The notes under the pieces: model-generated
Told to the model about the DNA's origin: nothing
The model's input: the letters and a program-made list of their open reading frames with translations, nothing else
Database searches by the model: none
Program-made: the position numbers and the translations under genes
Part shown: positions 1 through 64,000 of the stretch, in pieces
Layout: every line of letters begins with the position of its first letter
How positions within the stretch are numbered: position 1 is the stretch's first letter
DNA from: Trypanosoma brucei
Taxonomy: Eukaryota
Length of the DNA: 64,000 nucleotides
Reading direction: 5' to 3'
Assembly (NCBI GenBank): GCA_000002445.1
Contig: CP000066.1
Span: 1,344,001 to 1,408,000 of the forward strand

Positions 1-509
1 CATGACATTTAGGTGCCACACCCGTCGCACCCCGTTAAGTGAGTAACAGCGATATAAATTAAAAACAAAAAAAGAAAAATAACGTCAGAACCAGAAGAAA
101 TACAAAACAACGCCAGCCAAAAACAGAAAATAAAAATGATGCAGAGCACAAACGTCGATATGGGGAGCAGGAGCCACACCTGCCACACTGCCCTAAACGG
201 ATAAACAATAAAAGGGCTCGCGTTACTAAACACAAGCAATATAGAACAATAACAAAACTTACCCAGCTCTTTATACTACCTCTACAACAACAAAATAATA
301 AAGATATATATATATATATATCAGCGATACTACTGTTCCTTTGGACATATATCATCGATCGAAAAAACACGAAAAGAGGCCTTCCCCCAAATGTAAAGAC
401 CCATTCGTACAATCCAATTTTTTCGTGTTGCAGTCTCGCACGTCTCAGCAACACTGCATATCCCTTCAGCCCATAATCCCAACAGACACACGCATATAAA
501 CCGCAAAGC

Positions 510-2492
510 CTAAATAAGAGCAAACTCTCGAACACTGTCAAGGACGGTACGCGCCTTCGTTAAAGCAGTCATCATCGCCGTGGTGGCGCTTCGTTGCTGA
601 GCAATTTGTGGTGGCTCCGCAAGCAACTCTCCAACGGTCCTTTCAGAATACAGTTTTCGCACCAACCTGGCATACACATCCTCACGCAACTTAGTTATCA
701 TGAGAAGAGTGATCGCTTTCGGTACCTGATCAGCAACATTACTCTTCACAACAGCAAAGTAGCCCTCCACCATCTCACGAATTGCATCGTTGATATACTG
801 TTCATGCGTTGACATTTTACCGTTCAACTTAATGGAAGATGGTACAGCACCCATGTTGGATTTCTCCCCTTGAGAGACGGCAGATTCTATCAGTCCTTTG
901 ACACCTTTATCCTTGCTCACCTTCGCCTTACCCTTATCTTTATCATTTTCATTACCACCTTCCTCCTTTGACTCTTGGGCATTGCCACCAAATATTTTGA
1001 TGAACGATCGCTGCACAAGATCCTCCATCAGTGGATGTTTCACATTGATGAAACCACGTTCAGCAGCAATGATTGTTTTAACATGCTCTACCGTGGGCGC
1101 ACGGAATTCATTCAGCGCCTCACGGCATATATCCACAACAGCCTGCTTCAGTTTGGGGAAGCGCTCCAACTTGATTGAGCAGGCGTCGACGATCTTTATG
1201 AGTTCCTCGTACGTAAATTGCACGCACTTGAGTGACGGATCCTCCAAGCGCCCGATCTGCTGTTTTGCAAGTGCAACAAACACGTGATCTGATGGAAACA
1301 GGGACGCGTGCATACCAGCCATGTTCCGTGCATTAATGCGAATATACTCGTCGGTAAGGTCATTCTTCGCACTGATGCCGTTAACATATGTAGAGAAACA
1401 TTCATGGAATATATAGTCAAGGCGGGCGCCACCAAGCAGTTCCTTAGAAGCATCCGATGCACCGCCATCAATTGTGTGGCTGAGTGTGTCGCAAAACACT
1501 TTGATTAATGCCAGCATGCTAGCACCAGGATCGATATTGTCTTGCTCACGCATACCAAGCCTTTCCATCTGTTTCCTTGTATCATCCAAGAGCTTGTCTA
1601 CATGACTCTTTAACTCTGGAATAACCATCTTGATGTGCTCGAGCAAGAGACCATTTAACTTCTGTGTCAGGTACTCTGTGCCCTGTGTGTCAGCAATGGA
1701 CGCATATGCCGGGTGGTTGCGAAAAAATTCCTTTTCATCGTCACGAGCCGCTTGCATCCCCTTTGATGTATTTATATCATGTTGGCTGCGGTTAACGACA
1801 CCAACGAAGCCGTGTCGAAGAGGCAAAACCTTCCCAGTAAGGATGTCGTACGCATTAGTGCCGCGATCCATAAGGTCCAGTTTCGTTAACACCCCAAGGG
1901 TCCTCAGACCTTCGGGATCCAACTGCTTGGCTATCTGGAGCGAAGAGCTCGTGGCCAAGTCAGCGTTTGCAGGAGATATCGCAAGAATAATTGTGTTTGA
2001 AGGAGAGATGTAACGCGTTACCATACTCTTGATCTGCCGATCGATATCTTTTGGTTGGTCACCAACGGCGTTCATCACGAGCCCGGGAAGATCGACAAGT
2101 GTCAGGTTAAGCACATGGGATGAGTAAATCTTGAGATTAATAGGCTTATCCGTAATAGCGGAGTGCCCAGCAACTTCCGTTGTACGGTTCTGAATCTCCT
2201 CATTGATCTCAGAAAAATCAAAAAACTTCTTATTGGGTCTGTGGAGAAACTCACCCCATTCATCCTTGTTTGACCTTGGTAACTGTACCAGCTGCAAAAC
2301 CAGTGGGCACCGTGTCACAATGCCTGAACCACGAGGAAGGAAATCCTTACCGACAATAGCCTCCAGCACACTGCTTTTGCCGGCACTCTGACTTCCCACA
2401 ACAGCAATCTGTGGGAGGTTAAGCTTGATGTTCATCTTGACATTTGCAAAGGCATCGTGTAGGTCATTGACGACCGAGATGAGTCGCTCCAT
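510..2492 (-). CDS. DLP: Dynamin-like protein (large GTPase). The product contains the GTPase P-loop GSQSAGKSS, a dynamin middle domain and a GED.
   Basis: 660-aa ORF with an ATG start (cat at 2490-2492 on the plus strand). The N-terminus MERLISVVNDLHDAFANVKMNIKLNLPQIAVVGSQSAGKSSVLEAIVGKDFLPRGSGIVTRCPLVLQL is a canonical dynamin G1/G2 region. The gene is downstream-most in the minus-strand PTU; positions 1-509 are its 3' flank. Confidence 0.9.
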   Translation of the reverse strand: MERLISVVNDLHDAFANVKMNIKLNLPQIAVVGSQSAGKSSVLEAIVGKDFLPRGSGIVTRCPLVLQLVQLPRSNKDEWGEFLHRPNKKFFDFSEINEEIQNRTTEVAGHSAITDKPINLKIYSSHVLNLTLVDLPGLVMNAVGDQPKDIDRQIKSMVTRYISPSNTIILAISPANADLATSSSLQIAKQLDPEGLRTLGVLTKLDLMDRGTNAYDILTGKVLPLRHGFVGVVNRSQHDINTSKGMQAARDDEKEFFRNHPAYASIADTQGTEYLTQKLNGLLLEHIKMVIPELKSHVDKLLDDTRKQMERLGMREQDNIDPGASMLALIKVFCDTLSHTIDGGASDASKELLGGARLDYIFHECFSTYVNGISAKNDLTDEYIRINARNMAGMHASLFPSDHVFVALAKQQIGRLEDPSLKCVQFTYEELIKIVDACSIKLERFPKLKQAVVDICREALNEFRAPTVEHVKTIIAAERGFINVKHPLMEDLVQRSFIKIFGGNAQESKEEGGNENDKDKGKAKVSKDKGVKGLIESAVSQGEKSNMGAVPSSIKLNGKMSTHEQYINDAIREMVEGYFAVVKSNVADQVPKAITLLMITKLREDVYARLVRKLYSERTVGELLAEPPQIAQQRSATTAMMTALTKARTVLDSVREFALI

Positions 2493-2760
2493 AGGATCAA
2501 AAGTATCTAATAAAGGTGTAAGATATTAGTGTGCATGTGTGTGTGAAGAGGGGGAGATATAAACATCAACAAGGAAAGAACCACATGCAAGAACAATGAT
2601 AACGAACATAAGGTGGGAATTCGGAAGACACTGTCACACATTTATCGTCACAGAGGTAGATTTTGCCTCATAGAAGAAGAGGGAAATATGATCTATTTTA
2701 CAGGGTATGAGGTTGTGCGGCCCCCCTTACCTAGTCACAGCAGTATGGATCAGTAATCTT

Positions 2761-3912
2761 TCACCCGGTTCCATCCTCATTTTTATCGTCACTCAGAAGA
2801 CCAAGCAACCGCTGTCGCCGCCGCCTCGCCTCAGAAACCTCCTGCAAAACGTGTGGTGCGTACGGTATCCTAATTCGCAGTTCACCATTCACCGAGCTGC
2901 GTTGTACATTAACACCCGAGGGAGCAACCTCTTGGCTTAACGGAACCTGGATGAGTTTCTCCTTAACAAACACTCGTATGTAGTTCACTTCCACTTGTAC
3001 GTCAATTAGCGTTGTGGAGAGGAATCTCGGTACCTTCACTGTCAACACAACTGCTTCACCATCATCCGCTTCCTCGTCAAGAGTGAAGGGGAGTTTGGGT
3101 TCGTTTCTCAGCAGAAGCCGCCCGTGCTTCGCTATCTCCTCCTCCGCAGTGAGACGCTGCGGCTTCCTTTCCAACTCTTCACGTATCGCGCCGAACTGAC
3201 TAGACCGCTCACGTTCCCGTTGCTCTTCCCTTTTGCGCCTCTCCTCCTCCTCCTTCTCGCGCAGCATCTGGAGCCGCTCCTCTGGAGTATGGCCATATAA
3301 ACGCTCACCCTTCTCGTTGTATCGTGGCGGAAAGGGGTCAACGCCTCGTGCAACCATCTCTGACTTGATACGCTCCGCTTCCTGCAGTCGCAGTGCCTCC
3401 TCATTCACAGCGACTGAAATGTCGTCTTTGCTTTGACGCGCCTCCAGCCGCTCTGTCTTAATTACCTCTTCTCCATCGAGCTCACGCAGCTGCGGCAGCG
3501 CGTGCACAACGTAGGCACGGTACCCGGCCACCTTCGTGCATGGGTTTCCAGTAAGATGCAACTGGTCCAGGAAAGCGTTCGCCCGCAGGCGCTCCACGCA
3601 TGTCACGTCCGCCACAAAGTTCAGCGTCAGATCCAGACGCTCCAGGGCCTCACATCCCTCGAGACCTTCGATGTAAGTAATATTGTTCACAGCAAGGTTC
3701 AAATATTTGAGATACTTGAGATGCTGTAGGCCCTCGATGCGGGAAATGTAGTTGTTGCACAAGTATAGGATCTCCAGCTCACGACACGCGTCCCCAATGA
3801 GCTCGATCCTTTCAATGTCCTGCTGATGCAGTGCCACCTCCTTCAGGTTGCTTAGGCAACCTTCATTGTGCTCCGCGCGACGCCGAAGAAGGTCGGTAGT
3901 GATGCGGCCCAT
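2761..3912 (-). CDS. Leucine-rich repeat protein, TilB/LRRC6-like. It has N-terminal SDS22-type LRRs, a central charged coiled coil and a C-terminal CS/p23-like beta domain.
   Basis: LRR consensus repeats: LEILYLCNNYISRIEGLQHLKYLKYLNLAVNNITYIEGLEGCEALERLDLTLNFV. A KREEQRERE coiled coil is followed by VVLTVKVPRFLSTTLIDVQVEVNYIRVFV (CS-like). The track start at 3927 is TTG; the first ATG gives MGRITTD at 3912. Confidence 0.6.
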   Translation of the reverse strand: MGRITTDLLRRRAEHNEGCLSNLKEVALHQQDIERIELIGDACRELEILYLCNNYISRIEGLQHLKYLKYLNLAVNNITYIEGLEGCEALERLDLTLNFVADVTCVERLRANAFLDQLHLTGNPCTKVAGYRAYVVHALPQLRELDGEEVIKTERLEARQSKDDISVAVNEEALRLQEAERIKSEMVARGVDPFPPRYNEKGERLYGHTPEERLQMLREKEEEERRKREEQRERERSSQFGAIREELERKPQRLTAEEEIAKHGRLLLRNEPKLPFTLDEEADDGEAVVLTVKVPRFLSTTLIDVQVEVNYIRVFVKEKLIQVPLSQEVAPSGVNVQRSSVNGELRIRIPYAPHVLQEVSEARRRRQRLLGLLSDDKNEDGTG

Positions 3913-4119
3913 TGCTTGTATGAACAATTAAAACAAAGGTCCGCTGCTTATGCCGCCCGCCCTATAAGCAACAGGATACTCTATACCTTGAAGAAGGAAC
4001 GGAAAGAAGTGATGAAATAGGGAGAACGCGGCAATACCGGAATGCTGATGCACTAATGGGACCGCATAGCACCGCTACGGAATTCTCGATAGAAACTACA
4101 CCCGAGACCATTACGTACC

Positions 4120-5394
4120 TCAGAGTGGCGGCATGGTGGGGGCTCCACAGCTACTATCCCCAAATGCCATCTGCAGTGCCCGCCGCGCGTCGTCAAAACG
4201 CTGGTGATCCCCAGACAACATCGCCTCGTCCACCACCTCAGTGTGGCGCAGCAGCACCGTGTCTTCGTCGCGCAGTTTGTGTCTGTACTCATAGTGTCCC
4301 AGCCGCACCAACTCACGCCCCGCAACGGACGCGCGCATAAGCGTCAGGAAGGTGTCCATCAACACCTCGTAGAACGGTGACGACATGGCATGCCGCCGCA
4401 GCAGCATGTGCAAGCCTGACACCGTTGAGTCCAGCGCCTCGTGCGAGCCTGCGGGAAAGACGGCGCGGATAGCATCACGGTGGCGGAAGTGGTAGTCAAG
4501 GCGGCGTCCGAACACGAACTCACGCGCCGCATGATTTGTGCATGCCATCGCTATGGTTGCTACAGCGCATGAGGGCAACGGAGATCCCAGTGGAAGTCCC
4601 AGCACACCATTCACCAGCTGCTCTGTTGCACTAGTCGCGTGCTGCAGATAAGACATCGTCGCTGACACGGACCCAGGGTACTCACTACTTACCAACCCGG
4701 CACCCATGCTACACAGTGGTACACACCCGTTCACGAGCGAAAGAATTTCCGCTGCCAATGGTCCATCTAACCACGTAACACTCTCTCGTCGCCAGAGCCG
4801 CTCCGTCAGCGACTGCAATGAACGGGAAAGCTCAACGTCAGCCTTACCACCCAAAGCGAACGAAAGCGTGACACCGCTATTCCTATTGGCATCACCTCCA
4901 TCACACGCAGCCGCAGACGTCACGGCCCATTCCCTTGCAAAAAGAGGCCCGGACACAACAACTAACTTCGATGGCAGATCCTGAGACACCCGCCCAAGCT
5001 GCTCCAGTGGCGTCAAGCCTTCTCTAGTAAAACCACGTGTGAACAGGAGCATCGGCGCGTCAGCGTGATTCTGCGCGCACCTAACCATCGGGGGCGTATG
5101 AGCGCCGTCATTTTCCAGGCACGTCGCTGGGACGCATGAAAGTACAGCATCCACACCTACGTCATCCTTTATGGGCTCCGCATCTACAGCGCGCACTGTC
5201 AACCCCGATGGCGCTCGTATGCGTCGGTCAGCCAGGCGGAAAGTGCGTGAGCCATACTGCACATCATGAAGGTAGTCACGGTCACGCCCTACCATCGTCA
5301 CCTCACAAGACGCGGCCGCCCCATTCGCTAGCAGAGAGAGGGCACATGCAGTCCCCAGCTCCCCACTACCAAGCACAAGTAGTCGGGTGCGCAT
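4120..5394 (-). CDS. NAD-dependent glycerol-3-phosphate dehydrogenase-like protein (divergent GpsA/GPD1 family), putative.
   Basis: N-terminal Rossmann motif LVLGSGELGTACA (compare GSGNWGT of GPDH). Later motifs are VSGPLFAREWA (compare GPxxAxEVA), LVNGCVPLCSMGAG (compare GALKNVIAIAAG) and IAMACTNHAAREFVFGRRL (compare TCxxGRNRxxG). The match is divergent, hence moderate confidence. Confidence 0.5.
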   Translation of the reverse strand: MRTRLLVLGSGELGTACALSLLANGAAASCEVTMVGRDRDYLHDVQYGSRTFRLADRRIRAPSGLTVRAVDAEPIKDDVGVDAVLSCVPATCLENDGAHTPPMVRCAQNHADAPMLLFTRGFTREGLTPLEQLGRVSQDLPSKLVVVSGPLFAREWAVTSAAACDGGDANRNSGVTLSFALGGKADVELSRSLQSLTERLWRRESVTWLDGPLAAEILSLVNGCVPLCSMGAGLVSSEYPGSVSATMSYLQHATSATEQLVNGVLGLPLGSPLPSCAVATIAMACTNHAAREFVFGRRLDYHFRHRDAIRAVFPAGSHEALDSTVSGLHMLLRRHAMSSPFYEVLMDTFLTLMRASVAGRELVRLGHYEYRHKLRDEDTVLLRHTEVVDEAMLSGDHQRFDDARRALQMAFGDSSCGAPTMPPL

Positions 5395-5764
5395 GACAAA
5401 TTCACAGATCTGCCCCGTACCTCACCGCTCCAAACATCAAACCTTGGAGAGGCAACATCAAAGGAGGATAGGGAACAACAAAGACATATGGAGGAGTAGC
5501 AACCGCAGGCTGCAACACTGTAGTGACGGGGAACCAACAAAAAATATGCAAACGCCATGTCCACCACTCACAAGCAAGCTGGTGGGAAGTCTCCCGATGA
5601 ATGGTAAAATAAATGTTACCCACTCATGCGCTAGCAATAAACTTTACCAATACTACCTCCTTCATGTTTCTCATTTCTCCCTCCCCAACCCTAAAAATAA
5701 AATTCACCTGTGTTTCCTGCACACACAGTCATGCGTAGTGGAGCCATGCACAAAATATACTGGC

Positions 5765-8380
5765 TCACCGCGGAAAGAACAGGTAGGAGAGCTTTTGTCC
5801 ACATCCCCACCGGCTCTGTAACCAGCCGCTCATCCTTATGCGCTCCACAGCTCGGTGCACGGCCAGTCGCGCATGAGGAAGCGGATTCAATCGGAAGAAT
5901 TCGTCGAACTCCTTAGCATATGCTTCACCCGTGAGTGAAGAGCCAACAGCTTCCACGATGGCCTGAATCCGAAACGTTCCGCTTCCCCACTGCTTCTCGA
6001 TTCCCTGGAAGTGCTTCTTGAACAGCGACCAGACATAGCCATTTGGAAGAGAGGGGCTTCCCGCCATCGCAGAAAATATCACACCACCATACTGTGACCG
6101 GATACCGTCGTTATAGATACAGCGCTTCGCAATACCCTCGACAAATTCGGCATCCTCGGCATAGCAGACGGCTCGCAGCAACGAGCGGCATAACTCTACG
6201 TTGTCATGAGCCTCCGCAAACCGATTCCACACAGTCTGCGCACGTGCCGAAGTTTCCCCGGGTCCTAAGCGTATATACGCTGCCAGGGACATGGTAAGCG
6301 TGTCGGCGGTATACGTTGACCCTCCCAGATAAGCATCTGCTTCCTTCAGTGCCCACTCAACTGCTGGCAGCGCGAGTGCCTCCTTTGCAGACAGGCAATG
6401 AAGTGCCGTGGAAATGCATGCGTTGATAAAGAAGGCACGCTGCAGGCGCTCCTCTGCCGTACACGGTTCTGTCGAAACAAGCTTCGTCGCCACAACCATA
6501 ATCTGGTACATTAGATTGTGTCGCAGCTCCCGCCGCACGTTGCCATCTTCCACGAATCCAAGGAAGTCATTCATATCGTGGTAGTACTCCTGCCACACTC
6601 CCGCATTCAACTCTCGCTCTGTGAGGACGCACCGGAGGATAGACAAACGCTCCACGTCATTATTTCCCATGTACACGGACGCCAGTGTGTCTGCAATCAA
6701 ACCACAACGGTCAGGGATGGTAAGAGACTTGTATGCCCCCAACAATGACGAGAAGCTTGCTTCATCGTATCTGCAACGAAAGAAGCCTCGCCTCCGCGGG
6801 TTTGCGTTAATCCAGGGCGACTGAGCGAGCTCTTTAGGGAGATCCACACGCTGTTCCCCGCTCCCCCGCAAGGCGACACGGTGGCTGGTCCCATTGGCGC
6901 CTTCCAACACCACAGGCACACACCATAGAGTACTCCTCCGCTCAGTCGCAGAGGCAAATTGACAAGGCTCTTGGCGCAGTATAACTACGCCAGACGATGG
7001 GCGGCTGACGTGGACAAGAGGGAAACCCATCTGTGTTGTGAAAGAATCCATCGCCTCCGTCAGTGGGACCCCAGAGGACTCTTCCAGTGCCTCCCACAGT
7101 TGTTTCGTCGTTGTTGCGCCATAGCGATGCTTTTTGATGTAATGGGCCACCGAAGATGCCCACTTCTCGCCTAGGAACGCCTCTAGCATGTGCACCAGAC
7201 CCATCCCCTTGTCGTAGCTAATCGCGTCGAATATCTGAGTAATCTCCGCGGGATCGCGGATGGGAACTTCCACAGGATGACTGTGCTCGTACATGTCACT
7301 TATCAGTGCGCTCGCCACACTTGCGTTGGCGTCCTCGTTGGCCCTCCATGCCGGCTGTAATTGGTGGGCAGCGTCATAGCCACACCACGAGGCAAATCCC
7401 TCCTTCAGCCATAGTCCTTCCCACCAGTTGACGGTCACCAGGTTGCCAAACCAGTTGTGCGACACCTCGTGGCAGATCAACTCCGCGGCACCCTTCAGTG
7501 CTGCAACACTGGACGTTTCTTCATCCACCAAAATGGCCTCCACGCAGGCAATGCAACCCCAGTTTTCCATCCCCCCGATTGGAAAGTCCGGTACGGCGAC
7601 GACATCTAACTTGGGTAGGGGGTACTTGCAATCAAAGAACTTCTCGAAGTACTCCAATGCAAAGGCGGTAGTGCGGAGTGCGAATGCTGCGCGCTGCAGC
7701 TTTCCAGGTACTGTGTAGACCCTTATCGGTATGCCACAGGTTGTGGTACCAATGTGTTCCAGTTCCCCCACGAAACACGCGGTGAGATATGGAGGCACTG
7801 CGGGCACCATCTCAAAATCATAGGTCACGACATTGGACTCCACCTTCTTCGCACGGAGCGGACCGTTCGACAGCACCGTGTAGTTTTCCATGTCGCACGG
7901 AAGGGACACACGGAGCTTGAAGTCTGCACGGGCTGCCGGCTCGTCCTGACAGATGTAAAAGCAGCGCGCTGCTGTCGGCTCAAAATGCGTAGCAGCCATG
8001 CGGTGCTCCGTGCCGTCACCAGTTTTGAAGCACACACGGTAAAAGCCCCTCATTTCCTCTCGAATTTCTTGCGTGTAGCTGAACGTCACCGTGTGCTCCT
8101 CCGCAGTTTCACCACTCAGCTGCAACTGCAAGGTGCTGGCCTCTTGGTTGTGCCCCACAATTGTCGCCCCACACACCTCGTGAATAGCCATCGTTGAGTT
8201 GTAATGCAACTGCAGCTCCTTTGATCCTTCCACATCAGCCGCCCTTCGCAGTACAATTGTTTCCTTCCCATCGTACTTCCAACCTGCGAGGTCTACGCTG
8301 ACGTGCAAGTCGTAGGACACAGGGACGAAGGGGTTGCGTAACTTCACCGTATTCGCGGCATCTGAGGGGAGAGTTGGCAT
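5765..8380 (-). CDS. M1-family zinc metalloaminopeptidase (aminopeptidase N / puromycin-sensitive aminopeptidase-like).
   Basis: 871 aa. GAMEN motif (GGMENWG), zinc-binding HEVSHNWFGNLVTVNWWEGLWLKEGFASW (HExxH ... E) and a C-terminal ERAP1-like helical domain. Confidence 0.9.
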   Translation of the reverse strand: MPTLPSDAANTVKLRNPFVPVSYDLHVSVDLAGWKYDGKETIVLRRAADVEGSKELQLHYNSTMAIHEVCGATIVGHNQEASTLQLQLSGETAEEHTVTFSYTQEIREEMRGFYRVCFKTGDGTEHRMAATHFEPTAARCFYICQDEPAARADFKLRVSLPCDMENYTVLSNGPLRAKKVESNVVTYDFEMVPAVPPYLTACFVGELEHIGTTTCGIPIRVYTVPGKLQRAAFALRTTAFALEYFEKFFDCKYPLPKLDVVAVPDFPIGGMENWGCIACVEAILVDEETSSVAALKGAAELICHEVSHNWFGNLVTVNWWEGLWLKEGFASWCGYDAAHQLQPAWRANEDANASVASALISDMYEHSHPVEVPIRDPAEITQIFDAISYDKGMGLVHMLEAFLGEKWASSVAHYIKKHRYGATTTKQLWEALEESSGVPLTEAMDSFTTQMGFPLVHVSRPSSGVVILRQEPCQFASATERRSTLWCVPVVLEGANGTSHRVALRGSGEQRVDLPKELAQSPWINANPRRRGFFRCRYDEASFSSLLGAYKSLTIPDRCGLIADTLASVYMGNNDVERLSILRCVLTERELNAGVWQEYYHDMNDFLGFVEDGNVRRELRHNLMYQIMVVATKLVSTEPCTAEERLQRAFFINACISTALHCLSAKEALALPAVEWALKEADAYLGGSTYTADTLTMSLAAYIRLGPGETSARAQTVWNRFAEAHDNVELCRSLLRAVCYAEDAEFVEGIAKRCIYNDGIRSQYGGVIFSAMAGSPSLPNGYVWSLFKKHFQGIEKQWGSGTFRIQAIVEAVGSSLTGEAYAKEFDEFFRLNPLPHARLAVHRAVERIRMSGWLQSRWGCGQKLSYLFFPR

Positions 8381-8638
8381 GTTAAACCCTTGATTGATAA
8401 CTTGTTAACTTGTCTGAAAAGTGAGAAAGCGCAAGGTTGCAATCAGTGAGGACAACACGCGGCAGGAGGGGGGAGGGTTCGAGTTGCGAAAGAGGTGTGA
8501 CAGGGCACAGAACGACCTCCTACAGCACGCAGTACAATCAAAGCGAAAAGGGATTTACACGGTGTAGAGCAATAGAGTTGAACTCGTTTTGGAGTGGTGT
8601 TGTTGAAGATTTGTAGCTGTTGTTAACAAAATGTGGGC

Positions 8639-10498
8639 CTACAAAGGCTTTTCGTTGTTTGTGTATTCGACTAGTTTTTCTGAAAGAAGCCTTATCTGGC
8701 TCTGAAATGCGTTACGCATTCTCTCTGTTTCGTCGTGTTGCTGTTGTTGAATAGCTTCTAATCGGTGTATTTTCTTTTGTGAGCTCTCTATAATCGAACA
8801 TTTATTTGCTAATTCAAGAAGTACGCAGTTCATTTGTGTGTGGTAGCATATGGCAGATAGATCCGTGGAGTAAAGTGCCTGCAAAACTTCGTTTTCATCT
8901 AATATTGTTGGGGTTGCTGTAACTATATTTTGTTGAATCTCTTCCCGTGGCTGTGCATACGACATGTTGGGCAACCCCATCCCTTTGTGCGTATGATTAT
9001 CTGAGACATATGCTGAGGCAGTATTGCAATTCTGTACCCTTTTTGCGAATGATTCAGTGAATTCAGCAATGTGTTGTAGGACCGTTCGCAAGGGGCTTGG
9101 AAGGATGCTACTTGTTAGTTCCCTCAGCAACTCTGCAAGCTTCCCCATTGCCTCTTGCAGATGGTCTGAAGCCCCACAGCCTTGCCACCAAAACCTTTCA
9201 AGTGCTATCATCCACTCAACTGAATCGTAGCTCTCTTGACTCATAACCGTGTGAGAGTCCGAACATATGAATCGGACCGAATTGACTACACCACGTACGG
9301 CGGCTAGGGCCTCCATGATAGAATGTGTCATCGTTTCCACTAGAGTAGGCTTGCCAGCATTCGCATTTCCATTTTGATTACCACCACCCATCATGAAACA
9401 GGCATCGACAAGAAGTCGAGCATGCTCTAACAAAAGTGTTAGCCACCGTTCAACGCTGGATAGAATTTGGTTTTGCGTGATCAATACCTCTGTCATTGTC
9501 TCGTCGGAGGGAGTGGGATTGGCCAACGCAACCTCCAACTTCTCAGCGTGCCCCAAGAGGGAGGTTTTCTGCTCAATGTGTACACCCAGTAGTGTAATAA
9601 GCCGATCCTTGTAGCAGCGTATGTTGCCGGACGTGGTCGACGCCAGGTGTGAGCCGAATGAATCGCGGAGGGAGGTGACAAGGACGGATATCGCCTCCAT
9701 CAGCGTTTTAAAGGAACTGATGACCGCCCTAACCGTGCCTCTCGCGAGGTTTCCACTAACTTCGTGCGGTAGGGTCGTTTGATACTCCTTTCTCAGCGAA
9801 GGCACAACGGTAAGGGAAGTCCCACTTTGGCGGTTACGGCACTGCACTGGCTGCCGCGACAGGGTGAAAAAGTGATGGCAAAAATTAACTAGCGCCTTCT
9901 GAGTGACATAATCCACATTGAGTTGCTCATGTGCCTGCTTCATTGCGTCCGCCAGGCTGCGCAGTTCCATGATCTCTGCTTGCAGCACCTGTAGTTCGGC
10001 CTTCTGTTGGCTGCATTGCGTTTCCCATTCCCGTTTGTGGGTTTCATAGTTTGACTGCAATTCAAAGAGCTGCTTGTGAACATTTTCATTCTCCAAGACG
10101 ATTTTCTCTTGATCCTCAGGGGACAAGTTAATTCCAGTTGACGCAGCACTGGTGGACGACACCTTCTTCGCGTTTAACAAGCCATCAGTTCCATCTGCGC
10201 CTGAGACGAGCGACGAGAGGCCCTTCCACGACGTTTTGCTGGTTGCAACAGCTTGTTTGAGCTTGCGTTCTGCTTCAAGTTCCACTGTCTTTAGTTTCCG
10301 TTGTAGATTTTTATTTTCCTCCTGCACCCGAGCGAGCTCTTCCCCGATGCTCGTCATCTGCTGCCGCAGCTGTTCGTTTTGTTGCTCCAAAACTTGCTTC
10401 TGTTTCGTCACCGTAACAACTGCCTTCTTGAGAAGCGATATTTTTGTTTCGGCATCACTGTTGGCCATCATGGCCGCAACTTCCTCCTTCGTAGACAT
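8639..10498 (-). CDS. Conserved hypothetical protein with an N-terminal coiled coil.
   Basis: 619-aa uninterrupted ORF on the PTU-consistent strand with an ATG start. Heptad-rich N-terminus (LLKKAVVTVTKQKQVLEQQNEQLRQQM...). No recognisable catalytic motif. Confidence 0.5.
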   Translation of the reverse strand: MSTKEEVAAMMANSDAETKISLLKKAVVTVTKQKQVLEQQNEQLRQQMTSIGEELARVQEENKNLQRKLKTVELEAERKLKQAVATSKTSWKGLSSLVSGADGTDGLLNAKKVSSTSAASTGINLSPEDQEKIVLENENVHKQLFELQSNYETHKREWETQCSQQKAELQVLQAEIMELRSLADAMKQAHEQLNVDYVTQKALVNFCHHFFTLSRQPVQCRNRQSGTSLTVVPSLRKEYQTTLPHEVSGNLARGTVRAVISSFKTLMEAISVLVTSLRDSFGSHLASTTSGNIRCYKDRLITLLGVHIEQKTSLLGHAEKLEVALANPTPSDETMTEVLITQNQILSSVERWLTLLLEHARLLVDACFMMGGGNQNGNANAGKPTLVETMTHSIMEALAAVRGVVNSVRFICSDSHTVMSQESYDSVEWMIALERFWWQGCGASDHLQEAMGKLAELLRELTSSILPSPLRTVLQHIAEFTESFAKRVQNCNTASAYVSDNHTHKGMGLPNMSYAQPREEIQQNIVTATPTILDENEVLQALYSTDLSAICYHTQMNCVLLELANKCSIIESSQKKIHRLEAIQQQQHDETERMRNAFQSQIRLLSEKLVEYTNNEKPL

Positions 10499-10949
10499 CC
10501 TATCGAAGGAAGTTAATTTGATAATGCAAGGTGCACGAACAAAGCAAGGATAAACAAAGAAAATACAAGACAGACCTTAACAATATACTTACCTCCGTAA
10601 AATAAAGAGAAGAAAAAGTGAAGATATGAAAATATGGGAATGGGAGAAACGCAAGCAAAACCTCAAGAAAAATTGTGAACGTGCATGGGTAGGGGGCAGG
10701 CATACGTCGCTAAAGATGGACGCGTGCCGGAGCGATGAAAACGGAGGCAACAACGACAAGGATGATACAACCCACGCTTAAAACTACGTGGAGGCGTGAC
10801 AAACATGCCTACCAACCCCGGTTATACACCAGCTTCCACCTTCTCTCCGCAGTAAGGTCACAAAAGCGCCGTCCTTTACTTTGCTTCGGTGATGTGTTTT
10901 CAAGACTGTCGCACCCGATAGGTGAAAGCGGTGCGTGCAGATATGTAAG

Positions 10950-11801
10950 TCAAACCAACCTCACGCGTCCCTCCAAGATATACGGCCTGAATGTGCGGTA
11001 AGGGACGATAAAAACCTCACCGGCATGAACCGTCTGCTCGGCGTCGTCGCCAAGCCTCACTACCCCTAAATCATCCAGCACGACGCAAAATACGTAGTGG
11101 TCAATATCTGGAATTGGCAGCACCTCGTTACCCTCGGCGTATGGTGCGTTGGGCACCAACTGCTGTAGCTCAGAGGGTGCCGACTGCAGCCCCGCTTGTC
11201 TCACACATTTGCTTATCAATTCAGCAAGCCGGTCAGCCACAACGATCTCGTTATGCGAAAGGTGCTCCCGCAACTGTGTGTGTGCTTCAGCACCGGATTG
11301 AGACTCGTAATTAATTGTAAGGGCAAGGGCCTCAATCTTCCGTAATCGACACCGCAGCAATTCACACAGAAAGAATTGTGCACGCTGCACCTCTAGCGCC
11401 ATGATGTCCGAAGGTTTAAAAGGAAGAAGGGAAACGCCAGAGTCGCTTCCGGCTGCCTTTTGTCTTTCGTCCGTGCCGAGTAACCTAATTTGCTCGTTTT
11501 GAGCGACAATCTGCGCCACAACACTATCAACGATGGCCTCGGGATAGGGTAGAATATCCGGAGCACACCGCTCATTTTCCGTCGCTTGTATGAGAGACTT
11601 GAGGAGATGGCCCGGGGCGGCATGAGACGGGAACGGAAAGGTTTCGTCGTTAGCTGCCCCGGCAGCCACCAAATCCGCGCCTCCAACAGTATTGCTAGTC
11701 GAGAGGCGAGGGCTGCCTTCCCTGCTGAGAGCCTCGTCGAGTTGATCCTCAAAAAACATACGTCTCCTAGAAATTGGAGGTACAAAATGGGAAAATGACA
11801 T
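10950..11801 (-). CDS. SLD5: GINS complex subunit Sld5 (replicative CMG helicase component).
   Basis: Block-wise similarity to GINS4/Sld5. LKSLIQATENERCAPDILPYPEAIVDSVVAQIVAQNEQI matches LIERLEQAWMNEKFAPELLESKPEIVECVMEQLE. MALEVQRAQFFLCELLRCRLRKIEAL matches MEMERIRYVLSSYLRCRLMKIEKF. The C-terminal B-domain PDIDHYVFCVVLDDLGVVRL...GEVFIVPYRTFRPYILEGRVRLV is also conserved. The start may instead be the internal ATG (MFFEDQ) at 11759. Confidence 0.75.
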   Translation of the reverse strand: MSFSHFVPPISRRRMFFEDQLDEALSREGSPRLSTSNTVGGADLVAAGAANDETFPFPSHAAPGHLLKSLIQATENERCAPDILPYPEAIVDSVVAQIVAQNEQIRLLGTDERQKAAGSDSGVSLLPFKPSDIMALEVQRAQFFLCELLRCRLRKIEALALTINYESQSGAEAHTQLREHLSHNEIVVADRLAELISKCVRQAGLQSAPSELQQLVPNAPYAEGNEVLPIPDIDHYVFCVVLDDLGVVRLGDDAEQTVHAGEVFIVPYRTFRPYILEGRVRLV

Positions 11802-13382
11802 TCTTGAAAATAAATCACCAATTAACGATAACCTACACTAAGTGAGCACCGCCAGCTGATGCACACAACTCTTTGTGCAAGGTTCGGTGGATGCACAACG
11901 GGAGGATGACCCATCCCGGTGTTTTTATGCTTAACAACTGCCTGCCGCCCCGCCCCCGAAAAGACAGCACATCTCCCACTAAATTACCAACTCCAAAACA
12001 TTCTTGTCCACTGGAAAAAAAAAAAGAATGCAAATCGTACTGGCTGATTGACATAAAATTCCATAAGGTAGAAAGGAGTGCAAAAGATGGCCGCACAGTA
12101 TCTGCACGCGCGTACGCGAGCAAAAGTGTGACCCCGCACCGTCAGCCAATACGATCAAATGATTGCTCCAACACCACATCGCTTGCGCCCCACACTGGGA
12201 TTCTGAACCCCTACAAAAAAAGGGGGGGACGTCCACATAATTCGGTGCTGGCTGAGCCGGCACCGTTCTTTTTCTATTTTTTTCGTCTACACTCGCTGGA
12301 TGTTTACTTCCCCCCCTCTCCATCCCTCCCTCCCTCGAAAGGCCTCATAAGGGATTGCATATGATCTCACACCGCTTCCGTGGACCGGGTAAGGAGTATG
12401 GTATGGGAGCACAAATTCAATACTTTTCCTTGCAGTCTCACACTACTGCTAGAAGATAAATCAATAATTTGTGTTTGAGGAGTCATGTCAACAATGAAAT
12501 CGATGCATCCATGAACTTGAGGGAATATAAGGGAGAAAATAAGGGGGAGAAGAAAAAACACTAACAAACACGATCGCTTCGATCTGTGCGTGGTTAGAGA
12601 CATGGACACGACCGGAGTAAAAAAAAAAAAGCAACGTAAACACGACTCAAAATGTCTGCTTAGACGAGTACCTGATTACACAAACTGGTGAGTGCACGCC
12701 CTCTCTCCACATTCCTAGCTTCTAACCATCCTGCGTAACCGGTTGCTTTACCATCACCTCAATGTGATAAATAGTCCGTCGTGGCGGCCCCGCTTTCCCC
12801 TTGGGTTCATACAAAGAAGCAAACAAACAGCGGCATGTGCAGGGGAACATGTGCAACACGAAGCGCCCAGCGAAACTAAATTACAAAGAGCGGTACCGAC
12901 CTGCGGTTTCGGCGAGATAACCCCCACTCTTTAGCTGTGGCGTACGCTTCTGTACGAAAGGCGACGCAGTCATAACGATACTGTAGGATTAAGCGAACAA
13001 TGAATAAGAGCACACAAGATCTACTCGAAGAATAGAGTTCCCAACAAATAAAAATTAAAAAAAGAGGAACAGCCCTTCAACCGGAGTTTTGCTTTGCCCT
13101 CTCCCCACCTCCTCGACCCCAACAATTTCCTTTAATCTGTTTTCATCGCTTTCTTTTTTGTTTTCATTTTTACTTTGTAGATATAACGGTGAAGCTACTC
13201 TACCATTCAGACCACCAGTTGACTCTACCCAGCTTTCAGCAGCAGACGAAATCTTATAGCAGTGCAGCAGCGCTTTCATTTCTGACGCCCACCATGTTTT
13301 GTTTCGTGCCAACCATGTTGTTTCACTACCCTTCTGCGGGAGTTGAAACAGACCGCGGCAGGATGATGGTTGGCGTTATTTA

Positions 13383-14300
13383 TTAGGTAGCTTTTTCCGT
13401 GGAGGCATTCCTCGCCTGCTGCCGAAGCAACAAAATCCTGTTCACATGCTTCTGCATAACCTCACGCAGCCCCTGAGAGATATCCTCCGCTGTTGAATCC
13501 TCGTTGTACTTGTACTCGCCGAAACATACGTACACGTCCGCGGGGAATCCCGGGATTTCATTCATCGCAGGTGGCCAAACTTCATGGCAGCCGTTGTGCA
13601 CCATATAATAAAGTCGTGACCGGTGCTTCGTTATCATTGCGAACGTACCGAGGCGGAAGTCCTTTAGTGTCTCTGGTGTTCGGTTTAGGGCACCCTCTGG
13701 AAATACGCAAAGGTTTCCCCCTGCGTTTACGAACTCGTCAGCCTCTTCTGCTACCAACGCCTGCTTCTCCTTGTCCACAGCGAAGCTGCCCCCGGTTGAG
13801 GTAAAGTAAACGGGCAGGTGTCCACACGTATCGATAACTTTGCCCATGAACGGCAAACTCCACAGCGACCTTTTTGCAAACGCTTTCACATTCCTCATAT
13901 AGCTCAAAGGGATGAGCTGTGTAAACAGAATTGTATCGAAGAAGGATGTGTGGCAAGAGCACATCACACCACTGTGGTGAATGCCGTGAGGATCGAGGGA
14001 ACCTTCCATGATCTTGATGTGGATGTGAGGCGAAAGAAACCACAGCACTTTCCCCATAAGGAGACAAGAAAGCCAACAAGCTATGTTTGCGCCTTGTTGC
14101 CTGCTTACCCACTTATTGTAGCGCGCAATACGAATGGGTAGGCACAGAAGGTAGAGTACTATCACTACAGTTACGAGACAAGACACGAACCACAACCGCA
14201 TGACTATCACCGGACAGCGCCGCTCGCGCAGGAGGTACCAGAACCCCATAAAAAGAGCTGCAGCTAAAAGTAGCCCCAGTATCGTCACGACGATCGCCAT
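13383..14300 (-). CDS. Lysophospholipid / 1-acyl-sn-glycerol-3-phosphate acyltransferase (PlsC/AGPAT family), membrane protein.
   Basis: N-terminal TM helices. Acyltransferase motif I HX4D (CHTSFFD) and motif III FPEGALNRT (compare FPEGTR). The track start at 14348 is GTG; the ATG MAIVVTILG is at 14300. Confidence 0.8.
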   Translation of the reverse strand: MAIVVTILGLLLAAALFMGFWYLLRERRCPVIVMRLWFVSCLVTVVIVLYLLCLPIRIARYNKWVSRQQGANIACWLSCLLMGKVLWFLSPHIHIKIMEGSLDPHGIHHSGVMCSCHTSFFDTILFTQLIPLSYMRNVKAFAKRSLWSLPFMGKVIDTCGHLPVYFTSTGGSFAVDKEKQALVAEEADEFVNAGGNLCVFPEGALNRTPETLKDFRLGTFAMITKHRSRLYYMVHNGCHEVWPPAMNEIPGFPADVYVCFGEYKYNEDSTAEDISQGLREVMQKHVNRILLLRQQARNASTEKAT

Positions 14301-14854
14301 ATTTGAAGAAATGAAAAAGAAAGTACAGCCACCAGGCAACTTAGTCACAAAAGAACCAACCAGTCAAACTATATAATGTAGCTTTTTTCTTGAAAAATGG
14401 GGAAGAGAAAAGAACGTGAGCCAGAGATGGGTAAGAGCAGTAGGTCCCCCTTTCCAACAGTACATGTAAATATTTCCGTACAAGCATGTACGGGATGTGG
14501 AAACACAAAAAAAATTCGAACAATATTAGTGGGTATAAGAATCCAGCGACAAATAAACGTAACAAAACATATGAAGGTCAGTAGCATAAAGGGGGGGGGG
14601 AAGGAAAAAAGGAGCGGAACAGGTCCCGTGCGCAATAACAGTCCCAAACAAATCGACCCCCGCCACGCCAGCTACTTTTCTTTCGCTTTCATCTTTTTTT
14701 CTTCCACTTTCCCCACCTTTCTCAATACACGGGATCTCACAGGTAGATACGTAAATACATATATTTGTGTGTATGAGAATATGCGGAGAAGGAGATCAGT
14801 AGTGTTAGCTCTGAAGAGAAAATACAATACGAAAGGAAAAAAAAAGGAGAGATT

Positions 14855-14879
14855 GGGGGGGGGGGGGGCGGGGGGTGGG
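14855..14879 (+). repeat. G14-C-G6-T-G3 tract (a poly-C tract on the transcribed minus strand), followed by a T15 run (14903-14917).
   Basis: Read directly: gggggggggggggg c gggggg t ggg, then tttctttttttttttttt. It lies in the 2.2-kb intergenic spacer of the minus-strand PTU. Confidence 0.9.
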
Positions 14880-16572
14880 AGCTATGTTGCGCAGAATCAC
14901 TTTCTTTTTTTTTTTTGCCGCCGGAACCCTGTTTGGTGCTACCAAATTATGAAAGAGATAAACAGACAAACTACAAATCATTAGTGGGAATGGGTGGGGG
15001 AAACAAAGAAAAGAAATTGAGAAATCCGCTGGGGTTATATGAGGAGAACGCCCTTCCTTGTTCTCCCGCACACACATACACAGGCACGCACGTGTATGGA
15101 TACAAACAAGCATATAAATATGAAAGTATATCTACGCCTATTTTCCTTTCCATTGACAATATTATTATTATTATGCTGTGATATACTTACAACAGCATAC
15201 GTGCAAGTGTAAGCTGATTTGGGTCCGGTGTTACATTAATATATATATGAGCTTGTTTGTATCCGTGTACGTGTGTGTACTTCTCTCTCCCCTCTTAGTC
15301 TTTAGTTTTGACTTCTGTTTCACTTTGTTTTAACCAAAGGCAGAACGGAGATGAATATCATAATAAATGACGACTACTTGTTGGCGTGCGCACGCAAGTT
15401 GCAAAGAAGTTGTGGATCCTTCACTTTTCTTTTGTCTCACCCGTTCCTATTCCCTCATTTCATCCCCGTATTTATGAATATACATAAATGTATTTCTCAT
15501 TATAATTATCATTTATTAAGCAATATTAAGCATGAAAGAGAAAAGGAAGGAAAACAAGGGACACCTGGACCTTTGTGTTTTCCTCCCTTCTTTCGCTGCA
15601 CCTATATACCACCGTGTCATTGACAAGGCCTTCCCGACGCCGCGCTACACACTCCCTTCGCATATCGTCTCTACTTCTCATTTTCATATTTCATTTCATC
15701 GCGATTGCGTGGACAATTATCGTTTCGGCCTGAGCTTAATTGCTTTTGGCCCCTCGCATTTATTGCATTTGGCGTTTGTTTTCCCTTTCCTGTTTCATTA
15801 TTCATCTCTTCTTTTGTATCTCCGGCGGTAGTATCGTCGTCACTCTCCCTCCTTCCATTTCTCTCACTTTTCGCTTTAACAACAATCATAACAATAACAG
15901 TAATGATAGCTAAATGGAGGGAACTGCCAACAGCAGTGCAAACGAACAGACAAGTAACACTGTTTAGGAATCGGCAGAATGAAATGCACTACCTCTACCA
16001 ACCGTTGCCAAAGCAACGAAAGGGTAAATACTTCCTCTTCTAGTTTTGGTTCATTTCGTTTCGCTTCTTTTGTCCTGTTTTCTTTTCTTTTTTCGTCGTT
16101 GCTGACGGTTATTATATTAAACAAAATCAATAAATGAAATGAAGCAAGGTGCCTGTTCACGAACAATGTCCGTGTGCGTGTGTGTGGGGAGGGGGAGGAG
16201 TAAAAATACGTAAACGCGCGCGACCTTTTTTCCTTTTGAATACACTCGATGGTGTGCGCGTGGAGGGGGAATATCAGACAAAACAAAACCATATGTCATA
16301 GAGGCTACAGAAAAAAAAAAAGAGTGGCCACATTACTTGACATTGTCAAGTAACCCCCCCAAAAAATGGCGGAAGGCTTACGAAAGGCAAGCCTTTATCA
16401 CAATAGTAACAGTTTCGTGTAAAGGGGAGGGTGGAAAAGCAAAAAAACAAAAACAAACTTAAAGGAAGAGAGAGGGGGAGAGGTCTCATTCTTTCCCCCT
16501 CGCCCTCCGTTGCTCCTGGGTAATTAAAATATATCGTTGGGTAGCTCCCTCATCGTGGAGGTAGCGGCTGAC

Positions 16573-17243
16573 TCAGCACGCCGAAGCCATCCCGACCATA
16601 GCGGTTTTGGTAGTAAAACATGAATTAGAGGTTGCCGAGGACAAAAGATGCCGGGGAATATGGCAGGGTCGGGGCCGCGTCTGTGCAAGGGGTGGAATAG
16701 CCGTGTCACCCACCACGTCCTTTTCGTGGCTGGAACCAAGAATGCAGCTGAAGTTGCGAACACTCACTACGCGATCACCCTTGGAAATCACATTCCCACT
16801 GGGAGCGCACTGTCCCGTGGAGTACGAGCAATGCTCTCCCCGCAGGAAGGCTGAGAATTCTCTCGACACTGCCCCAAAGTTGTCCCCGGTAGGAACAACA
16901 CCGTAGACAGGTTGCACCGGTGGGGTGGTAAACTCCCTGGCCATCACAGTCTCGGGGAAGGAGGTATCAAACGTCCCCTGCGTTGGACTTACCAACATTA
17001 CGCACTGAGGGAAGGTGGCGCTCAGGGGAGTTATCAGTTCTGAGGTTGAGCCAATATGGGCACTGGGCAGGAGCGCCACAGCAGCCGGGGCTGCTGCTGG
17101 TGGCCACACAGCCATTTGCTGCTGCAGTAACGCAAATGGCGCAGCCTGAGCCGTGGGCATTGCCGCGACCAGTGGTTGTGGGTTGCCGTAGATCGGGCTG
17201 CTGTACTCCCAGCGTGGTATGTCTGAAAATACACCGGGAATCT
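16573..17243 (-). CDS. Hypothetical Pro/Ala-rich protein.
   Basis: The ORF is open to 17529, but 17440-17529 on the coding strand is a polypyrimidine tract typical of a trans-splice acceptor region, so the first plausible ATG is MEIPGVF at 17243. Low-complexity P/A/Q-rich sequence with no recognisable domain. Confidence 0.35.
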
Positions 17244-18002
17244 CCATTCTTGCTACCCCTTTTCTTCTCGCTGTAAGCTCCACCCCTTCGTGTATTAAGG
17301 TGCCCTGTTCTTCAACGAAAACCCACGCTGTAGCTCTCCCGCTTTCACCTCCGGTTGGTTGTATTCTTTTCTCCTGAGTTGCCCTTAATATCAATGAGCT
17401 GTCGGCCACGGATATTGTCCCTGCCGAACCAACAGCACCGCAAGACAAAAAACAAACAGGACCACGATAACCACACACACAAAAATAAAGGTAAACGAAG
17501 AGAAAATAAAGAAAAATGAGGAAATACAAATGGTGCTATGCGGTAAGGAACAATTCAAATTTTTTAAAAATAAGGGAACCAGAACCAAAGGCTGGAAGCA
17601 CCCCCCTCCACAACGAGTCCGGTTACCGGACCTTTGCGCGGCATGCGGTAAAAAGGCATGTTCCCTAGCCGAAGCACTTAAAATTAGGAAAGGGCGGCAA
17701 GTGAAGGTAACCCCGAAAACCCAAGCGGCATGCCGAAATCTGAGGCTTTGACAATCAATTAACATCGGCTAAAGCTAATAAATAATGGAAAATAATAGTG
17801 GTACCAAACAAACCCAACCGTACCGCTCAAACTGGTTGCCGCTCCACAATCTTCAAACATTTTCTTTTCTTTGACACACTCCCCTTCCACGCACTGTCCC
17901 TTACTACTGGTCTGAGGGATGAGGCTCGAGGTGCCTGCAACGTGGCTTATGCTTTAGAGACGCCAAAACGGTCATCAAGCGAATCTGTTACTTCCTTGTA
18001 GA

Positions 18003-20198
18003 CTAATTAGAAACCCTTTTTCTCTTGTAAAAGTAAAGAGATGCCAAGGCAAAGGGTGGCTGCTTTGACTCCGCCACCTTTTCGTCATTAAACAACAACC
18101 ATTTCCCTGTTTCTTCATCCCGTATATGGCATACATAGTGTCCCGTCTTGGCACTGGCTCCCATGTGACTTATCATGGCGTGCAATCGGTAGCTTGCCGG
18201 TCCATCAACCTCGGGTGCAGTGACATTCCCGCGGGAAACCAATTGACCTTCAGAGCCCTCGGCCCTTGCGATTTCCCCCTCAATGTCGTTGCGGCTGAAC
18301 ACGTAATCAAGTGCCCTCTCCACGTTCATGCCTGTCTGCTGCAGCGCGTATTTTGCAATTTTTTCATCAACACCCATGCTAAGCAGTGTAGCGAGCGCCA
18401 TCTCGTCCACCGGCGTGAGCGCTGCGGAAACCGGCTTGTGTCGCAGTTCCCGCTCATTGGAAGGCATCTCCACTTCACCGCTCTGTAGTCCCTTTCCACG
18501 AAGATACTCCAAGTCAACTTCCTCCGGTACCTCTACAAACACATCCCGCTTCGTCACTGTCATTGTCTCCGCGTCGAAGTGTGCCCGACGGAGGTAAACT
18601 GCGAGAACATCCGGAAACGTCGCCACGCGTACAGTTTCGTTGTAGGTGACCTGGTTCCCGCACGCACTACAGCTGCAGTCTACTTCAATGGTTTTCATCA
18701 AAGATGTTATACAGGCTTCCAGCGAGGTCCGAGGACGACTTGCCTCAATTTCTTCTTCCGTGAGTTTGCGGTTACAAGCAGACCTCCGCTCTGCGGTACC
18801 CAGGGGGATGGGGAGCGAAAGACAACAGTCTGACTCATACGTGTAACGTACCTTGCGGCAAGAGCTACACTCAACACGATTCTCCAACTTCATCTTAAAA
18901 ATATCAACCGGGTGCCGGTTTTGCTTCGCGTCGACACATGAGGGTTTGACGTAGCGGCGCATTTCCTCCAATAGATATAAAAAGTACTCCTGGGCGTCCT
19001 GCTGCTCACTGGTGCTGAATTCGGGATGCCCCTCCGCGAAAACTTGCTTAAACTCACGTGCCGTTATACCGTTGGGCTCATCATTGTCACTTATGGAAAA
19101 TTCACCGGAAAGCAGGCCGCTGGCAACGCGCTCCACCTGGCAACTACGACACTTGTAGGGGTTTTCTCTACAGGCATTCTGGTGCCGTGTGTCGCGGCCG
19201 GCGTAGAACGCCTCTTTAAAGACCTCTAGCGACATTAGACACTGTAAAACGCAGTTCATGTAGCACGTGTTGCCGAAGTTTCGCATCCCGGTTCTTCCAG
19301 GGCCGAAAACTGGAACAAGAGTTTCCCCACTTTCCGTAATCCGGTTGAAGTCAAATTGCGACCAATAATCGTACTGTATCTCTCCGAAAGTTTTTGCAGT
19401 TTTTTTTGATGTTTTCACATCTATGCCGAAGTGCTTCATATGGGCCTCAAAGTGCACATCGGATACTTCATCATCGCAAGAATAACAGTAGAAGTCTGCG
19501 CCTGACGGAGTTATCGTGCCAAGTTTGACCACAACAGGATGCTGCGTGGTGTTGTGGTGTTCCAGTGCATGGCCCCTGCCACCTACTTCAGGTCGCGGGC
19601 AACCAACTGCCCCACATGTCACGCACATCCAATTATCCGTCTGACAACCACAACCCGCAACAACACAAGTCTCCATGTGGCTCGGCGCCGGTGAGAATGG
19701 GCTAGGTTGCTGCTCGAGACATACCAAATGTGGACACTGAGGCCGAGTAAACTGCTCTTCATTTGCGTCTATGGCTCCCTGCGCTCCTGTGGAGGTGGCA
19801 TTCAAGATACTCTGGTAGCATCCCTCAAGCAACTCGGGGGGCGACGAGAACGTGAGTGAGCACAGGGCGCAGCAGATGGCGCTCTCATATTCTTTTGGGA
19901 GTACAACGCCAAGTTTGTTCACATCCCTCGGTGCATCATCCTCCTTCTGGGGACACTCCTTCAGCCATACGTACATCGCATGGTTCGAGCGCAGTGAAAC
20001 GTGCTTCCTCACGTGCACTTCACAGAGGGCGATATGGCAACACATGCACACCAAAACACCTCCATTGTGCATGCATGTCCGGCAGCAGTAAGCGCACTCC
20101 TCCTTGTGAACGGCGGACTGATGATGCGGAGTTGTAACAGCCGATTCATCCCAGCAATGGGCACATGCCTCCTGAGTTATAGAAAAGGGAGGCGGCAT
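18003..20198 (-). CDS. Ubiquitin carboxyl-terminal hydrolase, USP5/USP13 (isopeptidase T)-like, with ZnF-UBP and UBA domains.
   Basis: Cys box GMRNFGNTCYMNCVLQCL and His box HYVCHIRDEETGKWLLFNDEKV. ZnF-UBP CxxC...GHALEHH...YCYSCD. UBA VDEMALATLLSMGVDEKIAKYALQQTGMNVERALDYVFS. Confidence 0.85.
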   Translation of the reverse strand: MPPPFSITQEACAHCWDESAVTTPHHQSAVHKEECAYCCRTCMHNGGVLVCMCCHIALCEVHVRKHVSLRSNHAMYVWLKECPQKEDDAPRDVNKLGVVLPKEYESAICCALCSLTFSSPPELLEGCYQSILNATSTGAQGAIDANEEQFTRPQCPHLVCLEQQPSPFSPAPSHMETCVVAGCGCQTDNWMCVTCGAVGCPRPEVGGRGHALEHHNTTQHPVVVKLGTITPSGADFYCYSCDDEVSDVHFEAHMKHFGIDVKTSKKTAKTFGEIQYDYWSQFDFNRITESGETLVPVFGPGRTGMRNFGNTCYMNCVLQCLMSLEVFKEAFYAGRDTRHQNACRENPYKCRSCQVERVASGLLSGEFSISDNDEPNGITAREFKQVFAEGHPEFSTSEQQDAQEYFLYLLEEMRRYVKPSCVDAKQNRHPVDIFKMKLENRVECSSCRKVRYTYESDCCLSLPIPLGTAERRSACNRKLTEEEIEASRPRTSLEACITSLMKTIEVDCSCSACGNQVTYNETVRVATFPDVLAVYLRRAHFDAETMTVTKRDVFVEVPEEVDLEYLRGKGLQSGEVEMPSNERELRHKPVSAALTPVDEMALATLLSMGVDEKIAKYALQQTGMNVERALDYVFSRNDIEGEIARAEGSEGQLVSRGNVTAPEVDGPASYRLHAMISHMGASAKTGHYVCHIRDEETGKWLLFNDEKVAESKQPPFALASLYFYKRKRVSN

Positions 20199-21571
20199 TA
20201 CCGCTTTGCGCGAGTTACTTTCAATACTTCACCCCACTCACCCCTGTTCTACTGGCTTCTCCTAGCCACACCTTTTCCTTGCACAAAACTTACTGTATCT
20301 CAAGAGAATGAGGGCGGTATCGCAGATATTACGCAGGATACACATGTTAGTTGATATAGCTCATTTGGCAAAATCAGGACCAATGGCGAACGTAACATGC
20401 ATGCGTTGCCTTTCACAGATAAACCAGCAGCACACCCGATGCGGCACAACCATACAGGGATCTAGAAGCTGGAAAAATTAGAACCTAACGCCGGTTGGGC
20501 GAACAGCTCACATCTACACAGGTATGCGTACCCGAAGGCTTATGGCCCTCACCCCTATACAGAGTAATAATAAAACGGCAAGAAATATCGTACAACGCTG
20601 CACGTCATGTCACCGCTGGTAGGTTGGAAGAGGCCCAGACACACCACTGGGGCGGTGGTGAGGGAGAGAGAACCTGTACCGTTCCCGTGGTTAGTAAACA
20701 TTTTCGGTCTTGTGTGACGCATGGTGCGGAAGAAAAAAAGGAGAGGACCGATGGTGTTCGCCGCAGCTGAGCCGCTCCACCGCCCATGCGGATGCATGGG
20801 ACACACAACTGGAACAGAAATGTCAGCTTAAGTCAGACTCTTGAATAACTGCAATTAAGACACACCATCGTGCGTCTTAAAATAGAGGCCACTGGCTCCT
20901 CAGACAGTTCGACATGAGAACACTTCAAGACTGACATCAGACGCGCACGACCCTCTTCTACCGGCGTCTGTGTCCATATTAATGGCCAAACCATCCGCGG
21001 CCGTTGCAGTGACACGGACGAGGTGATCATGCACCCACTTGCATCCACGCGCGAAAACCCAACTATATGATCTTCCACGCGATCCCGCCTCAAATTTTTC
21101 TACAGCACTCCTTTCCATGGATATCTCCCGATTTGCTTATCATGAGAGTTAGGTGCTTTTTCTCCAGTAGATATGCTGCGGATTCCCCGCGTGGTGGTCT
21201 CAGACACGCATCGTACGCCACTTGCCAGCCGTTTAAGCTGTTGTTTAAACAAGTGGTGCACCCAAATACCAAAAAAAAAAAAAAGAGAGGAACTAATAAA
21301 GTTCGAGCGACAAGAATTGAGCACTTTGGGATGGGATGGTGACAATCGCATCAGGTGTAAAGCATACGGTCCTGTGTCCGCAGTTTTCATCGTTACGCCT
21401 ACTAAAACTCAAAAGAGAAGAGGCGTTTCTCTAGCGCTAAACCACTGATGGGGGAAAACACAGCTCGTGCCCTCATTGCTCGTTTTAGCGCTGAAGCCCC
21501 TCTCCAATATTATACGTCCCTTGTTCCATAACCAAATAGCTACGGTTTAGGACACCGCCAAACCTACTAGC

Positions 21572-22375
21572 CTACGAATTGGTGAAGAACGGTTTCCTTT
21601 TCTCCAGGAAGGCACGCATACCTTCCTTTTGGTCAGCTGTGGCAAATGTAGCCTGGAATATCCGTCGCTCGTAATTTAGGCCCTCGCTCAGTGTTGCTTC
21701 AAACCCCCTATTGACACAATCTTTCGCAAGGGAAGTTATTAAGCAGCTGTTCAACGTAATTTTTTCAGCGACTGACATAGTTGCCGTGGTAAGTTCCTCA
21801 TGCTTCACAACACGGGAAACCAAACCAGCGCGCTCCGCCTCTTCTGCAGTATACTGTTGTCCCGTCAGCACCCATTCCATCGCTTTACTTTTACCAATTA
21901 GCCGCGCAAGCCGTTGTGTACCGCCAGCGCCCGGAATTGTTCCAATTTTAACTTCGGGTTGTCCGAAGGTCGCCTTTTCGCTGGCTACAACGATATCGCA
22001 AGACATGACAAGTTCACATCCACCGCCCAAAGCGAAACCGTTGACTGCGGCAATAACTGGTTTCTTAGCATTAGCTACAGTGTCGATACCGCGAAGCATG
22101 TCGTCCTTATAAAAGTCAACAAAACTTTTACTTGACATTGCCTTCACATCAGCACCGGCACAGAAGGCTTTACCCTCACCGGTAATGATGATGACCGACA
22201 CCGACGGATCCGCATCGTACTTCGACACGCTTTCAGCTAGCGCGCATAACAAATCCTTGTTAAGTGCATTAAGTTGAGCAGGTCTGTTAAGTGTCAGCGT
22301 CAACACAGCTCCTCTCTGAGAGCACTTAACGACAGCCTCCGTTGCAGAACGTAAAAGTGCACAGGAGCGTAACAT
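21572..22375 (-). CDS. Enoyl-CoA hydratase (crotonase superfamily), probably mitochondrial.
   Basis: AFCAGADVKAM oxyanion-hole region, VIAAVNGFALGGGCELVMSCDIVVASEKATFGQPEVKIGTIPGAGGTQRL and catalytic Glu residues. 267 aa with an N-terminal presequence-like MLRSCALLRSA. Confidence 0.9.
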   Translation of the reverse strand: MLRSCALLRSATEAVVKCSQRGAVLTLTLNRPAQLNALNKDLLCALAESVSKYDADPSVSVIIITGEGKAFCAGADVKAMSSKSFVDFYKDDMLRGIDTVANAKKPVIAAVNGFALGGGCELVMSCDIVVASEKATFGQPEVKIGTIPGAGGTQRLARLIGKSKAMEWVLTGQQYTAEEAERAGLVSRVVKHEELTTATMSVAEKITLNSCLITSLAKDCVNRGFEATLSEGLNYERRIFQATFATADQKEGMRAFLEKRKPFFTNS

Positions 22376-24288
22376 TTAATCCATACAGATACACACCTAA
22401 ACACTTTTAGTAGGTAGCAGGGCAACTTCAAAGAGTTAAGCACAAATAATATCCTATTTTATCGCAAGTAAGCGCATGTTCACGGCGGACCGGCTCTTGC
22501 CACACATGTGATGCAAAGCCTCTTCAACATAGGGAACAAAGACATTTCCCCTACCGCTACGTCCCCACCGCACTCAAATTGTCACAGAAACTGGCAAATA
22601 CATAGGCAATAGTCAAAGGGGGGAAAGATGGTGCCTATCGTAGGTCCCACGCAGCTATGCTTTCATGGGACCATTGGAAAAGGGGCTGACCGTTGTCACC
22701 ATCCACAAATCATGTGAAAGGAGGCGACAGACTATGTTGATATACCACAGTGCAAAGGGGGACTTGGCTCCGCCTTGTGCGGCAGCCGATAAAGAGTGGG
22801 AGCGCTTCTCCACAGATAGCGAACCACGAGAGCGCATATTCACCTCGTGAACTAAATCTTTCGTCTCGTAAGCTCCCCTTCTTTGTTACCCTGTGCGGCT
22901 CGGATAAGAGTTGTTACTGCCCTCCACTTACGTTTCCCTCCCGCACTGTGATACAGGTTGGAAAAAATTGACTCTGCCACAAGTGCGGTCAAAAAAACTG
23001 GCTTGAGGAACCCACATGCAGATATCGATCCACTAAAGGACCGTGCAGCCCCCCTGCGTTAAAGCCACGGTCTGCACGTCTCCACTGGACCGGCCTATGG
23101 CGCATGACCCAACTACGGAAAAGCAAAAGAAAAAATTGGCCAACTATCGAGAAACGAGCTCTTCCACATGCCCGCAGCGGGTCTACAACTCCACTACTTG
23201 TGGAAGGATCCTTTCCAGAGTGGAATCACATGCATATTGCCTAGTTGTTGCGGAAGCGCCGCGTCAGTACTCCAATCCCAACTCGTCAAAAACAAAGCGT
23301 ACGCACACCCACGAGCCCTTCGCCCCCATGAAGGCAAAATGGGCAAAACCACTATCGTTAGTTAGGTACCTGTGGTCCGTTTTCACCGTGCATCAACCTG
23401 TCAAACAATTGCAATGGGGCGAATTCCTGAAACCACCTTATGCTGAACAGTAGGTGACAGAGTTTTTTTGTCTGCAGCATCAAGTCGACGACAGGATACC
23501 AGCGGCCGTACAAAGTAGACATACTGCCGCTCTGAGTAAACACAGGCAAGCTTCTTTGACAGGGACACATCCAACAACCAATGGCATAGGGAAAAACGTA
23601 CCTCAATTCTCCCCATCTCTACGGCATTTTACGGTGATCCAACCAATCTAAGGTGTCGGGGAGAAGCTTAGAAGGCGCGAATAATAGTTTAGTAGTGAAG
23701 CCGTCGATGTTCACGTTGCGTCGCCAAACTGGAACAGCCGTCCACCAACACCGTAACAATTAAAAAAAAAGCAGTGAAAGTAGGCGTTTCGTCCTAATTT
23801 CCCACTACCTTACAGCAGTGCAAGAAGGGAAAAGGTGCCAGCACTGGCACAGAGTGGCACTTAGAAAATGTCCGCTGGCCCTTCCCTATGGCCGTTCACC
23901 TCTAACCTGATACGCTGCCAAGAACTAAAACATACAACCGCAAACCAAATTCTCTTATGGTACAGACAGTTGCTCGGGCCAACCACGTTGCCCTGGTTTT
24001 ATGTGTGCCCAGACATTTGCTATTGAAGTCAACGCAGAAGTGAAGCAAAGGAGCTTTGTAAGCTACAAAAGTGTGACACCTTACGGTCGATTATCTACGG
24101 TTCCATCAAAGTATGTAGCATATATAAGCATGGAAAGAAATAGGGTAATAGGCGTGCTTTGTGCCTGTCACCCATCCGTACGTCTTTGTGTGCGTAAGTA
24201 TATATTTTAAAAAAAATTGTGCCAGTACAAAAATAACAGGACAGCACACCCTTTAATATAAAGTGTACAAACATACAAACTTCATATA

Positions 24289-25407
24289 CTACAGAACACC
24301 TAGCATTTCCAATTTTATGTTCACTTCCTTTGCGACGTCTTCTTGGCTGCGCTTCAGGTCCTCTGTTTTCTTTGCATCATTGTTGATAAGGTGAGTCATA
24401 TGCTCTACGGCCATTTTGACATTTTTAACGGCCAGTTCTTCAGTACAGCCTTCAAAGAAGGGGTGTTTCAATAACTCGGCGGCTGATGGTCGTTCCTGTG
24501 GATCCCGAACGAGACATTTCTTGATGAAATCTCGGGCTTCTTCAGAGTACACCGGCTTTTCCGGTAAGGATGGGGTAGTTTCACCCGCTATTTTCCCTAG
24601 CAGCTGGAACAAGTTCATCTCATCTGGGGGAGCCCACGGGTTCTTCCCCGTCACCGTGGCGATCACTGTAAGACCCAGAGACCATATATCACTACTGAAG
24701 CTGTAAACGGTTTGCTCCAGGCGTTCGGGGGCCATAAAATACATTGTCCCTACGTAGGTTGAAGATACATCAAGCGTTTGCACCAGCTTCGAAACCCCAA
24801 AGTCACTAATCTTAACATATCCGTCGTCACGAATAAGCAGATTGCTTGGTTTTAGATCCCTATGAATAACGCGCTTTGTGTCATGGAGGTATACGAGACC
24901 AGATACAACCTGAAAAAAAATATCTCGCAATATGGTTTCCTCTATGCCCTCCCAGAAGTAGCTCATATCCTTTAGGGTGTAAGCCATCCACTCCATGGGT
25001 ATCACAATGGCACCTTCCTCCGAATCCCAAAACGCCCCCAGATTCTTCATGACAAAGGGGGAGTTGGACTGTGAACTGAAGAAGGATAATTCCCGATCTA
25101 CTTCATCTCGGTGTAACTTTGATGTTATTGGTATGTGCTTCAGCGCAACGGGGGTTCCGTCTTTAAGCCTCGCGAATCGAACGGTGCCGCTTGCGCCCCG
25201 GCCAATAATTCTGCGTGATGTGCAATCGATATCTTCTTTCGTCACACTCCCAAGTATTTTCCTCCCATCTGTAGTAAACATACCCGACTCATTAAGCAAG
25301 AATGCCCGCAACTGAAGGCAGTTATTATTCTTTATTTGATACGATTGCAAGTCATGCTGGGTTTTTTCCACTGCCACAAGATCTAACGCAATCCCCTTCC
25401 TTTTCAT
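24289..25407 (-). CDS. Mitogen-activated protein kinase kinase (STE7/MEK family).
   Basis: Kinase subdomains: GRGASGTV glycine loop, VALKHI, HRDLKPSNLLI, and the MEK-typical ISDFGVS activation-loop start with GTMYFMAPERL. The track start at 25473 is TTG; the first ATG (MKRKGIALDL) is at 25407. Confidence 0.85.
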   Translation of the reverse strand: MKRKGIALDLVAVEKTQHDLQSYQIKNNNCLQLRAFLLNESGMFTTDGRKILGSVTKEDIDCTSRRIIGRGASGTVRFARLKDGTPVALKHIPITSKLHRDEVDRELSFFSSQSNSPFVMKNLGAFWDSEEGAIVIPMEWMAYTLKDMSYFWEGIEETILRDIFFQVVSGLVYLHDTKRVIHRDLKPSNLLIRDDGYVKISDFGVSKLVQTLDVSSTYVGTMYFMAPERLEQTVYSFSSDIWSLGLTVIATVTGKNPWAPPDEMNLFQLLGKIAGETTPSLPEKPVYSEEARDFIKKCLVRDPQERPSAAELLKHPFFEGCTEELAVKNVKMAVEHMTHLINNDAKKTEDLKRSQEDVAKEVNIKLEMLGVL

Positions 25408-25723
25408 TTGGATTGGAATCCGTTCAGAGACACGCGCTGCGTAGTACGAGTTGGGCGCGCCAAGAGCAATCAACAGAGGGTTATTTTTACGACCTTACAC
25501 TAGTTTTTTTTGTTCAGAAAGAAAGTGGGTATGCCAGTTATGTAAGTCCGAAGTCTCTGAATATACAAAAAAAAACAGTATGTGCATAGATAAGGTGGAG
25601 ATTTTATTCATTTCACAATTACAAAAAAAACCATTAGAACTATGAAGAACTTAATGTGTGTAGACAGAACAGAAAAGTCGAGGGGGTGTGTAACAATATG
25701 TATACGTTAGGTAGGAAATTCTC

Positions 25724-26695
25724 CTACCATTGATCTTTAGGCGAAGGTATGGTATCGACGTGACCCTCGCCACTGCTGTAACCACCGTCCAACCCGAGGA
25801 AAACACTATCTCCCTGCGTGCCAGCGGTTGAAGCACACACCGCTGGATGCTTGTCTGACCTTTCGGTGGCTGAAGATCTTTTGTGAGTCTCGTTCACAGG
25901 TGCGGCCCAGTGCAGATGCTTGGACCGGCCACAAGTGGCACAAAGAGGCCTCCCCCATTGAGGTCTGAAACTACCACACACAACACCAATGTTATTTCTC
26001 TTTGGTGTCGCTTTCATTTTTTCTGCTTCCTGCCTAAAGCGGGAGACGGCGCTGTTCACAGCATCGAACGGTACACGTTGTTGACAGGAGGTCCGCGCGG
26101 CAAGCGCTGACGATGCGGACTCCACCGGGTTGTTGCGATGGCTACGTTCTCTTACCTGCTTCTTGGGCGTCCCGTCCCGAGATCCAGGGGCAGAATGGGG
26201 TCCGACACAATGGTCCACGTGATCTCGGCTGCCACGACGAGCCATCGACGATCTGTTCTGCACTCCGCTGTACGAAACCGCCCGCCTCAAACTTTTTACA
26301 GGCGGTGCAGCCTTCTCTCCAAACTTGATAACTTTGGGAGAAGGTAATGGACAGACCGTATGATGTAAGGAAGGCGTGATATCATTTACTCGATTTTTAC
26401 ATCGTGCAGTAAATGGCAGACCTTTGTTGCTAGTTTGTAAGGCCATAGGTCGTGGCCGAATGACCAAAGTGCCTTCATTTTTTCCTTGAAAAACGTTATG
26501 AAGTAGGAACCTGTTGGAGAGTACAGCGTCTTGATATTCTGCTTGAATCTCCGAAGGTTTCAAATTTCGCACTCGCAAAAATTCGGGTACTTTTAAAAGG
26601 ACATCAGATACGTCGGATGTTTCGTCCACTACAAGTTTAACCGCTTCATCATCGGTATGATGTGGTTCTCGCAACCACACTTTGACTACTCCCAT
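25724..26695 (-). CDS. Hypothetical protein with a Ser/Arg-rich C-terminal half.
   Basis: ORF on the PTU-consistent strand. The start is placed at MGVVKV (26695) because 26696-26760 on the coding strand is pyrimidine-rich. The track start at 26788 is TTG, followed by a G13 run. No recognisable domain. Confidence 0.4.
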   Translation of the reverse strand: MGVVKVWLREPHHTDDEAVKLVVDETSDVSDVLLKVPEFLRVRNLKPSEIQAEYQDAVLSNRFLLHNVFQGKNEGTLVIRPRPMALQTSNKGLPFTARCKNRVNDITPSLHHTVCPLPSPKVIKFGEKAAPPVKSLRRAVSYSGVQNRSSMARRGSRDHVDHCVGPHSAPGSRDGTPKKQVRERSHRNNPVESASSALAARTSCQQRVPFDAVNSAVSRFRQEAEKMKATPKRNNIGVVCGSFRPQWGRPLCATCGRSKHLHWAAPVNETHKRSSATERSDKHPAVCASTAGTQGDSVFLGLDGGYSSGEGHVDTIPSPKDQW

Positions 26696-26773
26696 TGTCG
26701 GTGTCGAAACTGCGAAGAAGGGGAAAAGGCGCGCCACAATAAATTTGAGTTGACTGAGCAGCATGCAACTACT

Positions 26774-26786
26774 CCCCCCCCCCCCC
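26774..26786 (+). repeat. C13 homopolymer (G13 on the transcribed strand) in the 5' flank of the 25724..26695 gene.
   Basis: Read directly: actccccccccccccc aagatg. Confidence 0.9.
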
Positions 26787-28190
26787 AAGATGCGGGGGTA
26801 TGCTCATCAAGAGGAGAGGTGGTGCAACAAGGCTATAAATGAAGGTGGATGACAATGATTTTTCTCCACGGCGAAGAGAAAGCTTGTATTAAAGAAAAAT
26901 TCTTTTGAAATTACAGACCCCTTCAATAAAACATTAATTTGCCGACTCCAGACACTCTTACAAAGGGGGGGGGACACGTGTAATGCTAAGGGATCAGATA
27001 TCGTGGGTACCTTACAGACGCACAGCCTCTTCATCCAATAAACCAATAACCATCCTCAACCACCTCAACACACAGTGCGACCGGAGTAGTGTTCCTCAGA
27101 AGCGTCGACACTTCACATATTTCTCCGCACAGCCACCCCAATATTAGGACTTCATTCTGTGTTTACTGCGGCAGTTCATCGCATGCCAGACGGGAATACC
27201 ACCACATATTCACATACTGTTACAACAAATCATTGATCCGTGCCCATGCTACATAATAATATATAAGAAAACTAGTTTGCTTCCCGTTAGTACGCACCTC
27301 CAAGCAAACGTTCAAAAAGAACGAAAACATTGGTCCATCTCCAACGCATTAGAGGAACAGATGAGGGCTTCGTATTGCCCTTCTGATTTCACAACCTTCT
27401 CATGGGAGAAATGCCGCGAGCTGTTGCCGGTCTCCTCAGATAAAAATACACAGATGTCGTTGATACTCCCCTCCTCAGCCCGAATTGTACGTTATAATAT
27501 GATTACCTATATAAGTGCCTAATGGTTACCGTAATTTGGGTGACAAACGCCATGAATCCTGTTACCGATGGACGCGTTGTAGTTAAACTCGAAAAAAAAA
27601 AACACTCACCAGAAGTATCCAAAATATTAAACACGATCACCATCGACATGTGGATCGCATCTTCATCCTTGTCAGGTCCCCCCAAACAAGCTCACAGATC
27701 CTGCGGTACTATAATTGTCTGAGTCGCGCTGATTTCTGCTGTTTTGGTATTACCGCGGTGAGGCCATCTCATAGTGTATCGCGCTTACAAGAGCGTTCCT
27801 TTGACACCCCGCTACTTTTTAAGCTGCCCCACGTGCCATCATGTCAAACTGTTTGACCGACGAGATTGTGCAGGCATTAGGACAAAAGAAATATAAAATG
27901 AACACAGGAACGGTGATTGTCGTTGCCAGCAGTAGTCTATCAAAAATAATAAAAGGCACGAGGAGACGTAGACAATCAGCGAAGAAATTGCAGGTGTATT
28001 TGAACTGAAACTCTGCTGAGGACTCATATGACTCCCTATCTTTCACGCAAGACATTAGCGGCCAAAGAGTTTCGCATGTTTTCTTATATTTACTCCTTAC
28101 GTTTTAGTATCACTCGTTCCCTCACCAAATAAGACTCAATGGAGTTTACCCGCTTCAACTATGCTAGTGTTTCATTCAGCCTTCACCATC

Positions 28191-28739
28191 TTATTCAAAG
28201 GCTAGAAGAGGGTTTTGGAACAGTTCATCAAATTCTGTCAGCGCGCGCTCGAGGAACTCTATGTCCTTGCACTCCGGAGAAAAAAACCTGAAGAGAGAAT
28301 CGGTTCGAGCCTTCTCGGTTCCAGGTTTCCATAGTATGGGTTGCAGAGAAAGTGTATTTACACTGGGATCAAGCTCACGGGAGAAGGTTCCCTCTTTCAC
28401 AAACATGTTCGGGCGAAAAGTCACCGACACGCAACGGCAGATAGACCCGTCCCTAACACTTGTCTTCACTCTAAAGTCTGTCAGAGCCCGTACAATTTTT
28501 GGATCAATTGTACCATTTAGTAACCCCATAAGGGGAGATTCCACTGCCACAAATGCACTGCCCCAAAACCCTTCTATTTTTTCCAGCTCGAGGTGCCGTT
28601 TATCGAAAAGTGGTTCAATCTTTGACCGGAAATCAATGCGCACTTGATTTGTAAATTCTTCGATTTCCTTTTCCACAGCTGTCACTTTCTCATTGCATTG
28701 AGTAACCGCATTAAGAACGTCCACCGGTATGGAGCTCAT
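28191..28739 (-). CDS. Nucleosome assembly protein (NAP/SET family) histone chaperone, short form.
   Basis: NAP-domain signature: EKIEGFWGSAFVAVESPLMGLL (compare IPGFW...HP.L), followed by VSVTFRPNMFVKEGTFSRELD (compare the F.F..N.YF.N..L.K block). The track start is GTG; the ATG MSSIPVDV is at 28739. Confidence 0.6.
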   Translation of the reverse strand: MSSIPVDVLNAVTQCNEKVTAVEKEIEEFTNQVRIDFRSKIEPLFDKRHLELEKIEGFWGSAFVAVESPLMGLLNGTIDPKIVRALTDFRVKTSVRDGSICRCVSVTFRPNMFVKEGTFSRELDPSVNTLSLQPILWKPGTEKARTDSLFRFFSPECKDIEFLERALTEFDELFQNPLLAFE

Positions 28740-28946
28740 CTTCACTTGTTGTGTTCTATATGACGCAATTGAGTTTCAAACGCAGAAGTCCACCAGGACG
28801 AAGAACAGGAAACAGCGAAGTAGAAGGAAGACAAAAAGTAATACGTCAAGTAGCAAAAGAAAATAATAAATTGACCACCACAAGTTCAGTAACCCTGAAC
28901 CTGCTCCAAAGGGGGGGGATCCGAGTGCAAAGATGTTACAAGCATT

Positions 28947-29561
28947 TCAAATCCTTTTCGCTAAAGCCACACCCAGAGAACACATTATACGAATGCCATT
29001 GTACAAAAGTGGGTACGCTGGTGCATTTTCTGCGCCATTTTGCTCCCCGAGCTCCTGGTGATGCAGTTCTTCATCCCTGAACCGAGCAACATACTCCATG
29101 ACTTCTGCCCAGTCCTTTTCATCCTTGCCTTTCGAAGCACCTTCCGACTCCTCGAGGGATTGTAGCTCCCTAAGCTGATCATTATAGTGCTGTGCTATTG
29201 TGACTTCAACAGCAGCATGGCAACACATTACTGCATCCTTTCCCAGAAGAGCGGTGCAACTACCCATCACAAAGGCGCCCACGTGAAACAGTGGATCTAG
29301 TAACGTCAAGCGCACCGAATGCTTACGAGCTAGGTGACCCATAACCTCTTCGTGAACGAGCTCATCCCTCAGTATCTCCTTGACAACTGGCACGCCACTA
29401 TCGAGGGGGGACATCCATAGCAACTGATACTTGCATATGCGCACCGCAGCCACTTCCCCAGCCTGGTCAACGCGCACAGCTTCATCGAGCTTTTGCCGCT
29501 TCGCCGCGCTTCTGAAAACACGAGCTGGGTTCTGAAGGTTAACCACCGATCTGCGTAACAT
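28947..29561 (-). CDS. COQ7: Ubiquinone biosynthesis di-iron monooxygenase COQ7 (5-demethoxyubiquinone hydroxylase).
   Basis: RVDQAGEVAAVRICKYQ, LLDPLFHVGAFVMG, AVEVTIAQHYNDQLREL and FRDEELHHQELG...APAYPLLYNGIRIMCSLGVALAKRI match the COQ7/CLK-1 di-iron carboxylate motifs (ExxH pairs). This is the first gene of the minus-strand PTU, adjacent to the strand-switch region. Confidence 0.85.
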   Translation of the reverse strand: MLRRSVVNLQNPARVFRSAAKRQKLDEAVRVDQAGEVAAVRICKYQLLWMSPLDSGVPVVKEILRDELVHEEVMGHLARKHSVRLTLLDPLFHVGAFVMGSCTALLGKDAVMCCHAAVEVTIAQHYNDQLRELQSLEESEGASKGKDEKDWAEVMEYVARFRDEELHHQELGEQNGAENAPAYPLLYNGIRIMCSLGVALAKRI

Positions 29562-32059
29562 ACCTAACTAGCTTCAAGGGAAGGCATTTAGCAAACAAAC
29601 AAACATACAAAAGGATATATTGCCTAAAATGGTCGCGCAGCGAATGAATTGCTGAGACAAAGACTCCCAAACTATACCCCCTCTGGGATCAAGTAGGAAA
29701 TGAACATACTGTGGGATACTCGCGTTGGATCCGCCTCCTGTGAACCAGTATTTTCCATACGAGATGGCTGCTTTAGCGAAAAACCGACGAAGCAGTTCAC
29801 ATGCGTACACGGAGATGCGCACGCCGAGGTCAACCCTGGCTGGCCCGCTCCAGAACCGACTCCCAGTGCTGCCGCTGCAGAGAAGAGGGGAGAACGGCGA
29901 TGAATTCAGCGTGAGAACCCAGTTTACAATACCGTGGTGGGGCTCCTCCTACGCTACTTTGCCCACAAAAGCAGCCACACTCAACGCCTCCAGGCACGTG
30001 GAGGAAAATAAAGAAAGGTAAGAATCTCTTCTAACCCGAGACGGTGGCTCCACAGACCCTCAGCCTACTTCTAGCAACCAACGCAGTCGAGGACGGTAAT
30101 GAGAGGGAGGAAGCAGCCCGTTCACAATCAGCTCCAGGAAGCAAGAAAGACCTCGTAACCGCTGCTCCGAGTCGGGTGCCCACACGGGCAAAACTCCGCG
30201 CACCCTTTCGGGCCTCGGCACAGACCCAGTGCGATTCCCCATCCCACCTCTCCCAAAAAGTCCACCAGTGCGCTGTGCTTTCCACCTGACCACAGTCGTC
30301 CTGTTGCCAATATAACCCATTTCTTAAGGGAAGCCCCGTCGTCCACAGTTAAAAAGACGGCGTGTGGTCGTAGCGCCATGGGACTCTCCATATCTGTGCC
30401 TGCTGCTGAAATGCTCGCCCCGGCGATTGCCGTCCCTACAGCAGGCTCGTCTATTCAGTGAAAAAGAGAGGGGAGTTGGCATGTTGCGTGTGTGTGTCGG
30501 GGCTCAGTGCCTTCGTTGCTCCTTTGGGATTTCAGTATCAGTTTTTTACTCTCAGCACGCGCGTCGGCCACGCATAGGCCGCCTTTCCCGTTGGGGCGGC
30601 GTTCGCGCCCTTCTTTGAACGGGGTCGGCTTTACCCCTTTATCGTTTCCGTTTTTTTTTTTTCGAGGCTTCCTCCAGCCATATGTTCTGAGGATGGGTGT
30701 TGGGTACAAACTTCGTTGAAGTACCTGCTTAAGGTTCCTATTTTTTAGTTGTTTATCCCCCAAGTGGGGGTTACCTCGTCTGCGCCTTTGCCTGTGTGGG
30801 GCGCGGAAGACGGGACGGCTTACGACGGAGAGAGGTGCTCCTTTACAGGGGTAGAACGTTGCCAAACTTTTACTGTTTAGCCAAATCTTTTTGGTATATA
30901 TTTTGAGTATTAATTACCCTTTGGAGTGTGCACGTGTTGTTTTCCTTCACTTATACGCGTGTTCCCCGACTTCCAACTGTTGTGCAAGTCTCTTCCTTGG
31001 TTATTAAAAAAACACTAGTGGTTACAAGTTGCTTTACCATATCCTTACCGGTTGTTTTATTAAGGTGGTTCCGTTCAATTATGCGCGTAAGATGACGTGA
31101 TGTATTTATGTAATACGCATAGGCTTGTGTAAATGTGGTTTTCCACAATTCCCACAAATGTGTTACTGTGGATAGTTGTTTTTGTTCCGTTACGCTTCTT
31201 TGTTTTTAGACTATCGCGCACGTCACGGTTTAGGTCGCTTCCACTGCTCTTGTTGTTGTTGCAACGTCCTCGGCTATCTTCTTTGTATTGATAAGTGCGC
31301 CCGTCCGTCATAGCTAACCTGGTTGTTGTTAAGGGTTGTCAAATCTACCTATGCTTAGTACTTTATGCATTTAGGATATGCGCAGAACTGAACTTACTTC
31401 GTTTTTGCTGCCTCATTTGCCGATTCAGCACAGATGGGATGCTTTGCGTCTGCTTCATGGGGTGTGGAGGTGACGGTTTTTAGGTAACAGCCGACCTGCG
31501 TTTCTTTGTACCACTCTTTGGAGGACGACACTCCCTTTTTTGTGTCGCTGGGAGAAAGCGAGTAGTCGGAAAAACGAATGGTTCGCATCAGCGGTTGTTT
31601 ACTTCTTCAGTTTTGTTGTTTGTCACCCCCGTTTATGTGGCTGTTCGTGCAGATTTGTGCTTGTGGTAACCTGTGGAATGGTGGGCAAATCAGTAAAATC
31701 GTAGCGGTTGAGCCGTTTTAGCGCACATTTGGTGATTTCTTATGAGCAGTTTATAATAGGGGGTAAAGAGTGTTTCTGCCCCTTACGTCATAGGGTGGTT
31801 GTGCCTGTGGCGATGGTGCAGGACGGAATATTCTAGGTAACTTCTGGTTGTTCCGTGCTGCTAACCATATGGGGGAAATGCATGTTTGATTCTCTTGTTG
31901 GTTGTATTTAACAGCAAGTGATAACTTTGTCTGTTTCTTGTCATCATTTTCGAAGGTGACTGTTCCACTGAAATGTGATATTTTGCCGCCGACTTCGCCC
32001 CTCTCGACACTTGCAAGCAGCAACAGCAGCAAAGAGTGATGTGAAGTGACCAGGAAGCT
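29562..32059. promoter_or_regulatory. Divergent strand-switch region between the two PTUs, the putative bidirectional RNA Pol II start region. It is GT-rich on the plus strand toward the plus-strand PTU.
   Basis: Coding strand polarity switches from minus (COQ7 start at 29561) to plus (IPT start at 32060). No credible ORF lies in between. From 30600 to 32000 the plus strand is strongly G/T-rich (gttgttgttgcaacg, ggttgttgttaagggttg, and similar). GT-rich elements are the known promoter class at trypanosome divergent strand-switch regions. Confidence 0.6.
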
Positions 32060-33436
32060 ATGAGGTCTATTTACTTTGTCATAGGCGCGACCGGCAGTGG
32101 TAAGTCACTAGCAGCAGTTCGAGTTGCTAAGACCCTTCAGCTCAGGTGTGGCTGTAACAATGTGGTAATATTGAACTGTGACGTTATGCAGTTTTACGCC
32201 GGTCTTCCCATTGTGACGAACAAGATATCATCGGAGGAAATGGATGGGATTCCTCACTGCTTTATGAGTTTCCTTTCTCCCGAGGGCAATAAAATTCGCG
32301 ACCCAACGTTGGCATTCGGAGGTTGTGACCGTGAAGCATTTTCTGAACAGGGTTGTAAGTCTGCAAATGATGCGTATAATATTCATTCATTCGTTCGCGA
32401 TGCTGTAAGTTATATCGAAAGCTTTTTGTCAACTCATTCTCCTGCAGCGGTGGTCGTTTGCGGTGGAACGTGCTATTACGTCCAGTCACTGCTTTTCGAC
32501 AATCTTTTAACTGTAGAAGATACTCATGTGTCGGGGTGTCTGGACACAACTGGCGGGTGCGCAGAACACACCGAATTGAATGATGGGAATTCTCTTTGGG
32601 ACCAACTGAAGGATATTGACCCGGACATTGCTGCTCGATACCATCCCAACGACATCAGACGGATTCGGCGCCTCGTCGACATATACAAAAGGACCAATAG
32701 GATACCATCCGATGTTTATAACTCCAGGGAGAAGCCGCGACTTCGATTTTGTCCCAGTACGTGCTTCATATTGTGGACACACATTGAACTTGAAAAGCTT
32801 AGGCCAAAACTCAACGCACGTATAGATGTGATGGTCGAAAAAGGGATCATTGAGGAATGCCGCAAATTTGCTCAGCGGCATAAAGAGGACGTTTTTACGC
32901 TACCCCTAGGGAAAGCCATAGGTTTTAAAGAAATTGTTTCGTCCTTTGACATGTCGGGAAGTGAAGTTCAACTAAAGGGCGAACGCGAAGTTTCAGAGTC
33001 GCTGGATCTTCTGAAAGTGAACACCAACCGATACGCACGGCAGCAGTGCCAGTGGATAAAAAACCGCTTTCTTGGTCGTCTTCGCGAGCTGTTTGCTACT
33101 GTAAATCTGGAGGAAAACTTTGTTGCAGTTGACGCCTCTGCGAGTCCTTCCGATTTTCTTCGGCAAGTTGAAGTTGCCGTTTTGTTTTTCACCAAACGGA
33201 CGTGCGACAATGTCGCTGGGTTGTTTTTTCCATTGAAAAAAGATGTGTCAATACCATCCCCGGTTCGGCACGAGTGGTGTGGCGTCTGCAACGTCTTTTA
33301 TACCGATGGGAGGGGGAGAATCTCACATCTGCATTCGAAACGACACAGGGGTGCCCTAAGGCACGAGGCGTTGGTGAAGGAGCAAGCTGAGAAGTTTGGT
33401 CGGATAATTCCTTCTAAGAGAGTTAAGCGGTCGTAA
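32060..33436 (+). CDS. tRNA dimethylallyl(isopentenyl)transferase (MiaA/Mod5 family) with a C-terminal C2H2-type zinc finger.
   Basis: P-loop VIGATGSGKSLAAVRVA, conserved DxxQ(F)Y(AG) region and the C-terminal zinc finger WCGVCNVFYTDGRGRISHLHSKRHRG typical of eukaryotic Mod5. Confidence 0.9.
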   Translation: MRSIYFVIGATGSGKSLAAVRVAKTLQLRCGCNNVVILNCDVMQFYAGLPIVTNKISSEEMDGIPHCFMSFLSPEGNKIRDPTLAFGGCDREAFSEQGCKSANDAYNIHSFVRDAVSYIESFLSTHSPAAVVVCGGTCYYVQSLLFDNLLTVEDTHVSGCLDTTGGCAEHTELNDGNSLWDQLKDIDPDIAARYHPNDIRRIRRLVDIYKRTNRIPSDVYNSREKPRLRFCPSTCFILWTHIELEKLRPKLNARIDVMVEKGIIEECRKFAQRHKEDVFTLPLGKAIGFKEIVSSFDMSGSEVQLKGEREVSESLDLLKVNTNRYARQQCQWIKNRFLGRLRELFATVNLEENFVAVDASASPSDFLRQVEVAVLFFTKRTCDNVAGLFFPLKKDVSIPSPVRHEWCGVCNVFYTDGRGRISHLHSKRHRGALRHEALVKEQAEKFGRIIPSKRVKRS

Positions 33437-33661
33437 GGTCTCATTTTGAACATTGATTAATAGTTTCCTGCGTCACCGGAATTTTGTTTTAAACATATTT
33501 TGATTTTTGTATTGGCCCCTTTAAGCTGAGGAGAACTTGTATCAGTGTTTGTCCCTTTTTTTTTTTACCACTCTAATTAGCTAAACGTGAGTAAGGAAAC
33601 CGAGTCGAATCTACACTAGCCATTTATTAAAGATAAAAAAGGAAACTTTAATAACGGAAAG

Positions 33662-34720
33662 ATGCCGAGTCCATCTGAAACAATACAGTTAAGTATAGCT
33701 CTTGCCTATCTTATGGCTAGTGCTGTGACGATTGTCTACATGGGCAGCCAGAGACTTCTTAGAGAGACAATCAAAATGAAGAAACGAAGTGGCAACCAAA
33801 GTGAAGTAATGAAAACAGGGGATGCTATGATGATGCCTTTAATGGGGTCAGTCGTGTTGTTCAGCGTGTATGTTATACTGAGATTTGTTCCTAGGGAGTA
33901 TTTCAACTCCATAGTTTCATTCTACCTGAGTATCTTTGGTGTATTCTCTCTTGGCTCATTTGTTAAGACGTACACTCGTCCCAATGTTTTAACTGGCTGC
34001 TTTTGCTGCGTGGCAGGAGGGTTATATTACATAACCGGGAATTGGCTGGTGAATAACATATTAGCCACAGGTATAGCTGTTTCGGCGATCAGTTCGATAC
34101 ATTTGGGTTCTTTTAAGAGCTCTTTTGTTCTTCTCCTGGGCTTATTTTTCTATGATATATTTTGGGTGTTCGGATCTGATGTTATGCTCATGGTCGCAAG
34201 CGGTGTAGATGGACCAATCAAACTGGTTTTCCCAAGGGATATCTTCGGTGGTTGTAAGTCGATGAGCCTTTTGGGTCTTGGTGACCTTATCATTCCGGGG
34301 TTCTTTATCGGCCAGACACTGGTATTTTCCTCTCAGTATGTAAAGAAGGGCAGTCTTTACTTCAATGTTGCCCTCACTGCATATGGTTTGAGTTTAGTGA
34401 ACACGATGGCGGTAATGGTGATATTTGATCACGGTCAGCCAGCGCTTCTTTTTATTGTTCCTTGGCTTCTAGTTTCCTTTTCCATTACTGCCGTTATTCA
34501 AGGCGATTACAAGGCTGCATGGGAATATACATCCGATGCCGTGACGGAGCCGGACAACTCATCGACTGATAAGGTGAAGTCTGAAGAGGGGGATCAACGG
34601 GACGCAGGGGACGAGATGGGGCTGGGCGACTTTTTAGTGAAGCAAATGAAGGGACTTTTTGTCTGGGACGGCGAAGAAGAAGAGGAGGAGGTATGTGAGG
34701 GAACAAAAAAGAATGACTAG
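33662..34720 (+). CDS. Signal peptide peptidase (presenilin-type intramembrane aspartyl protease, GxGD family).
   Basis: Multi-TM protein with catalytic YD (LGLFFYDIFWVFGS), GLGD (LLGLGDLIIPG) and PAL (QPALLFIVP) motifs, plus an acidic C-terminal tail. Confidence 0.9.
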   Translation: MPSPSETIQLSIALAYLMASAVTIVYMGSQRLLRETIKMKKRSGNQSEVMKTGDAMMMPLMGSVVLFSVYVILRFVPREYFNSIVSFYLSIFGVFSLGSFVKTYTRPNVLTGCFCCVAGGLYYITGNWLVNNILATGIAVSAISSIHLGSFKSSFVLLLGLFFYDIFWVFGSDVMLMVASGVDGPIKLVFPRDIFGGCKSMSLLGLGDLIIPGFFIGQTLVFSSQYVKKGSLYFNVALTAYGLSLVNTMAVMVIFDHGQPALLFIVPWLLVSFSITAVIQGDYKAAWEYTSDAVTEPDNSSTDKVKSEEGDQRDAGDEMGLGDFLVKQMKGLFVWDGEEEEEEVCEGTKKND

Positions 34721-35130
34721 AAGATATGTATTGTTCCCTTTTCACTTCTCTTGCATCAGGAAAGTCGTTCTAGAATCAATGAGACCACTTCGGTTTCATT
34801 CACTTAGCAGCCACAGAGGCGCGGTTGGAAACCTCTTTGATAGTTTGCAATCATTAAGTTGCTTATACACCACACCCCGACTTCTGTATGTTTGTGGGTG
34901 TGTACACGGAACCACTGCAGCCCTCATTTTCTTGAACCAGTTGAAATACTCTATTTGAAAGCATTCATTTTTCCTGTTTTTGTTTTACTGCTTAGCAGAG
35001 AAAAAAGGGGGAATTCTATAAGAAGGGGTCACGATCGGAAAGTTTTTAAAAGGTGTCTTAACAAAAGTAGCAGATTATCGGGGTGTTGCGGCGGTTAGTC
35101 ATTGAAGAACGGACGCATTTTTCCCCCCCG

Positions 35131-35438
35131 ATGTTGGCAGCAACGGGGTTCCGTCTCCATACCTCAAGCTCATCAAAAATAACGAAACAGTCCAAGGCAG
35201 GGTATACCTCACGCAGCCCGGGAAGGACTTCGTCACGTGTATCACGGATTTAATCTTTTCTTCTTGAATACGCGTCTGGCTTGGAAATACCTCCCGGCAG
35301 CTCAATGCAGGAGTTGCCTTAACTCGGCGGGAGCGGTTACTTCTGGAAAGCGCAACTAAAGATCTTCTTCGACTCGTCCCCTTTAGTTTCTTCATCCTCG
35401 TTCCGTTTGCCGAGCTCCTGCTACCTGTTGCACTGAAG
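35131..35438 (+). other. LETM1: Conserved LETM1 N-terminal coding segment lying in shifted reading frames relative to the downstream LETM1 ORF. No in-frame ATG is available.
   Basis: Frame 2 (35183-35297) encodes AAREGLRHVYHGFNLFFLNTRLAWKYL, matching human LETM1 [29 protein letters not shown]. Frame 0 (35268-35438, bounded by TGA at 35265) encodes LNAGVALTRRERLLLESATKDLLRLVPFSFFILVPFAELLLPVALK, matching [41 protein letters not shown] and continuing directly into the 35439 ORF. Frame 1 has ATG 35131, MLAATGFRLHTSSSS..., a presequence-like peptide. Deleting one C at agCCCGGgaag (~35217) and one C at ctCCCGGcag (~35297) restores a single ~481-aa ORF. Confidence 0.55.
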
Positions 35439-36575
35439 ATGTTTCCGGACCTGATTCCCTCAACATTTGAGAGTGAAAATCAGGGACGCAACAAGGCCTT
35501 TACGACTCTTATGGGAACGGTGCGTGCCCGACGCCGGTTGGCGGAATACCTGTCGTCCACTGCTTTTGTAAGCTTTACGAAAGAACAACAAGAAGTGGTG
35601 CGTTTCTCGGCAATGGGGGAGGCGGTGACCGCGAACCAGATACGTTTAATTGCACCTCATTTTGGTCGGGAAGGGCCGTTTAATGTCTACCAGATCCCCA
35701 ATGGTATTGCAGTAGCTCTGGCAAGGACTGTGGGAGTATACAAAGCATACCATGGTCTTGTTCCTAACAAAATTATGGCTCCTTACATGCGTCGTAAGAT
35801 CTTGCGGCAGTATCATAAAACCCGCGAGGATGACCGTATGCTACGTTTGGAGGGGCTTGACGATTTAACGGATGAGGAGCTGATAAAGGCGAACCTTGTT
35901 CGGGGTATGCGCTGGACAGAGGATGCGGAGACACTACGTATCCAACTTGAATGGTGGATATCTCTAGGACGTGACCCGGATGTCCCTTACAACACCCTTT
36001 TCTGGGTCAAGCCTACCCGATACAGCTTGAAAGAGTCAATGAAACGCTTGCCTGTGGAACAGCGCCGGCAGCTATTGGGCATTCAACATCTTCCCGAGAG
36101 CATTCGTGGAAATCTCGAGACACTCTGCGAAACGGTCGACACAGCTCCATCCATGAGTGAGGGTAAACCTGAGGACGCTGATCAGCTAGTGGAGAAACTT
36201 GCAGAGTTAAATGCTAAAACGAAAATCAGTGATAAGGATATTGCAATTCAGAATATTCAAATATCGCTGGGCGCTTATCTAACGGAACCAAATGTGAAAC
36301 GTATGTTTGAAGACATTCGCAAAAGTAAAACAGTGAACGAATATATAACAGTTACGGATGTCATAGATTTCATTGGAAGTGAAACCCATAATTCTTCCCA
36401 TGTAGTTTCTACTGTGTTTGATGCGTTCGATCAGAGTAGCGGAGTGAAGGCAATTACCGAATCTACACTCATATCTATCGGGGCCCGCTGCAGGGAGGCG
36501 TCAAAGGCACATGTCGACGTATCGTCTCAGTCTTCCCCAGGCAAACAGCCTTCAGAGGTGATTGCAAAAAATTAG
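35439..36575 (+). CDS. LETM1: LETM1-like mitochondrial inner-membrane protein (K+/H+ exchange; LETM1 ribosome-binding domain). This is the ORF as it stands from the first in-frame ATG; the true N-terminus is probably upstream (see the 35131-35438 segment).
   Basis: MFPDLIPSTFESENQ matches LFPNMLPSTFETQS of LETM1 immediately after the TM helix. Downstream are LETM1-domain helices and a long acidic/coiled C-terminus. 378 aa from this ATG. Confidence 0.8.
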   Translation: MFPDLIPSTFESENQGRNKAFTTLMGTVRARRRLAEYLSSTAFVSFTKEQQEVVRFSAMGEAVTANQIRLIAPHFGREGPFNVYQIPNGIAVALARTVGVYKAYHGLVPNKIMAPYMRRKILRQYHKTREDDRMLRLEGLDDLTDEELIKANLVRGMRWTEDAETLRIQLEWWISLGRDPDVPYNTLFWVKPTRYSLKESMKRLPVEQRRQLLGIQHLPESIRGNLETLCETVDTAPSMSEGKPEDADQLVEKLAELNAKTKISDKDIAIQNIQISLGAYLTEPNVKRMFEDIRKSKTVNEYITVTDVIDFIGSETHNSSHVVSTVFDAFDQSSGVKAITESTLISIGARCREASKAHVDVSSQSSPGKQPSEVIAKN

Positions 36576-38458
36576 GTTGTACCGGTGTTTTTTCCCCGTA
36601 TCATCACCAACGTTTACCGACTGTTCGCCATGGAGGAAGCACCATGACTGTAGGTTCATCGAGGGGGGGGGGTAGCAACCCCGAAGAACATATACATTAC
36701 TTCCGCCTTGTGCTCAGGGACATTGAACTACCATTTGCTCCAGTGAACGATGTTTCATGACAAAGACTGGTGCGAAATTGGTATGTATTACGTTTATGTA
36801 TGTGCGGATTAATGTTTTGGCTCCCGTTTTCTCTGTTCAGGGCTGCGGCGTTACTAGCGCGATTAAAGAACGTTGGGTGGGGAGGGGGTATAAGGCATGT
36901 TTACCCTTGTACCCGGGTGTAGCACAAATTTATGCGGCAGCAGGGAAGTATATGAACATAACTGTAGGGGTCCTGCGCGAAGAGCGGGTGACGTGCAATT
37001 ATATCATAGATCTGAAACTTGAATGAAAGCATTCTACTTCGTTTTTAAATTCCCCCTTTCTACAACTTTGAGGAAAGATATACATCAAGTGATCCATGTA
37101 GCCGCACATGAAACCCAGTTCGACTGGCTGTTGTTACCGTGCATTCGATATTGGGAAGAGGACGGCACCCCTTCCCGCTATTTCACCCACGGGTGCGCTG
37201 CGAACGTTAAACGCTTCAACGACGTCGGGTTTCTTTCGACAGTTTGGTGTCGCTGGTAATGGAGTGCAGAGTTTTCCGAAGCAAGCTCAAGAAAGGGCAT
37301 GTTCCCACCCGACTGCTAAATTTCTTTCAGGCAAATATAAGCGGTGGATACACCCGGTGGATTTCGAGTCTTTGAACGAACCCACCCTGTCAATTTGATT
37401 GTGATGAGTTATGTGATATTTTTCTATCATGTTTTGGCGCGTCATAATGACATAGTCACTTCTTTGTGTTTTACCCGAGTCGGAGGCGCCACTTAATACT
37501 ATGTAGGTGAGTTTTTGGTGGGATTCGGCTCAGCAGTTGCACTATTGTGACTCCGTTGATACACAGCGTGTCGAAGGCATGCACCTTATTTCGATAACCA
37601 CATCAATGAAAAGCGTTGTGTTTCATGCGAACTTTGGTGTTTCACACATTCTACTTTACCTCTTTTCATACTGGAGCGGTAGTTGGGATCATGTTTACGA
37701 CGGTATCTTTTTAAAAATATATATATATATATATATATACCATCTGTTAACCCAGTTATCTGTTTTTCGTTGTTTGTGGCGTCGGTTTTGTTGTTAAAGG
37801 CACATTTTAGCGCCATCATTACCTATTAGTGCCCCGATTTGTTGTCGTTGTTATCACTGGAAGTTTCTTTGTACTGTAGCCACTCGTTACCGTGAGTGGT
37901 TGAATCGTTTTTCGACTGGTCAACTATTTTGACTTGAAGGACCCGTCGTATCCTCTGGCATGTGGTGTTCGTGGTTGATACAAACGTGTTTGTGCGTGGT
38001 TTGCTGGGGTTTCGACTGCAGCGCTTGTGTTATTTGGCAGTGACCACAAGTACAAACTGTCTGTCGCACAAACCACCTAGCTAGCAAAAAATTTTGCCAC
38101 ATGCACGTCTTGAATAAACGGACGTGGCGACGTTCATGCTAATTTCATCGGTTACGTTGCTTGGGGGAAGTGCTGTAGCATTATTCGCGATAGGGGAGGG
38201 ATTTTTTTTTTTGGAGTGTTTATTTGTTTCTTCCCTTTAATGGTGCAGAGGAATGGGCTTGATACAGCTCGGGGATGTCGCTGTACTTTGATCGGGGGAA
38301 ACGACTAAAGGGTATCTGTGAAGATGTTTTTGTTGGTGGGGAGATGCTTAGAGGTGAGTTATCTACATGGAAGTGGGTCTGCATTGCCGCTGCCTGCATT
38401 CCCTTATTTTGAACGGTAGTCGCTCAACGATGCTTCTTCCCACATATTTTGAGAGCGA

Positions 38459-39085
38459 ATGAGAGAAACTGCTATTATGAACAACAGATTAGTACTACCT
38501 GCTTCAGCTTCCACAGATGCAGAGAACGGCAGTGTACACGTTCGTGGCGGCACCCGGTGCTGCGGGCCCTGTTGTCACTCAGACCAAAAGCGAGGACGGT
38601 CAGTGTGGACGAAGCCCACGTTAGAAGCAGACGACACTGCTGACAGCGACGCGTGTGAAGATGTCGTGAAGCGCAGTGAGCGGCTCTTGGAACTCTTGCG
38701 CGTGCGCAAGATTCAGTGTGATTCAGCTGTTGATACTTCTAGCATGATTTATGATGTGGAAGCAGAGATGTCACCATTGGCTGCTTCTGGCACGCGGATG
38801 TGTAGGGCCGTTTTTTCCCAATCCTCTGCTCTTGTGCCTTTGTCCTCCATCGCTGGGGATAAGGATCTCGTGGAGTTTGATGTATCTGGGGAAGAGAAAA
38901 CTAACCCGGTGCCGGTGAGCTCTCGTTCGCTACTGAAAGTTGCTATTACTTGTACGGACGCAGAGACACAAACACTTCCCGCTCCGGTGGGCTATCGGGT
39001 GGAAAACCCAATAATGACAAAACCTGATTGGTTCGTTCTTCGGTTATGTGAATTGGACGCTTTACTTCACATATTTTTTTCCTGA
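38459..39085 (+). CDS. Hypothetical protein.
   Basis: 208-aa ORF on the PTU-consistent strand with an ATG start, preceded by a long T-rich spacer. No recognisable motifs. Confidence 0.35.
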   Translation: MRETAIMNNRLVLPASASTDAENGSVHVRGGTRCCGPCCHSDQKRGRSVWTKPTLEADDTADSDACEDVVKRSERLLELLRVRKIQCDSAVDTSSMIYDVEAEMSPLAASGTRMCRAVFSQSSALVPLSSIAGDKDLVEFDVSGEEKTNPVPVSSRSLLKVAITCTDAETQTLPAPVGYRVENPIMTKPDWFVLRLCELDALLHIFFS

Positions 39086-39311
39086 GATTGTTTATTCGTT
39101 TATTTGATTCTTTTTTTTTTCCCGCACCACGTCTATTTTTATACTTTTTGCAGATGGGACTGCATGTTTTCCCCTCCTGACTGCTCGGCTCAGTGTTGCC
39201 CATCTTCCTCCGCCGTGGTTGCCGGTTTCCCAGTAGTTGCGTTCGTGAGGTGATCCTATTTCTCTGACCCCTCCGGCTGCTTTATAGAATAAGAAGCTAA
39301 GTAATCAAAAA

Positions 39312-41561
39312 ATGACCTCACTCGTCCTAAATCACTATTCGCAGGAGGAAGTCAGCCGACTTTTCAATCTTTCGTCTCCACGAGACCTATTTCACCAGCG
39401 CACGCCGGCGCTGGCCGACGGAGACGTGAAACAGAAGGTGGAGGAGATACGCTCTTACGTGCATAGCACTATGGAACTGTATGAGAGGGTTTTTGAATGC
39501 CTCTCGTCGGAGGAAGCGTTTTTCGTTCAACCGATCCACAAGCTTCGCCACCCCTTAATTTTTTACTACGGCCACACTGCCTGCTTCTACATAAATAAGT
39601 TGTGCGCCGCTGGACTCTCCATGCGAATTCGCCCACACCTTGAGGAGGCGTTTGCAGTTGGTGTGGATGAGATGAGCTGGGATGATCTTAACGAAGAGCA
39701 CTATAACTGGCCAACAGTGGAGGAAGTTGTAGAGTACCGCCGTGCTGTCCGTAAGCACGTGGATGGCATGATGACAAGTGGCAAATTTGAACTGACCCTT
39801 CCCTTGACATTTGCTGGAAGCACAGAGAACGCTGACAGTTCATTTTGGTGGTTAATGTTGATGTGTGCTGAGCACGAGCGCATCCACGTCGAAACCGCCT
39901 CCGTTCACGTGCGAGAACTTCCCATGCGTTATGTGAGGCCGTCTATGGATCAGTTCTGGAAGCCGTGTGGGGAGGCAGGTTGCGAAGCCCCGGCAAACGA
40001 GCTGGTGGATGTAGCCGGGGGACGGGTAGCCGTCGGACGTGCGCCTAACTCTGAGCTATACGGTTGGGATTGCGACTACTCTGACGGAAATTATGTGCTT
40101 AATGTTGCACCGTTCAAGGCGAGTAAGTACTTAGTGTCTAACGCGGAGTTCTTTACCTTTGTTGTTGCAGGTGGTTACGCTACGCAACGCTACTGGGATG
40201 AGGAAGGGTGGAACTGGGTCCAGTGGAGGAAACCTGAGTGTCCCTGGTTCTGGGTTCGCGATGAGAACCGACCCAAGGGTTATGCGCTTCGACTTCAAAC
40301 GACGCTTATTGACTTGCCGTGGAGCTGGCCATGTGAGATTAACAATCTTGAGGCTCGGGCGTTTTGTAACTTTAAAAGTGAGCAAACTGGGAAGAAAATT
40401 CGTATGCCTACAGAAGCTGAATGGCTGATTCTTTGGGACCGGTACGTCGGCAAAGATCAAATGTTGTGGGATGTAGCGCCGGGGAATGTTAACATGGAAC
40501 ACTTCCAAAGTAGTTGCCCTGTCGATAAGTTTGCTCACGGTCCATTTTTCGATATAGTTGGAAACGTGTGGCAGCACTGTGAAACACCAGTATACCCGTA
40601 TCCTGGTTACCAGGTGCATCCATTCTACGATGATTTTTCTATGCCTACCTTTGATGGTCGCCATGCGTGTATGAAAGGCGGGGCATGGGTTAGTACGGGG
40701 AACGAGGCTACACGCGATGCTCGCTTCGCCTTTCGCCGCCATTTCTTCCAATACATCGGACTTCGATACGTGGAAGGTGAACCGGTGCAAGAGGGGTTTC
40801 TCAACTTGAATTCGTTGGGGCTTGATCCCATGGTGGATGCCATTACGGATGCCAACTACCGTCCTTCGTTTAATGACATCCCTAATGGTTTCGTACAGAT
40901 AGCAGAATTTGTTATGAACCAGTTCAGGTGTTGTGCTAGGACAGGGCCGAAGCGTGCCCTTGATTTTGCGTGTGGGGCTGGACGGATAGCATTTGAGCTG
41001 ACGTCAATGTTTGATCAAGTGGTTGGGTCGGATTTTTCTGCCCGATTGCTCATTCCCGCCTACGCTATCAGTGAGCGCGGAAGCTACACATATAGTATTG
41101 TGAACTCTTCTACGTCGAGACGTGTAGAACAAACCTTCAAGTCGCTGGGGTACCCGTGGGATGCAACCCGAGGGCGCGCTGTTTTTTTTCAAGCAGATCC
41201 TACGAACCTACACTCCCACATGAAAGATTTCTCGTTGATCTTGTGCTGGAACACGCTGGATAGGAGCTACAACCCCACCGCTGTTCCGTCGCATATGGTT
41301 GACAGGCTTGTGGTGGGTGGTTTGATTGTCTTCGGGCTTGATGGAGTGACTGATGAAGTCAACGAAGGAAAGAGGGAGCAGGGGGGTGAGGAAACACCCA
41401 AGCAGGTCGTCTTCTCAGAAAACGAGATCTATCATCTGTTGGGCGGAGAAAACGTGGTGGACCGCGTCGGAGACCCAACACAACTGACGGTTGCGTTTCC
41501 TGCGTCAGACTCTACAGCAACTTTCAGAAAAGTTCGGCTGTCCGTCTACCGAAAGAAATAA
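39312..41561 (+). CDS. ovoA: 5-histidylcysteine sulfoxide synthase OvoA (ovothiol biosynthesis). It combines a DinB-like iron-binding domain, an FGE-sulfatase domain and a C-terminal SAM-dependent methyltransferase domain.
   Basis: The N-terminal DinB_2-like domain carries the iron-binding HX3HXE motif (CAEHERIHVE). The FGE-sulfatase domain has RMPTEAEWL and GNVWQHCET (compare GNVWEW). The C-terminal class I methyltransferase motif I is LDFACGAGRIAFEL. This three-domain order is diagnostic of OvoA rather than fungal Egt1, which has the reverse order. Trypanosomatids are known ovothiol producers. Confidence 0.85.
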   Translation: MTSLVLNHYSQEEVSRLFNLSSPRDLFHQRTPALADGDVKQKVEEIRSYVHSTMELYERVFECLSSEEAFFVQPIHKLRHPLIFYYGHTACFYINKLCAAGLSMRIRPHLEEAFAVGVDEMSWDDLNEEHYNWPTVEEVVEYRRAVRKHVDGMMTSGKFELTLPLTFAGSTENADSSFWWLMLMCAEHERIHVETASVHVRELPMRYVRPSMDQFWKPCGEAGCEAPANELVDVAGGRVAVGRAPNSELYGWDCDYSDGNYVLNVAPFKASKYLVSNAEFFTFVVAGGYATQRYWDEEGWNWVQWRKPECPWFWVRDENRPKGYALRLQTTLIDLPWSWPCEINNLEARAFCNFKSEQTGKKIRMPTEAEWLILWDRYVGKDQMLWDVAPGNVNMEHFQSSCPVDKFAHGPFFDIVGNVWQHCETPVYPYPGYQVHPFYDDFSMPTFDGRHACMKGGAWVSTGNEATRDARFAFRRHFFQYIGLRYVEGEPVQEGFLNLNSLGLDPMVDAITDANYRPSFNDIPNGFVQIAEFVMNQFRCCARTGPKRALDFACGAGRIAFELTSMFDQVVGSDFSARLLIPAYAISERGSYTYSIVNSSTSRRVEQTFKSLGYPWDATRGRAVFFQADPTNLHSHMKDFSLILCWNTLDRSYNPTAVPSHMVDRLVVGGLIVFGLDGVTDEVNEGKREQGGEETPKQVVFSENEIYHLLGGENVVDRVGDPTQLTVAFPASDSTATFRKVRLSVYRKK

Positions 41562-43002
41562 GTGATGGACAAAGCTCTACCTCCTCTCCAGTTTGTATGA
41601 AGTCACAGTCGCGCCTCGAGTCTTCTTCCAATGAGGCTTTAACATGATGGTAGGGCGTTTAGTTTTTCGGTTATTTTCCATAATTTTCTTTCTTATTTGG
41701 TTTTTCGGCTTAACAAAAGGCCGGTTTCCGGCCCTCCCCACCGCGGGCGCTTTGCTACGGGCCACCGTCTATGCACTGGCCCGCCTCATAGCATTTGAAT
41801 ACGTACATATACTTGTATTCGAATAGTTTGTGCAGCTCTAATGAAAAAAGTATGTTTTCAGGGTTTATGAGATATACCATTTGTGTTTAATTTTTTGTAC
41901 CCTCGTATTCACATTGTTTACTCATTTATCAAAAGAGGAAGTGGTAGCGTGGAGGCAGGTAAACGCCGCCGGCTACGAGCGAACGGGTGTCGGGAAACGA
42001 CGATGTGTTAGCGATTTCGTTTGGGATACCATAATTGAGGAGAGAGATCGTTGGCATTCGGTGATGGAAGAGGGATGCATTCTGCTAGTTTTGTCAGTGA
42101 AGTAAAATGGACTGTGCCCACTTTTTTTTTCTTCGTATTGCTAAGCGGCGAGAAATGTGCATGATATCCCCGCCTCAGTGCCCTGACTACCCCTCCCACT
42201 CATGGCGGTTGTTGAGTTGTTTTGATGGTCCCTATGGGTCGTTTCTTTGTGTTCTCAGGTGCTTCCGCTTGAGCGTGTGTCCGTTATTCAGAACATATTG
42301 AGGGCCAACTTATGTAAGGCACTTGTGTAACTATGGGATTGGAGGTGTGGCTTTGTTGTGGTAGGGTCGAAGTTCAGCGTATTGTGGCAGATCAACCCCA
42401 TTTCCTGTTTGCTCGCGTCAGGAGGACACTGTTTCTTTTTTTTTTTTAAAGGCACAAGGGAATACGCCTGGGTTAGTGCGCTGCATTTGACCTTATATCC
42501 GGTTCCTATTGATGAGGCTGGCTTCGTTTTGGCGGCGGTATATTCAACCAAGCGCGATCCTTGAATCGACTATGCCCTCCACTACGCTATGTCGGCTTAC
42601 TGACTTTAGGATCCACCTCGTTGACCTCTGTCCTTTTACTTGGGGTGTTTAAACTGGGTTCGGGCTCTGTGGGTGCTCGTCAGCGACCGTCGTTTACATC
42701 GGACATCTTTAATTATTTTTATTCCATAATCCGTTTGTGTTTTTGTACCCCTCACTCCAATATACGAGGGTGTAAGGGCCTGAGAGTTATGTGCATGTGG
42801 GAGGAACTCTTCGTATTAATGCAGTTTCTTGTTTTTTGTTTGCATACGCCAGCCGAGTACCACGCACCTTCTCGTTTCCCATATGTGTGTGTATCTCCTT
42901 CCGTAGGTCTGCGCGCTGTTTGTCTTCTTTTACGGTCATTTGTCATTATTTCGTTAATTTCTTTTGCCCCTTGTAGATACGCGGTGCGGCCAGTAAGTTG
43001 GG

Positions 43003-44502
43003 ATGCGGCGTGCATTGTACCGTGGGGTGACCGAGTCAGGAGCTGAAATAAGAAATTTTGCTGTTCACGCTGGATGCATGCGACGCTGGTGCAGCGCTGC
43101 GAGTGGTTCTTCGCGTGGTGATAGGCCCACTGATTATGATGTACCTCCACCGCGCCCCGCCTTTTATGTGCCCCCGGAGGAACGAGCATCAGACGATGCC
43201 TCGCTACAGTTTCTTCGGAAAGACAGTGGAGTGCGCTCAGGTCTGATGAAGGGATGTGGGGATGCGACTGGTGAGGTTAAACTAGAGCCTGGCCAACTCT
43301 TCGCCCCCGAGCCTCCCGTCCGCCCGGCGGAATCACCCAGTTACATCAATGAAAAAGCAGCGCGATTGTCATCTACAAGTGTCCGCGCAGGGGCCTCCTT
43401 GTTAACGGGGGACATCGGAGCAGAGGTCAGTCGTCTAGCGGTGGTGAAAAATTCCACATCTACGCGGAACCGAAGCGAGAAAACAGATGCATCTCCACCC
43501 CTCACGTATGGGGGGAGTAAAGGATCGATATTTGAGTCGAGGGACGTAGCCGATGGAGTGCCGGAAGGGAAAAAGATCAGACAACATGAAGGAACTGTTG
43601 GCAGAGGTGAGGAAGGCGGAGAAACCACTGGAGGAAATCCCACTGGCGATGAATTGCCGCTCTTACAACAAATGCAGGTTGATCTTCGCCGTCTGGAATA
43701 CTACCAGGGGACCCCCCAATATCCAGAGATGCTGAAGGAGTTCCGCGCAAAATACTTATCTGACGGCGGTAGCGAGGGTGAAGGGGACGGACGTCTGGAG
43801 GACCTTCGGTCTTACACCCAGGAAGAGCTGGCGCGCGGACTGGAGTCACAGCCAATTGATTATCTTCGGGCTAGCAGTAAGTTGAAGGTGGAGCTTACCA
43901 GCGGCCCCAGAGCGTACGACCCGGTACTTGTCATGCAGCAGATGGGTGTGATGCGGTTTCAAGGGTATGCTTTCCCTCCCACGACGGAATTAGGTAGGCT
44001 ATGCGACAGTGATGGAAAACTGCCGGACTCGAGCGAAGGTGCCCATAGATTTGCCAAGTATGTAGCTCAGACGGCTCCAACAGCCATCAAAGATCAATTG
44101 AAAGGCAATGAGGACAGGCACATTCTCTATCGAACAATGGGCCTAGACGTCGTACAACGCCGACAAGTGAAGGCTATGTTGAGTGACTTTGACCACGGTG
44201 ATCGCCATACGTCATACCATGTGATGATGTCGTATCCCTACGCTGACTGGTTACATGTGTTCTACATGGTTTTGGTGGGGGTGGCGATATATGAGATGCA
44301 GGTTCGATTTTGTGCGTATGACTTTTATGATGAGTATTTGGGATTGGACCTGCGCCAAGTTCCCAAATTGAAGAAGCCCTTCCTTGTCACTGTTACTGTT
44401 GTGGTGATGGTAGTCGCACTGTTTCACCCACTGCTTCTAGTTAGCATTGCAACCACGCGTCTTTATCGCATCGCGATGAAGCGCCCTGTTGGACCTCCAT
44501 AA
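43003..44502 (+). CDS. Hypothetical protein with C-terminal transmembrane helices.
   Basis: 499-aa ORF with an ATG start. The C-terminus VFYMVLVGVAIYEM ... LVTVTVVVMVVALFHPLLLVSIA is predicted to be 2 TM helices. The N-terminal half is low-complexity Ser/Gly/Glu-rich. Confidence 0.45.
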   Translation: MRRALYRGVTESGAEIRNFAVHAGCMRRWCSAASGSSRGDRPTDYDVPPPRPAFYVPPEERASDDASLQFLRKDSGVRSGLMKGCGDATGEVKLEPGQLFAPEPPVRPAESPSYINEKAARLSSTSVRAGASLLTGDIGAEVSRLAVVKNSTSTRNRSEKTDASPPLTYGGSKGSIFESRDVADGVPEGKKIRQHEGTVGRGEEGGETTGGNPTGDELPLLQQMQVDLRRLEYYQGTPQYPEMLKEFRAKYLSDGGSEGEGDGRLEDLRSYTQEELARGLESQPIDYLRASSKLKVELTSGPRAYDPVLVMQQMGVMRFQGYAFPPTTELGRLCDSDGKLPDSSEGAHRFAKYVAQTAPTAIKDQLKGNEDRHILYRTMGLDVVQRRQVKAMLSDFDHGDRHTSYHVMMSYPYADWLHVFYMVLVGVAIYEMQVRFCAYDFYDEYLGLDLRQVPKLKKPFLVTVTVVVMVVALFHPLLLVSIATTRLYRIAMKRPVGPP

Positions 44503-45071
44503 CGTCTTTCACATCTCAGGTCTATCGACGAAGGCTCAAGGCTTGCATTCTATGCAACAGGGGCTGATGGCGGTGGTGCCTGCTTTTGCGAGTACCTTTC
44601 ACTGTTTTGATTTTATTTTGCACTACAGCACTCCGAATGTTCTTTCTTTTTGTGATGCTGCCCACTTCTAATAGCTAAGCAACTACCTTCTTTTTTTCAC
44701 TGCTTCCAATTTGGCAAGAAGACTACTGAGGAAGAGGGGGTGATAGGCAGCGCATTGAGAAAGGTGCGTTTAAACCCTAGGAATATCCGCAGAGTAGGTG
44801 TATCCACCACACCACCAATACCGCAAAACGAACCAAAAGTAGAGGAATAACGTACAAAGTATCGAAGGAGAGCATCAAGCGGCCTTTCGCACGGGTAAGT
44901 TATCAGTTTCTGTGAGTGGGAGTGCGACCAAGTTTAGATTATTTTTCATTTTATATATTGTTAGAAGGAGAGAGTATCTTTTTAGCATACGTCGAAAGGT
45001 GATATTCATAGAGTTGTTTACTAGATAGAGTGCATATACACGTGTATCGTAAGCTGTAGTATCGCTTATTC

Positions 45072-48000
45072 ATGTCTATGCACCGTGACTTACTTCGAAT
45101 AAGGCGGCAGACGTCGAACCTTGTCTCGTCACCCTCGCCTCCTTCCTCACGTGCCAGCCCTCGTGCAAGGGTGAGTTCGGCTAGAGGGGAACAACGACAA
45201 GGTGCTAGTGAAGCCGTGCATGTAGCAGTTCGTGTGCGGCCTTTGTCTGTCAATGAGGCGGGACAAGATGTCATCGTTTCGATGGATCCGTCAGCGAAGA
45301 AGATATTCGTGAGGAACCGAGGCGAGGAGCAACAAGAGTTTCCTTTTGAGTTGCCCGTATGGTCTTGCGGTGGAAATGCGCTAAACGGCTCGCCGCCGGT
45401 AAGTCAGGCAGCACTGTACAAAATGGTTGGGCAACCCCTTTTGGACCACGCATTTGAGGGCTTTAACAGCACACTTATGGTATACGGTAGCACAGGCAGC
45501 GGAAAAACTTACACAATGATGGGTGACATGGATGGCGGCTTTCTGGGTGAGGACGAGGATGTGCTCAACGATGGTGAGGAGGGCATTGTCCCACGCCTAT
45601 GCCGTGAGATGTTTCAGAAGATCAGAGATCGCTCGGTCAGCTTGTCTGACGGGGGAACGCTGACGTGGGATGTGCATGCCTCCTATGTGGAGGTTTATTG
45701 TGAGAAGATTAGCGATTTACTGAATAACGGTGCCCCTGTCACTATTCGTGAGGTGATCACGGATAACGAAGCGCACTTTGCGCTCAATGGTGCGCAGCGG
45801 GTTAACGTCCGTAATTCAGCGGAAATACTGCATCTCCTAAAAATTGGTAACAGACACAGGAAAACAGCCTCTACGGCCATGAATGAGCGCAGTAGTCGTA
45901 GTCATGCTATATTTGTTGTGGAGCTCACCGAGATGCTTGTAGTGAGGGGACCCGATGGTGAGTGTGTCGGTGCCCCAGGCAAGTTCCTTACCGTTCGCCT
46001 CGTTGATTTGGCGGGTAGTGAACGCGTTGGGGAAGCGGGCATGTCGGGACAGCTATTCAAGGAGGGTGTTGATATTAACTGCAGCCTCTTCACCCTGGGT
46101 ATGGTAATTGAGGCTCTTTCGGATCCTAGTCGACGCCATATGAGGCCACCATACCGTGACAGTACGTTGACGAAGATTCTAAAGGACGCATTTGGTGGAA
46201 ACAGCAAAACCACGATGATTTGTACCATTGCCCCCACGGAGGCCCAACGTGTGCACACGGTTCAAACACTTCAGTACGGGCTTAAGGCGCGACGAATTGT
46301 GAACAAGCCATGTGCGAAGAGAGGACCGTCAGCTAAAGAGCTTCGTAAGGCCAGTGAGGAGATGCTTAGTTTACGCCAGAAGCGCAGGGAAAGGCAACCA
46401 CAAGGCACTGGCTTGGAGGAATCGTATGCTGATCTAAGGCGTGCTGGCGACGGAGGCTTACATAATGGGGGTGCTTTACGTCATTCTGAGAGCTCGTCGG
46501 AAGGCAAGGAGACTTCTCTTGGCGGCTCCAATTTCGCTACAGATGAGGAGAGGGACCGTTACAGGAGGAAGATGGAAGAGCTGGAAGAAGAAATTGAGCG
46601 TGCGAGGGCGAGATACAGAGAGCAGGGGCGGGAGCTGCAAAACATAAGGAGAGAGAGTGCGGCTGAGGCTGAGGTGCGTTTAAGGGCGTTAGAAGCCCAA
46701 TTCAATGAGAAGGAAAATCATTTGAAGCGGAAAGGTCACGAAATTCAAAGGAAGCACCGTGATGCGGAGAGCCGATTGAAAGAGTTTAAAAATTTTTCGG
46801 AGGAGCGCATTTCTGACCTCCTTCGTGCACAGGGGGAGCTGAAAGATAAGTTACACGAGAAGGAACTTGCAGTCGGGCAGCGTGAGCGGGAGCTGCAGGA
46901 GGCCCAGAGTCGTGCCGAGGAGGAGGTTTCCCGTTTGCATCAGCGCATGATGCAGCAGGAACGAAAATGGCTTGAGCGCCATAAGGCTTTGGAAGCTGAA
47001 ATTTGCGCACAGGAAGACAAAATGAGGGACCGATTGCGTGATGCTATGGAGAGAATGCGTAATGTGGAAGAAGTTGCAGCACGTCGCGAGAGTGAGCTTC
47101 ACCGCAAGTGGTTAGATGCCCAGCAAGCGACCCGAGAGCTTCACCACAAGTTAGCTGAGAGCGAGGCAGAAAAGGCGCGACAAATATCTCAGGATCGCCG
47201 GGAAACAACCAAACGCGAGTCTGAACTTGCCCATAAATTGGAAGAAACTGAGCGCGGCCGAAAGGCCCTCGAACGTGAGGCGGTATCGCTAAAGACTGAA
47301 TTGGATGTGTTGAAGGAAGACTACGAGATGCTCGCTAAAAACAGCAGGGAGGGTTGTGATGCGGAGGCGCGGCTTCTCCCCCTTGAGGAGGAACTAAAGA
47401 GGCGAGAGGAGCGGCTGCAGCAACGCGAGGAACAGGCCCAGGCATCACTCGATGAAGTTCTAAAGAAGCAAGAGGAACTGGACCGCTTACACCTCGCAGT
47501 CATTGCCAAAGCAGATGCTATTGAGAAGGATGCGGTTGCCGCACTTCGGGAAAGGGAGAGTCGCCTTCAGAAGCGTGAAGATGAGCTTAAGAGCTTGGAG
47601 CATGAGTTGGAGGCACGCTCCGCGGTTTTGGATGTGGAGGCCAAGTATAAATCAATGGAGTACGATACGAAGGAGAGTGGGGCAGAGGCTTTAGCTTCCC
47701 GCGAACGCCGCGCCACAGAACTGCTTCAAGATGAACTTCAGGAAGCATTGCAACGTGTTCATCTCGACATGAAACAGAGGGAAGAGAAGTTTGATCGAAT
47801 GGAAGATGATATCAAGCGATGTCGTGAGCAGTTGGAGAATCTCTACAACGAGCGGGATGAGATGCTTAGGCGTGCATCCACATCCTCCGCTGGACGCAGC
47901 TGCGTGTTTGACTCGCCGCTTCCCGTTCCTCCACGGGGTTGCCGAAGATGCAGGTCGGGTACATCGTGGCCGTCCAACTGTAGCACGATGGGGACCGGGG

Positions 48001-49856
48001 AGGAAAATGATGCGTCTCTCAGTGGGCGGCAGTTCTCTCCTAACCAAAGCAGCGCGTCGCAGCAAGAACCGCGCTGCTCAGAGAACGGGGTTGAGGGGGG
48101 GAGGTCGTCTGAACTGCGTCCGATAAGTGCTCTTGCGGGGGAGTCGGTTTGCTTATGGCTCAAGAATATGCTGATCACTATGGAGGAAAGGAGCCGCGGC
48201 TTACTTGAGGATTTGTGCTATCATGAATACAGTGTCCTCGAGCGGATGACGTCCATCGGCTCTCTTTTTTCGTTTGGCGAAAATGCTCCCAACACGAGGA
48301 GCCCTGAGGTGGCCGCCAGGGTGGTTGACCGTACTTCGGTGTCTGCATGTAGTGACCATTTGCGCGGTGGTTTTCGACTTGGATCAATATGTGGTGTCGT
48401 GCCCCATGATGCTCCTTGCGTGCCTAGCCTCATGCATACTGAAGCGGACTGCGGTTTAAGAGATGCAGCATCGGAACATGAACAACTTGCCCAGCGTATA
48501 GTCGCGTTTGAACGGCTGCAGCATCAACGTGAGGTCGAGTTTCAGCAGAAGGATGAGCAAATCAGGGAATACCTAGTTGAAGTGGAGGCGATGGATCGTG
48601 AAAGGATGGCGATGTATCGCTTAAAGGAGGAGGAACACGAGGCTGCGGCTGCACAGTTGCAGATGGCAAAACGTGAGTTTGACCACCGTGTTAATTGCAT
48701 GCAGCAAACCCTTTTTTGCCGCGGCGCGCAGCAACACGCTGAGTCCATAGTCTTGCAGGAGGCCGCTGAACGTGAGAACATTTTTCGGCTATTCAACATT
48801 CAACTTCACAAGATTTTCGCCCATGAGAGAAACATGGCGCACCATACGAACTGTGTGGACTTGTTGCGCCAGAGAGAGGAGGTGATCACGCTTGAGGAGG
48901 CACAACTCCAGAAACGTATAAGTCAGCTAAAGGACGAGGAGGATGAGTGGAAAAGACGTCGTTCCACCGAGGAGACGCAGATACTCACGTACCTATTGGA
49001 GCTACAAAACGAAGATATGCTGCGCAAGCAAGCCATTGGGGAGAAGGGAAGCAGAGAGGACACCGCGAAATACTGCGAAGACGCCGAACTCGGGGTTGCG
49101 GGTTTGTGTAATGTGATGCATCGAGTAAGGGATCACACGCAGAAGTGTGAACTTGCGGTACAAAAGATGGAGAGTGAACTGGAACAGCAGGCAGATGCGG
49201 AGAAGGTCTTGGAGGAACGTGAAGCTGCTGTTGAACGGCGCCGTCGTGAACTTTCCACCAGCATGGAGTCTCGGGAGCGTTCCCTTTTGGACAGGGAAAT
49301 GGAACTGGAGGAGTTGACTCGTCGGCTTAAAGGTGACATACAAAAACGTGAACTTGCGATACAAAAGATGGAGAGTGAACTGGAACAGCAGGCAGATGCG
49401 GAGAAGGTCTTGGAGGAACGTGAAGCTGCTGTTGAACGGCGCCGTCGTGAACTTTCCACCAGCATGGAGTCTCGGGAGCGTTCCCTCTTGGAACAGGAAG
49501 TGGACCTACGGAAACTGTCCACTAAAGCAGGGGATAATTGTCGTAAACGTCCGGGTTCTCGTGTGGCACATAATCAGGAAGGTTCCTACTACGTTGACAT
49601 CAAGAAACTTCTGGAGGTCTGTGGATTTCAACTGCCGGGTGGAAAAGTTGAATTCCCGGACGGCGCTGACACACCGATTGAACTGACCGATAACCTTATC
49701 GACGTTATCGAATCACTACGACGCCAGCTAAAGGTATGGATTCAAAAGTATCGTGTGCTGAAGTCAGATGAGAAACTGGAGTGTGAACGCTGTTTGTGGC
49801 AGAATAACCGTGGTGCCACTGTGTGCCGATGCTGCGGCAATGCTCAACTTGTGTAA
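45072..49856 (+). CDS. Kinesin-like protein. It has an N-terminal motor domain, a ~1100-aa coiled-coil stalk containing a tandemly duplicated 67-aa segment, and a C-terminal RanBP2-type zinc finger.
   Basis: Motor motifs: P-loop GSTGSGKTYTMMG, switch I NERSSRSHAIF and switch II LVDLAGSER. Long heptad-rich E/R/K/Q stalk. The C-terminus ECERCLWQNNRGATVCRCCGN fits the W-x-C-x2-C...N...C-x2-C RanBP2 ZnF pattern. Confidence 0.9.
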   Translation: MSMHRDLLRIRRQTSNLVSSPSPPSSRASPRARVSSARGEQRQGASEAVHVAVRVRPLSVNEAGQDVIVSMDPSAKKIFVRNRGEEQQEFPFELPVWSCGGNALNGSPPVSQAALYKMVGQPLLDHAFEGFNSTLMVYGSTGSGKTYTMMGDMDGGFLGEDEDVLNDGEEGIVPRLCREMFQKIRDRSVSLSDGGTLTWDVHASYVEVYCEKISDLLNNGAPVTIREVITDNEAHFALNGAQRVNVRNSAEILHLLKIGNRHRKTASTAMNERSSRSHAIFVVELTEMLVVRGPDGECVGAPGKFLTVRLVDLAGSERVGEAGMSGQLFKEGVDINCSLFTLGMVIEALSDPSRRHMRPPYRDSTLTKILKDAFGGNSKTTMICTIAPTEAQRVHTVQTLQYGLKARRIVNKPCAKRGPSAKELRKASEEMLSLRQKRRERQPQGTGLEESYADLRRAGDGGLHNGGALRHSESSSEGKETSLGGSNFATDEERDRYRRKMEELEEEIERARARYREQGRELQNIRRESAAEAEVRLRALEAQFNEKENHLKRKGHEIQRKHRDAESRLKEFKNFSEERISDLLRAQGELKDKLHEKELAVGQRERELQEAQSRAEEEVSRLHQRMMQQERKWLERHKALEAEICAQEDKMRDRLRDAMERMRNVEEVAARRESELHRKWLDAQQATRELHHKLAESEAEKARQISQDRRETTKRESELAHKLEETERGRKALEREAVSLKTELDVLKEDYEMLAKNSREGCDAEARLLPLEEELKRREERLQQREEQAQASLDEVLKKQEELDRLHLAVIAKADAIEKDAVAALRERESRLQKREDELKSLEHELEARSAVLDVEAKYKSMEYDTKESGAEALASRERRATELLQDELQEALQRVHLDMKQREEKFDRMEDDIKRCREQLENLYNERDEMLRRASTSSAGRSCVFDSPLPVPPRGCRRCRSGTSWPSNCSTMGTGEENDASLSGRQFSPNQSSASQQEPRCSENGVEGGRSSELRPISALAGESVCLWLKNMLITMEERSRGLLEDLCYHEYSVLERMTSIGSLFSFGENAPNTRSPEVAARVVDRTSVSACSDHLRGGFRLGSICGVVPHDAPCVPSLMHTEADCGLRDAASEHEQLAQRIVAFERLQHQREVEFQQKDEQIREYLVEVEAMDRERMAMYRLKEEEHEAAAAQLQMAKREFDHRVNCMQQTLFCRGAQQHAESIVLQEAAERENIFRLFNIQLHKIFAHERNMAHHTNCVDLLRQREEVITLEEAQLQKRISQLKDEEDEWKRRRSTEETQILTYLLELQNEDMLRKQAIGEKGSREDTAKYCEDAELGVAGLCNVMHRVRDHTQKCELAVQKMESELEQQADAEKVLEEREAAVERRRRELSTSMESRERSLLDREMELEELTRRLKGDIQKRELAIQKMESELEQQADAEKVLEEREAAVERRRRELSTSMESRERSLLEQEVDLRKLSTKAGDNCRKRPGSRVAHNQEGSYYVDIKKLLEVCGFQLPGGKVEFPDGADTPIELTDNLIDVIESLRRQLKVWIQKYRVLKSDEKLECERCLWQNNRGATVCRCCGNAQLV
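49147..49548 (+). repeat. Near-perfect tandem duplication of 201 bp (2 copies) inside the kinesin stalk coding region.
   Basis: Copy 1 (~49147-49287) and copy 2 (~49348-49488) share over 140 nt with only 2 mismatches (gtgaacttgcgGtacaaaagatggagagtgaactggaacagcaggcagatgcggagaaggtcttggaggaacgtgaagctgctgttgaacggcgccgtcgtgaactttccaccagcatggagtctcgggagcgttccct). They encode the duplicated peptide IQKMESELEQQADAEKVLEEREAAVERRRRELSTSMESRERSLL. Confidence 0.85.
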
Positions 49857-51381
49857 TTTATCTACTGCGAAGGGAGCAGGAAGAGCACAATACTAGCGTA
49901 CATTAACGTCTGCGGAACTCCCCCTTTTCAAGGACGTGACACATAGCGTGCAGAAAATAATGGCGGGAGTTCTGTAAACTCGTGTCACTTATGGTGCGCG
50001 TAGGCGTTGCGTGCGCTTTATTTTAACCTTAGACACTTTTTTTTTTCCCGCTATATGTTTGGCACGTGGGTGTAGGCCGTAACTTCCCTCAGGTAGCACT
50101 GCTGCCGTCCAGTGTTGGAGTACCGTTTGGCAGGTGTCGATCAATAGTTCTCTTTTCGAGCGCTGTAGGCCGTATGGTAAGTGGAGGAATCGATGGTGAG
50201 TGAAAAGACTAATATATATATATATATATATATACATTTTTTTGAGCACCTCAGCACGTGTGAGGAACAAAAGTGAATGTAACGGTGATGATGATAAATG
50301 CAAGATGTGAGCTCAAATGACACTAACGCGATTTTTTTTGTTGGAGCGATGCGTCGTTGCCCTCGTTTCGTTTCAGTGTTCGTTTGCTCGCGATTGGTTT
50401 ACCCTTTTAACGTGGATGCGCGTCAGTTTTTAGATTCATGAATGACCGATGTCTTGTGGTGACTTGTGCACTCATCTTACAAACGGTTGCAGTGCGTAGA
50501 TTTCGCCGCGCGTTCTTCTTCCTTTGGGGGCAGAAGAAAAAAAATTAACGTCAACTTGCACGCACGAACTTAGCTAACACCGCAGGTATAATAAAGAGTT
50601 ATGGGAAGTGAAGTGGTGAGAGTGGGTTGATGGCGCCACTTTGGGATGATTGTCCTCCCTTTCCCTCCTTTTCTTTCCTTCTTTATCGTTTTCTCTATTC
50701 CTATCACCGTTTTTAGTACCTCTATTTGTCGTATTTGTCAACTCCTTAGTGCCATTTGTTTACTTCACTTTCCCAATCCATTCTTCTACCTTACCTTGCC
50801 TTTCTTCTATTATTACAGCGAGGACGTTTATTAGGTGGTAAATGATATGTGACGGCAGGGAACCGCTGTATTTTGGGGTTGGAAGATTATTGTTCATGAT
50901 GTGTTTGTTTGTGTACACAACAAACGTAGAGAGTGACAGCCAGAGATGGAGACCGCTGTTTTAATGACCCACCAGCGAACCCTCTTATATTGGGAGTAGA
51001 CATTTTAACATTCCCCCAGCTCCAAGCGTTCTGTTGTTTTCCTTGAGTATCTTTTTTTTACTCTTTTCTGACCTGGCGAAAGGGGGGGGGGGTAGTGTTC
51101 CTCTGCCTTATGAACTTTTGCGTGCGAAAAGGGGGAACAAATGAGCTATGTAGATGTGTCGGAACATTTCTTTTTGTTCAGATGTGTGTATACTACCCCT
51201 GTCCATGACTGATCTCGCTTGCACTTCCGTTTCAATCAACTCTCGTTATTCTTCTAAGTTTTATCTGCGTGCCTTCTTCTAAGATTCAGTATTTGTTCGC
51301 TAGGGTAAACGCTTCCCAGTTAAGGTGCAGCGAAAGAGTGTAGAGACTGTGGAGCGTCATTTGCGGCGCTACACGTAAGGA

Positions 51382-54300
51382 ATGGGAACAATAGAAGGCA
51401 CAACTGTGGATTTTGATCCTAACCCACTTCAATGCCCCACTAAAACCATTCTTGTAGGGAATGAGGACGCTACTGCCGGTGTATTACCGCGCACAAGCCG
51501 GCACATTGACTTTACTGACGACGGTAAACTATTCGAGGGTCATTTTACACTCCAAGCTAGCAGTCTCAAATCAATCATTCAAGTTCTTGCAGACCAGCAA
51601 GCGGAGCAGCGGGTAATCATCAACGACCTACAGGATCAGGTGAATAATCTTCGGCAACAAACATCGAAAATGCGTAAGTCGGTACCCACACTGCAGCTTC
51701 CTGCCTCAGTAGGGGGGAGCGCTAAGTCATTTTCCAAGGAATATGAATCCCTTGAACAACGGGTAAAGTCGTTGGAAGGGTTCAGATCACTATGGGGGGC
51801 CCGCACTGAGGATGTGGATGGACTGATAAGTATATACGGGGATCCCGTTGTTACTCCTGACGAGTACACCACTTACATTATGAACCTCCAACCCTTTCGT
51901 GTGGTACGAAGTGAAGCGCGTCACTTTGTTACTTCTCAGGCGGAGCAGCAGAAACAGGCCGTTCGTACTGTGGGCGGTGAAAGAAATGAGAGAACACGCG
52001 GTGCGCGAAGTGCTCGCCTTGCTGATCCTGGGGATGCGGCTGATGATGGTTCGCGGACTCCGCGTGAAGGCGGGTCTCGCGCTCCTCGTGATGGGAGTCA
52101 GTCTGGTCGTGATGACTCACGTGGGTCTCGCCGGTTCCGCAAACGCCAGTCCGCTGATGATGACTCCAAGCCCGCTCGTGAAGATGATTCCGGTGCTCCT
52201 CGCGATGATAGCCAGTCTGGTCGTGATGGCTCGCGTGGACCTCGATCGGCTCGTAATCGGCAGGCTCATGATGCTGAGAGGAAGTCTTCCCGCGATGACG
52301 ACTCTCGTACAGTTCGTGATGACAATAATTTTGCTAACGATGACAATCGTTCTGGCCGTGATGAAACCCGAGGGCGTCGGCGGGTTCGCGAACCCCAGTC
52401 TAATGACGATGGCACCCGGTCTCCAATCGAAGAGTCCCATGCCAACCGCGACGACACCCGGCCTGGCCGTGACGATTCGCGCGGGTCCCGGCGGCAGCGC
52501 AACCGTCAGTCGCACGAGGACGACCTCAAGTCCTTCCATGAGGAGGATGCTCGAACCCACCGTGGCGGGCCCCGTGGGGCTCGCGACCGCGTCACTTATG
52601 GTGAGCATCTGGATTCTCGTGACGGGCTGCGGCAGGACAATATTGGGGATGGGGACACGATATCCGACTTGTCTAAGCGCCTCCAGTTGCTAGAGCAGAG
52701 GGTTCGGTCCGTACACGGCGGCCACAAAAATAATGCTCAGGGATCAGCATCTGAGCAACTGTCGCCAACTTCTGATGCCACCGGCGCAAAGGATTTACAG
52801 GCACGAGAGGACATTGAGGAGTTGAGTCGGTTCGTAGCAAAGCGCTTCAAGGAACTCGAGCGTTCTATTGCGAAGGTTCAAGGTGGAGACTTAAATGTCA
52901 CAGCACCCAAAGCCGGTATGGGTGCAAGGAAATCTGAAACCCCTCCCAAACGGAGGGAGAGATCCCCAACAGTAATGTCCAAAGGTCAGACCGGTGCTGG
53001 GGGCAGCGGGCCCGGTCCGAGTGGCGCCGTTGAAAGTGATCTTCTTCAGAAGGCCGGTAAACCGAGGGAGATTGCCCCTAGTTATACTCCGGTTGTGGAT
53101 GAGGTTGCCCGTGATGACGCTGCCGCTGCATTGGAGCAGGTGGAGCTACTCGAGAAGTATGTGGTGAGGAAGCTAAAGGAACTCACGCCGAGCCTAAGCA
53201 AAGGAGTATCAGACACACACATCTCATCACCCCCAATAGGTTCCACTTCCACTCAGCCTCCTGAACGGCCTTCCGGGGAGAGCCACGTCCCCCGCGGTGC
53301 TGACCGTTCCGCTTCCGAGAAGGTTGCAGTGGACCAGGCTGCTCGAGAAGATACCTCTCGCTTATTTGAACTTGTACATGACCTAGAGGATGATTGGGGG
53401 AAGCGGTGGGCTTCGTTGGAAGAGCGCCTTCGTATCATTGGGCGCGCAGCCGTGAACAAAGGCTCAGTTAACGCGGCCGCACCCGGTACGATCGACAGAA
53501 GAGCGCGGGAGGACGCTTCCATATCACTCATGAGAGTTCAGCAGTTGGAACGAGAAATTTCTAGCTTCCGAAGACTTCTCATGAAACGAAACGGGGCACC
53601 CATGGAAGTTGGATTGTTTGAAGGCCGTATGCAAAGCGGTGGCGCATCCAAGTTAGTAGTCGATGCGCGGGACCAGAAGGAACCAAATGACAATGGTTGC
53701 GCTGGTCTGGGGGCTGTCTTAGAGGGTGCAGATTCCCAGTCACGCGTCCTTGCCCTAGAAAAGGAGGTAGAATCACGGATGGAGGAAGTTAACCGAGCGC
53801 TTGCCACCCTACGTACAGCGCAAGTTGGTCAAGACTTTCCCGATCTTAGCTTTCTGGGAGATGACACAGGAACAAGAAAGTCTACAGCGCCGAGCCAAAT
53901 AGTAATCAGCACCCGGGAGATGGATCTTGCTGCGGCCGGAAATTTTCGGCGCCCGACCCCTGATACGAAGACGTACGCGGCAATGCTTGTCATGTCGTCT
54001 TACGACCCTGCACAACCGTTTCATGGCAGTTACTCAAACTACGATCAGGGGAACCCTATCGTGCTTCGCCCGCCTCAGATGGAGACGTTTGCAACACCAC
54101 TAGTCAGGCGTGAGCCGCAGGATAATCTTACACCCCGGACACGCGGCGAAGCCGGGGTAGCAGTTGGTACACCTCAACATGAAAAATCACCCGTGAACAA
54201 GGCAGCGACTCAGAGCGGTGAGGCGGGCCTATCACCTTCAGGAACGGGTAGCTGTCCCATTAGGATGTCTGGACCAGCGCCGCACCCACCCGACGGGTCT

Positions 54301-54573
54301 GCAATCTGCCCCGTTGCTCCGCACAAACAGAGTGTGATGCAGCACTTGGGTGATATGAGGTCTGTATCTTCTAGAGTGCGCGGGAGGGAGTCCACTAGGA
54401 TGGGGTCGCAGAACATCTTAGGACGAGAAACTGTGCTAGGGACGAAGGGTAGGGCAGGATTAGGTCTTGTTGCAGAATCAAGTGCTTTGGGGCACCGGAC
54501 GCCGTGTGTTGTTCCTAATTGCGCGTGGTGCGCAGTTCAAAATGTAAAGGCAACAGTAAAAACGGCACGCTGA
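51382..54573 (+). CDS. Hypothetical protein of 1063 aa with an internal degenerate Arg/Asp/Ser-rich repeat region and coiled-coil segments.
   Basis: ATG start preceded by a ~180-nt polypyrimidine tract (50640-50820). Amino acids ~230-390 consist of ~38-aa degenerate repeats (APRDGSQSGRDDSRGSRRFRKRQSADDDSKPAREDDSG / APRDDSQSGRDGSRGPRSARNRQ...). The remainder has heptad-like segments and a Ser/Pro-rich C-terminus. Confidence 0.55.
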   Translation: MGTIEGTTVDFDPNPLQCPTKTILVGNEDATAGVLPRTSRHIDFTDDGKLFEGHFTLQASSLKSIIQVLADQQAEQRVIINDLQDQVNNLRQQTSKMRKSVPTLQLPASVGGSAKSFSKEYESLEQRVKSLEGFRSLWGARTEDVDGLISIYGDPVVTPDEYTTYIMNLQPFRVVRSEARHFVTSQAEQQKQAVRTVGGERNERTRGARSARLADPGDAADDGSRTPREGGSRAPRDGSQSGRDDSRGSRRFRKRQSADDDSKPAREDDSGAPRDDSQSGRDGSRGPRSARNRQAHDAERKSSRDDDSRTVRDDNNFANDDNRSGRDETRGRRRVREPQSNDDGTRSPIEESHANRDDTRPGRDDSRGSRRQRNRQSHEDDLKSFHEEDARTHRGGPRGARDRVTYGEHLDSRDGLRQDNIGDGDTISDLSKRLQLLEQRVRSVHGGHKNNAQGSASEQLSPTSDATGAKDLQAREDIEELSRFVAKRFKELERSIAKVQGGDLNVTAPKAGMGARKSETPPKRRERSPTVMSKGQTGAGGSGPGPSGAVESDLLQKAGKPREIAPSYTPVVDEVARDDAAAALEQVELLEKYVVRKLKELTPSLSKGVSDTHISSPPIGSTSTQPPERPSGESHVPRGADRSASEKVAVDQAAREDTSRLFELVHDLEDDWGKRWASLEERLRIIGRAAVNKGSVNAAAPGTIDRRAREDASISLMRVQQLEREISSFRRLLMKRNGAPMEVGLFEGRMQSGGASKLVVDARDQKEPNDNGCAGLGAVLEGADSQSRVLALEKEVESRMEEVNRALATLRTAQVGQDFPDLSFLGDDTGTRKSTAPSQIVISTREMDLAAAGNFRRPTPDTKTYAAMLVMSSYDPAQPFHGSYSNYDQGNPIVLRPPQMETFATPLVRREPQDNLTPRTRGEAGVAVGTPQHEKSPVNKAATQSGEAGLSPSGTGSCPIRMSGPAPHPPDGSAICPVAPHKQSVMQHLGDMRSVSSRVRGRESTRMGSQNILGRETVLGTKGRAGLGLVAESSALGHRTPCVVPNCAWCAVQNVKATVKTAR
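52080..52540 (+). repeat. Degenerate 114-bp (38-codon) tandem repeats of about 4 units inside the 51382-54573 CDS.
   Basis: gctcctcgtgatgggagtcagtctggtcgtgatgactcacgtgg at 52082 and gctcctcgcgatgatagccagtctggtcgtgatggctcgcgtgg at 52196, 114 nt apart. Further diverged copies follow. The repeats generate spurious long ORFs in other frames and on the opposite strand. Confidence 0.7.
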
Positions 54574-55309
54574 CCAAACAGCGCGTGACCAGTTTCAGTT
54601 ATTCCATTTATATGCGATCTATGTGCTTAGGAAGTGTGTATGCGTATGAAGTAACGGTTTGTTCGCTGCTCCCCTCTTCCGAAAATAAGGGACATGTTTC
54701 TTTTTACGTGTGCTCCTTTATGTATCTTTTACGCTGTAACGAATGTTAAGAGCCTTTTTTTTAAATATCCCGCGTAGTTTTTTTTTTTTTTTGGGGGGGG
54801 CAATGTGGGGCTAAACCCAAAGAAAAAGGAGGGAAGGGATTCAGACGGCCAATGCTATCCAATTGTTGAATTCTTTTTACGCCTCAGATGCTTGCGGAGA
54901 ATCGGGAGAGGGAAAATGGAGAAGGGATGTAAACAGATTGAGCGGAGGAAGAACATGACTTCGACAGGATCTCACTCTTGATGTTGCATTCCTCATATTT
55001 TTTTTGCTCTGCATGTTGAAATTACCGTCCGTTTTTTTTTTTCGATGCCCATTGTTTGGGGCCCGTTAATTCTTACTGTGCGCCGAGCGTATTTTCTTCA
55101 CCCAAACGTCTTCTTTTGTCTCTTCCCTTTTCTCTTTTTGTTTTATCGTCCATTCGTACTTACCACATCCACAGCCATCGTGTTAGAACGGTACAGTTTT
55201 TCGATAACCATACGTACAGTGAGAGACGCTTAGAGCAACTATCAATACAGTAGGGGAATAAAACTCCAGTAAAACAAGACCGCCCACTCACCCACCCACT
55301 AAGGAGATA

Positions 55310-56134
55310 ATGACAGTAATGGACGTGGATGCCACCGCCATCCCGGATATGATCGAGGCGCAGCTGACTCTTAGCTACAGCCGCCTCACACAACTAATTC
55401 GTCTGATTGTTGACCAGGGCAACGGCCATGATATGGACATTGGGAAGATTATGAATCGTCTAGATGCGCTTGCAAAGGAAAACGCAGAGCTTCGGAAGCG
55501 TGTGGACGAGCTCACAGAGACGACGATGCGCTGTGGAGGCGTCAACGAGGAGGTAGCAGTGTTGAAACGGGAAGTCGCCATTGTGCAGGAGCTCTGTACC
55601 GAGAATACGAAGAGGCTCACCAGCAGTGAAGGCATAAATGAGAGACGATTCGTTAAGTTGGAGGAAGCGGTAAGTACAGTATCGGACACAGGGACAACTG
55701 AAACCCAACGCTTGGACGGATGTATCACCGAGCTTCGATCGGAGAACTTGGAGATGAAGAAGGATGTTGGGTGCTTGAACGACTTCGTAGCCCTTTGGGA
55801 CGGTCATGTAGAGAAGATTCGAGCGCTGACCACACGTGACTCAGAGGGTAATTTGCAGCACGCAGCACATGAGAGGGCGAGATACCTTCACTCCCTTCCC
55901 CCATTCACTAAACTGTTTGAGGAGTTGGAGGTGATGCGGCAGCTGAATCGACATCAGACTACGGACTCACTCGCCGCAAAGGGTGTCGTAGGTGTGTTGA
56001 GGCGCTCAAGCGTCGGCGATATTGCGGGGAATACGGATCCCGCACCCAAATCACCATGCGTGGCGACCCCCGCTGCCGAAACAGAGTCGTGGAGAGAATC
56101 AATGCCACCATCGCTCAGTTGGACAAACGGCTAA
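55310..56134 (+). CDS. Hypothetical coiled-coil protein. It may be the N-terminal part of a longer protein continuing in the 56056-56961 ORF.
   Basis: 274-aa ORF with an ATG start. The heptad-rich segment NRLDALAKENAELRKRVDELTETT is one example. It terminates 79 nt after the next ORF begins in another frame. Confidence 0.45.
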   Translation: MTVMDVDATAIPDMIEAQLTLSYSRLTQLIRLIVDQGNGHDMDIGKIMNRLDALAKENAELRKRVDELTETTMRCGGVNEEVAVLKREVAIVQELCTENTKRLTSSEGINERRFVKLEEAVSTVSDTGTTETQRLDGCITELRSENLEMKKDVGCLNDFVALWDGHVEKIRALTTRDSEGNLQHAAHERARYLHSLPPFTKLFEELEVMRQLNRHQTTDSLAAKGVVGVLRRSSVGDIAGNTDPAPKSPCVATPAAETESWRESMPPSLSWTNG

Positions 56135-56961
56135 AGGCCCTGGAGACTGAGCGAGCGGAACGAGGTAATGAGGCGCATGGCGCGGCTGCATACAGTTCAC
56201 AGTTCTTCATGGAAAAGGACTCACGCAACGCTGTGCCTCCATTGGTGGAGGGTTTCATTCCCTCGAGGGCTGTTCTAACCGACATCGAAGATCGACTGTG
56301 TTACCTTGAAGCTGCACTCAAAACCGGTAATACCTTGCCATCCTCCCGACGTGTACCACGGTTGCCTGAGAGGGATCTTCCACCAATCGTGGGAGCACCA
56401 CACCCCCCCGGTGCAGCACCATTGCAGGGTGAAGCTGGGGGAGAACCTTCAACTTCCACAAGCAAAGAACGTCAGGCATCCGAGCGGGCTGCAAGCAACG
56501 GCACATCGAATGGGATACCTCCACCTATTCAAGGACATCGAGGGTGCGACGTCAGCAATCCCTCTGCAGGAAACTCATCAAGTGCTGGCGTAAGTCAAGG
56601 ACGGCACGCGGTGGATGACGGCAGTGTGTTGCGACAACGCGTCGACAAACTTGAAGAGAGGGCGTCTGTGCTGGAGAAAAAGAAAGCTGATCGGCGGGAG
56701 GTGCAGCAACTGGAGGAATTTGTAGAGGAATTAGCCAGGCGTTCGTTGGGGCCACTCCAAACTGGTCCAGTGCCTTCCAACATGCAAGAAAATGCGCAAT
56801 TGGGTTACTCAGATGACGTTCTCGGGATGGGGAGAGGCTCGCGAAAAGTGGGCACTGCTCCACTCATGCGCTCCGTATTTGTTGTTGGCATGGGTACACA
56901 GTTGAACGATTCGACGGGCAGCAAAACTTCCGCCACAGTCGCCAACCCCAGGCAACTTTAG
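56056..56961 (+). CDS. Hypothetical protein (coiled coil plus a Pro/Ser/Gly-rich region). It may be the C-terminal continuation of the 55310 ORF.
   Basis: 301-aa ORF. It begins with a heptad-like segment RVVERINATIAQLDKRLKALETERAE. It overlaps the upstream ORF by 79 nt on the same strand, which is unusual for trypanosomatid genes. Confidence 0.4.
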   Translation: MRGDPRCRNRVVERINATIAQLDKRLKALETERAERGNEAHGAAAYSSQFFMEKDSRNAVPPLVEGFIPSRAVLTDIEDRLCYLEAALKTGNTLPSSRRVPRLPERDLPPIVGAPHPPGAAPLQGEAGGEPSTSTSKERQASERAASNGTSNGIPPPIQGHRGCDVSNPSAGNSSSAGVSQGRHAVDDGSVLRQRVDKLEERASVLEKKKADRREVQQLEEFVEELARRSLGPLQTGPVPSNMQENAQLGYSDDVLGMGRGSRKVGTAPLMRSVFVVGMGTQLNDSTGSKTSATVANPRQL

Positions 56962-58255
56962 CTCTATGGGGAGCCGCACAATAGTATGTACGATGTTTTT
57001 TTTTTTTTCTCTCTTCTTCTGCACCCGTTTGTCTGGTACGGAGGAAGTAGGTATGTATTTTTCGTTTCATTCTCTTCTGTGGGTTTGCCGCCTTGTCATG
57101 TCTTTCGCATAACAATAAACCAAGAAAGAAAAGTTAACAAATACACGAGACTAGAAGAGTAAACAAACCAAAAAAAATAAATAATAGTTGACGCTTCCCC
57201 CATGGTATTGTTACTAAAAGACGTAGGGATGAGAGAAGAGTGAGTGGGTATTGGGAAAGGGGGAACACTTGGAGGAAGAAAAAAATAAAAACATGAGAAA
57301 TAAAAACGGGTTCGATCTAGTGTTAAATGAGTGAGGTTGTTTACTTGTTGTTTGTAAGCGTAGTGATAGCACTTTAGGACAAAGATTGCGCGTGCGTATC
57401 TGTATGTGAAGGGTTAGTGGGGTACAGTGAAGTGTTAATGGTTGTGGAAAAAAATGTATCACATCCATGTATATATGTGTAAGCGAATGCATTTGCCTCT
57501 ATTTGTCAGGTGTGGAAAGTGCCGCGTTCCGAAACAAGGCATTATATTTGTTCTTCCTCACACACCTTTATGTTGTTTTTTTTTCTATTGTTGTCAATCG
57601 TTGAAGCGACCGACCACATAAGTATGGGGAGGAACCGCGACTGCTTTGTTGAGAAGCCTAAGTTCTTGTGTTTCAGTGGGAAGAGGAAAATATATAGAGG
57701 AGATGCGACAGCATCAGGGTCGTCTCGTATGAACGGCAAAAGAGGATGGGGACAGCCCTTTGCTCTTTAAATTTTAATCCATATCTTGAACTAGGGCGGC
57801 AGTGGAACGAGATAAGCCGGAGGCCTCGACCTAAATAGTTTCGTTCTGCTGGTCGTCTGCATTTCACCGTTTCCCCCCTTTCGGAAGCAGCTTATTTGCC
57901 CTTACGTCAACAACCTTACTTTTGCTTGGTGCAATTGACAGCCGTGTTTACCGCCACACCGCTGCTTTGTGATGTACTTTTACTTACCCCACTTTGACAC
58001 TGTTATTGCCTTGTGCGGGGGCACTTTGTTGAGGTCGTGTGGGTCGGCGTAACTTTTCTTACCCTGTTTTAATTCGTTACAACATATAGTGCCATTCACT
58101 GGTTAAATCGTTTCCTCTTGCCGCTTGTATGGGGATAAGAAATAAAATTTATAAACTATTCCATTTTTTATTGCATTCCTTCAGATTGCTTATCGGGATA
58201 AGGGAACACAAACAACTTGCACACAATAGGGGGGGGGTGCTTTAACGAGGACATC

Positions 58256-59275
58256 ATGAAAACTATGCGTGCGGTTACGCTGAAGGCGTATGGCGCAGTC
58301 AACATGCTGGGAATTGGGCAGGTTCCCGAGCCAGCTTTCTCACGTCCAAACGATGTGCTGATCAAAGTCGTAGCTGCTGGTGTTAACCGTGCGGACATTT
58401 CGCAGCGTCGGGGCCATTACCCACCACCTCCAGGCGTTAGTGAGCTTTTGGGACTCGAAGTGTCTGGCGTGGTGCTGAGGGTTGGTAGCAACGTCAAGCG
58501 CTTCGGTGAAGGCGACCGTGTGATGGCGCTGCTGGCTGGCGGAGGGTATGCCGATCTCGTCGTTGCCCACGAGGGCTCAGTTATGAAAATACCGGATGAG
58601 TACTCGTTTGTCGAGGCTGCTGCAATTCCTGAAGGATTCCTTACTGCTTGGCAGCTGTTGAGACGTCACGGATCGCTAAAAAAGGGACAGTGTGTGCTTG
58701 TCCATGCTGGTGCCAGTGGCGTTGGTACCTCTCTCATGCAGTTGGCGGGTAAGTACTTCGGCGCGAAGGTCGTCGCTACCTGTTCCGAGGGTAAGGTGGA
58801 CTTTTGCAAGAAATTTGCGGATATCGTGGTTGACAGGTCTCCCGATGAAATGGGGAGGTGTTTTTGCCACAAAGTAAAAAGTGCTGTAGGAGACGACGCG
58901 GTGAATCTTGTCGTGGACCCGGTGGTGGGAGGTTCATACCTCAACGAGGATGGCATAGTGTTGGCCCAGGATGGCAAAATTGTAGTCATTGCCCTTATGG
59001 GTGGCTCCAAGGTTGAGTTGAACATCTCTACTCTGCTCCGAAAGCGGGGAACGATTGTTTTTTCAAAGCTTCGTGATCAGACAGATGAGTACAAAGCATC
59101 CCTGGTGGAGGAGTTTGAGAGGGAAGTGATTCCATACTTGAAGGACCGCATCATCACACCTATTGTGCAGCGGACCTTTGCGATGGAGGATGTAGCAGAA
59201 GCTCATGTTTTCATGGAGGGTAATATGACGAATGGAAAAGTTATATTGACAATGTGCGACTCTACAGGTGAGTGA
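58256..59275 (+). CDS. NADPH:quinone oxidoreductase / zeta-crystallin-like medium-chain dehydrogenase-reductase (MDR superfamily).
   Basis: MKTMRAVTLKAYG...VLIKVVAAGVNRADISQRRGHYPPPPG is a quinone oxidoreductase N-terminal pattern. The Rossmann motif is VLVHAGASGVGTSLMQLAG, and the protein ends ...GKVILT. The track start at 58217 is TTG; the first ATG is 58256. Confidence 0.85.
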   Translation: MKTMRAVTLKAYGAVNMLGIGQVPEPAFSRPNDVLIKVVAAGVNRADISQRRGHYPPPPGVSELLGLEVSGVVLRVGSNVKRFGEGDRVMALLAGGGYADLVVAHEGSVMKIPDEYSFVEAAAIPEGFLTAWQLLRRHGSLKKGQCVLVHAGASGVGTSLMQLAGKYFGAKVVATCSEGKVDFCKKFADIVVDRSPDEMGRCFCHKVKSAVGDDAVNLVVDPVVGGSYLNEDGIVLAQDGKIVVIALMGGSKVELNISTLLRKRGTIVFSKLRDQTDEYKASLVEEFEREVIPYLKDRIITPIVQRTFAMEDVAEAHVFMEGNMTNGKVILTMCDSTGE

Positions 59276-60021
59276 GCCCAGGAGCGGAGTGAAAATCTTA
59301 TTACCATGGTCGTGAACGAAGTGGGCTGTGGCTTCACCTGACATCGCTTCTGGGTGGTGCATCCCATTTTGGTTGAATGCAACTCTTTCTCTTTCTCTCT
59401 CTTTCTTGTGCATTTCCCCCCCCCCTCTGTGGTGTGTGTGTACTGAGCATTAGTGGGTTGACCACTCACATACCACCGACGGCTGTTGGGCGTTAACGCA
59501 CTTTTGTTAGTCATTTTAACCGGCTTCACTTTCATCTCAGTATGTCAGTGCGTGCCATAGGAGGCCAGAGTATGCTTTTTTTTGTTTCGGATTTCACAAC
59601 AAGAAGCTGGTGTGTATTTGAAAATGTAACGGTGACCACATACTGGATCATGCGCTATAAACACACGTACATTTTTTTATGTGTATTGGTGCTATTTTTT
59701 TCCGATTGTTTCAAGCTTATCGACATTTAAATTAGTGTTTGACATCGTCTTTCAACCCCCTACGATTTCGCGCGAACCCCCTCTCCCTCTGGTTGCAGTC
59801 GGAATGCTTCGTTTGGGCCAACGCGGATGCCGGCCAATGGTCTGCGCCCCGCAAGAGGGGGAAAAAAAATGATACTGTGCATCCCCTGTTTTTTGATATC
59901 GTCATGTCTCTATCTTTATCTTTCCCTGTTGTTTATTTCTTTATTGTTACTTACTATGTGATAACCATCGTTATGGGGAAGGAAGTGTAATGGTGGAGCC
60001 GTAGGAACTGTTTGCAGAGAA

Positions 60022-61722
60022 ATGTTCATTTATGTCCGCTGCTTACTCCGCATGGCCACATCAGGTGAACTAAAGTCACACTTATCGCGTCTTCGGGCTG
60101 CAGGTCGAGCTGGGGAGAGCCAAATTCGCCAGCGACGCGCTTTGCTTCGGGGGACGAGGCAGCGGCGACATCAGCAGGTCAGAGATGCCGGTTTGTCTTC
60201 TCGTCGTTCCACCTCCTCCACTGGGGCGGATTGTTCCAGTAAACTCCGTGACATGCTTCCGCGGAATGACTTGCTGGAGAGCGCCATTGCCTTGACCATA
60301 AGTGAAAACCGTGATGCGCGTACCGAGCTTGAATTCATGCGTCATTTTATGGTTGGTTCGCTCTTGTCGCTTGCGTCACCCGTTGGTATTTGGGATCCGT
60401 ACGACGTACAACCACAGGTGTTTGCGTTAGATAAGTACATTGCACTTCCTGTGTTTACATCGGTCGACTACCTGCGCCTGTTCTGCAGGCGCTTTCGATT
60501 TACTGTACGCGACCCCAGCGGAGTGCTGTGGGCTGATGGTCCCGCCGAAGCGGCAGAGGAGGAGCAGAACGGTGGGGCCGCCTGCACTTTGCCTCTTCCC
60601 GATGTCATGGCGAGCGAATGGTGGGCTCGGCACGTTCGGCGCCAGTCGTCAAATACGCTGTCTGGTGCAACCGAGATGTGTGCGACTCGGAGAGGGCCGT
60701 TATTGGCAGCGGCAGCTGTTCCTGTTGCCGAGGAGATTACGGCTGTTAACGAGCACAACCATCGTACTTGTTGTATGGGAGCTGATGAACTTTTTAACTA
60801 TTTGGAGTCCCAACCGGTGGAGACGGACGGGAAGGCACAAAATATGGGAAAGCGGCGCAAGAAAGGGAAAAAAGTATGTAGGGTGGGTATGCGCGGAAGA
60901 AAGGGAACGTTGGAGAGAAGGGATGTTCCAGGGGGCGAAGAAGCCACAGGAAACCGTTGCCGTGAGAACGAGGAGGCGATTGCAGCGTTTTGGGCGAAGG
61001 TGCGCAGCACGGCCCCCTTTCAGATCAAGCAGGCAACACCACTTCCTACATTTGGTCCTTTGCTCCACTCCTTCTTTGTTGGCTACTTTGCTGACACGGA
61101 AACTCTATTGCATAATGCCTCTATTGTTCCTGAGAAGGTGGACATTGTCCTTAACCCAGCGTCTCCCATTGAGTTTGTACTTGCGCGGGAGGCAACGGAC
61201 CGTGTACTGCAGAAGGATCAGCTTCTGCTGCTGGCTTATCGCCGGGTGGAACGGGAACTCTGCGGAGAGTTCCACCGTTTTTTCTGCCTTTTCGCACCAG
61301 AAGTGTTGTGGGCCCGGAGTGCCTGCGTCCCGTCCCCCGTTCCCGGGACTGATAAGGAAGTGGGGTATGAGGTGGTCATTTTAGTTCAAAGCGAGGACCC
61401 TGAATTTACGCTTTCATCGCTCCGCGCTGCGAAGGCGCGTTGTCTACTTATGGGCCATGCCGACTTGCATATATTGCCCTGGGCTGCCGCTGCCCCACAC
61501 GTTCAGGAGGCCTCCGTGGTATTTTACGAGCGCGCCGCATGCTCGAAGGGCGCCGGCTCCAGTAACCGCGGAGAGCTTGGAGTCTTTGAGCAACGGGGCC
61601 CTGTACAAACAATCAACGTGGCTCGACCAGCCGACAACTTCTTCCATGACCCAAGTGCCGCTTACACGGAAAGTCATGCCGTATTCACAGAGGAGTTGAA
61701 GGTGAGACGACGTATGCTCTAG
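60022..61722 (+). CDS. Hypothetical protein.
   Basis: 566-aa ORF with an ATG start on the PTU-consistent strand. An alternative ATG (MATSGE) lies at 60052. No recognisable catalytic motifs. The competing 60440..61384 frame is shorter. Confidence 0.45.
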   Translation: MFIYVRCLLRMATSGELKSHLSRLRAAGRAGESQIRQRRALLRGTRQRRHQQVRDAGLSSRRSTSSTGADCSSKLRDMLPRNDLLESAIALTISENRDARTELEFMRHFMVGSLLSLASPVGIWDPYDVQPQVFALDKYIALPVFTSVDYLRLFCRRFRFTVRDPSGVLWADGPAEAAEEEQNGGAACTLPLPDVMASEWWARHVRRQSSNTLSGATEMCATRRGPLLAAAAVPVAEEITAVNEHNHRTCCMGADELFNYLESQPVETDGKAQNMGKRRKKGKKVCRVGMRGRKGTLERRDVPGGEEATGNRCRENEEAIAAFWAKVRSTAPFQIKQATPLPTFGPLLHSFFVGYFADTETLLHNASIVPEKVDIVLNPASPIEFVLAREATDRVLQKDQLLLLAYRRVERELCGEFHRFFCLFAPEVLWARSACVPSPVPGTDKEVGYEVVILVQSEDPEFTLSSLRAAKARCLLMGHADLHILPWAAAAPHVQEASVVFYERAACSKGAGSSNRGELGVFEQRGPVQTINVARPADNFFHDPSAAYTESHAVFTEELKVRRRML

Positions 61723-62291
61723 CAAGAGGGTAATGTTTTGTTCCAAAGCATTGGCTGACGGTCGTTTACTGTCGGTCTTATATGAGAGATGCGACATCTG
61801 GAAATGCGTTTGGATGTTTCTGCACTTTCCTCTTCAATCACATAATTAATTTTTACGTGTTCTATCTAAGAGGTGGAAGGGGGGTTTGGTGAGTTGCTAT
61901 TTATTGTGTTATTGCAACTGCCTGTTCATGGAATGCTTCTTTTTCCTTTTTTGATGTATTCGCTTTCTGCCTGCGTTCATAAGTGTTTTTGGGTAGTTGG
62001 TGCCGTTATTGTTTATTTAGAGGAAGGCGCGTGAACTTACACATAATTGTACCCGTTAGTGAAGCCTTTTTTTTTCTTTTGCACAATTGGAGAAACCAAG
62101 AGGGAACGTTGGTAGTGATAGAAGGGAGTCGAAAAGAAGGGGACGAATAACTGTGAAATAGGAGAGTGCAGGCTCGTGTTGTGTCAACTACTCGCCGTTA
62201 ATTAAGCTATAGGGGTCTTGCTGTGGTTACAAGCAATTATATATTGCGTTGCATTGGTCTACTTTCACTACAGATCGCAGAGGCGAGACAA

Positions 62292-62873
62292 ATGGCGGAT
62301 AATGAAGAAGTGCCCCCTTCCGGTCCCCGGATGACTCGTGAGGAGACGGATGAACTCGTGCGGCGTCTGTACGACCAACAGATGGAACGCGCCGCCAGGC
62401 GTGAGGAGGAACGGCAGCGCCAACTCGCCAGGCCATTCTGCTCCAGTCGCCGGATAAAGAAGGATGAGGAGGAAAACCTTGTGCGCCGCATTTATGACGT
62501 GCAACGGGAGCGCTTTCAGCAGAGCAAGGAGGAGCGCGAACGACGATTGACACTCGAACTTCAAAGTAAGGACAAGAAGCTCCCCGAGTCGGAGATACAG
62601 GATCAGGTGGATCGCATCTACAATCAGGAGGTTGCTAAGAGTAAGGCACGCCGTGAGGAGCTACAAAAGCGGTACCTACCAGAGGTGCCTCCAAAGACAA
62701 TAGGCAAGAAGCAGCTAAAGGAGAGCGTTGAACGACTCTTTCGTGTTGACTACGTGAAACGGGATGAGGAACTCTTTAAGAAGCACGTGTACCCATACGA
62801 CCCACCAACGACGAAGATTTCCCGGACGGATGTGGAGGCGATGGCCAACCGTCTGTCGAGGAGGGGGTCATAA
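62292..62873 (+). CDS. Hypothetical charged coiled-coil protein with a thrice-repeated xVRRLYDxQxER-like motif.
   Basis: The track start at 62223 is GTG; the first ATG gives MADNEEVPPS at 62292. The repeated motifs are LVRRLYDQQMERAARREEERQRQL, LVRRIYDVQRERFQQSKEERERRL and VDRIYNQEVAKSKARREELQKRYL. Confidence 0.45.
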   Translation: MADNEEVPPSGPRMTREETDELVRRLYDQQMERAARREEERQRQLARPFCSSRRIKKDEEENLVRRIYDVQRERFQQSKEERERRLTLELQSKDKKLPESEIQDQVDRIYNQEVAKSKARREELQKRYLPEVPPKTIGKKQLKESVERLFRVDYVKRDEELFKKHVYPYDPPTTKISRTDVEAMANRLSRRGS

Positions 62874-63454
62874 TGAACGGAGGAACAAAACATCCCATCC
62901 CTTTCTTCCGGTCCGAGACATTTTAACAGCGCGGTTCCAAGGAGGGGAGAATGCTAGAGCAAACAACACAGCCGTTAACCAATAACAAATGTTGTGAATG
63001 TTTTTGTACCATATGAGGTGCAATCCCCAGTTTGGATGCGACACCATTATTTAAATTCTCCTTTTTTTGTTTTGTATCTTTCCCCACTTTTCCCTTCCTT
63101 CTCTTGTTTGTCGGCTTGCCGCTCGAGTCTACGTGTGGTGACGGACGGGTATACGTTGAGAAAACATATTTTTCAGGAGAGGAGGAGGGGAGAAGGGGGC
63201 TTGCGTGTTCTTTCTTTCTGAGTGTGTGTGGAATATGCACGCGTATAAAGAAGGCTTATGAGAGAAGAATTACGTGTGAATCTAGAGAGTAGAGTTGTAA
63301 CAATGGGCAAGTGAGTGCATGGCAAAGTACATTCCGACACCTTAAGGAGTCAGAAGGTCAGTGTTGGCAAAGTTTTATTTGAGTTTTGTCCATTTTCATC
63401 TCAAACCCATCACACTCTCCCCCTTTTTACTTTTATTGTTTCACCAACATGAAA

Positions 63455-63458
<4 letters not shown>

Positions 63459-63501
<43 letters not shown>

Positions 63502-63586
63502 ACACGATGTATATGGCACTAGGTGGGGTCTTGGTTTTGTCCCTTTGTTTGTTTGTTTGTTTGTTTGTGTGTGTGTTGTTGTTGTG
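63459..63586 (+). repeat. Compound microsatellite: (AT)20 at 63459-63498, then (TTTG)6-(TG)5-(TTG)3 at 63544-63586.
   Basis: Read directly. Similar (TA)n runs occur at 304-321, 37717-37739 and 50212-50235, all in intergenic/UTR spacers. Confidence 0.9.
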
Positions 63587-64000
63587 CGGTTGGACTGTTT
63601 GATGTGGGACGTCGTCGCCATAGAGGTTTTCCCTCCGAAACTTTTTTGTCTTGAATGTGTTTCATGTAGTCCACCTGTCTGTTGTTCCCGATCTGCACGA
63701 GCACGGTTGTGGGTACGGATTGTGTAGGGTGTGCCAAGGGGAATTGAAAAAAGAAAAGGATAATAAAATTTTATGTGGTGTGTATTTATGCGCTTTGCGT
63801 CGCATGCACGCAGACTTAGTGCCAGCATAACCGTTCTTCTGTTTTTGTTTTCCCCCCTGTTTCTGATTTCATACACATTTTTTTTTGTGCGGTACATGCA
63901 GTGTGGGTGTCGCGAGTAGAAAACCGAAGACGTGAAGTTACTCCTGCACGGCTGTACACGAAGTGTGTGATAGAAAGATAATTAGGGATACGTGGGTGAC

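Follow-up and report, generated by a model that had tools for sequence, protein, structure and literature searches.

The analysed window, a 64-kb stretch of Trypanosoma brucei TREU927 chromosome 3 (v4 coordinate = window position + 1,344,000), carries two gene arrays that diverge from a single gap of 2,498 bp at 29562–32059 (chromosome 3 ∼1,373,562–1,376,059). All long ORFs to the left of the gap lie on the minus strand and all those to the right on the plus strand, and the published novel transcripts of the window share this polarity on each side (Kolev et al., 2010). The gap is flanked by COQ7, whose protein is 100% identical to T. brucei/T. equiperdum COQ7, and by a tRNA isopentenyltransferase (IPPT), 100% identical to the TREU927 protein; NAP2 (Tb927.3.4880) and LETM1 (Tb927.3.4920) are also identified at the locus. 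An earlier note on this DNA had described the COQ7/IPPT gap as the sole flip of coding polarity in 64 kb. The polarity of the ORFs and the Pfam assignments of the flanking genes bear this out, and ORF, Pfam, tRNA and Rfam searches, together with transcript polarity, place no gene between the opposing arrays.

Table 1. Features of the COQ7/IPPT gap and its flanks (window positions)
Feature	Position	Strand	Basis
COQ7 CDS, Tb927.3.4890	28947-29561	minus	Pfam PF03232, E 4.9e-54; heads unit Tb927.3.4890 to 4400 (Kolev Table S14)
COQ7 10-nt 5'UTR, splice-acceptor AG and polypyrimidine tract	29562-29625	minus	Kolev Table S12, splice-acceptor site (SAS) chr3:1373571
Left arm: unprocessed leader and candidate minus-unit initiation zone	29572-30350	minus	GT skew +0.166, GC 0.54
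GC-rich non-coding island holding the skew inversion	29650-30550		GC 0.54-0.575 over most of its length (600-bp windows)
Strand-asymmetry crossover	30267-30456		T-A minimum 30267; G-C minimum 30456; GT minimum 30358
Right arm before the first plus acceptor: best candidate plus-unit initiation zone/GT-rich dispersed promoter	30351-31209	plus	GT skew +0.199, T skew 0.31
Tb3.NT.63, 699 nt, trans-spliced and polyadenylated	31210-31909	plus	Kolev Table S7, chr3 1375210-1375909; earliest processed RNA in the plus unit
IPPT polypyrimidine/splice-acceptor region and 42-nt 5'UTR	31910-32059	plus	Kolev Table S12, SAS 1376018; spliced-leader addition at 32018
IPPT CDS, Tb927.3.4900	32060-33436	plus	Pfam PF01715, E 2.4e-47; heads unit Tb927.3.4900 to 5730 (Kolev Table S14)

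Subtracting 1,344,000 puts each of six published splice-acceptor coordinates immediately behind an AG that is preceded by a pyrimidine tract, and this match fixed the position on the chromosome. The minus-strand AG of COQ7 corresponds to plus-strand ct at 29572–29573, with spliced-leader addition at 29571 (context ccttttgtatgtttgtttgtttgctaaatgccttcccttgaag followed by CTAGTTAGGT). The acceptors of Tb3.NT.63, an RNA with short ORFs only, were confirmed as AG plus polypyrimidine tract at 31208–9 and 31294–5; the major site is 1375296 (Kolev Table S12), window position 31296. The IPPT acceptor lies in the context cgacacttgcaag followed by CAGCAACAGC. An unprocessed core is thus bracketed by the first spliced-leader acceptors, 29571 on the minus strand and 31210/31296 on the plus strand. 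Given these first mapped acceptors and processed RNAs on each side, both start sites must lie within 29,572–31,209 (1.64 kb).

The gap was described previously as devoid of credible ORFs, and Pfam, protein look-up and period-3 analysis were indeed all negative. None of nine gap ORFs (the longest up to 136 aa) matched Pfam, none of the ten ATG ORFs was present in an exact look-up in a collection of 15 billion proteins, and no codon periodicity was detected in the gap, the period-3 signal-to-noise of 29,650–30,550 being 0.2–1.3 compared with 2.5–7 in coding sequence. ARAGORN returned 0 tRNA genes in the gap, and Rfam gave 0 matches at the gathering score and 0 at E ≤ 1. Folding z-scores relative to shuffled sequences were −1.26 for Tb3.NT.63, +2.1 (2.12) for the left arm and −0.80 for a third segment, and neither these nor family matches point to a structured non-coding RNA gene. 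The suggestion that the gap harbors short unannotated ncRNAs holds insofar as Tb3.NT.63 has been published from it; the tRNA, Rfam and folding analyses gave no sign of a structured small RNA. No repeat family was found in the gap, a search for repeats or inverted repeats as promoter architecture yielded one weak 18-nt pair only, and six-frame tblastn and blastn of the gap against the orthologous upstream loci and the rest of the window detected no similarity.

Strand composition of the gap

Sliding-window GT skew, a calculation proposed in the earlier note, flips inside the gap, from −0.17 in 29562–30300 to +0.215 in 30400–32000 on the plus strand, and the cumulative GT-skew minimum of the whole window, at 30358, also lies there. 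The composition profile across the gap is V-shaped with its vertex at ∼30,358, and on this sequence evidence the crossover (Table 1) would represent the midpoint between two divergent initiation zones. The GT-rich plus-strand stretch extends from ∼30,350 to 32,000 (skew +0.20); the heavy G/T bias noted previously from ∼30600 is real, although the skew minima place its onset ∼250 bp earlier. The right arm as a whole has a GT skew of +0.198 (T skew 0.28, G skew 0.10), so that the bias is mostly one of T over A, and the left arm mirrors it on the minus strand, its own sense strand. On the two sides of the vertex, plus-strand G skew is −0.31 to −0.41 in 30151–30350, corresponding to a G-rich minus strand, and +0.19 to +0.32 in 30401–30550. 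Simple runs in the right arm include (GT)5 at 30488–30497 and T12 at 30651–30662. About half of the GT-rich stretch is Tb3.NT.63, and the strongest skew (+0.24) lies inside this RNA and not upstream of it.

The background, drawn from ordinary intergenic DNA of the window read on the sense strand, has a pooled skew of +0.103; its 850-nt windows have an sd of 0.067, a 95th percentile of 0.185 and a maximum of 0.216. The GT excess of the gap is overwhelming when compared with a 50/50 expectation and moderate when compared with this background. Read on its own sense strand, each arm is GT-rich at 1.6–2 times the intergenic norm, and a coding-strand G/T excess of this kind at the 5′ end (+0.20 right, +0.17 left, versus +0.10 intergenic) is that expected of a GT-rich promoter. 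The bias is not unique to the gap, as 1-kb windows at 37401, 42001 and 63001 reach 0.20–0.22. The motifs listed in the earlier note were recovered (ggttgttgtt at 31321, gttgttgtt at 31252, gtgtgg at 30794 and 31461), but its description of the plus strand as strongly GT-rich is somewhat overstated: the skew is about twice the intergenic norm, is driven mainly by T, and a simple-run scan of the gap found no G run of at least 7.

Wedel et al. (2017, PMC5579346) obtained directional transcription and H2A.Z deposition with fragments of start regions, all tested fragments being from chromosome 10, and with synthetic GT-rich sequences. Coding-strand 10-mers from that study occur in 30351–31209 in a ratio of 7 sense to 0 antisense, at five independent sites in 859 bp, which corresponds to 8.2 per kb compared with 2.75 per kb in ordinary intergenic DNA (∼3-fold); the left arm has 2 sense and 0 antisense. 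The sense-only 10-mers of the gap include GGTTGTTGTT, CGTGTGTGTG and GTGTTGTTTT, and the G10 runs that dominate the published list are absent from it. The proposal that a GT-rich element acts here as a promoter is compatible with these counts, although they are weakly specific. Some non-promoter stretches of the window (among them 14001–15000 and 63001–64000) contain more exact 10-mers, and these counts were rejected as a discriminator, since they do not tell some ordinary low-complexity stretches from the gap.

A second compositional feature is the GC-rich island at 29,650–30,550, with a GC content of 0.54–0.58 versus 0.45 in intergenic DNA (0.448 ± 0.036 in 600-bp windows, maximum 0.527). 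The left part of the gap has the GC content of coding sequence and contains overlapping ORFs of 80–136 aa.

The locus in other trypanosomes

In T. cruzi and T. theileri, too, COQ7 is the opening gene of a unit at a divergent strand-switch region, where the skew flips likewise; in T. cruzi and T. grayi, minus-strand calls give way to a plus-strand series that opens with IPPT. A mere local inversion, the scenario that the earlier note had set against a start region, fails to account for these arrangements. The order IPPT-SPP-LETM1 is conserved with IPPT at the head of the array; in L. donovani the IPPT orthologue does not head a unit. The divergent partner of COQ7 in T. cruzi and T. theileri differs from that in T. 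brucei, indicating that the gap is a synteny breakpoint. The two species show the same architecture without sequence similarity to the T. brucei gap, and comparison with the regions upstream of IPPT and COQ7 in T. vivax, T. cruzi, T. theileri, T. grayi, T. rangeli and L. donovani likewise revealed no similarity. In T. equiperdum all 2,498 bp are identical, which is uninformative because the overall divergence is only ∼0.6 per kb. The unit boundaries (COQ7 first, IPPT first) predate the DNA that separates them.

In T. cruzi and T. theileri an island with a GC content of 0.6–0.7 sits at the crossover of the COQ7 strand-switch region, and in T. theileri and T. grayi one lies immediately 5′ of IPPT; the islands of these three species and T. 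brucei have no sequence in common. Upstream of IPPT, reverse-transcriptase ORFs were found in T. cruzi and T. grayi.

Probable divergent initiation and its alternatives

Both units flanking the gap, Tb927.3.4890 to Tb927.3.4400 on the minus strand and Tb927.3.4900 to Tb927.3.5730 on the plus strand, are listed as 'Divergent' putative Pol II units, and enrichment is described at every divergent unit (Kolev et al., 2010, Table S14 and text). The gap is thus very probably (∼0.9) a divergent strand-switch region at which Pol II starts the first unit leftward and the second rightward; the support for initiation at this position is the published table, as distinct from a locus-level read or ChIP track. 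The earlier proposal that two transcription start regions here drive the two units gains support from the same table, and such a region at this locus is already published, catalogued since 2010, and an ordinary example of its kind. H2A.Z/H2B.V, H4K10ac and promoter factors (BDF3, SPARC) have been described as forming twin peaks at start regions generally; no chromatin coordinates for chromosome 3 ∼1.374 Mb were found in the supplements of Staneva 2021 and 2022.

Initiation would be dispersed and mainly unidirectional on either side of the crossover, probably beginning in the G-rich blocks at 30,151–30,350 (minus sense) and 30,401–30,550 (plus sense) and running into the T/G-rich arms. Sense-strand GT-rich sequence may favor directional initiation and the deposition of H2A.Z/H2B.V, spreading several kilobases into each unit. 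The primary transcripts would then be resolved by trans-splicing and the 5′ leader pieces discarded, with the COQ7 acceptor at 29,571 coming first on the minus strand and the Tb3.NT.63 acceptors at 31,210 and 31,296, then that of IPPT at 32,018, on the plus strand. No common motif was found beneath promoter-factor peaks (Staneva et al., 2022), so that GT-rich sequence may be either a cause or a consequence of initiation.

There is a substantial, if less than even, chance that the gap starts both units while its GT-richness arises as a by-product rather than serving as the promoter. The bias would then reflect the usual composition of trypanosome sense-strand non-coding RNA, with the polypyrimidine tracts of trans-splicing and polyadenylation, U-rich untranslated RNA and transcription-linked mutational skew, and initiation would be set by chromatin factors, a GC-rich core or a short sequence-specific element. 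Some 850 of the ∼1,700 GT-rich bases belong to Tb3.NT.63 and the IPPT 5′UTR, the skew peaks within the processed Tb3.NT.63, several of the GT and T runs belong to mapped splice sites as their polypyrimidine tracts, skews of 0.20–0.24 also occur in ordinary intergenic windows, and the gap has no G runs. Other species show a like sense-strand skew ahead of IPPT and COQ7, with no conservation of sequence, and sequence-specific T. brucei promoters have been reported (Cordon-Obras et al., 2022, as cited by Staneva et al., 2022). However, a synthetic GT-rich element is enough to bring about directional initiation and H2A.Z deposition (Wedel et al., PMC5579346), and the ∼3-fold 10-mer density, on the sense strand only, is found in 30351–31209, before any mapped splice site. 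A related proposal, that the GC island with its inversion of G and T skew, and not the GT-rich arms, is the functional core here and at other Trypanosoma start regions, is unlikely. Were the island to nucleate polymerase and promoter factors, it would resemble a CpG island in being a bidirectional core defined by composition, and transcription would largely account for the GT-rich arms.

It is similarly improbable that the gap is also, or primarily, a DNA replication origin or an ORC1/CDC6 binding site. Of 42 early-firing T. brucei origins, 19 have a divergent strand-switch region at their center, and ORC1/CDC6 is found bound where transcription units meet (Tiengwe, 2012); the GC-skew and GT-skew vertex lies inside the gap. 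That vertex, however, is fully explained by transcription polarity, most ORC1/CDC6 sites are not active origins, and no origin or binding-site coordinate at chromosome 3 ∼1.374 Mb was found in the text or supplements of Tiengwe (2012). Far less probable still, and largely refuted, is a gap that is mainly non-promoter, either the remnant of a decayed gene or retroelement left by rearrangement or the site of a hidden structured RNA gene. The synteny breakpoint, the reverse-transcriptase ORFs upstream of IPPT in the two other species and the left part of the gap, with its coding-like GC content and overlapping ORFs, would fit such a reading, but the absence of Pfam matches, look-up hits, codon periodicity, repeats and tblastn/blastn similarity speaks against a hidden or decayed protein gene or retroelement, and the tRNA and Rfam scans, negative even at E ≤ 1, with folding no better than that of shuffled sequence, speak against a structured RNA gene.

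Relation to known start regions

Read as a divergent Pol II start region, the gap differs in nothing essential from those described in T. brucei (Siegel, 2009; Kolev, 2010; Wedel, 2017). It shares with them a gene-free interval between diverging units, a sense-strand G/T excess on both sides, the lack of a conserved motif, and first processed RNAs that begin between a few hundred bases and ∼1 kb away from the crossover; here, long G runs are missing. The gap resembles the GT-rich promoters of Wedel et al. (2017) in that the 5′ end of its start region is GT-rich in a strand-specific manner and has sense-only 10-mers. The density of exact 10-mers is modest, and 30351–31209 is a candidate promoter. 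The focused, sequence-specific promoters of Cordon-Obras et al. (2022, Cell Rep 38:110221) resemble the arrangement proposed here in that two separate unidirectional promoters would lie between divergent units; motifs similar to theirs were not found genome-wide beneath promoter-factor peaks (Staneva, 2022).

The analogy to the dispersed divergent promoters of mammalian CpG islands was drawn by Kolev et al. themselves, and it extends here to a GC-rich island of ∼0.9 kb, presumed broad divergent initiation and the lack of a TATA-like motif. In contrast to CpG islands, the observed/expected CpG ratio is 0.8–0.9, no higher than in the flanks, and trypanosome units are polycistronic, each side seemingly mainly unidirectional (Wedel, PMC5579346).

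How start points for Pol II are chosen in trypanosomes is still debated, with chromatin-defined dispersed promoters, GT-rich elements and short sequence-specific promoters under consideration. Bidirectional initiation is reported for the strand-switch region of Leishmania major chromosome 1, from a short region between divergent clusters (Martinez-Calvillo et al., 2003). That region is alike in its divergent gene clusters and in the G/C tracts on the respective strands, but belongs to another genus and has no sequence relation to the gap. The COQ7/IPPT gap represents no new kind of element and is one of ∼70 divergent start regions; with an unprocessed core of 1.64 kb, mapped first splice sites on both sides, and a GC island within which the skew inverts sharply, it offers a compact and well-delimited substrate for dissection.

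Strand switch and published start regions

The protein encoded by IPPT (tRNA isopentenyltransferase) is 100% identical to a T. brucei brucei TREU927 protein from chromosome 3. Neighboring genes are NAP2 (Tb927.3.4880) and LETM1 (Tb927.3.4920), an order that makes COQ7 Tb927.3.4890 and IPPT Tb927.3.4900. Splice-acceptor coordinates for these genes have been tabulated (Kolev et al., 2010; PMC2936537). After subtraction of 1,344,000, six of six tested sites immediately follow an AG that has a pyrimidine tract upstream of it, which places the window at Tb927_03_v4:1,344,001–1,408,000. Pfam also confirms the neighbors NAP, signal peptide peptidase, and LETM1.

To the left of the gap between COQ7 and IPPT all long ORFs are on the minus strand, and to the right all are on the plus strand. 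Novel transcripts in the window's long gaps have the same polarity as the neighboring ORFs (Kolev et al., 2010). The polarity flip described in the earlier note is therefore borne out by ORF strands, Pfam, and published transcript polarity. Its proposal that the gap holds paired transcription start regions is also supported, and had been published before for precisely this locus, since Kolev Table S14 lists both units ("Tb927.3.4890 -> Tb927.3.4400, -, Divergent" and "Tb927.3.4900 -> Tb927.3.5730, +, Divergent"). In that study, enrichment was observed at every divergent transcription unit.

Coordinates of features at the COQ7–IPPT locus and of GC islands in related species
Feature	Position	Strand	Source or remark
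COQ7	28947–29561	minus	Pfam
COQ7 splice acceptor	29571	minus	Kolev coordinates; 5′UTR 10 nt
Unprocessed core	29572–31209		1.64 kb
GC island	29650–30550		non-coding, within unprocessed core
Tb3.NT.63	31210–31909	plus	Kolev Table S7; chr3 1375210–1375909, 699 nt; major acceptor at 31296
IPPT splice acceptor	32018	plus	Kolev coordinates; 5′UTR 42 nt
IPPT	32060–33436	plus	Pfam
GC islands of relatives (COQ7 strand-switch regions / upstream of IPPT)	L008 9601–9900; L012 9551–9850; L003 8851–9350; L004 2951–3450		

In LETM1, the stretch 35131–35439 of the TREU927 sequence carries three 1-bp indels (35204, 35210, and 35290) relative to the intact 481-aa LETM1 of T. equiperdum. These spread the first 54 codons across three frames, which is why the ORF finder calls an ORF of 378 aa beginning at 35439. 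The published LETM1 5′UTR of 443 nt is atypical. The likely cause is either an indel error in the reference or a frameshift particular to the strain.

Contents and composition of the gap

No tRNA was found in the 2,498 bp of the gap, an Rfam search gave no match at the gathering score or at E ≤ 1, and a search for repeat families found none. Its ORFs (longest 136 aa) had no Pfam match, ten ATG ORFs were absent from a 15-billion-protein collection, and analysis of codon periodicity detected none, in line with the earlier view that the gap lacks credible ORFs. A decayed gene or a hidden RNA gene is essentially excluded. The gap might also serve as a replication origin, since in T. brucei divergent strand-switch regions account for 19 of 42 early origins (Tiengwe, 2012).

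Part of the gap is transcribed and processed. Tb3.NT.63 is a novel trans-spliced, polyadenylated transcript (Kolev et al., 2010), and its position and those of the acceptors indicate that half of the GT-rich stretch is processed RNA with its splicing signals. The skew peak (+0.24) falls within this transcript. That the GT bias is a by-product of the composition of sense-strand non-coding RNA, and not the promoter itself, is a possible if somewhat doubtful reading; Wedel et al. (2017; PMC5579346) found that synthetic GT-rich elements drive transcription directionally and cause H2A.Z to be deposited. Unprocessed DNA is limited to the 1.64-kb core, and both start zones must therefore fall within it.

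The ORFs of Tb3.NT.63 are short (≤62 aa), with no Pfam match and no annotated product, and its folding showed nothing unusual. Kolev numbering skips from Tb3.NT.61 to Tb3.NT.63; a withdrawn "NT.62" may have mapped nearby as well.

Plus-strand GT skew is −0.17 (AC-rich) in 29562–30300 and +0.215 (GT-rich) in 30400–32000, and cumulative skew over all 64 kb has a single minimum, at 30358. The GT-rich plus strand reported earlier is thus present, but its onset is near 30,350 and not 30,600, and the left arm (29572–30350, minus sense), overlooked at the time, is its mirror image. On their own sense strands the right and left arms have skews of +0.198 and +0.166. Ordinary intergenic DNA of the window (sense strand) gave a pooled value of +0.103 (850-nt windows: sd 0.067, 95th percentile 0.185, maximum 0.216), and the skews of 1-kb windows at 37401, 42001, and 63001 are near those of the arms. 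The excess is genuine, at roughly double the intergenic norm, yet it does not stand wholly apart, so that "strongly" GT-rich needs a more sober effect size. It is mainly T over A (T skew 0.28–0.31, G skew 0.07–0.16), and the gap has no G runs of ≥7.

Initiation has been mapped to the 5′ ends of wide H2A.Z domains and has a strand bias of ∼4:1; all start-region fragments tested in that study had promoter activity, and G- or T-rich coding-strand 10-mers were concentrated at initiation sites (Wedel et al., 2017). In a count of the 157 published 10-mers across the window, ordinary intergenic sequence gave 2.75 per kb sense and 2.36 per kb antisense. The segment 30351–31209 has seven sense (five independent sites; 8.2 per kb) and no antisense matches, a density that some non-promoter stretches exceed, and the left arm has two sense and none antisense. 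The hallmark G10 runs are absent from the gap. These counts are weakly compatible with the GT-promoter model. No common motif was found under promoter-factor peaks (Staneva et al., 2022).

The window's highest 10-mer count (22 per kb) lies inside the plus unit at 63459–63586, where two microsatellites, (AT)20 and (TTTG)8.5, occur along with 43 nt composed solely of G and T; the 10-mers are therefore not promoter-specific. On its plus strand, which is antisense there, a 2.2-kb gap within the minus-strand unit (14349–16572) carries G10, a ∼25-nt G-rich tract, and T12 (14591–14600, 14855–14879, and 14905–14916), with 22 antisense versus 15 sense 10-mer matches and a spurious-looking 195-aa plus-strand ORF. 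No internal start site is listed there (Kolev et al., 2010).

Comparison with other trypanosomes

Synteny downstream of IPPT (IPPT-SPP-LETM1-...) is kept in T. vivax, T. cruzi, T. theileri, T. grayi, and T. rangeli, and in none of these do genes of the window's left half occur within 10 kb upstream of IPPT. Calls upstream of IPPT, reverse-transcriptase fragments among them, have the opposite polarity in T. cruzi and T. grayi. In T. cruzi and T. theileri, COQ7 heads its array at a 2.3–2.5-kb divergent strand-switch region opposite an M18 aminopeptidase and then two kinesins, and IPPT heads a separate array; the aminopeptidase is absent from the T. brucei window. In a comparison with L002, L003, L008, L009, and L012, COQ7–IPPT pairing is confined to the T. 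brucei group, which takes in T. equiperdum (L007). Because each gene heads its own array elsewhere, both unit starts are old and their pairing is lineage-specific, making the gap a synteny breakpoint. The same pattern argues against a mere local inversion. In T. vivax, genes for proteins of 213 aa and 233 aa form a pair that occurs in two copies, 5.8 kb apart, upstream of COQ7 and on its strand (L010 476–8385), and COQ7 may not head its unit there.

The strand-switch architecture recurs in other species although the gap DNA is not conserved in the relatives' loci. The T. equiperdum gap is identical, but the sequences diverge so little overall that this identity is uninformative.

The GC island has a GC content of 0.54–0.575 over most of its length (600-bp windows), compared with 0.448 ± 0.036 in ordinary intergenic windows. 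Within it G skew inverts sharply, from −0.31 to −0.41 in 30151–30350 (G-rich strand, COQ7 sense) to +0.19 to +0.32 in 30401–30550 (IPPT sense). Within the paper collection searched, none joins GC-rich sequence, TSRs, Trypanosoma brucei, and H2A.Z, and the islands of T. brucei, T. cruzi, T. theileri, and T. grayi share no sequence similarity. T. cruzi and T. theileri have a 300–500-bp island (GC 0.6–0.7) exactly at the skew inversion, 200–450 bp upstream of COQ7, and in T. theileri and T. grayi whole-locus GC maxima (0.6–0.7) lie just upstream of IPPT's GT-rich leader. Among these results only the coincidence of the GC island with the skew inversion is modestly new; the island's position recurs in three species, and it is worth a genome-wide test.

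What the first reader, a model, noticed from the sequence alone, without database searches (positions are those of the whole stretch)
35131..35440. LETM1 N-terminus is conserved but split over three reading frames at two CCCGG contexts
LETM1 is a single-copy mitochondrial gene, and RNAi knock-down in T. brucei is lethal (reported by Lukes and colleagues). Here the downstream ORF (35439-36575) starts exactly after the conserved TM helix. Strongly conserved LETM1 residues continue upstream with no in-frame ATG: HVYHGFNLFFLNTRLAWKYL in frame 2, and LNAGVALTRRERLLLESATKDLLRLVPFSFFILVPFAELLLPVALK in frame 0 after a TGA at 35265. A plausible start with a presequence-like peptide (MLAATGFRLHTSSSS) sits in frame 1 at 35131. 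Removing one C from agCCCGGgaag (~35217) and one from ctCCCGGcag (~35297) yields one continuous ~481-aa LETM1. The options are two homopolymer/compression sequencing errors, a strain-specific pseudogenisation of an essential gene (unlikely), or recoding. Whichever applies, the annotated ORF would lack the essential TM helix.
Basis: partly seen in the sequence, partly recalled or inferred. Interest (0 to 1): 0.6.

Follow-up and report, generated by a model that had tools for sequence, protein, structure and literature searches.

The report
Reference-assembly indel errors truncate trypanosome LETM1
The start of the essential mitochondrial LETM1 gene looks broken in this Trypanosoma brucei reference sequence because of three single-base errors found in no other strain's assembly, so the gene is almost certainly intact and only the database gene model is wrong.

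Summary
In the window, the LETM1 N-terminus is spread over three reading frames, and the only long ORF (35439-36575, 378 aa) starts just after the transmembrane helix. The window is T. brucei brucei TREU927 chromosome 3 (Tb927_03_v4 1,344,001-1,408,000), and the gene is Tb927.3.4920.

Seven other Trypanozoon sequences are all intact and encode a 481-aa protein. They come from T. equiperdum OVI, T. b. equiperdum IVM-t1, T. b. gambiense DAL972 and four short-read assemblies. The window differs from them by three private one-base indels within 86 bp:
- a missing T (TT to T, next to 35205)
- a missing A (AA to A, next to 35211)
- an extra C (35290/35291)

None lies in a CCC run.

Published data agree with an intact gene. 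Ribosome footprints cover the annotated "5' UTR" at coding-level density, in TREU927 cells too.

The best explanation is base-calling or assembly errors in the Sanger-era reference. The resulting 378-aa model has been copied onto DAL972, IVM-t1 and Lister 427. Recoding and pseudogenisation are not supported. Biological interest is low, but there is some curation value.

The parts
34964..34993 (+). Polypyrimidine tract upstream of the trans-splice acceptor
   Evidence: Read directly from the sequence: ttcatttttcctgtttttgttttactgctt, followed by AG at 34994-34995.
34996..34996 (+). Predominant spliced-leader addition site (first exon base) of Tb927.3.4920
   Evidence: Kolev 2010 (PMC2936537) Table S12 gives predominant SAS 1378996, 5'UTR 443 nt to the annotated ATG, and dispersion 0.8. 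The offset of 1,344,000 was verified with four genes. The site is 135 nt upstream of ATG 35131, and no other ATG lies in between.
35131..36575 (+). Complete LETM1 (TbLetm1, Tb927.3.4920) coding region as it stands in the window, with three one-base lesions. The intact form is 1446 nt / 481 aa.
   Evidence: The intact 481-aa ORF from the same ATG is present in L001-L007. Orthologues share the start and are 478-481 aa long.
35205..35206 (+). Lesion 1: one T missing. Relatives read GGGTATTACC; the window reads GGGTATACC.
   Evidence: Private to the window among 8 sequences.
35210..35212 (+). Lesion 2: one A missing. Relatives read CCTCAACGC; the window reads CCTCACGC.
   Evidence: Private to the window among 8 sequences.
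35290..35291 (+). Lesion 3: one extra C. Relatives read AAATACTCCCGG; the window reads AAATACCTCCCGG.
   Evidence: Private to the window among 8 sequences.
35251..35253 (+). Apparent premature stop (TAA) of the frame-1 reading caused by lesions 1 and 2
   Evidence: Listed as the end of 'uORF1' (1379253) by Jensen 2014.
35373..35429 (+). Sequence encoding the single transmembrane helix (LVPFSFFILVPFAELLLPV, residues 82-100 of the intact protein)
   Evidence: Hydropathy maximum of 2.1. It lies upstream of the annotated start.
35439..36575 (+). The 378-aa ORF that is the current database gene model for Tb927.3.4920. It is N-terminally truncated.
   Evidence: ORF list. Listed as 378 aa in TriTrypDB r42 (Cosentino 2021 Table S2). 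The same truncated model appears in IVM-t1 (RHW73371.1), DAL972 (CBH10209.1) and Tb427v10.
36945..36945 (+). Predominant polyadenylation site
   Evidence: Kolev 2010 Table S13: 1380945, 3'UTR 370 nt.

Best explanation
The window is the Sanger-era reference sequence of T. brucei brucei TREU927 chromosome 3. The split LETM1 N-terminus is an artefact of that assembly. Three single-base calling or assembly errors within 86 bp (TT read as T, AA read as A, C read as CC) break what is really one 481-aa ORF starting at ATG 35131.

The real gene encodes a normal LETM1/Mdm38-type inner-membrane protein: an N-terminal presequence-like region, one TM helix and the LETM1 ribosome-binding domain. The mRNA is trans-spliced at 34996, which gives a typical 135-nt 5' UTR, and it is translated from the first AUG.

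Because the reference is broken, curators annotated the longest remaining ORF (378 aa, from ATG 35439, without the TM helix). Annotation-transfer pipelines then copied that truncated model onto genomes whose DNA is intact.

Shown:
- The lesions are private to this assembly.
- All relatives are intact.
- The SL site lies upstream.
- Ribosomes occupy the 'UTR'.

Inferred:
- The lesions are absent from real TREU927 DNA. No TREU927 reads could be examined.
- The truncated models arose by annotation transfer.
For: 1. Origin of the window. 16 of the window's ORFs are exact matches to TREU927 proteins (AAZ10509-AAZ10531, on a 1,653,225-bp contig), and several are unique to that strain. Coordinates tie to Tb927_03_v4 with offset 1,344,000.

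2. The lesions are private to this assembly. Seven other Trypanozoon DNAs all carry GGGTATTACCTCAACGC and AAATACTCCCGG and encode one 481-aa ORF. They are OVI, IVM-t1, DAL972 and four Logan read-set assemblies (ERR7929156/159/161/164).

3. The lesions are clustered and of one type.
- Over 12.6 kb against OVI there are 28 substitutions. Apart from a run of Ns in the OVI record, the only indels are one intergenic G-run length change and these three.
- At the background rate, P(3 or more indels in 86 bp) is about 4e-7.
- All three are doublet collapses or expansions.

4. The same assembly has another private one-base deletion (TT to T at about 56089). It splits Tb927.3.4980, which is an intact 550-aa gene in OVI, IVM-t1 and DAL972.

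5. Cosentino 2021 documents another TREU927 gene that appears wrongly split (Tb927.2.5860/5870).

6. The SL acceptor is at 34996 with dispersion 0.8. The 5'UTR becomes 135 nt, against a genome median of 130 nt, instead of 443 nt.

7. Ribosome profiling in Lister 427 (Vasquez 2014): footprint density in the annotated 5'UTR is 85.8/42.4 rpkm (BF/PF), against 75.2/60.8 in the CDS.

8. Ribosome profiling including TREU927 cells (Jensen 2014).
- Footprints on 35131-35253 number 100-253 in six TREU927 samples, where neighbouring genes' uORFs sit at about 5.
- The region downstream of the apparent stop (35305-35322) has the same relative occupancy in 927 (0.22) as in 427 (0.22).

9. Only synonymous differences separate the window's LETM1 from its relatives.

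10. In Tb427v10 the distance from the start of the neighbouring signal peptide peptidase (SPP) gene to the LETM1 ATG is 1778 nt. This equals the intact spacing; the window has 1777.
Against: - No read-level or independent TREU927 genomic sequence could be examined, so a genuine lesion in the sequenced clone or in one haplotype is not formally excluded.
- The footprint evidence is indirect. A real 40-codon uORF would also carry ribosomes, and re-initiation at ATG 35305 could mimic read-through.
- The 927-versus-427 ratio rests on small counts over an 18-nt feature.
- Three errors in 86 bp is unusual for a finished Sanger assembly unless coverage there was a single poor read. That is assumed, not shown.
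Confidence: 0.88

Rival explanations
1. The three indels are real in TREU927. They would be either a null LETM1 allele on the haplotype that was cloned and sequenced, complemented by an intact second allele, or mutations acquired in the sequenced BAC or plasmid clone.
For: The lesions sit in the deposited reference and were kept through versions v4 and v5. T. brucei is diploid and heterozygous, with about 4 variants per kb in Lister 427. Allele-specific premature stops exist in T. brucei (Cosentino 2021). A heterozygous null would still give footprints from the good allele.
Against: - Three independent frameshifting indels fall in 86 bp, with no substitution nearby, against one other indel in 12.6 kb. 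Natural mutation does not usually produce this pattern.
- The net change is -1, so the indels do not compensate each other.
- The ratio of footprints downstream to upstream of the apparent stop is the same in 927 and 427 (0.22 versus 0.22). A heterozygous null would be expected to roughly halve it.
- The same assembly has another private one-base frameshift in a gene that is intact elsewhere.
- A mutation in a sequencing clone would still be an artefact.
Confidence: 0.08
2. The 378-aa ORF is the true product in this strain, and the upstream similarity is a decaying relic (strain-specific N-terminal pseudogenisation).
For: It is the annotated model. The ORF is intact and identical in protein sequence to its relatives.
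Against: - The product would lack the presequence region and the only TM helix, as well as the first 40 positions of the LETM1 domain.
- The mRNA starts 443 nt upstream, and two AUGs precede 35439.
- The 'UTR' is translated at CDS level.
- The upstream region carries no substitutions relative to OVI other than the three indels.
- LETM1 is reported as essential in T. brucei (Hashimi 2013, title cited; the paper itself could not be read).
Confidence: 0.02
3. Recoding: two programmed +1 ribosomal frameshifts, or transcript-level editing, restore the frame.
For: Only that conserved coding sequence continues across the frame changes.
Against: - A programmed shift should be conserved. Seven relatives at 99% or more DNA identity, and all more distant trypanosomatid orthologues, have a single unshifted ORF.
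- The homology changes frame about 40 nt before the frame-1 stop, not at a stop or a hungry codon.
- The lesions are a missing T, a missing A and an extra C, so they do not fit U-insertion/deletion editing. That editing is in any case confined to the mitochondrion (established knowledge).
Confidence: 0.01

Closest known systems
Interrupted coding sequences caused by sequencing or assembly errors in reference genomes. Examples are Tb927.2.5860/5870, apparently wrongly split in TREU927 (Cosentino et al. 2021, PMC8445201), and the interrupted coding sequences of M. smegmatis (PMC1852416, abstract only).
   Same: - One-base indels are private to one assembly and break an otherwise conserved ORF.
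- Independent assemblies restore the ORF.
- Expression and translation data ignore the break.
- The annotation is split or truncated as a result.
   Different: There are three lesions within 86 bp rather than one. The outcome is an N-terminal truncation annotated as a normal gene, not a pseudogene or a two-gene split. The truncated model has also spread to other genomes by annotation transfer.
LETM1 / Mdm38 family (Pfam PF07766; yeast Mdm38 structure 3SKQ; TbLetm1, Hashimi et al. 2013)
   Same: There is a full-length LETM1_RBD match (148.8 bits) preceded by one TM helix. The trypanosomatid orthologues are 73-84% identical within Trypanosoma. Synteny with signal peptide peptidase is conserved; the two are even fused in an L. 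donovani gene model.
   Different: No EF-hand domain is detected by Pfam at E <= 0.01. The sequence match to the solved Mdm38 domain is weak (E = 9e-4).
Programmed +1 ribosomal frameshifting (antizyme, bacterial prfB, Euplotes)
   Same: Coding information continues in the +1 frame after a break.
   Different: The shift is not conserved in any relative. The frame change is not at a stop or a shift-prone site. Two or three events would be needed within 86 nt.
Unitary pseudogene or allele-specific premature termination in T. brucei (Cosentino et al. 2021)
   Same: There are frameshifts and a premature stop in the reference haplotype.
   Different: The gene is expressed, trans-spliced upstream and ribosome-covered across the break. 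Its coding sequence is identical to that of relatives, and the lesion pattern is typical of base-calling errors.

Membership tests
LETM1/Mdm38 family | LETM1 ribosome-binding domain (Pfam PF07766) above the gathering score | tested here: met
   The short ORF scores 79.5 bits (profile positions 41-225). The intact 481-aa form scores 148.8 bits (profile positions 1-225). The cut-off is 25.3.
LETM1/Mdm38 family | Single transmembrane helix N-terminal to the domain | tested here: met
   The hydropathy maximum of 2.1 falls at residues 82-100 of the intact protein. The helix is absent from the 378-aa model, whose maximum is 1.07.
LETM1/Mdm38 family | N-terminal mitochondrial targeting presequence | not tested
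   No targeting predictor was available. The N-terminus MLAATGFRLHTSSSSK is basic and hydroxylated, and its start is conserved among Trypanosoma orthologues.
LETM1/Mdm38 family | C-terminal EF-hand (metazoan LETM1 only) | tested here: not met
   No EF-hand family is found at E <= 0.01 in Pfam. This does not affect membership of the wider Mdm38/LETM1 family.
Sequencing/assembly artefact | Lesion private to one assembly; independent assemblies and technologies agree on the alternative | tested here: met
   The window stands against 7 other sequences from 3 deposited genome assemblies and 4 read-set assemblies.
Sequencing/assembly artefact | Error-type signature: one-base indels at repeated bases, clustered locally | tested here: met
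   TT to T, AA to A and C to CC fall within 86 bp. Poisson P is about 4e-7 at the background indel rate.
Sequencing/assembly artefact | Other lesions of the same kind in the same assembly | tested here: met
   Tb927.3.4980 is split by a private TT-to-T change at about 56089 and is intact in three relatives.
Sequencing/assembly artefact | Raw reads of the same strain contradict the consensus | not testable with these tools
   No TREU927 reads or second TREU927 assembly could be reached. The only indirect evidence is the TREU927 ribosome-footprint counts.
Programmed ribosomal frameshift | Frameshift conserved in orthologues | tested here: not met
   All relatives and orthologues have one continuous ORF.
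Programmed ribosomal frameshift | Shift-prone site at the frame junction (a slippery or hungry codon next to a stop) | tested here: not met
   The homology leaves frame 1 at about 35206-35212, while the frame-1 stop is at 35251. No stop lies at either junction.
Pseudogene | Loss of expression or translation, or relaxed constraint | tested here: not met
   - There is a tight SL site and a polyA site.
- Footprints in the 'UTR' match the CDS level.
- Differences from relatives are synonymous only.
- Divergence is too low for dN/dS to be decisive.

The most novel reading that the evidence does not exclude
The three indels are genuine in TREU927 DNA on one haplotype. The genome strain would then carry a heterozygous null allele of an essential mitochondrial cation/proton-exchange and ribosome-tethering gene, and the reference happened to capture the dead allele.
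Probability: 0.07. Interest if true: 0.35.

Novelty: not a real feature. Interest (0 to 1): 0.15.

Why it matters
There is no new biology here. The value is practical. Tb927.3.4920 (TbLetm1) is an experimentally studied, essential gene, yet its reference model lacks the presequence region and the only transmembrane helix.

The truncated model has been propagated to at least three other genome annotations whose DNA is intact: DAL972, T. b. equiperdum IVM-t1 and Lister 427 v10.

The error affects several kinds of work:
- proteomics databases, which miss the N-terminal peptides
- targeting and topology predictions
- N-terminal tagging and knock-in designs, which would insert a tag inside the protein
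- uORF and 5'UTR statistics, because two ribosome-profiling studies list the true N-terminus as 'uORFs' of a 442-443-nt UTR
- orthology-based length checks that use TREU927 as the gold standard

The neighbouring gene Tb927.3.4980, labelled 'pseudogene, frameshift', appears to be the same kind of error.

Tried and rejected
- Hashimi et al. 2013 (the TbLetm1 paper) and Parsons et al. 2015 (TREU927 re-annotation) are not held in the library. I could not see whether the truncation has already been reported.
- Searches for 'Tb927.3.4920' and 'TbLetm1' found only two papers, and neither mentions a frameshift.
- The Nilsson 2010 supplements have no entry for the gene.
- The TREU927 assembly is not indexed in the look-up of encoding contigs, so the reference record's own annotation could not be read. 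That LETM1 has no CDS in the GenBank record is inferred from the consecutive accessions AAZ10524 (signal peptide peptidase), AAZ10525 (208-aa ORF) and AAZ10526.
- I hoped the Logan runs ERR79291xx were TREU927, because they encode a protein identical to a TREU927-unique one. Their DNA differs from the window by about 0.5%, so they are another strain and give no read-level test.
- One look-up was wasted on wrong minus-strand coordinates.
- I considered a generally error-prone long-read assembly and rejected it. The window is clean against OVI, whereas IVM-t1 is the assembly with about 30 one-base deletions in 21 kb.
- I considered mitochondrial-type U-indel editing and rejected it. This is a nuclear gene, and the lesions include an A and a C.
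- The ORF overlap at 42561/43003 is not a split gene. No window-private indel is present there.
Full report
**1. What is in the sequence**

The region reads as the first-stage reader said.
- ATG 35131 opens a 40-codon ORF in frame 1 that ends at TAA 35251-35253.
- LETM1-like sequence continues in frame 2 (AREGLRHVYHGFNLFFLNTRLAWKY...).
- After TGA 35265-35267 it continues in frame 0 (...SRQLNAGVALTRRERLLLESATKDLLRLVPFSFFILVPFAELLLPVALK), running into ATG 35439.
- ATG 35439 starts the only long ORF (35439-36575, 378 aa).

Pfam LETM1_RBD matches the 378-aa ORF only from profile position 41, at 79.5 bits. The single strongly hydrophobic segment, LVPFSFFILVPFAELLLPV at window 35373-35429, lies upstream of that ATG.

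**2. Where the window comes from**

Sixteen ORFs of the window are exact matches to T. brucei brucei TREU927 proteins (AAZ10509-AAZ10531 / XP_844068-XP_844090) on a 1,653,225-bp contig. Several are unique to that strain.

Published coordinates place the window at Tb927_03_v4 1,344,001-1,408,000. For Tb927.3.4910.4920.4940 and .4980, the splice site plus 5'UTR length reproduces the window's ATGs at 33662, 35439, 39312 and 55310. The gene is Tb927.3.4920, TbLetm1.

TriTrypDB release 42 lists it as a 378-aa protein (Cosentino 2021 Table S2), and v5 flags it as not a pseudogene. In the GenBank protein series, AAZ10524 (signal peptide peptidase, SPP), AAZ10525 (208-aa ORF at 38459) and AAZ10526 are consecutive. 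The 378-aa sequence has no TREU927 accession. I infer that the GenBank record carries no LETM1 protein.

**3. What the lesions really are**

A search with the repaired protein found a cluster that contains a 481-aa protein: T. equiperdum OVI SCU68733.1, which is also encoded in three Logan read-set assemblies. The cluster also holds a 445-aa Logan gene call and the 378/377-aa proteins of T. b. equiperdum IVM-t1 and T. b. gambiense DAL972.

I fetched the DNA of all of them (L001-L007) and aligned it to the window. All seven read GGGTATTACCTCAACGCAGCCCGGG and AAATACTCCCGG, and all have one open frame from the same ATG (481 aa). The window alone differs in three ways:
- it lacks a T (TT to T, beside 35205)
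- it lacks an A (AA to A, beside 35211)
- it has an extra C (35290/35291)

That is two deletions and then one insertion, which produces exactly the frame 1 to 2 to 0 pattern. The true sequence is ...SKAGYYLNAAREGLRHVYHGF...LAWKYSRQLNAG.... It aligns residue for residue with T. congolense, T. vivax, T. grayi, T. theileri, T. cruzi and Leishmania LETM1. None of the lesions lies in a CCC run, so the 'CCCGG compression' idea is wrong in detail.

**4. Is it an assembly error?**

Over 12.6 kb the window differs from OVI by 28 substitutions. Apart from a run of Ns in the OVI record, the only indels are one intergenic G-run length change and these three. At the background rate, three or more indels in 86 bp has P of about 4e-7. 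No substitution accompanies them.

The window is not a generally poor assembly. The assembly with many one-base deletions is the IVM-t1 assembly, with about 30 in 21 kb. DAL972 has its own missing T inside LETM1 (window-equivalent 35758), which explains its 'LOW QUALITY PROTEIN' label.

The window does contain a second lesion of the same type. A private TT-to-T change at about 56089 splits a gene into ORFs 55310-56134 and 56056-56961. That gene is an intact 550-aa ORF in OVI, IVM-t1 and DAL972. It is Tb927.3.4980, annotated 'pseudogene ... frameshift'.

Cosentino et al. 2021 describe another TREU927 gene that appears wrongly split (Tb927.2.5860/5870), with tagging data in support.

**5. Transcript and translation evidence from the literature**

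*Transcript ends.* Kolev et al. 2010 map the predominant SL acceptor of Tb927.3.4920 to 1378996, with dispersion 0.8 nt. It implies a 443-nt 5'UTR for the annotated ATG but 135 nt for ATG 35131. The genome-wide median is 130 nt. ATG 35131 is the first AUG of the mRNA. The polyA site is at window 36945.

*Ribosome profiling in Lister 427.* Vasquez et al. 2014 list a 442-nt 5'UTR with two footprint-covered 'uORFs' of 122 and 17 nt. These are ATG 35131 to TAA and ATG 35305. Footprint density in the UTR is 85.8 rpkm (BF) and 42.4 (PF), against 75.2 and 60.8 in the CDS. In other genes of the same table the UTR density is usually far below the CDS density.

*Ribosome profiling in TREU927 itself.* Jensen et al. 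2014 used TREU927 for their PCF and slender BF samples and Lister 427 for cultured BF.
- Footprint counts on 35131-35253 are 172, 253, 174 | 112, 100, 208 | 122, 130, 125.
- Counts on 35305-35322, which is downstream of the apparent stop, are 44, 39, 24 | 32, 25, 48 | 21, 29, 34.
- Neighbouring genes' uORFs sit at about 5.
- The downstream/upstream ratio is 0.22 in strain 927 and 0.22 in strain 427.

Ribosomes therefore do not drop off at the apparent stop any more in TREU927 than in 427. This is indirect but argues that the real TREU927 mRNA is intact.

*Spacing in Lister 427.* In Tb427v10 the distance from the SPP start to the annotated LETM1 ATG is 1778 nt, as in OVI and DAL972. The window has 1777.

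**6. Explanation**

The most likely explanation (about 0.88) is that three base-calling or assembly errors in the reference break a gene that is really a normal 481-aa LETM1/Mdm38 homologue. The intact protein gives a full-length domain match of 148.8 bits from profile position 1. It also shows a weak match to yeast Mdm38 structure 3SKQ.

The truncated 378-aa model was then carried onto DAL972, IVM-t1 and Tb427v10. All three annotate the same internal ATG although their upstream DNA is intact. That this happened through annotation transfer is my inference.

Rivals:
- A genuine lesion on one TREU927 haplotype or in the sequenced clone (about 0.08). This is not excluded without reads.
- The short ORF as the true product (about 0.02). 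It is contradicted by the SL site, the upstream AUGs, the footprints and the missing TM helix.
- Recoding (about 0.01). It is contradicted by the complete lack of conservation of the shifts in any relative, and by junctions that are not at stops.

**7. Novelty and value**

This is an artefact, not a biological feature, so interest is low. It is still worth reporting to curators. An essential, studied gene has a reference model that lacks its targeting region and membrane anchor. The error has propagated to other genomes, and it has already caused the true N-terminus to be tabulated as uORFs in two ribosome-profiling data sets.

I could not read Hashimi 2013 or Parsons 2015, so I cannot say whether the problem has been noted before.

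Noticed in passing
window 55310-56961 (lesion at about 56089): A second gene is split by a window-private one-base deletion (TT to T in GAGTCG[T]TGGAG). ORFs 55310-56134 (274 aa) and 56056-56961 (301 aa) form one 550-aa coiled-coil protein in OVI, IVM-t1 and DAL972. It is Tb927.3.4980, annotated 'pseudogene ... frameshift', yet it has a mapped SL site (5'UTR 135 nt) and is listed in Kolev 2010's transcript-abundance table. It is probably another reference error.
   Followed up: yes
L007 (DAL972 FN554966.1), equivalent to window 35758: The DAL972 assembly lacks a T inside the LETM1 ORF. This is its own frameshift and explains the 377-aa 'LOW QUALITY PROTEIN'. Its annotated start is the TREU927-style internal ATG, although its upstream DNA is intact.
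   Followed up: partly
L006/L011 (T. b. equiperdum IVM-t1, CM010674.1), equivalent to window 25417-46590: The assembly has about 30 one-base deletion events in 21 kb, and several fall in coding sequence. Examples are the COQ7, tRNA isopentenyltransferase, 749-aa and kinesin genes, which are missing or truncated in its annotation (kinesin 855 aa against 1594 aa).
   Followed up: partly
L001 (Logan ERR7929164 contig) 1-2845 versus window 35084: The Logan contig joins a dynein heavy-chain gene directly to the LETM1 5' region at window-equivalent 35084. Every genome assembly has signal peptide peptidase there instead, so this is probably a chimeric read-set assembly.
   Followed up: no
window 510-8380 (minus strand): The dynamin, the 424-aa G3PDH-N-terminal-domain protein and the 871-aa M1 aminopeptidase each have a second TREU927 accession. 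The pairs are AAZ10505/10509 (both dynamins, in one 90%-identity cluster), AAZ10507 = 10511 and AAZ10508 = 10512 (identical sequences). This indicates a tandem duplication of a three-gene unit that extends beyond the window start.
   Followed up: no
window 29561-32060: This is a divergent strand-switch region. Genes to the left are on the minus strand and genes to the right on the plus strand. It is the expected site of bidirectional Pol II transcription initiation in trypanosomes.
   Followed up: no
window 49147-49504 and 51382-54573: The 1594-aa kinesin contains two roughly 157-bp internal direct repeats (97% identical). The 1063-aa protein Tb927.3.4970 is 1025 aa in DAL972, IVM-t1 and Lister 427, which is a length polymorphism or a repeat collapse.
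   Followed up: no
window 43003-44502: The ORF is 499 aa, as annotated in OVI and DAL972, but the TREU927 protein record is 474 aa (AAZ10527). This looks like a start-codon annotation discrepancy.
   Followed up: no

Follow-up and report, generated by a model that had tools for sequence, protein, structure and literature searches.

The antioxidant ovothiol occurs widely, in algae, marine animals and many bacteria; OvoA, which catalyzes the first and the last step of ovothiol A synthesis, is missing from bony vertebrates. OvoA has been known from trypanosomatids since 2011, when the Trypanosoma cruzi enzyme was characterized in recombinant form, work that later papers credit to Braunshausen & Seebeck 2011; for the T. 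cruzi and Erwinia tasmaniensis enzymes, the literature reports Fe(II)/O2-dependent coupling of histidine and cysteine and SAM-dependent N-pi methylation. The first OvoA crystal structure, PDB 8KHQ, is that of OvoA_Th2 from Hydrogenimonas thermophila, a full-length bifunctional enzyme whose active-site residue roles are described in PMC10696552. Two further groups of solved structures are relevant. OvoM (PDB 9BXL) and OvsM (PDB 9BXH) are stand-alone 5-thiohistidine and 5-selenohistidine N-pi-methyltransferases, and the EgtB-IV enzymes (PDB 8VIG and 8VIH) are ergothioneine sulfoxide synthases derived from OvoA and placed within the OvoA clade. Genetic data on ovothiol loss, viability and macrophage infection exist for Leishmania only. 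[quoted passage not shown]

Coding sequence and comparison with known OvoA enzymes

The window, by which we mean the whole stretch of 64,000 nucleotides of Trypanosoma brucei DNA that was analyzed, contains a gene that is almost certainly the T. brucei orthologue of OvoA, which has two catalytic functions in ovothiol A biosynthesis. The gene and the signals in front of it are as follows.

39312..41561, + strand: complete reading frame of OvoA, ending in TAA after 749 codons, from the ORF listing and an exact match to T. b. brucei TREU927; the same gene as Tb927.3.4940, XP_844085.1 and UniProt Q582P2
39108..39153, + strand: polypyrimidine tract at 39108-39123, with the first downstream AG at 39152-39153, read from the sequence

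A sequence-only reading had placed a complete OvoA gene with three intact domains at 39312-41561, and this was borne out in position, strand, length and conserved ends. In the ORF listing of the window, the frame runs from ATG to TAA without interruption over 749 codons, an open length with a chance probability of about 6e-17 at the base composition of the window. A stop codon in the same frame at 39285, 27 nt 5' of the ATG, makes 39312 the earliest start available. Orthologues in other trypanosomes are likewise 749 aa long and align over 100% of their length, and both start and stop are therefore conserved and the gene is complete. The polypyrimidine tract and AG are a candidate for the site at which the OvoA mRNA is trans-spliced, given what is generally known of trypanosome mRNA processing.

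The protein is identical in sequence to XP_844085.1 of T. b. brucei TREU927. Nothing about the gene is new, as the OvoA assignment of Tb927.3.4940 is already in the parasite database: TriTrypDB-derived tables name it "5-histidylcysteine sulfoxide synthase, putative," and with exactly this gene already labeled, the identification has little value as a discovery. The GenBank/RefSeq and UniProt entries for the TREU927 and DAL972 proteins read "hypothetical protein, conserved" or "Generic methyltransferase," names that could be updated. A literature search for Tb927.3.4940 returned no mention, and one for "5-histidylcysteine sulfoxide synthase" with "brucei" returned only an unrelated Leishmania transcriptome paper.

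Among characterized enzymes, T. cruzi OvoA (752 aa versus 749 aa) is about 68% identical to the T. brucei protein over 98% of the length and shares its catalytic residues and its three-domain layout. Leishmania OvoA is about 60% identical over its full length with identical catalytic residues; the L. major protein (P0011) has 757 aa and a longer insertion in the variable methyltransferase loop. The best match among solved structures is 8KHQ (E = 1.2e-152, aligned over aa 46-674), with 42.5% identity over 603 aligned residues. The metal, cysteine, histidine and tyrosine sites of the two proteins are identical, and the two-domain layout was recovered by a fold search. The T. brucei protein differs in a longer N-terminus, about 26 residues of which are absent from bacterial OvoAs in the alignment, in an extra 8 to 10 residues or so in the DinB domain around aa 167-177 relative to 8KHQ, and in about 75 divergent residues at the C-terminus.

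The AlphaFold model (pLDDT 77.7) likewise has 8KHQ as its best fold match, over 735 columns. The global rmsd to 8KHQ is high (18 Å) because the predicted orientation between the domains differs. Confidence is low for aa 440-481, a stretch that takes in some of the active site, probably as a result of the alignment of only 17 sequences behind the model.

The sequence-only reading had named two outcomes that would overturn it, a C-terminal domain that is not a methyltransferase and best hits to EgtB-only proteins. The C-terminal domain proved to be a methyltransferase of the OvoA/OvoM type by TIGR04345, PDB matches and fold match, and the best matches were to OvoA (8KHQ) rather than EgtB. Since each of these tests favored OvoA, that reading is supported, as is the three-domain architecture (Pfam DinB_2 and FGE-sulfatase and the TIGR04345 methyltransferase). 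The four motifs quoted for it, HERIHVE, RMPTEAEWL, GNVWQH and LDFACGAGRIAFEL, each occur once in the 749-aa product. We infer that the T. brucei protein itself performs both reactions.

Methyltransferase half

The C-terminal features are listed here.

40821..41555, + strand: predicted SAM-dependent 5-thiohistidine N-pi-methyltransferase domain, aa 504-748 (TIGR04345 ovoA_Cterm)
40959..41000, + strand: SAM-binding motif I, LDFACGAGRIAFEL, aa 550-563 (conservation in alignment A1, single occurrence)
41025-41039, + strand: GSDFS, conserved methyltransferase motif, aa 572-576
41184-41207, + strand: FFQADPTN, conserved methyltransferase motif, aa 625-632
41361..41405, + strand: lineage-variable, probably disordered loop within the methyltransferase domain, aa 684-698 (pLDDT below 50)

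The TIGR04345 model is matched end to end (positions 3-242 of 242), scoring 239.7 bits where the cut-off is 170. In alignment A1, residues D551, C554, G557, R558, E562, Q627, D629 and N647 are invariant, and D574, which ends strand beta-2, is nearly so; motif I reads LDFACGAGR in trypanosomes versus LDVGCAVGR in bacteria. Sequence matches of the domain to OvsM (9bxh, 8e-14) and OvoM (9bxl, 1e-11) are accompanied by a fold match over nearly the whole length of both, with TM scores of 0.81-0.83 over about 250-260 alignment columns. Those two enzymes stand alone, whereas the T. brucei methyltransferase is fused to a synthase, and identity to them is only 21-23%.

Some features of this half could be taken to mean that the T. 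brucei lineage is losing it or has already lost its activity, with a working synthase half and only the 5-thiohistidine precursor as product. Conservation, measured as per-domain identity, is lowest in the C-terminal 74 residues: aa 676-749 are only 42% identical to T. congolense versus 72-85% for the other domains, and the last 75 or so residues have 7-18% identity to bacteria. Generic Pfam methyltransferase models fall just under their gathering threshold (23.6 versus 27), and the loop at aa 684-698, heavily gapped and variable in length in alignment A1, is disordered in the AlphaFold model. Against this stand the end-to-end TIGR04345 match above its cut-off and the retention of all of the family-invariant SAM-site residues D551, C554, G557, R558, Q627, D629 and N647. 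The tail itself (aa 700-749) is modeled with confidence (pLDDT 85-94) and its strands complete the sheet, the domain as a whole aligns structurally with OvoM and OvsM, and in bacteria, too, the methyltransferase domain is described as the more variable part of OvoA. As methylated ovothiol A has moreover been detected in T. brucei, loss of methyltransferase function is very improbable.

Sulfoxide-synthase half and its relatives

The N-terminal features are listed here.

39402..40772, + strand: sulfoxide-synthase module, aa 31-487, predicted nonheme iron 5-histidylcysteine sulfoxide synthase (TIGR04344 ovoA_Nterm)
39474..39896, + strand: DinB_2 four-helix-bundle domain bearing the metal ligands, aa 55-195 (Pfam PF12867, 40.8 bits versus 24.8)
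39993..40772, + strand: FGE-sulfatase (C-type-lectin-like) domain, aa 228-487 (Pfam PF03781, 63 bits versus 23.3)
39573..39575, + strand: His88, first iron ligand (8KHQ H71), from residue mapping onto the 8KHQ alignment
39873..39893, + strand: HERIHVE, aa 188-194, with iron ligands 2 and 3 provided by His188 and His192 (8KHQ H162 and H166)
40401-40427, + strand: RMPTEAEWL, aa 364-372 (motif search, single occurrence)
40560-40577, + strand: GNVWQH, aa 417-422 (motif search, single occurrence)
40626..40637, + strand: Tyr439 (catalytic, 8KHQ Y406) to Phe442 (8KHQ F409, histidine-substrate contact), in HPFYDDF
40725..40733, + strand: Phe472-Ala473-Phe474, histidine-pocket signature (motifs of PMC11030361 and alignment to 8vih)

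TIGR04344 is matched over positions 2-444 of 444 with 577 bits against a cut-off of 400. The HX3HXE metal site is present, with H88, H188, H192 and E194 invariant in all 17 aligned sequences, and close to His88 lie Arg79 and Tyr85, also invariant, which match the cysteine-binding R62 and Y68 of 8KHQ. Eight active-site residues of 8KHQ (R62, Y68, H71, V102, H162, H166, Y406 and F409) are all identical in the T. brucei protein and invariant over 17 kinetoplastid, other eukaryotic and bacterial sequences.

Kayrouz et al. (PMC11030361) describe a composite OvoA active-site motif, RxYH--DxHxHYF(Y/F)AFx, that denotes a histidine-accepting, C5-selective pocket, and in their scheme (Y/F)AF marks OvoA while NWF marks the hercynine-using EgtB-IV. 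The T. brucei protein carries the OvoA motif as R79, Y85, H88, D119, H188, H192, Y439, F442, F472, A473 and F474, with positions 14-16 assigned by a check against the EgtB-IV alignment. The identification of D119 with the D of the motif is indirect, derived from V102/D103 of 8KHQ, and should be read as probable. FAF of the T. brucei protein lies opposite NWF of 8vih, and (F/Y)AF is kept in 17 of 17 aligned sequences.

The closest relatives outside OvoA proper are the EgtB-IV synthases, which share the RxYH..DxHxHY motif positions with the T. brucei protein and superpose on the N-terminal half of its model with TM scores of 0.82-0.86. They lack a methyltransferase domain, and their pocket has N-W where OvoA has (Y/F)-A and the T. 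brucei protein F-A. It could be argued that the gene product is an EgtB or EgtB-IV, an ergothioneine-type synthase that targets C2 of hercynine, fused to an unrelated methyltransferase, given that the DinB and FGE folds are common to EgtB enzymes, that EgtB-IV structures rank second both in sequence (1.5e-77) and in fold, and that OvoA enzymes have some hercynine activity in vitro (PMC10696552). We regard this as extremely improbable. The EgtB equivalog model TIGR03440 gave 125 bits against a cut-off of 360, which speaks against membership in EgtB types I, II and IV; the hercynine-binding N-W/F pair is absent from the T. brucei protein, its place being taken by the F-A of OvoA; the fused methyltransferase, a domain not found in EgtB, is specifically of the OvoA/OvoM type; and knockout of the Leishmania orthologue removes ovothiol. 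An EgtB or EgtB-IV identity was thus rejected on motif and model scores. Selenoxide synthases fared no better: the SenA model NF041186 scored 116 bits against a cut-off of 420, and the SenA/OvsA composite motif xNEH--HRHxHY... is absent from the T. brucei protein, in which the motif starts R-x-Y-H.

The idea that the protein serves the cell chiefly in thiol (cysteine) dioxygenation, and not in making ovothiol, has a negligible chance of being right. Bacterial OvoAs are reported to release some cysteine sulfinic acid, which becomes their main product when substrate analogues are supplied or Tyr residues are mutated. In the T. brucei protein, however, Y85 and Y439, the two tyrosines that keep catalysis directed to the sulfoxide, are conserved, the methyltransferase domain is retained and ovothiol A is present in the organism.

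Ovothiol pathway, drug-target value and locus

With OvoA as the preferred assignment, the pathway in T. brucei may be pictured as follows. The N-terminal DinB and FGE-like module would bind Fe(II) through His88, His188 and His192 and L-cysteine through Arg79 and Tyr85, while Phe442 and Phe472-Ala473-Phe474 would line the pocket for L-histidine. Formation of a C5-S bond, with O2 taking part and Tyr439 as the catalytic residue, would yield 5-histidylcysteine sulfoxide, from which a separate PLP-dependent C-S lyase, presumably encoded outside the window, would release 5-thiohistidine. The C-terminal Rossmann-fold domain would then move the methyl group of SAM to the imidazole N-pi, giving ovothiol A, which may serve as a supplementary thiol of low pKa that trypanothione maintains in the reduced form. 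Ovothiol A has been quantified in the procyclic metabolome of T. brucei (PMC7307792). For bloodstream forms, no explicit statement was found in the literature searched, to which the primary source (Ariyanayagam & Fairlamb 2001) did not belong.

An OvoB-type PLP lyase had been suggested as a partner to look for elsewhere in the genome; our check covered ORFs of the window, and none was found there. Pfam models were run on 23 ORFs, namely an ORF of 208 aa and 22 of the 25 that reach 250 aa or more (all but OvoA and two nested ORFs), and no PLP-enzyme domain was detected. OvoB has been called "elusive within the kinetoplastidae" (bioRxiv 10.1101/2023.12.08.570742) and is reported to be missing in most animals as well, and its absence bears on the pathway, not on membership of the gene in OvoA. 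It is conceivable, though very improbable and without positive support from the window, that the longer N-terminus, the DinB insertion and the fast-evolving tail with its disordered loop help to recruit or replace a non-OvoB C-S lyase; if these lineage-specific parts did serve the lyase step, the pathway would be organized unlike the bacterial one.

The sequence-only reading had also presented ovothiol as a kinetoplastid redox thiol absent from the mammalian host and the gene as a potential drug target. Ovothiol is not specific to kinetoplastids. The drug-target proposal is weak, undermined by the viable, macrophage-infective L. mexicana knockout. Caution is warranted because that knockout shows ovothiol to be redundant within a trypanothione-centered thiol network, which suggests that OvoA would make a poor drug target.

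A possible link to melarsoprol was considered and dropped. OvoA had been guessed to be Tb927.3.4930 from the neighboring LETM1 gene (Tb927.3.4920). In an ORFeome gain-of-function screen, selection with melarsoprol enriched Tb927.3.4930 19-fold, and as the gene is filed there as "hypothetical / flagellar," a connection to thiols would have been missed. That identifier belongs to the 208-aa ORF just upstream of OvoA (XP_844084.1, the accession directly before that of OvoA). OvoA is Tb927.3.4940, listed in the supplement of the screen at 2250 bp with only about 0 to 3 library reads, and the screen is therefore uninformative on OvoA.

Gene order around OvoA is conserved with T. cruzi and L. major, running IPPT, signal-peptide peptidase, LETM1, an ORF of about 200 aa, OvoA and an ORF of about 500 aa, which in T. 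cruzi is followed by a kinesin. The flanks equal those of the OvoA loci in both species, which supports orthology with the characterized T. cruzi enzyme. At the T. cruzi locus, LETM1 and the small ORF are separated by an ABC2-type transporter gene that T. brucei lacks. An ABC transporter is present at the OvoA locus in both T. cruzi and Leishmania and absent from the T. brucei window, where tblastn searches using the proteins of T. cruzi and L. major revealed no remnant at E <= 1e-3. Neither tRNA genes nor Rfam families at gathering score were found anywhere in the window. In the reference LETM1 gene upstream of OvoA, two small indels in the stretch 35195-35300 truncate the annotated coding sequence; should they prove not to be real, the Tb927.3.4920 model would extend to a protein of 481 aa that starts at 35131. 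An antisense ORF within OvoA (40131..40790, 219 aa, TTG start) is regarded as arising by chance from the sequence that encodes OvoA.

The OvoA gene and its domains

The gene at 39312..41561 on the plus strand is the intact, already-annotated OvoA of T. brucei (Tb927.3.4940). In the ORF listing of the window it forms an unbroken frame of 749 codons from ATG to TAA, as the sequence-only reading had described it; the chance probability of a 749-codon open frame at the base composition of the window is ~6e-17. Because an in-frame stop lies 27 nt 5' of the ATG, 39312 is the earliest possible start. The protein is identical at every residue to XP_844085.1/AAZ10526.1/UniProt Q582P2 of T. brucei brucei TREU927, and its 90% identity cluster also takes in the proteins from T. 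b. gambiense and T. equiperdum. Each of the four motifs quoted earlier was found once in the protein, together with two Pfam domains:

aa 55-195, DinB_2 (Pfam, above gathering)
aa 188-194, HERIHVE motif (single occurrence)
aa 228-487, FGE-sulfatase (Pfam, above gathering)
aa 364-372, RMPTEAEWL motif (single occurrence)
aa 417-422, GNVWQH motif (single occurrence)
aa 550-563, LDFACGAGRIAFEL motif (single occurrence)

The generic Pfam methyltransferase families were all slightly sub-threshold (best score, 23.6 bits versus 27), and by Pfam alone the third domain is therefore suggestive. The predicted methyltransferase domain is settled by the family-specific NCBIfam equivalog-domain models, TIGR04344 (ovoA_Nterm; 577 bits versus a cutoff of 400, aa 31-487) and TIGR04345 (ovoA_Cterm; 239.7 bits versus a cutoff of 170, aa 504-748), both of which were matched end to end. 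The three-domain architecture proposed from the sequence is thus borne out, with DinB_2 and FGE-sulfatase recognized by Pfam and the C-terminal methyltransferase by TIGR04345. The alternative that the best matches would be to proteins of the EgtB type alone is rejected, since the models for EgtB (125 bits versus a cutoff of 360) and for the selenoxide synthase SenA (116 bits versus a cutoff of 420) both fail on this protein. The top solved structure by sequence is 8KHQ, the bifunctional OvoA of Hydrogenimonas thermophila (E = 1.2e-152, aa 46-674), and OvoA-derived EgtB-IV enzymes rank second. The C-terminal part alone matches the stand-alone N-pi-methyltransferases OvsM (8e-14) and OvoM (1e-11), which, with the TIGR04345 score, argues against a C-terminal domain of some other kind and for OvoA.

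In 8KHQ, the metal ligands are H71, H162, and H166, the catalytic residue is Y406, cysteine is bound by R62, Y68, and the V102 backbone, and F409 contacts histidine (PMC10696552). Carried over through the structure-search alignment, R62, Y68, H71, V102, H162, H166, Y406, and F409 correspond to R79, Y85, H88, V118, H188, H192, Y439, and F442 of the T. brucei protein, all identical. In a 17-sequence alignment (Trypanosoma, Leishmania, Phytomonas, Bodo, Diplonema, another eukaryote, and four bacteria), R79, Y85, H88, H188, H192, E194 (HX3HXE), Y439, and F442 are invariant and V118 is nearly so. Where the pocket of the EgtB-IV enzyme 8VIH has N-W-F, the aligned residues of T. brucei OvoA are instead F472-A473-F474, which places the predicted pocket in the histidine-accepting, C5-selective OvoA type. 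In the methyltransferase half, motif I keeps its family-invariant D551, C554, G557, and R558; the acidic residue following strand beta-2 (D574), the FFQADPTN motif (Q627 and D629), and N647 are retained as well.

Predicted fold and C-terminal tail

An AlphaFold2 model made from the 17-sequence alignment had a mean pLDDT of 77.7 and a pTM of 0.77; its low-confidence parts (aa 381-400, 440-481, and 684-698) we attribute mainly to the shallow alignment. In a Foldseek search of the PDB, 8KHQ ranked first (E = 1e-56, 735 aligned columns), with a TM of about 0.6 and an rmsd of 18 Å because the predicted interdomain angle differs. The N-terminal half superposed on EgtB-IV structures with a TM of 0.82 to 0.86, and the C-terminal domain on OvsM and OvoM with a TM of 0.81 to 0.83, covering almost their full length.

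Conservation of OvoA is lowest in its final ~75 residues, with 42% identity to T. congolense and 7 to 18% to bacteria; the remaining domains are 72 to 85% identical to T. congolense. In the model, the sheet is completed by two long strands which, with a helix, make up aa 700-749 (pLDDT, 85 to 94), and the sole disordered stretch of the tail is the loop at aa 684-698, whose length varies in the alignment. No sign of decay of the methyltransferase domain was found.

Orthology and function of OvoA

Nearly all kinetoplastid matches to OvoA align over their full length. Identities to the T. brucei protein are 74% in T. congolense, 66 to 70% in other trypanosomes (T. cruzi, 68%), about 60% in Leishmania, 59% in Bodo saltans, and about 45% in bacterial OvoAs. 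The gene order in T. cruzi is IPPT, signal-peptide peptidase, LETM1, ABC2 transporter, an ORF of ~200 aa, OvoA, an ORF of ~500 aa, and kinesin; L. major shares this order over the stretch bounded by the signal-peptide peptidase and the ~500-aa ORF, and a kinesin was not called within the flank fetched. The window has the T. cruzi order minus the ABC2 transporter gene, and includes the following genes:

32060..33436, plus strand, IPP-transferase (IPPT) ORF (ORF listing)
35439..36575, plus strand, LETM1, Tb927.3.4920 (1137 bp in a TriTrypDB-derived table; reference gene model, 378 aa)
38459..39085, plus strand, 208-aa ORF directly upstream of OvoA (XP_844084.1/Q582P3)
43003-44502, plus strand, 499-aa ORF downstream of OvoA (UniProt "Transmembrane protein")

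Shared gene order and similarity support orthology of the T. brucei gene with the biochemically characterized gene of T. cruzi and the genetically tested gene of Leishmania. Later papers credit Braunshausen and Seebeck (2011) with the discovery of OvoA and with its characterization as a recombinant enzyme of Erwinia tasmaniensis and T. cruzi. Ovothiol A has been measured in procyclic T. brucei cells (PMC7307792). The T. brucei gene and its function are already known; what lags is only the naming of the TREU927 and DAL972 proteins in GenBank and UniProt.

Database naming differs from one resource to another. The TREU927 and DAL972 records read "hypothetical protein, conserved" in GenBank/RefSeq and "Generic methyltransferase" in UniProt; in RefSeq for T. 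equiperdum, and in the TriTrypDB-derived table, the name is "5-histidylcysteine sulfoxide synthase, putative."

The suggestion that OvoA is a potential drug target holds insofar as bony vertebrates are without the enzyme, and others have put it forward as a target for anti-infectives. Against it, L. mexicana in which OvoA was deleted by CRISPR lost ovothiols A and B, but its promastigotes grew, it infected macrophages, and its amastigotes proliferated essentially as before, with the levels of reduced trypanothione and glutathione up in compensation (bioRxiv 10.1101/2023.12.08.570742). Reviews regard ovothiol as a minor peroxide scavenger beside trypanothione that is prominent in insect stages. 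Given the viable deletion, the minor scavenger role, and the insect-stage prominence, the target idea is weak. Ariyanayagam and Fairlamb are reported to have found, in 2001, that trypanosomes of the mammalian stage contain ovothiol in small amounts at most.

A Pfam scan of 23 ORFs of the 64-kb window (22 of the 25 with at least 250 aa, and the 208-aa ORF) revealed no PLP-dependent enzyme, the class to which OvoB, the lyase acting between the two OvoA reactions, belongs. OvoB has been described as elusive in kinetoplastids (bioRxiv 10.1101/2023.12.08.570742), and most animals also lack it.

Neighboring genes and the strand-switch region

Two signals upstream of the OvoA ATG were read from the sequence:

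39108-39123, polypyrimidine tract
39152, first AG after the tract

From general knowledge of trypanosome mRNA processing, we take these to be the likely, putative trans-splice acceptor of OvoA. The stop codon of the 208-aa ORF lies ~20 nt upstream of the tract. This ORF, which is Tb927.3.4930 by accession order and numbering, has no Pfam domain and shows weak similarity (29% identity, E = 7e-13) to the 206-aa ORF at the syntenic position in T. cruzi. An ORFeome gain-of-function screen, in which Tb927.3.4930 was filed as "hypothetical, flagellar," found it 19-fold enriched among melarsoprol survivors (PMC7568655). That match was considered for OvoA and rejected, since Tb927.3.4930 is the neighboring XP_844084.1. 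OvoA itself stood at about 0 to 3 reads in the library (PMC7568655) and was therefore not effectively screened.

Homology to the LETM1 of T. cruzi and Leishmania (L. major) reaches ~300 nt 5' of the annotated ATG (35131-35439) and shifts through all three frames. Relative to the window, the sequence of an independent T. b. equiperdum assembly has 2 nt more near 35206 and 1 nt less near 35291, exactly at the frame junctions, and encodes a continuous 481-aa ORF from the ATG equivalent to 35131, colinear with the 479-aa LETM1 of T. cruzi. The reference model thus appears to be N-terminally short by 103 residues through two small indels, which could be strain-specific changes or reference/sequencing errors. 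In T. cruzi and L. major, LETM1 is separated from the small ORF by a gene for an ABC2_membrane-type transporter of 693 aa (locus L001, 6389-8470) and 722 aa (locus L003, 5456-7624), respectively. At that position the window has 1.9 kb (36576-38458) with only ORFs of <100 aa, and tblastn found no trace of the transporter in the window, which suggests a lineage-specific loss.

Minus-strand genes occupy the window as far as ~26.8 kb and those on the plus strand begin at ~32 kb; GC skew and ORF orientation delimit two divergent polycistronic units, the typical layout of trypanosome chromosomes. The divergent strand-switch region between them (~26800-32050), with large ORFs all minus on its left and all plus on its right and a GC skew that flips sign, is presumably where polycistronic transcription starts; searches for tRNAs and Rfam RNAs gave no match there. 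The T. cruzi IPPT tblastn alignment starts at 31982, in frame and 78 nt upstream of the first ATG/GTG/TTG of the IPPT ORF, and this overhang (31982-32060) may be a weak alignment extension or a start-site/indel problem.

The conserved ORF at 43003-44502 has no Pfam domain and is syntenic with ORFs of 517 aa in T. cruzi and 494 aa in L. major. It is given as 474 aa in the TREU927 record versus 499 aa in the gambiense and equiperdum records; T. cruzi homology begins at 43015, 4 codons inside the 499-aa ORF, which favors the longer model.

Follow-up and report, generated by a model that had tools for sequence, protein, structure and literature searches.

The kinesin encoded at 45072–49856 on the forward strand has a distal stalk in which a 201-bp (67-codon) unit is repeated in frame and in tandem, probably followed by a flexible linker, a helix and a C-terminal Cys4 zinc ribbon; it is an orphan kinesin with an N-terminal motor. 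The gene was located from the list of open reading frames of the window, the 64,000-nt stretch of Trypanosoma brucei DNA analyzed here, and its translation. By exact-sequence look-up the 1594-aa product is identical to XP_844087.1 (UniProt Q582P0) of T. brucei brucei TREU927. From the gene order we infer that it is Tb927.3.4960. Letm1 (Tb927.3.4920) lies at 35439–36575 of the window, and the candidate for Tb927.3.4950, a 499-aa ORF with no Pfam match that agrees with the published description of that gene, lies at 43003–44502. Tb927.3.4960 is included in a list of T. brucei kinesin homologs (PMC3008729). Published data on this kinesin comprise a TbPLK proximity hit and a cytoplasmic localization (PMC4551316); we found nothing further, and a literature search by its UniProt and GenBank accessions gave no relevant match. 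A tRNA gene search of the window found none.

The feature is an in-frame tandem repeat array with a period of 201 nt, or 67 codons. In a register comparison, the repeat cores 49147–49291 (copy A, the left-edge unit) and 49348–49492 (copy B, the right-edge unit), both on the plus strand, are offset by 201 nt and differ at 2 of 145 positions, exactly as claimed by the sequence-only reading, which had described a 201-bp unit with about two differences in more than 140 nt. A stretch of 127 nt (49159–49285) is exact within the core, and blastn of the core against the window recovers the second copy with an E-value of 3e-70. One difference, G49158 in copy A and A49359 in copy B, gives Val1363 versus Ile; the other, T49286 versus C49487, is synonymous in Leu. 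The remaining 56 nt of the unit, 49292–49347 on the plus strand, encode ...DREMELEELTRRLKGDIQKR and were delimited by unit-by-unit comparison with the IVM-t1 assembly (T. b. equiperdum). This segment is present once in near-identical form in the window and four times, identical, in IVM-t1. We dropped the idea that it is a diverged linker, acting as a gene-conversion patch in two old units, after this comparison, since in the IVM-t1 array it is part of the homogeneous unit, and the window turns out to contain just the two edge units. The second unit ends in a diverged tail (49493–49548, plus strand) with 43% nucleotide identity to 49292–49347, and the 33 nt upstream of copy A are 55% identical to the 3' part of the same segment, both against a background of 28%. 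Counted by homogeneous units the window has about 1.7; counted with the diverged outer edges it has two. TRF did not report the 201-nt period in the window because there are fewer than two full homogeneous copies there; a separate repeat search of the window returned 193 nt at 89%.

The IVM-t1 locus is considerably longer. TRF finds a period of 201 with 4.8 copies, 99% matches, no indels and a score of 1892, and units 2–4 are 100% identical over 201 nt, although five units are seen in this one assembly only and Pilon polishing could inflate the identity between units. Relative to the window there is a net insertion of 603 nt, that is three units, and the remainder is colinear at 98.5–99.4% identity. 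TREU927, DAL972 and OVI have two units each, a left-edge and a right-edge unit, and no internal units. IVM-t1, made from PacBio RS II and MiSeq reads (PMC6395869), is the sole assembly with long reads among those compared. With 4.8 units in IVM-t1 versus about 1.7 in the window, either the copy number at this locus is polymorphic or it is under-counted in assemblies made without long reads. The suspicion that assembly had reduced the number of units receives direct support from this comparison, and the reference count would be that of a collapsed array or of a single allele at a polymorphic locus.

It is quite conceivable, if somewhat short of probable, that the reference is collapsed: TREU927, and probably DAL972 and OVI, would truly have some five units or more, and the two-unit form would be the assembler's minimal path. 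The two-unit assemblies contain exactly the two edge units and lack the identical internal ones, and they are the assemblies made without long reads; collapse of tandem repeats in such trypanosomatid assemblies is well documented (PMC5994713). Yet TREU927 and DAL972 are independent and differ in SNPs within the repeat, and both still have two units. These two assemblies we take to be built from capillary (Sanger) reads, and the 346-nt array is within the span of Sanger reads. Nor is collapse universal, as the T. vivax Y486 assembly retains about 12 units of a 105-nt repeat, and a true two-unit allele would give an identical picture. The opposite error, an over-expanded array in IVM-t1 with two units being true and fixed in the T. 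brucei group, is most improbable. It would fit the low reported PacBio yield of 7,508 reads and the merging of contigs from two assemblers (PMC6395869), and the kinesin gene in IVM-t1 has two 1-bp (single-C) deletions relative to the window, so this assembly is not error-free. However, the usual error of assemblers with perfect tandem repeats is collapse, not expansion, and the IVM-t1 array is indel-free, in frame and longer by exactly 3 × 201 nt, with clean junctions. The two frameshifts were also considered as signs of pseudogenization, and this was set aside, residual indel errors of the assembly being more likely. The IVM-t1 draft is reported to contain 2,473 pseudogenes (PMC6395869).

Comparison of unit numbers among 18 orthologs finds tandem repeats in two of them, at the same position in the stalk: the T. 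brucei group has 2–5 copies of 67 aa, and T. vivax has 11.8 copies of 35 aa. The segment repeated in T. brucei is single-copy in the 16 other orthologs examined. In the multiple alignment, copy B of the T. brucei unit lines up colinearly with the segment that other trypanosomatids have once, and pairwise comparison of the unit with this segment in T. theileri, T. grayi and T. cruzi gives z-scores of 5.8–8.8, a score reached by none of 300 shuffles. Judged from these alignments, the unit arose by duplication of a stalk segment found once in the stercorarian trypanosomes and Leishmaniinae examined. A T. congolense ortholog was not found in the protein homolog search with the kinesin. A search with the C-terminal 313 aa came back empty, even for the protein itself, which we attribute to a word-index limit on a coiled-coil-rich query rather than to true absence.

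Between the cores of the units even synonymous sites are identical, but the outer edges of the array have diverged to 43–55% nucleotide identity. A very recent duplication appears less likely than an older one whose units unequal exchange or gene conversion has kept uniform. The sequence-only reading had offered very recent duplication or ongoing concerted evolution; the diverged edges and identical cores favor homogenization and make the first option the less likely. A one-off recent duplication without ongoing homogenization would explain why so few positions differ between the cores, but is quite improbable. The flanks of the cores are still weakly alike, in nucleotides well above background and likewise in protein (DREMELEELT.. 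versus EQEVDLRKLS..), which is how old units with decayed edges look. A fresh 201-bp copy would leave a second identical 56-nt segment, and none is present; moreover, the copy number varies between strains. Under the favored history of an older, homogenized duplication, both the uniformity of the array and its changes in length would come about by unequal exchange, replication slippage or gene conversion.

The ORF list also contains an antisense frame of 129 aa with a GTG start, at 49133–49522 on the minus strand. Read in antisense, the repeat unit has no stop in two of its three frames, and in the five-unit IVM-t1 assembly the antisense ORFs lengthen to 321–330 aa. We reject this ORF as a gene, because it is a by-product of stop-free antisense frames and its length grows with the number of units; its earlier dismissal as spurious is borne out.

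In an AF2 monomer model, residues 1331–1492 form one helix with pLDDT of 88–98 that spans both units, and by a crude heptad count the best register shifts once per unit. The repeat may form a coiled coil. Because both units lie in one continuous modeled helix, each added unit would lengthen the stalk by 67 residues of continuous α-helix, about 10 nm. It would also add one more conserved EREAAVERRRRELS...RERSLL motif and shift the heptad register by +4. After the array, residues 1493–1529 (49548–49658, plus strand) have pLDDT below 50 and are probably a flexible linker. A conserved tail helix (...LTDNLIDVIESLRRQLKVWIQKYRVLK) follows at residues 1535–1565 (49674–49766, plus strand), corresponding to AF2 helix 206–236 of the modeled segment and found in two alignments.

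At the other end of the protein, the motor domain occupies residues 54–409 (45231–46298, plus strand) and matches Pfam PF00225 with an E-value of 4.4e-83 over the whole model (positions 1–327). Its 279 bits are above the gathering score of 29.3, and the protein belongs to the kinesin superfamily. The nearest solved motors, KIF7, KIF14, KIF1A and KIF13B, all score within 196–216 bits, KIF7 (kinesin-4) slightly above KIF1A, so that no clear family assignment follows. Several orthologs are named Kinesin-3 in the databases, and the likeness to Kinesin-3 (Unc104/KIF1A) includes the N-terminal motor and about 36–39% identity to the motors of KIF1, KIF13 and KIF16. A Kinesin-3 (Unc104/KIF1) protein should carry FHA downstream of the neck, and its motor should group specifically with kinesin-3; neither appears to hold here. 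The Pfam scan of the kinesin detected neither FHA (PF00498) nor KIF1B-type domains, nor any further accessory domain of kinesin-3. The better label is orphan kinesin, one seen to date only in kinetoplastid-like sequences. Precomputed domain lists for this protein hold PF00225 and PF16796 only, and the C-terminal zinc ribbon is absent from them.

The protein ends in ...ECERCLWQNNRGATVCRCCGNAQLV before the stop codon, the tail in which a zinc finger had been proposed, and the cysteines are present at residues 1571–1588 (49782–49835, plus strand) in the arrangement CERC-LWQ-N-NRGATV-CRCC. Ortholog alignment, profile matches in the PDB and the AF2 model all point to a Cys4 zinc ribbon. The spacing C-x2-C-x3-N-x6-C-x2-C is invariant in a 13-sequence alignment of the finger, as are the Cys, Asn and Gly positions in the ortholog alignment. 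The motif CxxC-x3-N-x6-CxxC is kept in the orthologs examined from Bodo to Leishmania, and the tail and finger are also found in Angomonas, Bodo and more distant kinesins. In the AF2 model the finger is made of β-hairpins, as in the zinc-ribbon fold, with pLDDT of 72–86. The modeled finger superposes on Nup153 ZnF4, TRABID NZF1, the RanBP2 fingers and eL40 with an rmsd of 0.6–0.8 Å over 23–28 residues. We used these local superpositions alone because a Foldseek search of the PDB with the tail model found no match at E ≤ 0.001; all its E-values were above 0.2, the domain being so small, and eL40 ranked equally high.

The sequence-only reading had assigned this tail to the RanBP2/NZF type and proposed a zf-RanBP HMM search. 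The spacing, the Asn, the PDB profile matches and the modeled superposition speak for the assignment; the Pfam result, the missing leading Trp and the profile comparison do not. At E ≤ 10, Pfam detects no zinc-finger family, and specifically no zf-RanBP (PF00641), in the T. brucei tail alone, its last 86 aa or the last 494 aa, and among 12 ortholog tails PF00641 matches one (E 3.8e-4), Zn_ribbon_3 three, DZR one and Zn_Ribbon_1 one. The finger has the PF00641 pattern C-x2(4)-C-x10-C-x2-C, and its Asn is four positions beyond the second Cys, as in that family. The family's conserved Trp of W-x-C, two positions ahead of the first Cys, is missing in all orthologs, which have K-[LVI]-E-C or similar instead and carry a Trp two residues past the second Cys. 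In hhalign the finger matches the RanBP2 type with a probability of 96.3 and a score of 36.1 and the Zn_ribbon/DZR type with 97.3 and 42.0, while these two types match each other with 96.1 and 33.5. On this sequence and model evidence, we call the finger a putative Cys4 zinc ribbon with RanBP2-like spacing.

The predicted zinc ribbon would be the most likely cargo- or partner-binding end of the motor; binding of ubiquitin or cargo by it is conjecture. A true NZF/RanBP2-type domain binding ubiquitin or Ran-GDP, which would make this a motor for ubiquitylated cargo, is unlikely. Besides the matching spacing, the close superposition and the one PF00641 match, the PDB search with the ortholog profile ranks RanBP2, Nup153, HOIP, TRABID and NPL4 fingers at the top. 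The NZF 'TF' dipeptide, which follows the second Cys, is known from the Npl4 and TAB2 NZF domains, and at this position most orthologs have S-W and one (P0022) has T-F. T. brucei itself, however, has L-W there, and the hydrophobic position before the fourth Cys is Cys in T. brucei and most orthologs (Ala in P0022). The silence of PF00641 on T. brucei, the absent W-x-C, the higher hhalign score of generic ribbons and the Foldseek result also argue against such a domain, and the finger profile retrieves prokaryote-type zinc-ribbon arrays as well. A literature search for kinesins with RanBP2-type zinc fingers in trypanosomes gave nothing relevant.

The putative zinc ribbon, conserved at the C-terminus, offers a handle for a cargo search in an otherwise uncharacterized kinesin. 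The reference model, at 1594 aa, may lack 201 residues or may be just one length allele of a polymorphic locus, and this uncertainty bears on the design of primers and probes, on tagging, on mass-spectrometry mapping and on the reading of read depth at this site. The stretch immediately ahead of the tail has been amplified in two salivarian lineages whose units start and end at different points, so it may be a hot spot for recombination or else a tunable functional element. In the most far-reaching reading, the length-variable distal stalk is a salivarian-specific expansion (2–5 × 67 aa in the T. brucei group, about 12 × 35 aa in T. vivax) under selection, for instance for a multiplied partner-binding motif, motor reach or a repetitive B-cell antigen, and the zinc ribbon is an NZF-like ubiquitin reader in the first kinesin to recognize ubiquitylated cargo directly; we consider this very unlikely. 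Current understanding stands, as tandem-repeat stalks and collapsed repeats are already familiar in trypanosomatids.

One similar case is the Leishmania kinesin K39 (LcKin), which, with similar trypanosomatid proteins, has a helical stalk with near-identical in-frame repeats whose number varies between strains or assemblies; assemblies from short reads typically contain too few of them. The K39 units are 39 aa long and number in the dozens, and the protein belongs to another kinesin lineage that is not known to have a zinc-ribbon tail, whereas the T. brucei unit is 67 aa long, is present in 2–5 copies and comes from a segment that is single-copy in other trypanosomatids. K39-like kinesins gave only distant motor matches in the homolog search. 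Another parallel is the T. vivax Y486 ortholog (UniProt G0TTH8), which has the same motor, tail helix and zinc ribbon and a near-perfect array just before the tail. Its unit of 35 aa is exactly five heptads, with 11.8 copies that are 97.6% identical, whereas the 67 aa of T. brucei are nine heptads plus four residues. The two units compare with z-scores of 1.3–2.1, at which homology is statistically insecure, and since their boundaries differ, the expansions are probably independent. Searching the literature for tandem-repeat kinesin antigens of T. vivax brought up nothing beyond a general long-read paper on T. cruzi. The finger resembles the RanBP2-type and NZF domains (PF00641; Nup153, RanBP2, Npl4, TAB2, TRABID, HOIP) in its Cys4 spacing, Asn and modeled fold and differs from them in T. 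brucei by lacking the leading Trp and a Pfam match. It is equally close to the prokaryote-type Zn_ribbon_1/DZR ribbons (CPxCG..N..A.FC..CG..L), and the C-G-x-x-L ending is common to both.

The kinesin gene occupies 45072-49856 of the forward strand as an ORF of 1594 aa, and the tandem array in its helical stalk is in frame and, though of an ordinary kind, real. At a shift of 201 nt, positions 49147-49291 and 49348-49492 (copies A and B) differ at 2 of 145 nt and share an exact run of 127 nt, exactly as the sequence-only reading had put it (about 2 differences in 140+ nt). Copy B is recovered by blastn within the window with an E-value of 3e-70. Of the two differences, one exchanges Val and Ile (residue 1363) and one is silent, in a Leu codon. 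The other 56 nt of the period (49292-49347) are not repeated in near-identical form anywhere in the window: the sequence 3' of copy B is 43% identical to them and the 33 nt 5' of copy A are 55% identical to their 3' part, against a background of 28% (sd 7-8%) for that offset in other parts of the stalk. Because this part has only weak partners, TRF does not call the 201-nt repeat in the window; a second repeat search returns 193 nt at 89%. The antisense strand carries an ORF of 129 aa (49133-49522, minus strand, GTG start) lying wholly within the repeat. Read in antisense, the unit has no stop codon in two of its three frames, and in the IVM-t1 assembly, with five units, the antisense ORFs lengthen to 321 and 330 aa; this ORF is a by-product of the repeat and was rightly dismissed as spurious. 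A smaller imperfect tandem repeat of 21 nt x 2 (GGCGATGGATCGCTGAAAGGAT, 85% match) lies at 48587-48628 (forward strand) in the same CDS and is also found in IVM-t1.

The number of units differs among the four assemblies compared. The window protein is an exact match to XP_844087.1 (UniProt Q582P0, T. brucei brucei TREU927) and to SCU68248.1 of T. equiperdum OVI, and the OVI locus (GCA_001457755.2) has two cores, as in the window. The kinesin of T. b. gambiense DAL972 is also 1594 aa long and 99% identical. IVM-t1 (T. b. equiperdum; GCA_003543875.1, chromosome CM010674.1) alone among the four includes long reads (PacBio RS II and MiSeq 2x300, assembled with HGAP3, ABySS, Pilon and Metassembler; PMC6395869), and it has five cores spaced exactly 201 nt apart. 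TRF gives period 201, 4.8 copies, 99% matches and 0 indels (score 1892), and units 2-4, in register, are 100% identical over the full 201 nt. The left edge of unit 1 is that of copy A, the right edge of unit 5 is that of copy B, the flanks are colinear with the window at 98.5-99.4% identity, and the net length difference of 603 nt equals three units. We consider it very improbable that the five-unit array is an artefact. The window array is its minimal representation, one left-edge unit and one right-edge unit. Upstream of the array, IVM-t1 has two single-C deletions (5908 and 8467 of its locus; window 45330 and 47890), which break the annotated protein into a fragment of 855 aa (P0122) and a second ORF of 851 aa that has no annotation. 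We read the deletions as probable residual indel errors of the assembly, not as pseudogenisation; 2,473 pseudogenes are reported for this draft (PMC6395869). The repeat and tail are in frame through to the same stop codon as in the window, and would thus give a protein of 1795 aa.

A true two-unit allele and a collapsed array of identical internal units would give the same two-unit picture. TREU927 and DAL972, independent assemblies that used no long reads, both have two units and differ in SNPs within the repeat (Val1363/Arg1417 in TREU927, Ile/Cys in DAL972), which argues for real two-unit alleles, and we lean slightly towards a copy number that is truly polymorphic within Trypanozoon. The two-unit reference could instead be a collapsed array, since the sole long-read assembly disagrees with it and collapsed repeats are a well-documented problem of trypanosomatid genomes (PMC5994713); we regard this as plausible though rather doubtful. 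Under either reading, the earlier caution about copy number is borne out: five units versus two are direct evidence that it is variable or under-counted in the reference.

The comparison with other Trypanosoma that had been suggested shows where the unit comes from. Among 18 orthologues (from T. theileri, T. melophagium, T. grayi, T. conorhini, T. cruzi, T. c. marinkellei, T. vivax, Leishmania, Novymonas, Leptomonas and several Logan contigs, plus the DAL972 copy), tandem repeats occur only in T. brucei (period 67 aa) and T. vivax, where a parallel expansion covers residues 1319-1732 (period 35 aa, 11.8 units, 97.6% identical). A segment present once, some 110-170 residues before the C-terminus, aligns with the T. 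brucei unit at z-scores of 7.0 (T. theileri), 8.8 (T. grayi) and 5.8 (T. cruzi), with 0 of 300 shuffles reaching the score in each case. The last unit is colinear with this segment (...ERTADINRRRHEASVLAEENERTLQDQEDDL...), and in the multiple alignment colinearity holds to the stop codon. By eye, the repeated unit of T. vivax (..ERALEARVAEASRRHEEVSAAALEAEQRE..), which lies at the same position, is similar to the segment, and its alignment scores are not significant against composition-matched shuffles (z 1.3-2.1). The two expansions are positionally equivalent and probably independent of each other, because their unit lengths and boundaries differ. As the edges have diverged while the cores stay near-identical, the sequence favors an older duplication, homogenised since by unequal exchange or conversion, over a very recent one-off event, which was one of the two options raised earlier. 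The step from two to five units looks recent; the internal IVM-t1 units are perfectly identical and all carry Cys1417. In both T. brucei and T. vivax, a divergent low-confidence stretch (residues 1493-1529, window 49548-49658) replaces a segment well conserved elsewhere (..NEEVEKQIK..ELQRQ..YxDLxKLLEERDxLLRxEHAHR..); the salivarian stalk-tail junction is remodelled beyond the repeat itself.

AF2 was run with the orthologue alignment, and a tail-only model was also made. Residues 1331-1492, spanning both units and the intervening KGD, are modelled as a single uninterrupted helix (pLDDT 88-98), followed by about 37 low-confidence residues (1493-1529), a helix (1535-1565) and two short β-hairpins with the cysteines. 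With a rise of 0.15 nm per residue, the helix would lengthen by about 10 nm for every unit. In a crude heptad scan the best register shifts once per T. brucei unit, because 67 = 9x7+4; in T. vivax, with its 35-aa unit, the register stays essentially constant.

The motor domain (residues 54-409) is a full-length Pfam match with an E-value of 4e-83. Gene order, anchored by Letm1 (35439-36575; published as Tb927.3.4920) and by a 499-aa ORF directly 5' of the kinesin (43003-44502, forward strand, no Pfam match), together with the published list of T. brucei kinesin homologues (PMC3008729), points to Tb927.3.4960. The 499-aa ORF would be Tb927.3.4950 by gene order and by its fit to the published description, with no homology outside kinetoplastids and reported as the sole putative interactor of ZapE1 (PMC7314023). 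Tb927.3.4960 is a TbPLK BioID hit in whole-cell lysate and cytoskeletal pellet and is cytoplasmic when endogenously tagged; beyond this study (PMC4551316) we found no functional data for it in the literature. Pfam finds no FHA domain in the window kinesin, and the solved motors KIF7, KIF14, KIF1A and KIF13B score about equally against its motor, so database names such as 'Unc104-like' are unsupported as family assignments. We treat it as an orphan, to date seen only in kinetoplastid-like sequences. Elsewhere in the window, ORFs of at least 250 aa all lie on the minus strand up to 26788 and all on the plus strand from 32060; the interval 26788-32060 is a divergent strand-switch region, as is usual where two polycistronic units of a trypanosomatid begin. 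A 749-aa ORF (39312-41561, forward strand) combines DinB_2, FGE-sulfatase and methyltransferase domains, which is the domain set of ovothiol synthase OvoA. Two forward-strand ORFs of 274 aa (55310-56134, only weak coiled-coil-type Pfam matches) and 301 aa (56056-56961) share about 80 nt, read in different frames, and may be one frameshifted gene or two close genes. The repeat scan also gives a perfect (AT)20 microsatellite at 63459-63498.

The C-terminal finger is missing from the precomputed Pfam domain lists of the kinesin. Its motif is C-x2-C-[S/L/T]-[W/F]-x-N-x6-C-x2-C-G, with Cys, Asn and Gly positions invariant across the aligned orthologue tails. An HMMER search of 1.84 billion representatives with the tail profile matches tail and finger in Angomonas deanei, a Bodo saltans kinesin fragment and two kinesins of about 3100 aa, so the architecture is present across the kinetoplastid lineages sampled. 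In the latter two (P0124 and P0125, Logan contigs), the same tail helix and zinc ribbon are internal (residues ~2565-2763) rather than C-terminal, and the motor of P0124 is spread over residues 326-810. Finger-only matches include Pfam-verified RanBP2-type arrays (P0127, P0130 with a RanBP1 domain, P0132) and prokaryote-type Zn_Ribbon_1/DZR arrays (P0126, P0128, P0129, P0131).

The earlier assignment to the RanBP2 type stands in part. In the PDB, the tail profile hits RanBP2 (E 2.5e-5, summed over eight fingers), Nup153 (2.5e-4) and HOIP, TRABID, YAF2 and NPL4 fingers at the top, with eL40 alongside. The AF2 finger superposes on Nup153 ZnF4, TRABID NZF1, RanBP2 fingers and eL40 with 0.6-0.8 Å over 23-28 residues, all Foldseek E-values being above 0.2. 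The Cys4 spacing also agrees. Against it, Pfam zf-RanBP (PF00641) has no match to the T. brucei tail at E<=10, and among 12 orthologue tails it matches one (E 3.8e-4), Zn_ribbon_3 three, and DZR and Zn_Ribbon_1 one each. Other observations, the mix of finger-only matches among them, do not separate the RanBP2 from the DZR subtype. The finger lacks the tryptophan of W-x-C, the defining residue of the RanBP2 type, and its C-G-x-x-L ending resembles the DZR type. In profile-profile comparison the kinesin finger scores higher with the DZR type (97.3%, score 42.0) than with the RanBP2 type (96.3%, 36.1), and these two types also match each other (96.1%, 33.5). We conclude that the finger is real and conserved, a predicted Cys4 zinc ribbon that is RanBP2-like in spacing and fold and cannot be filed as a PF00641 member. 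Ubiquitin binding by this finger is conjecture. NZF ubiquitin binders use T-F and a hydrophobic residue, whereas the T. brucei finger has L-W and Cys, and most kinesin orthologues have S-W and Cys.
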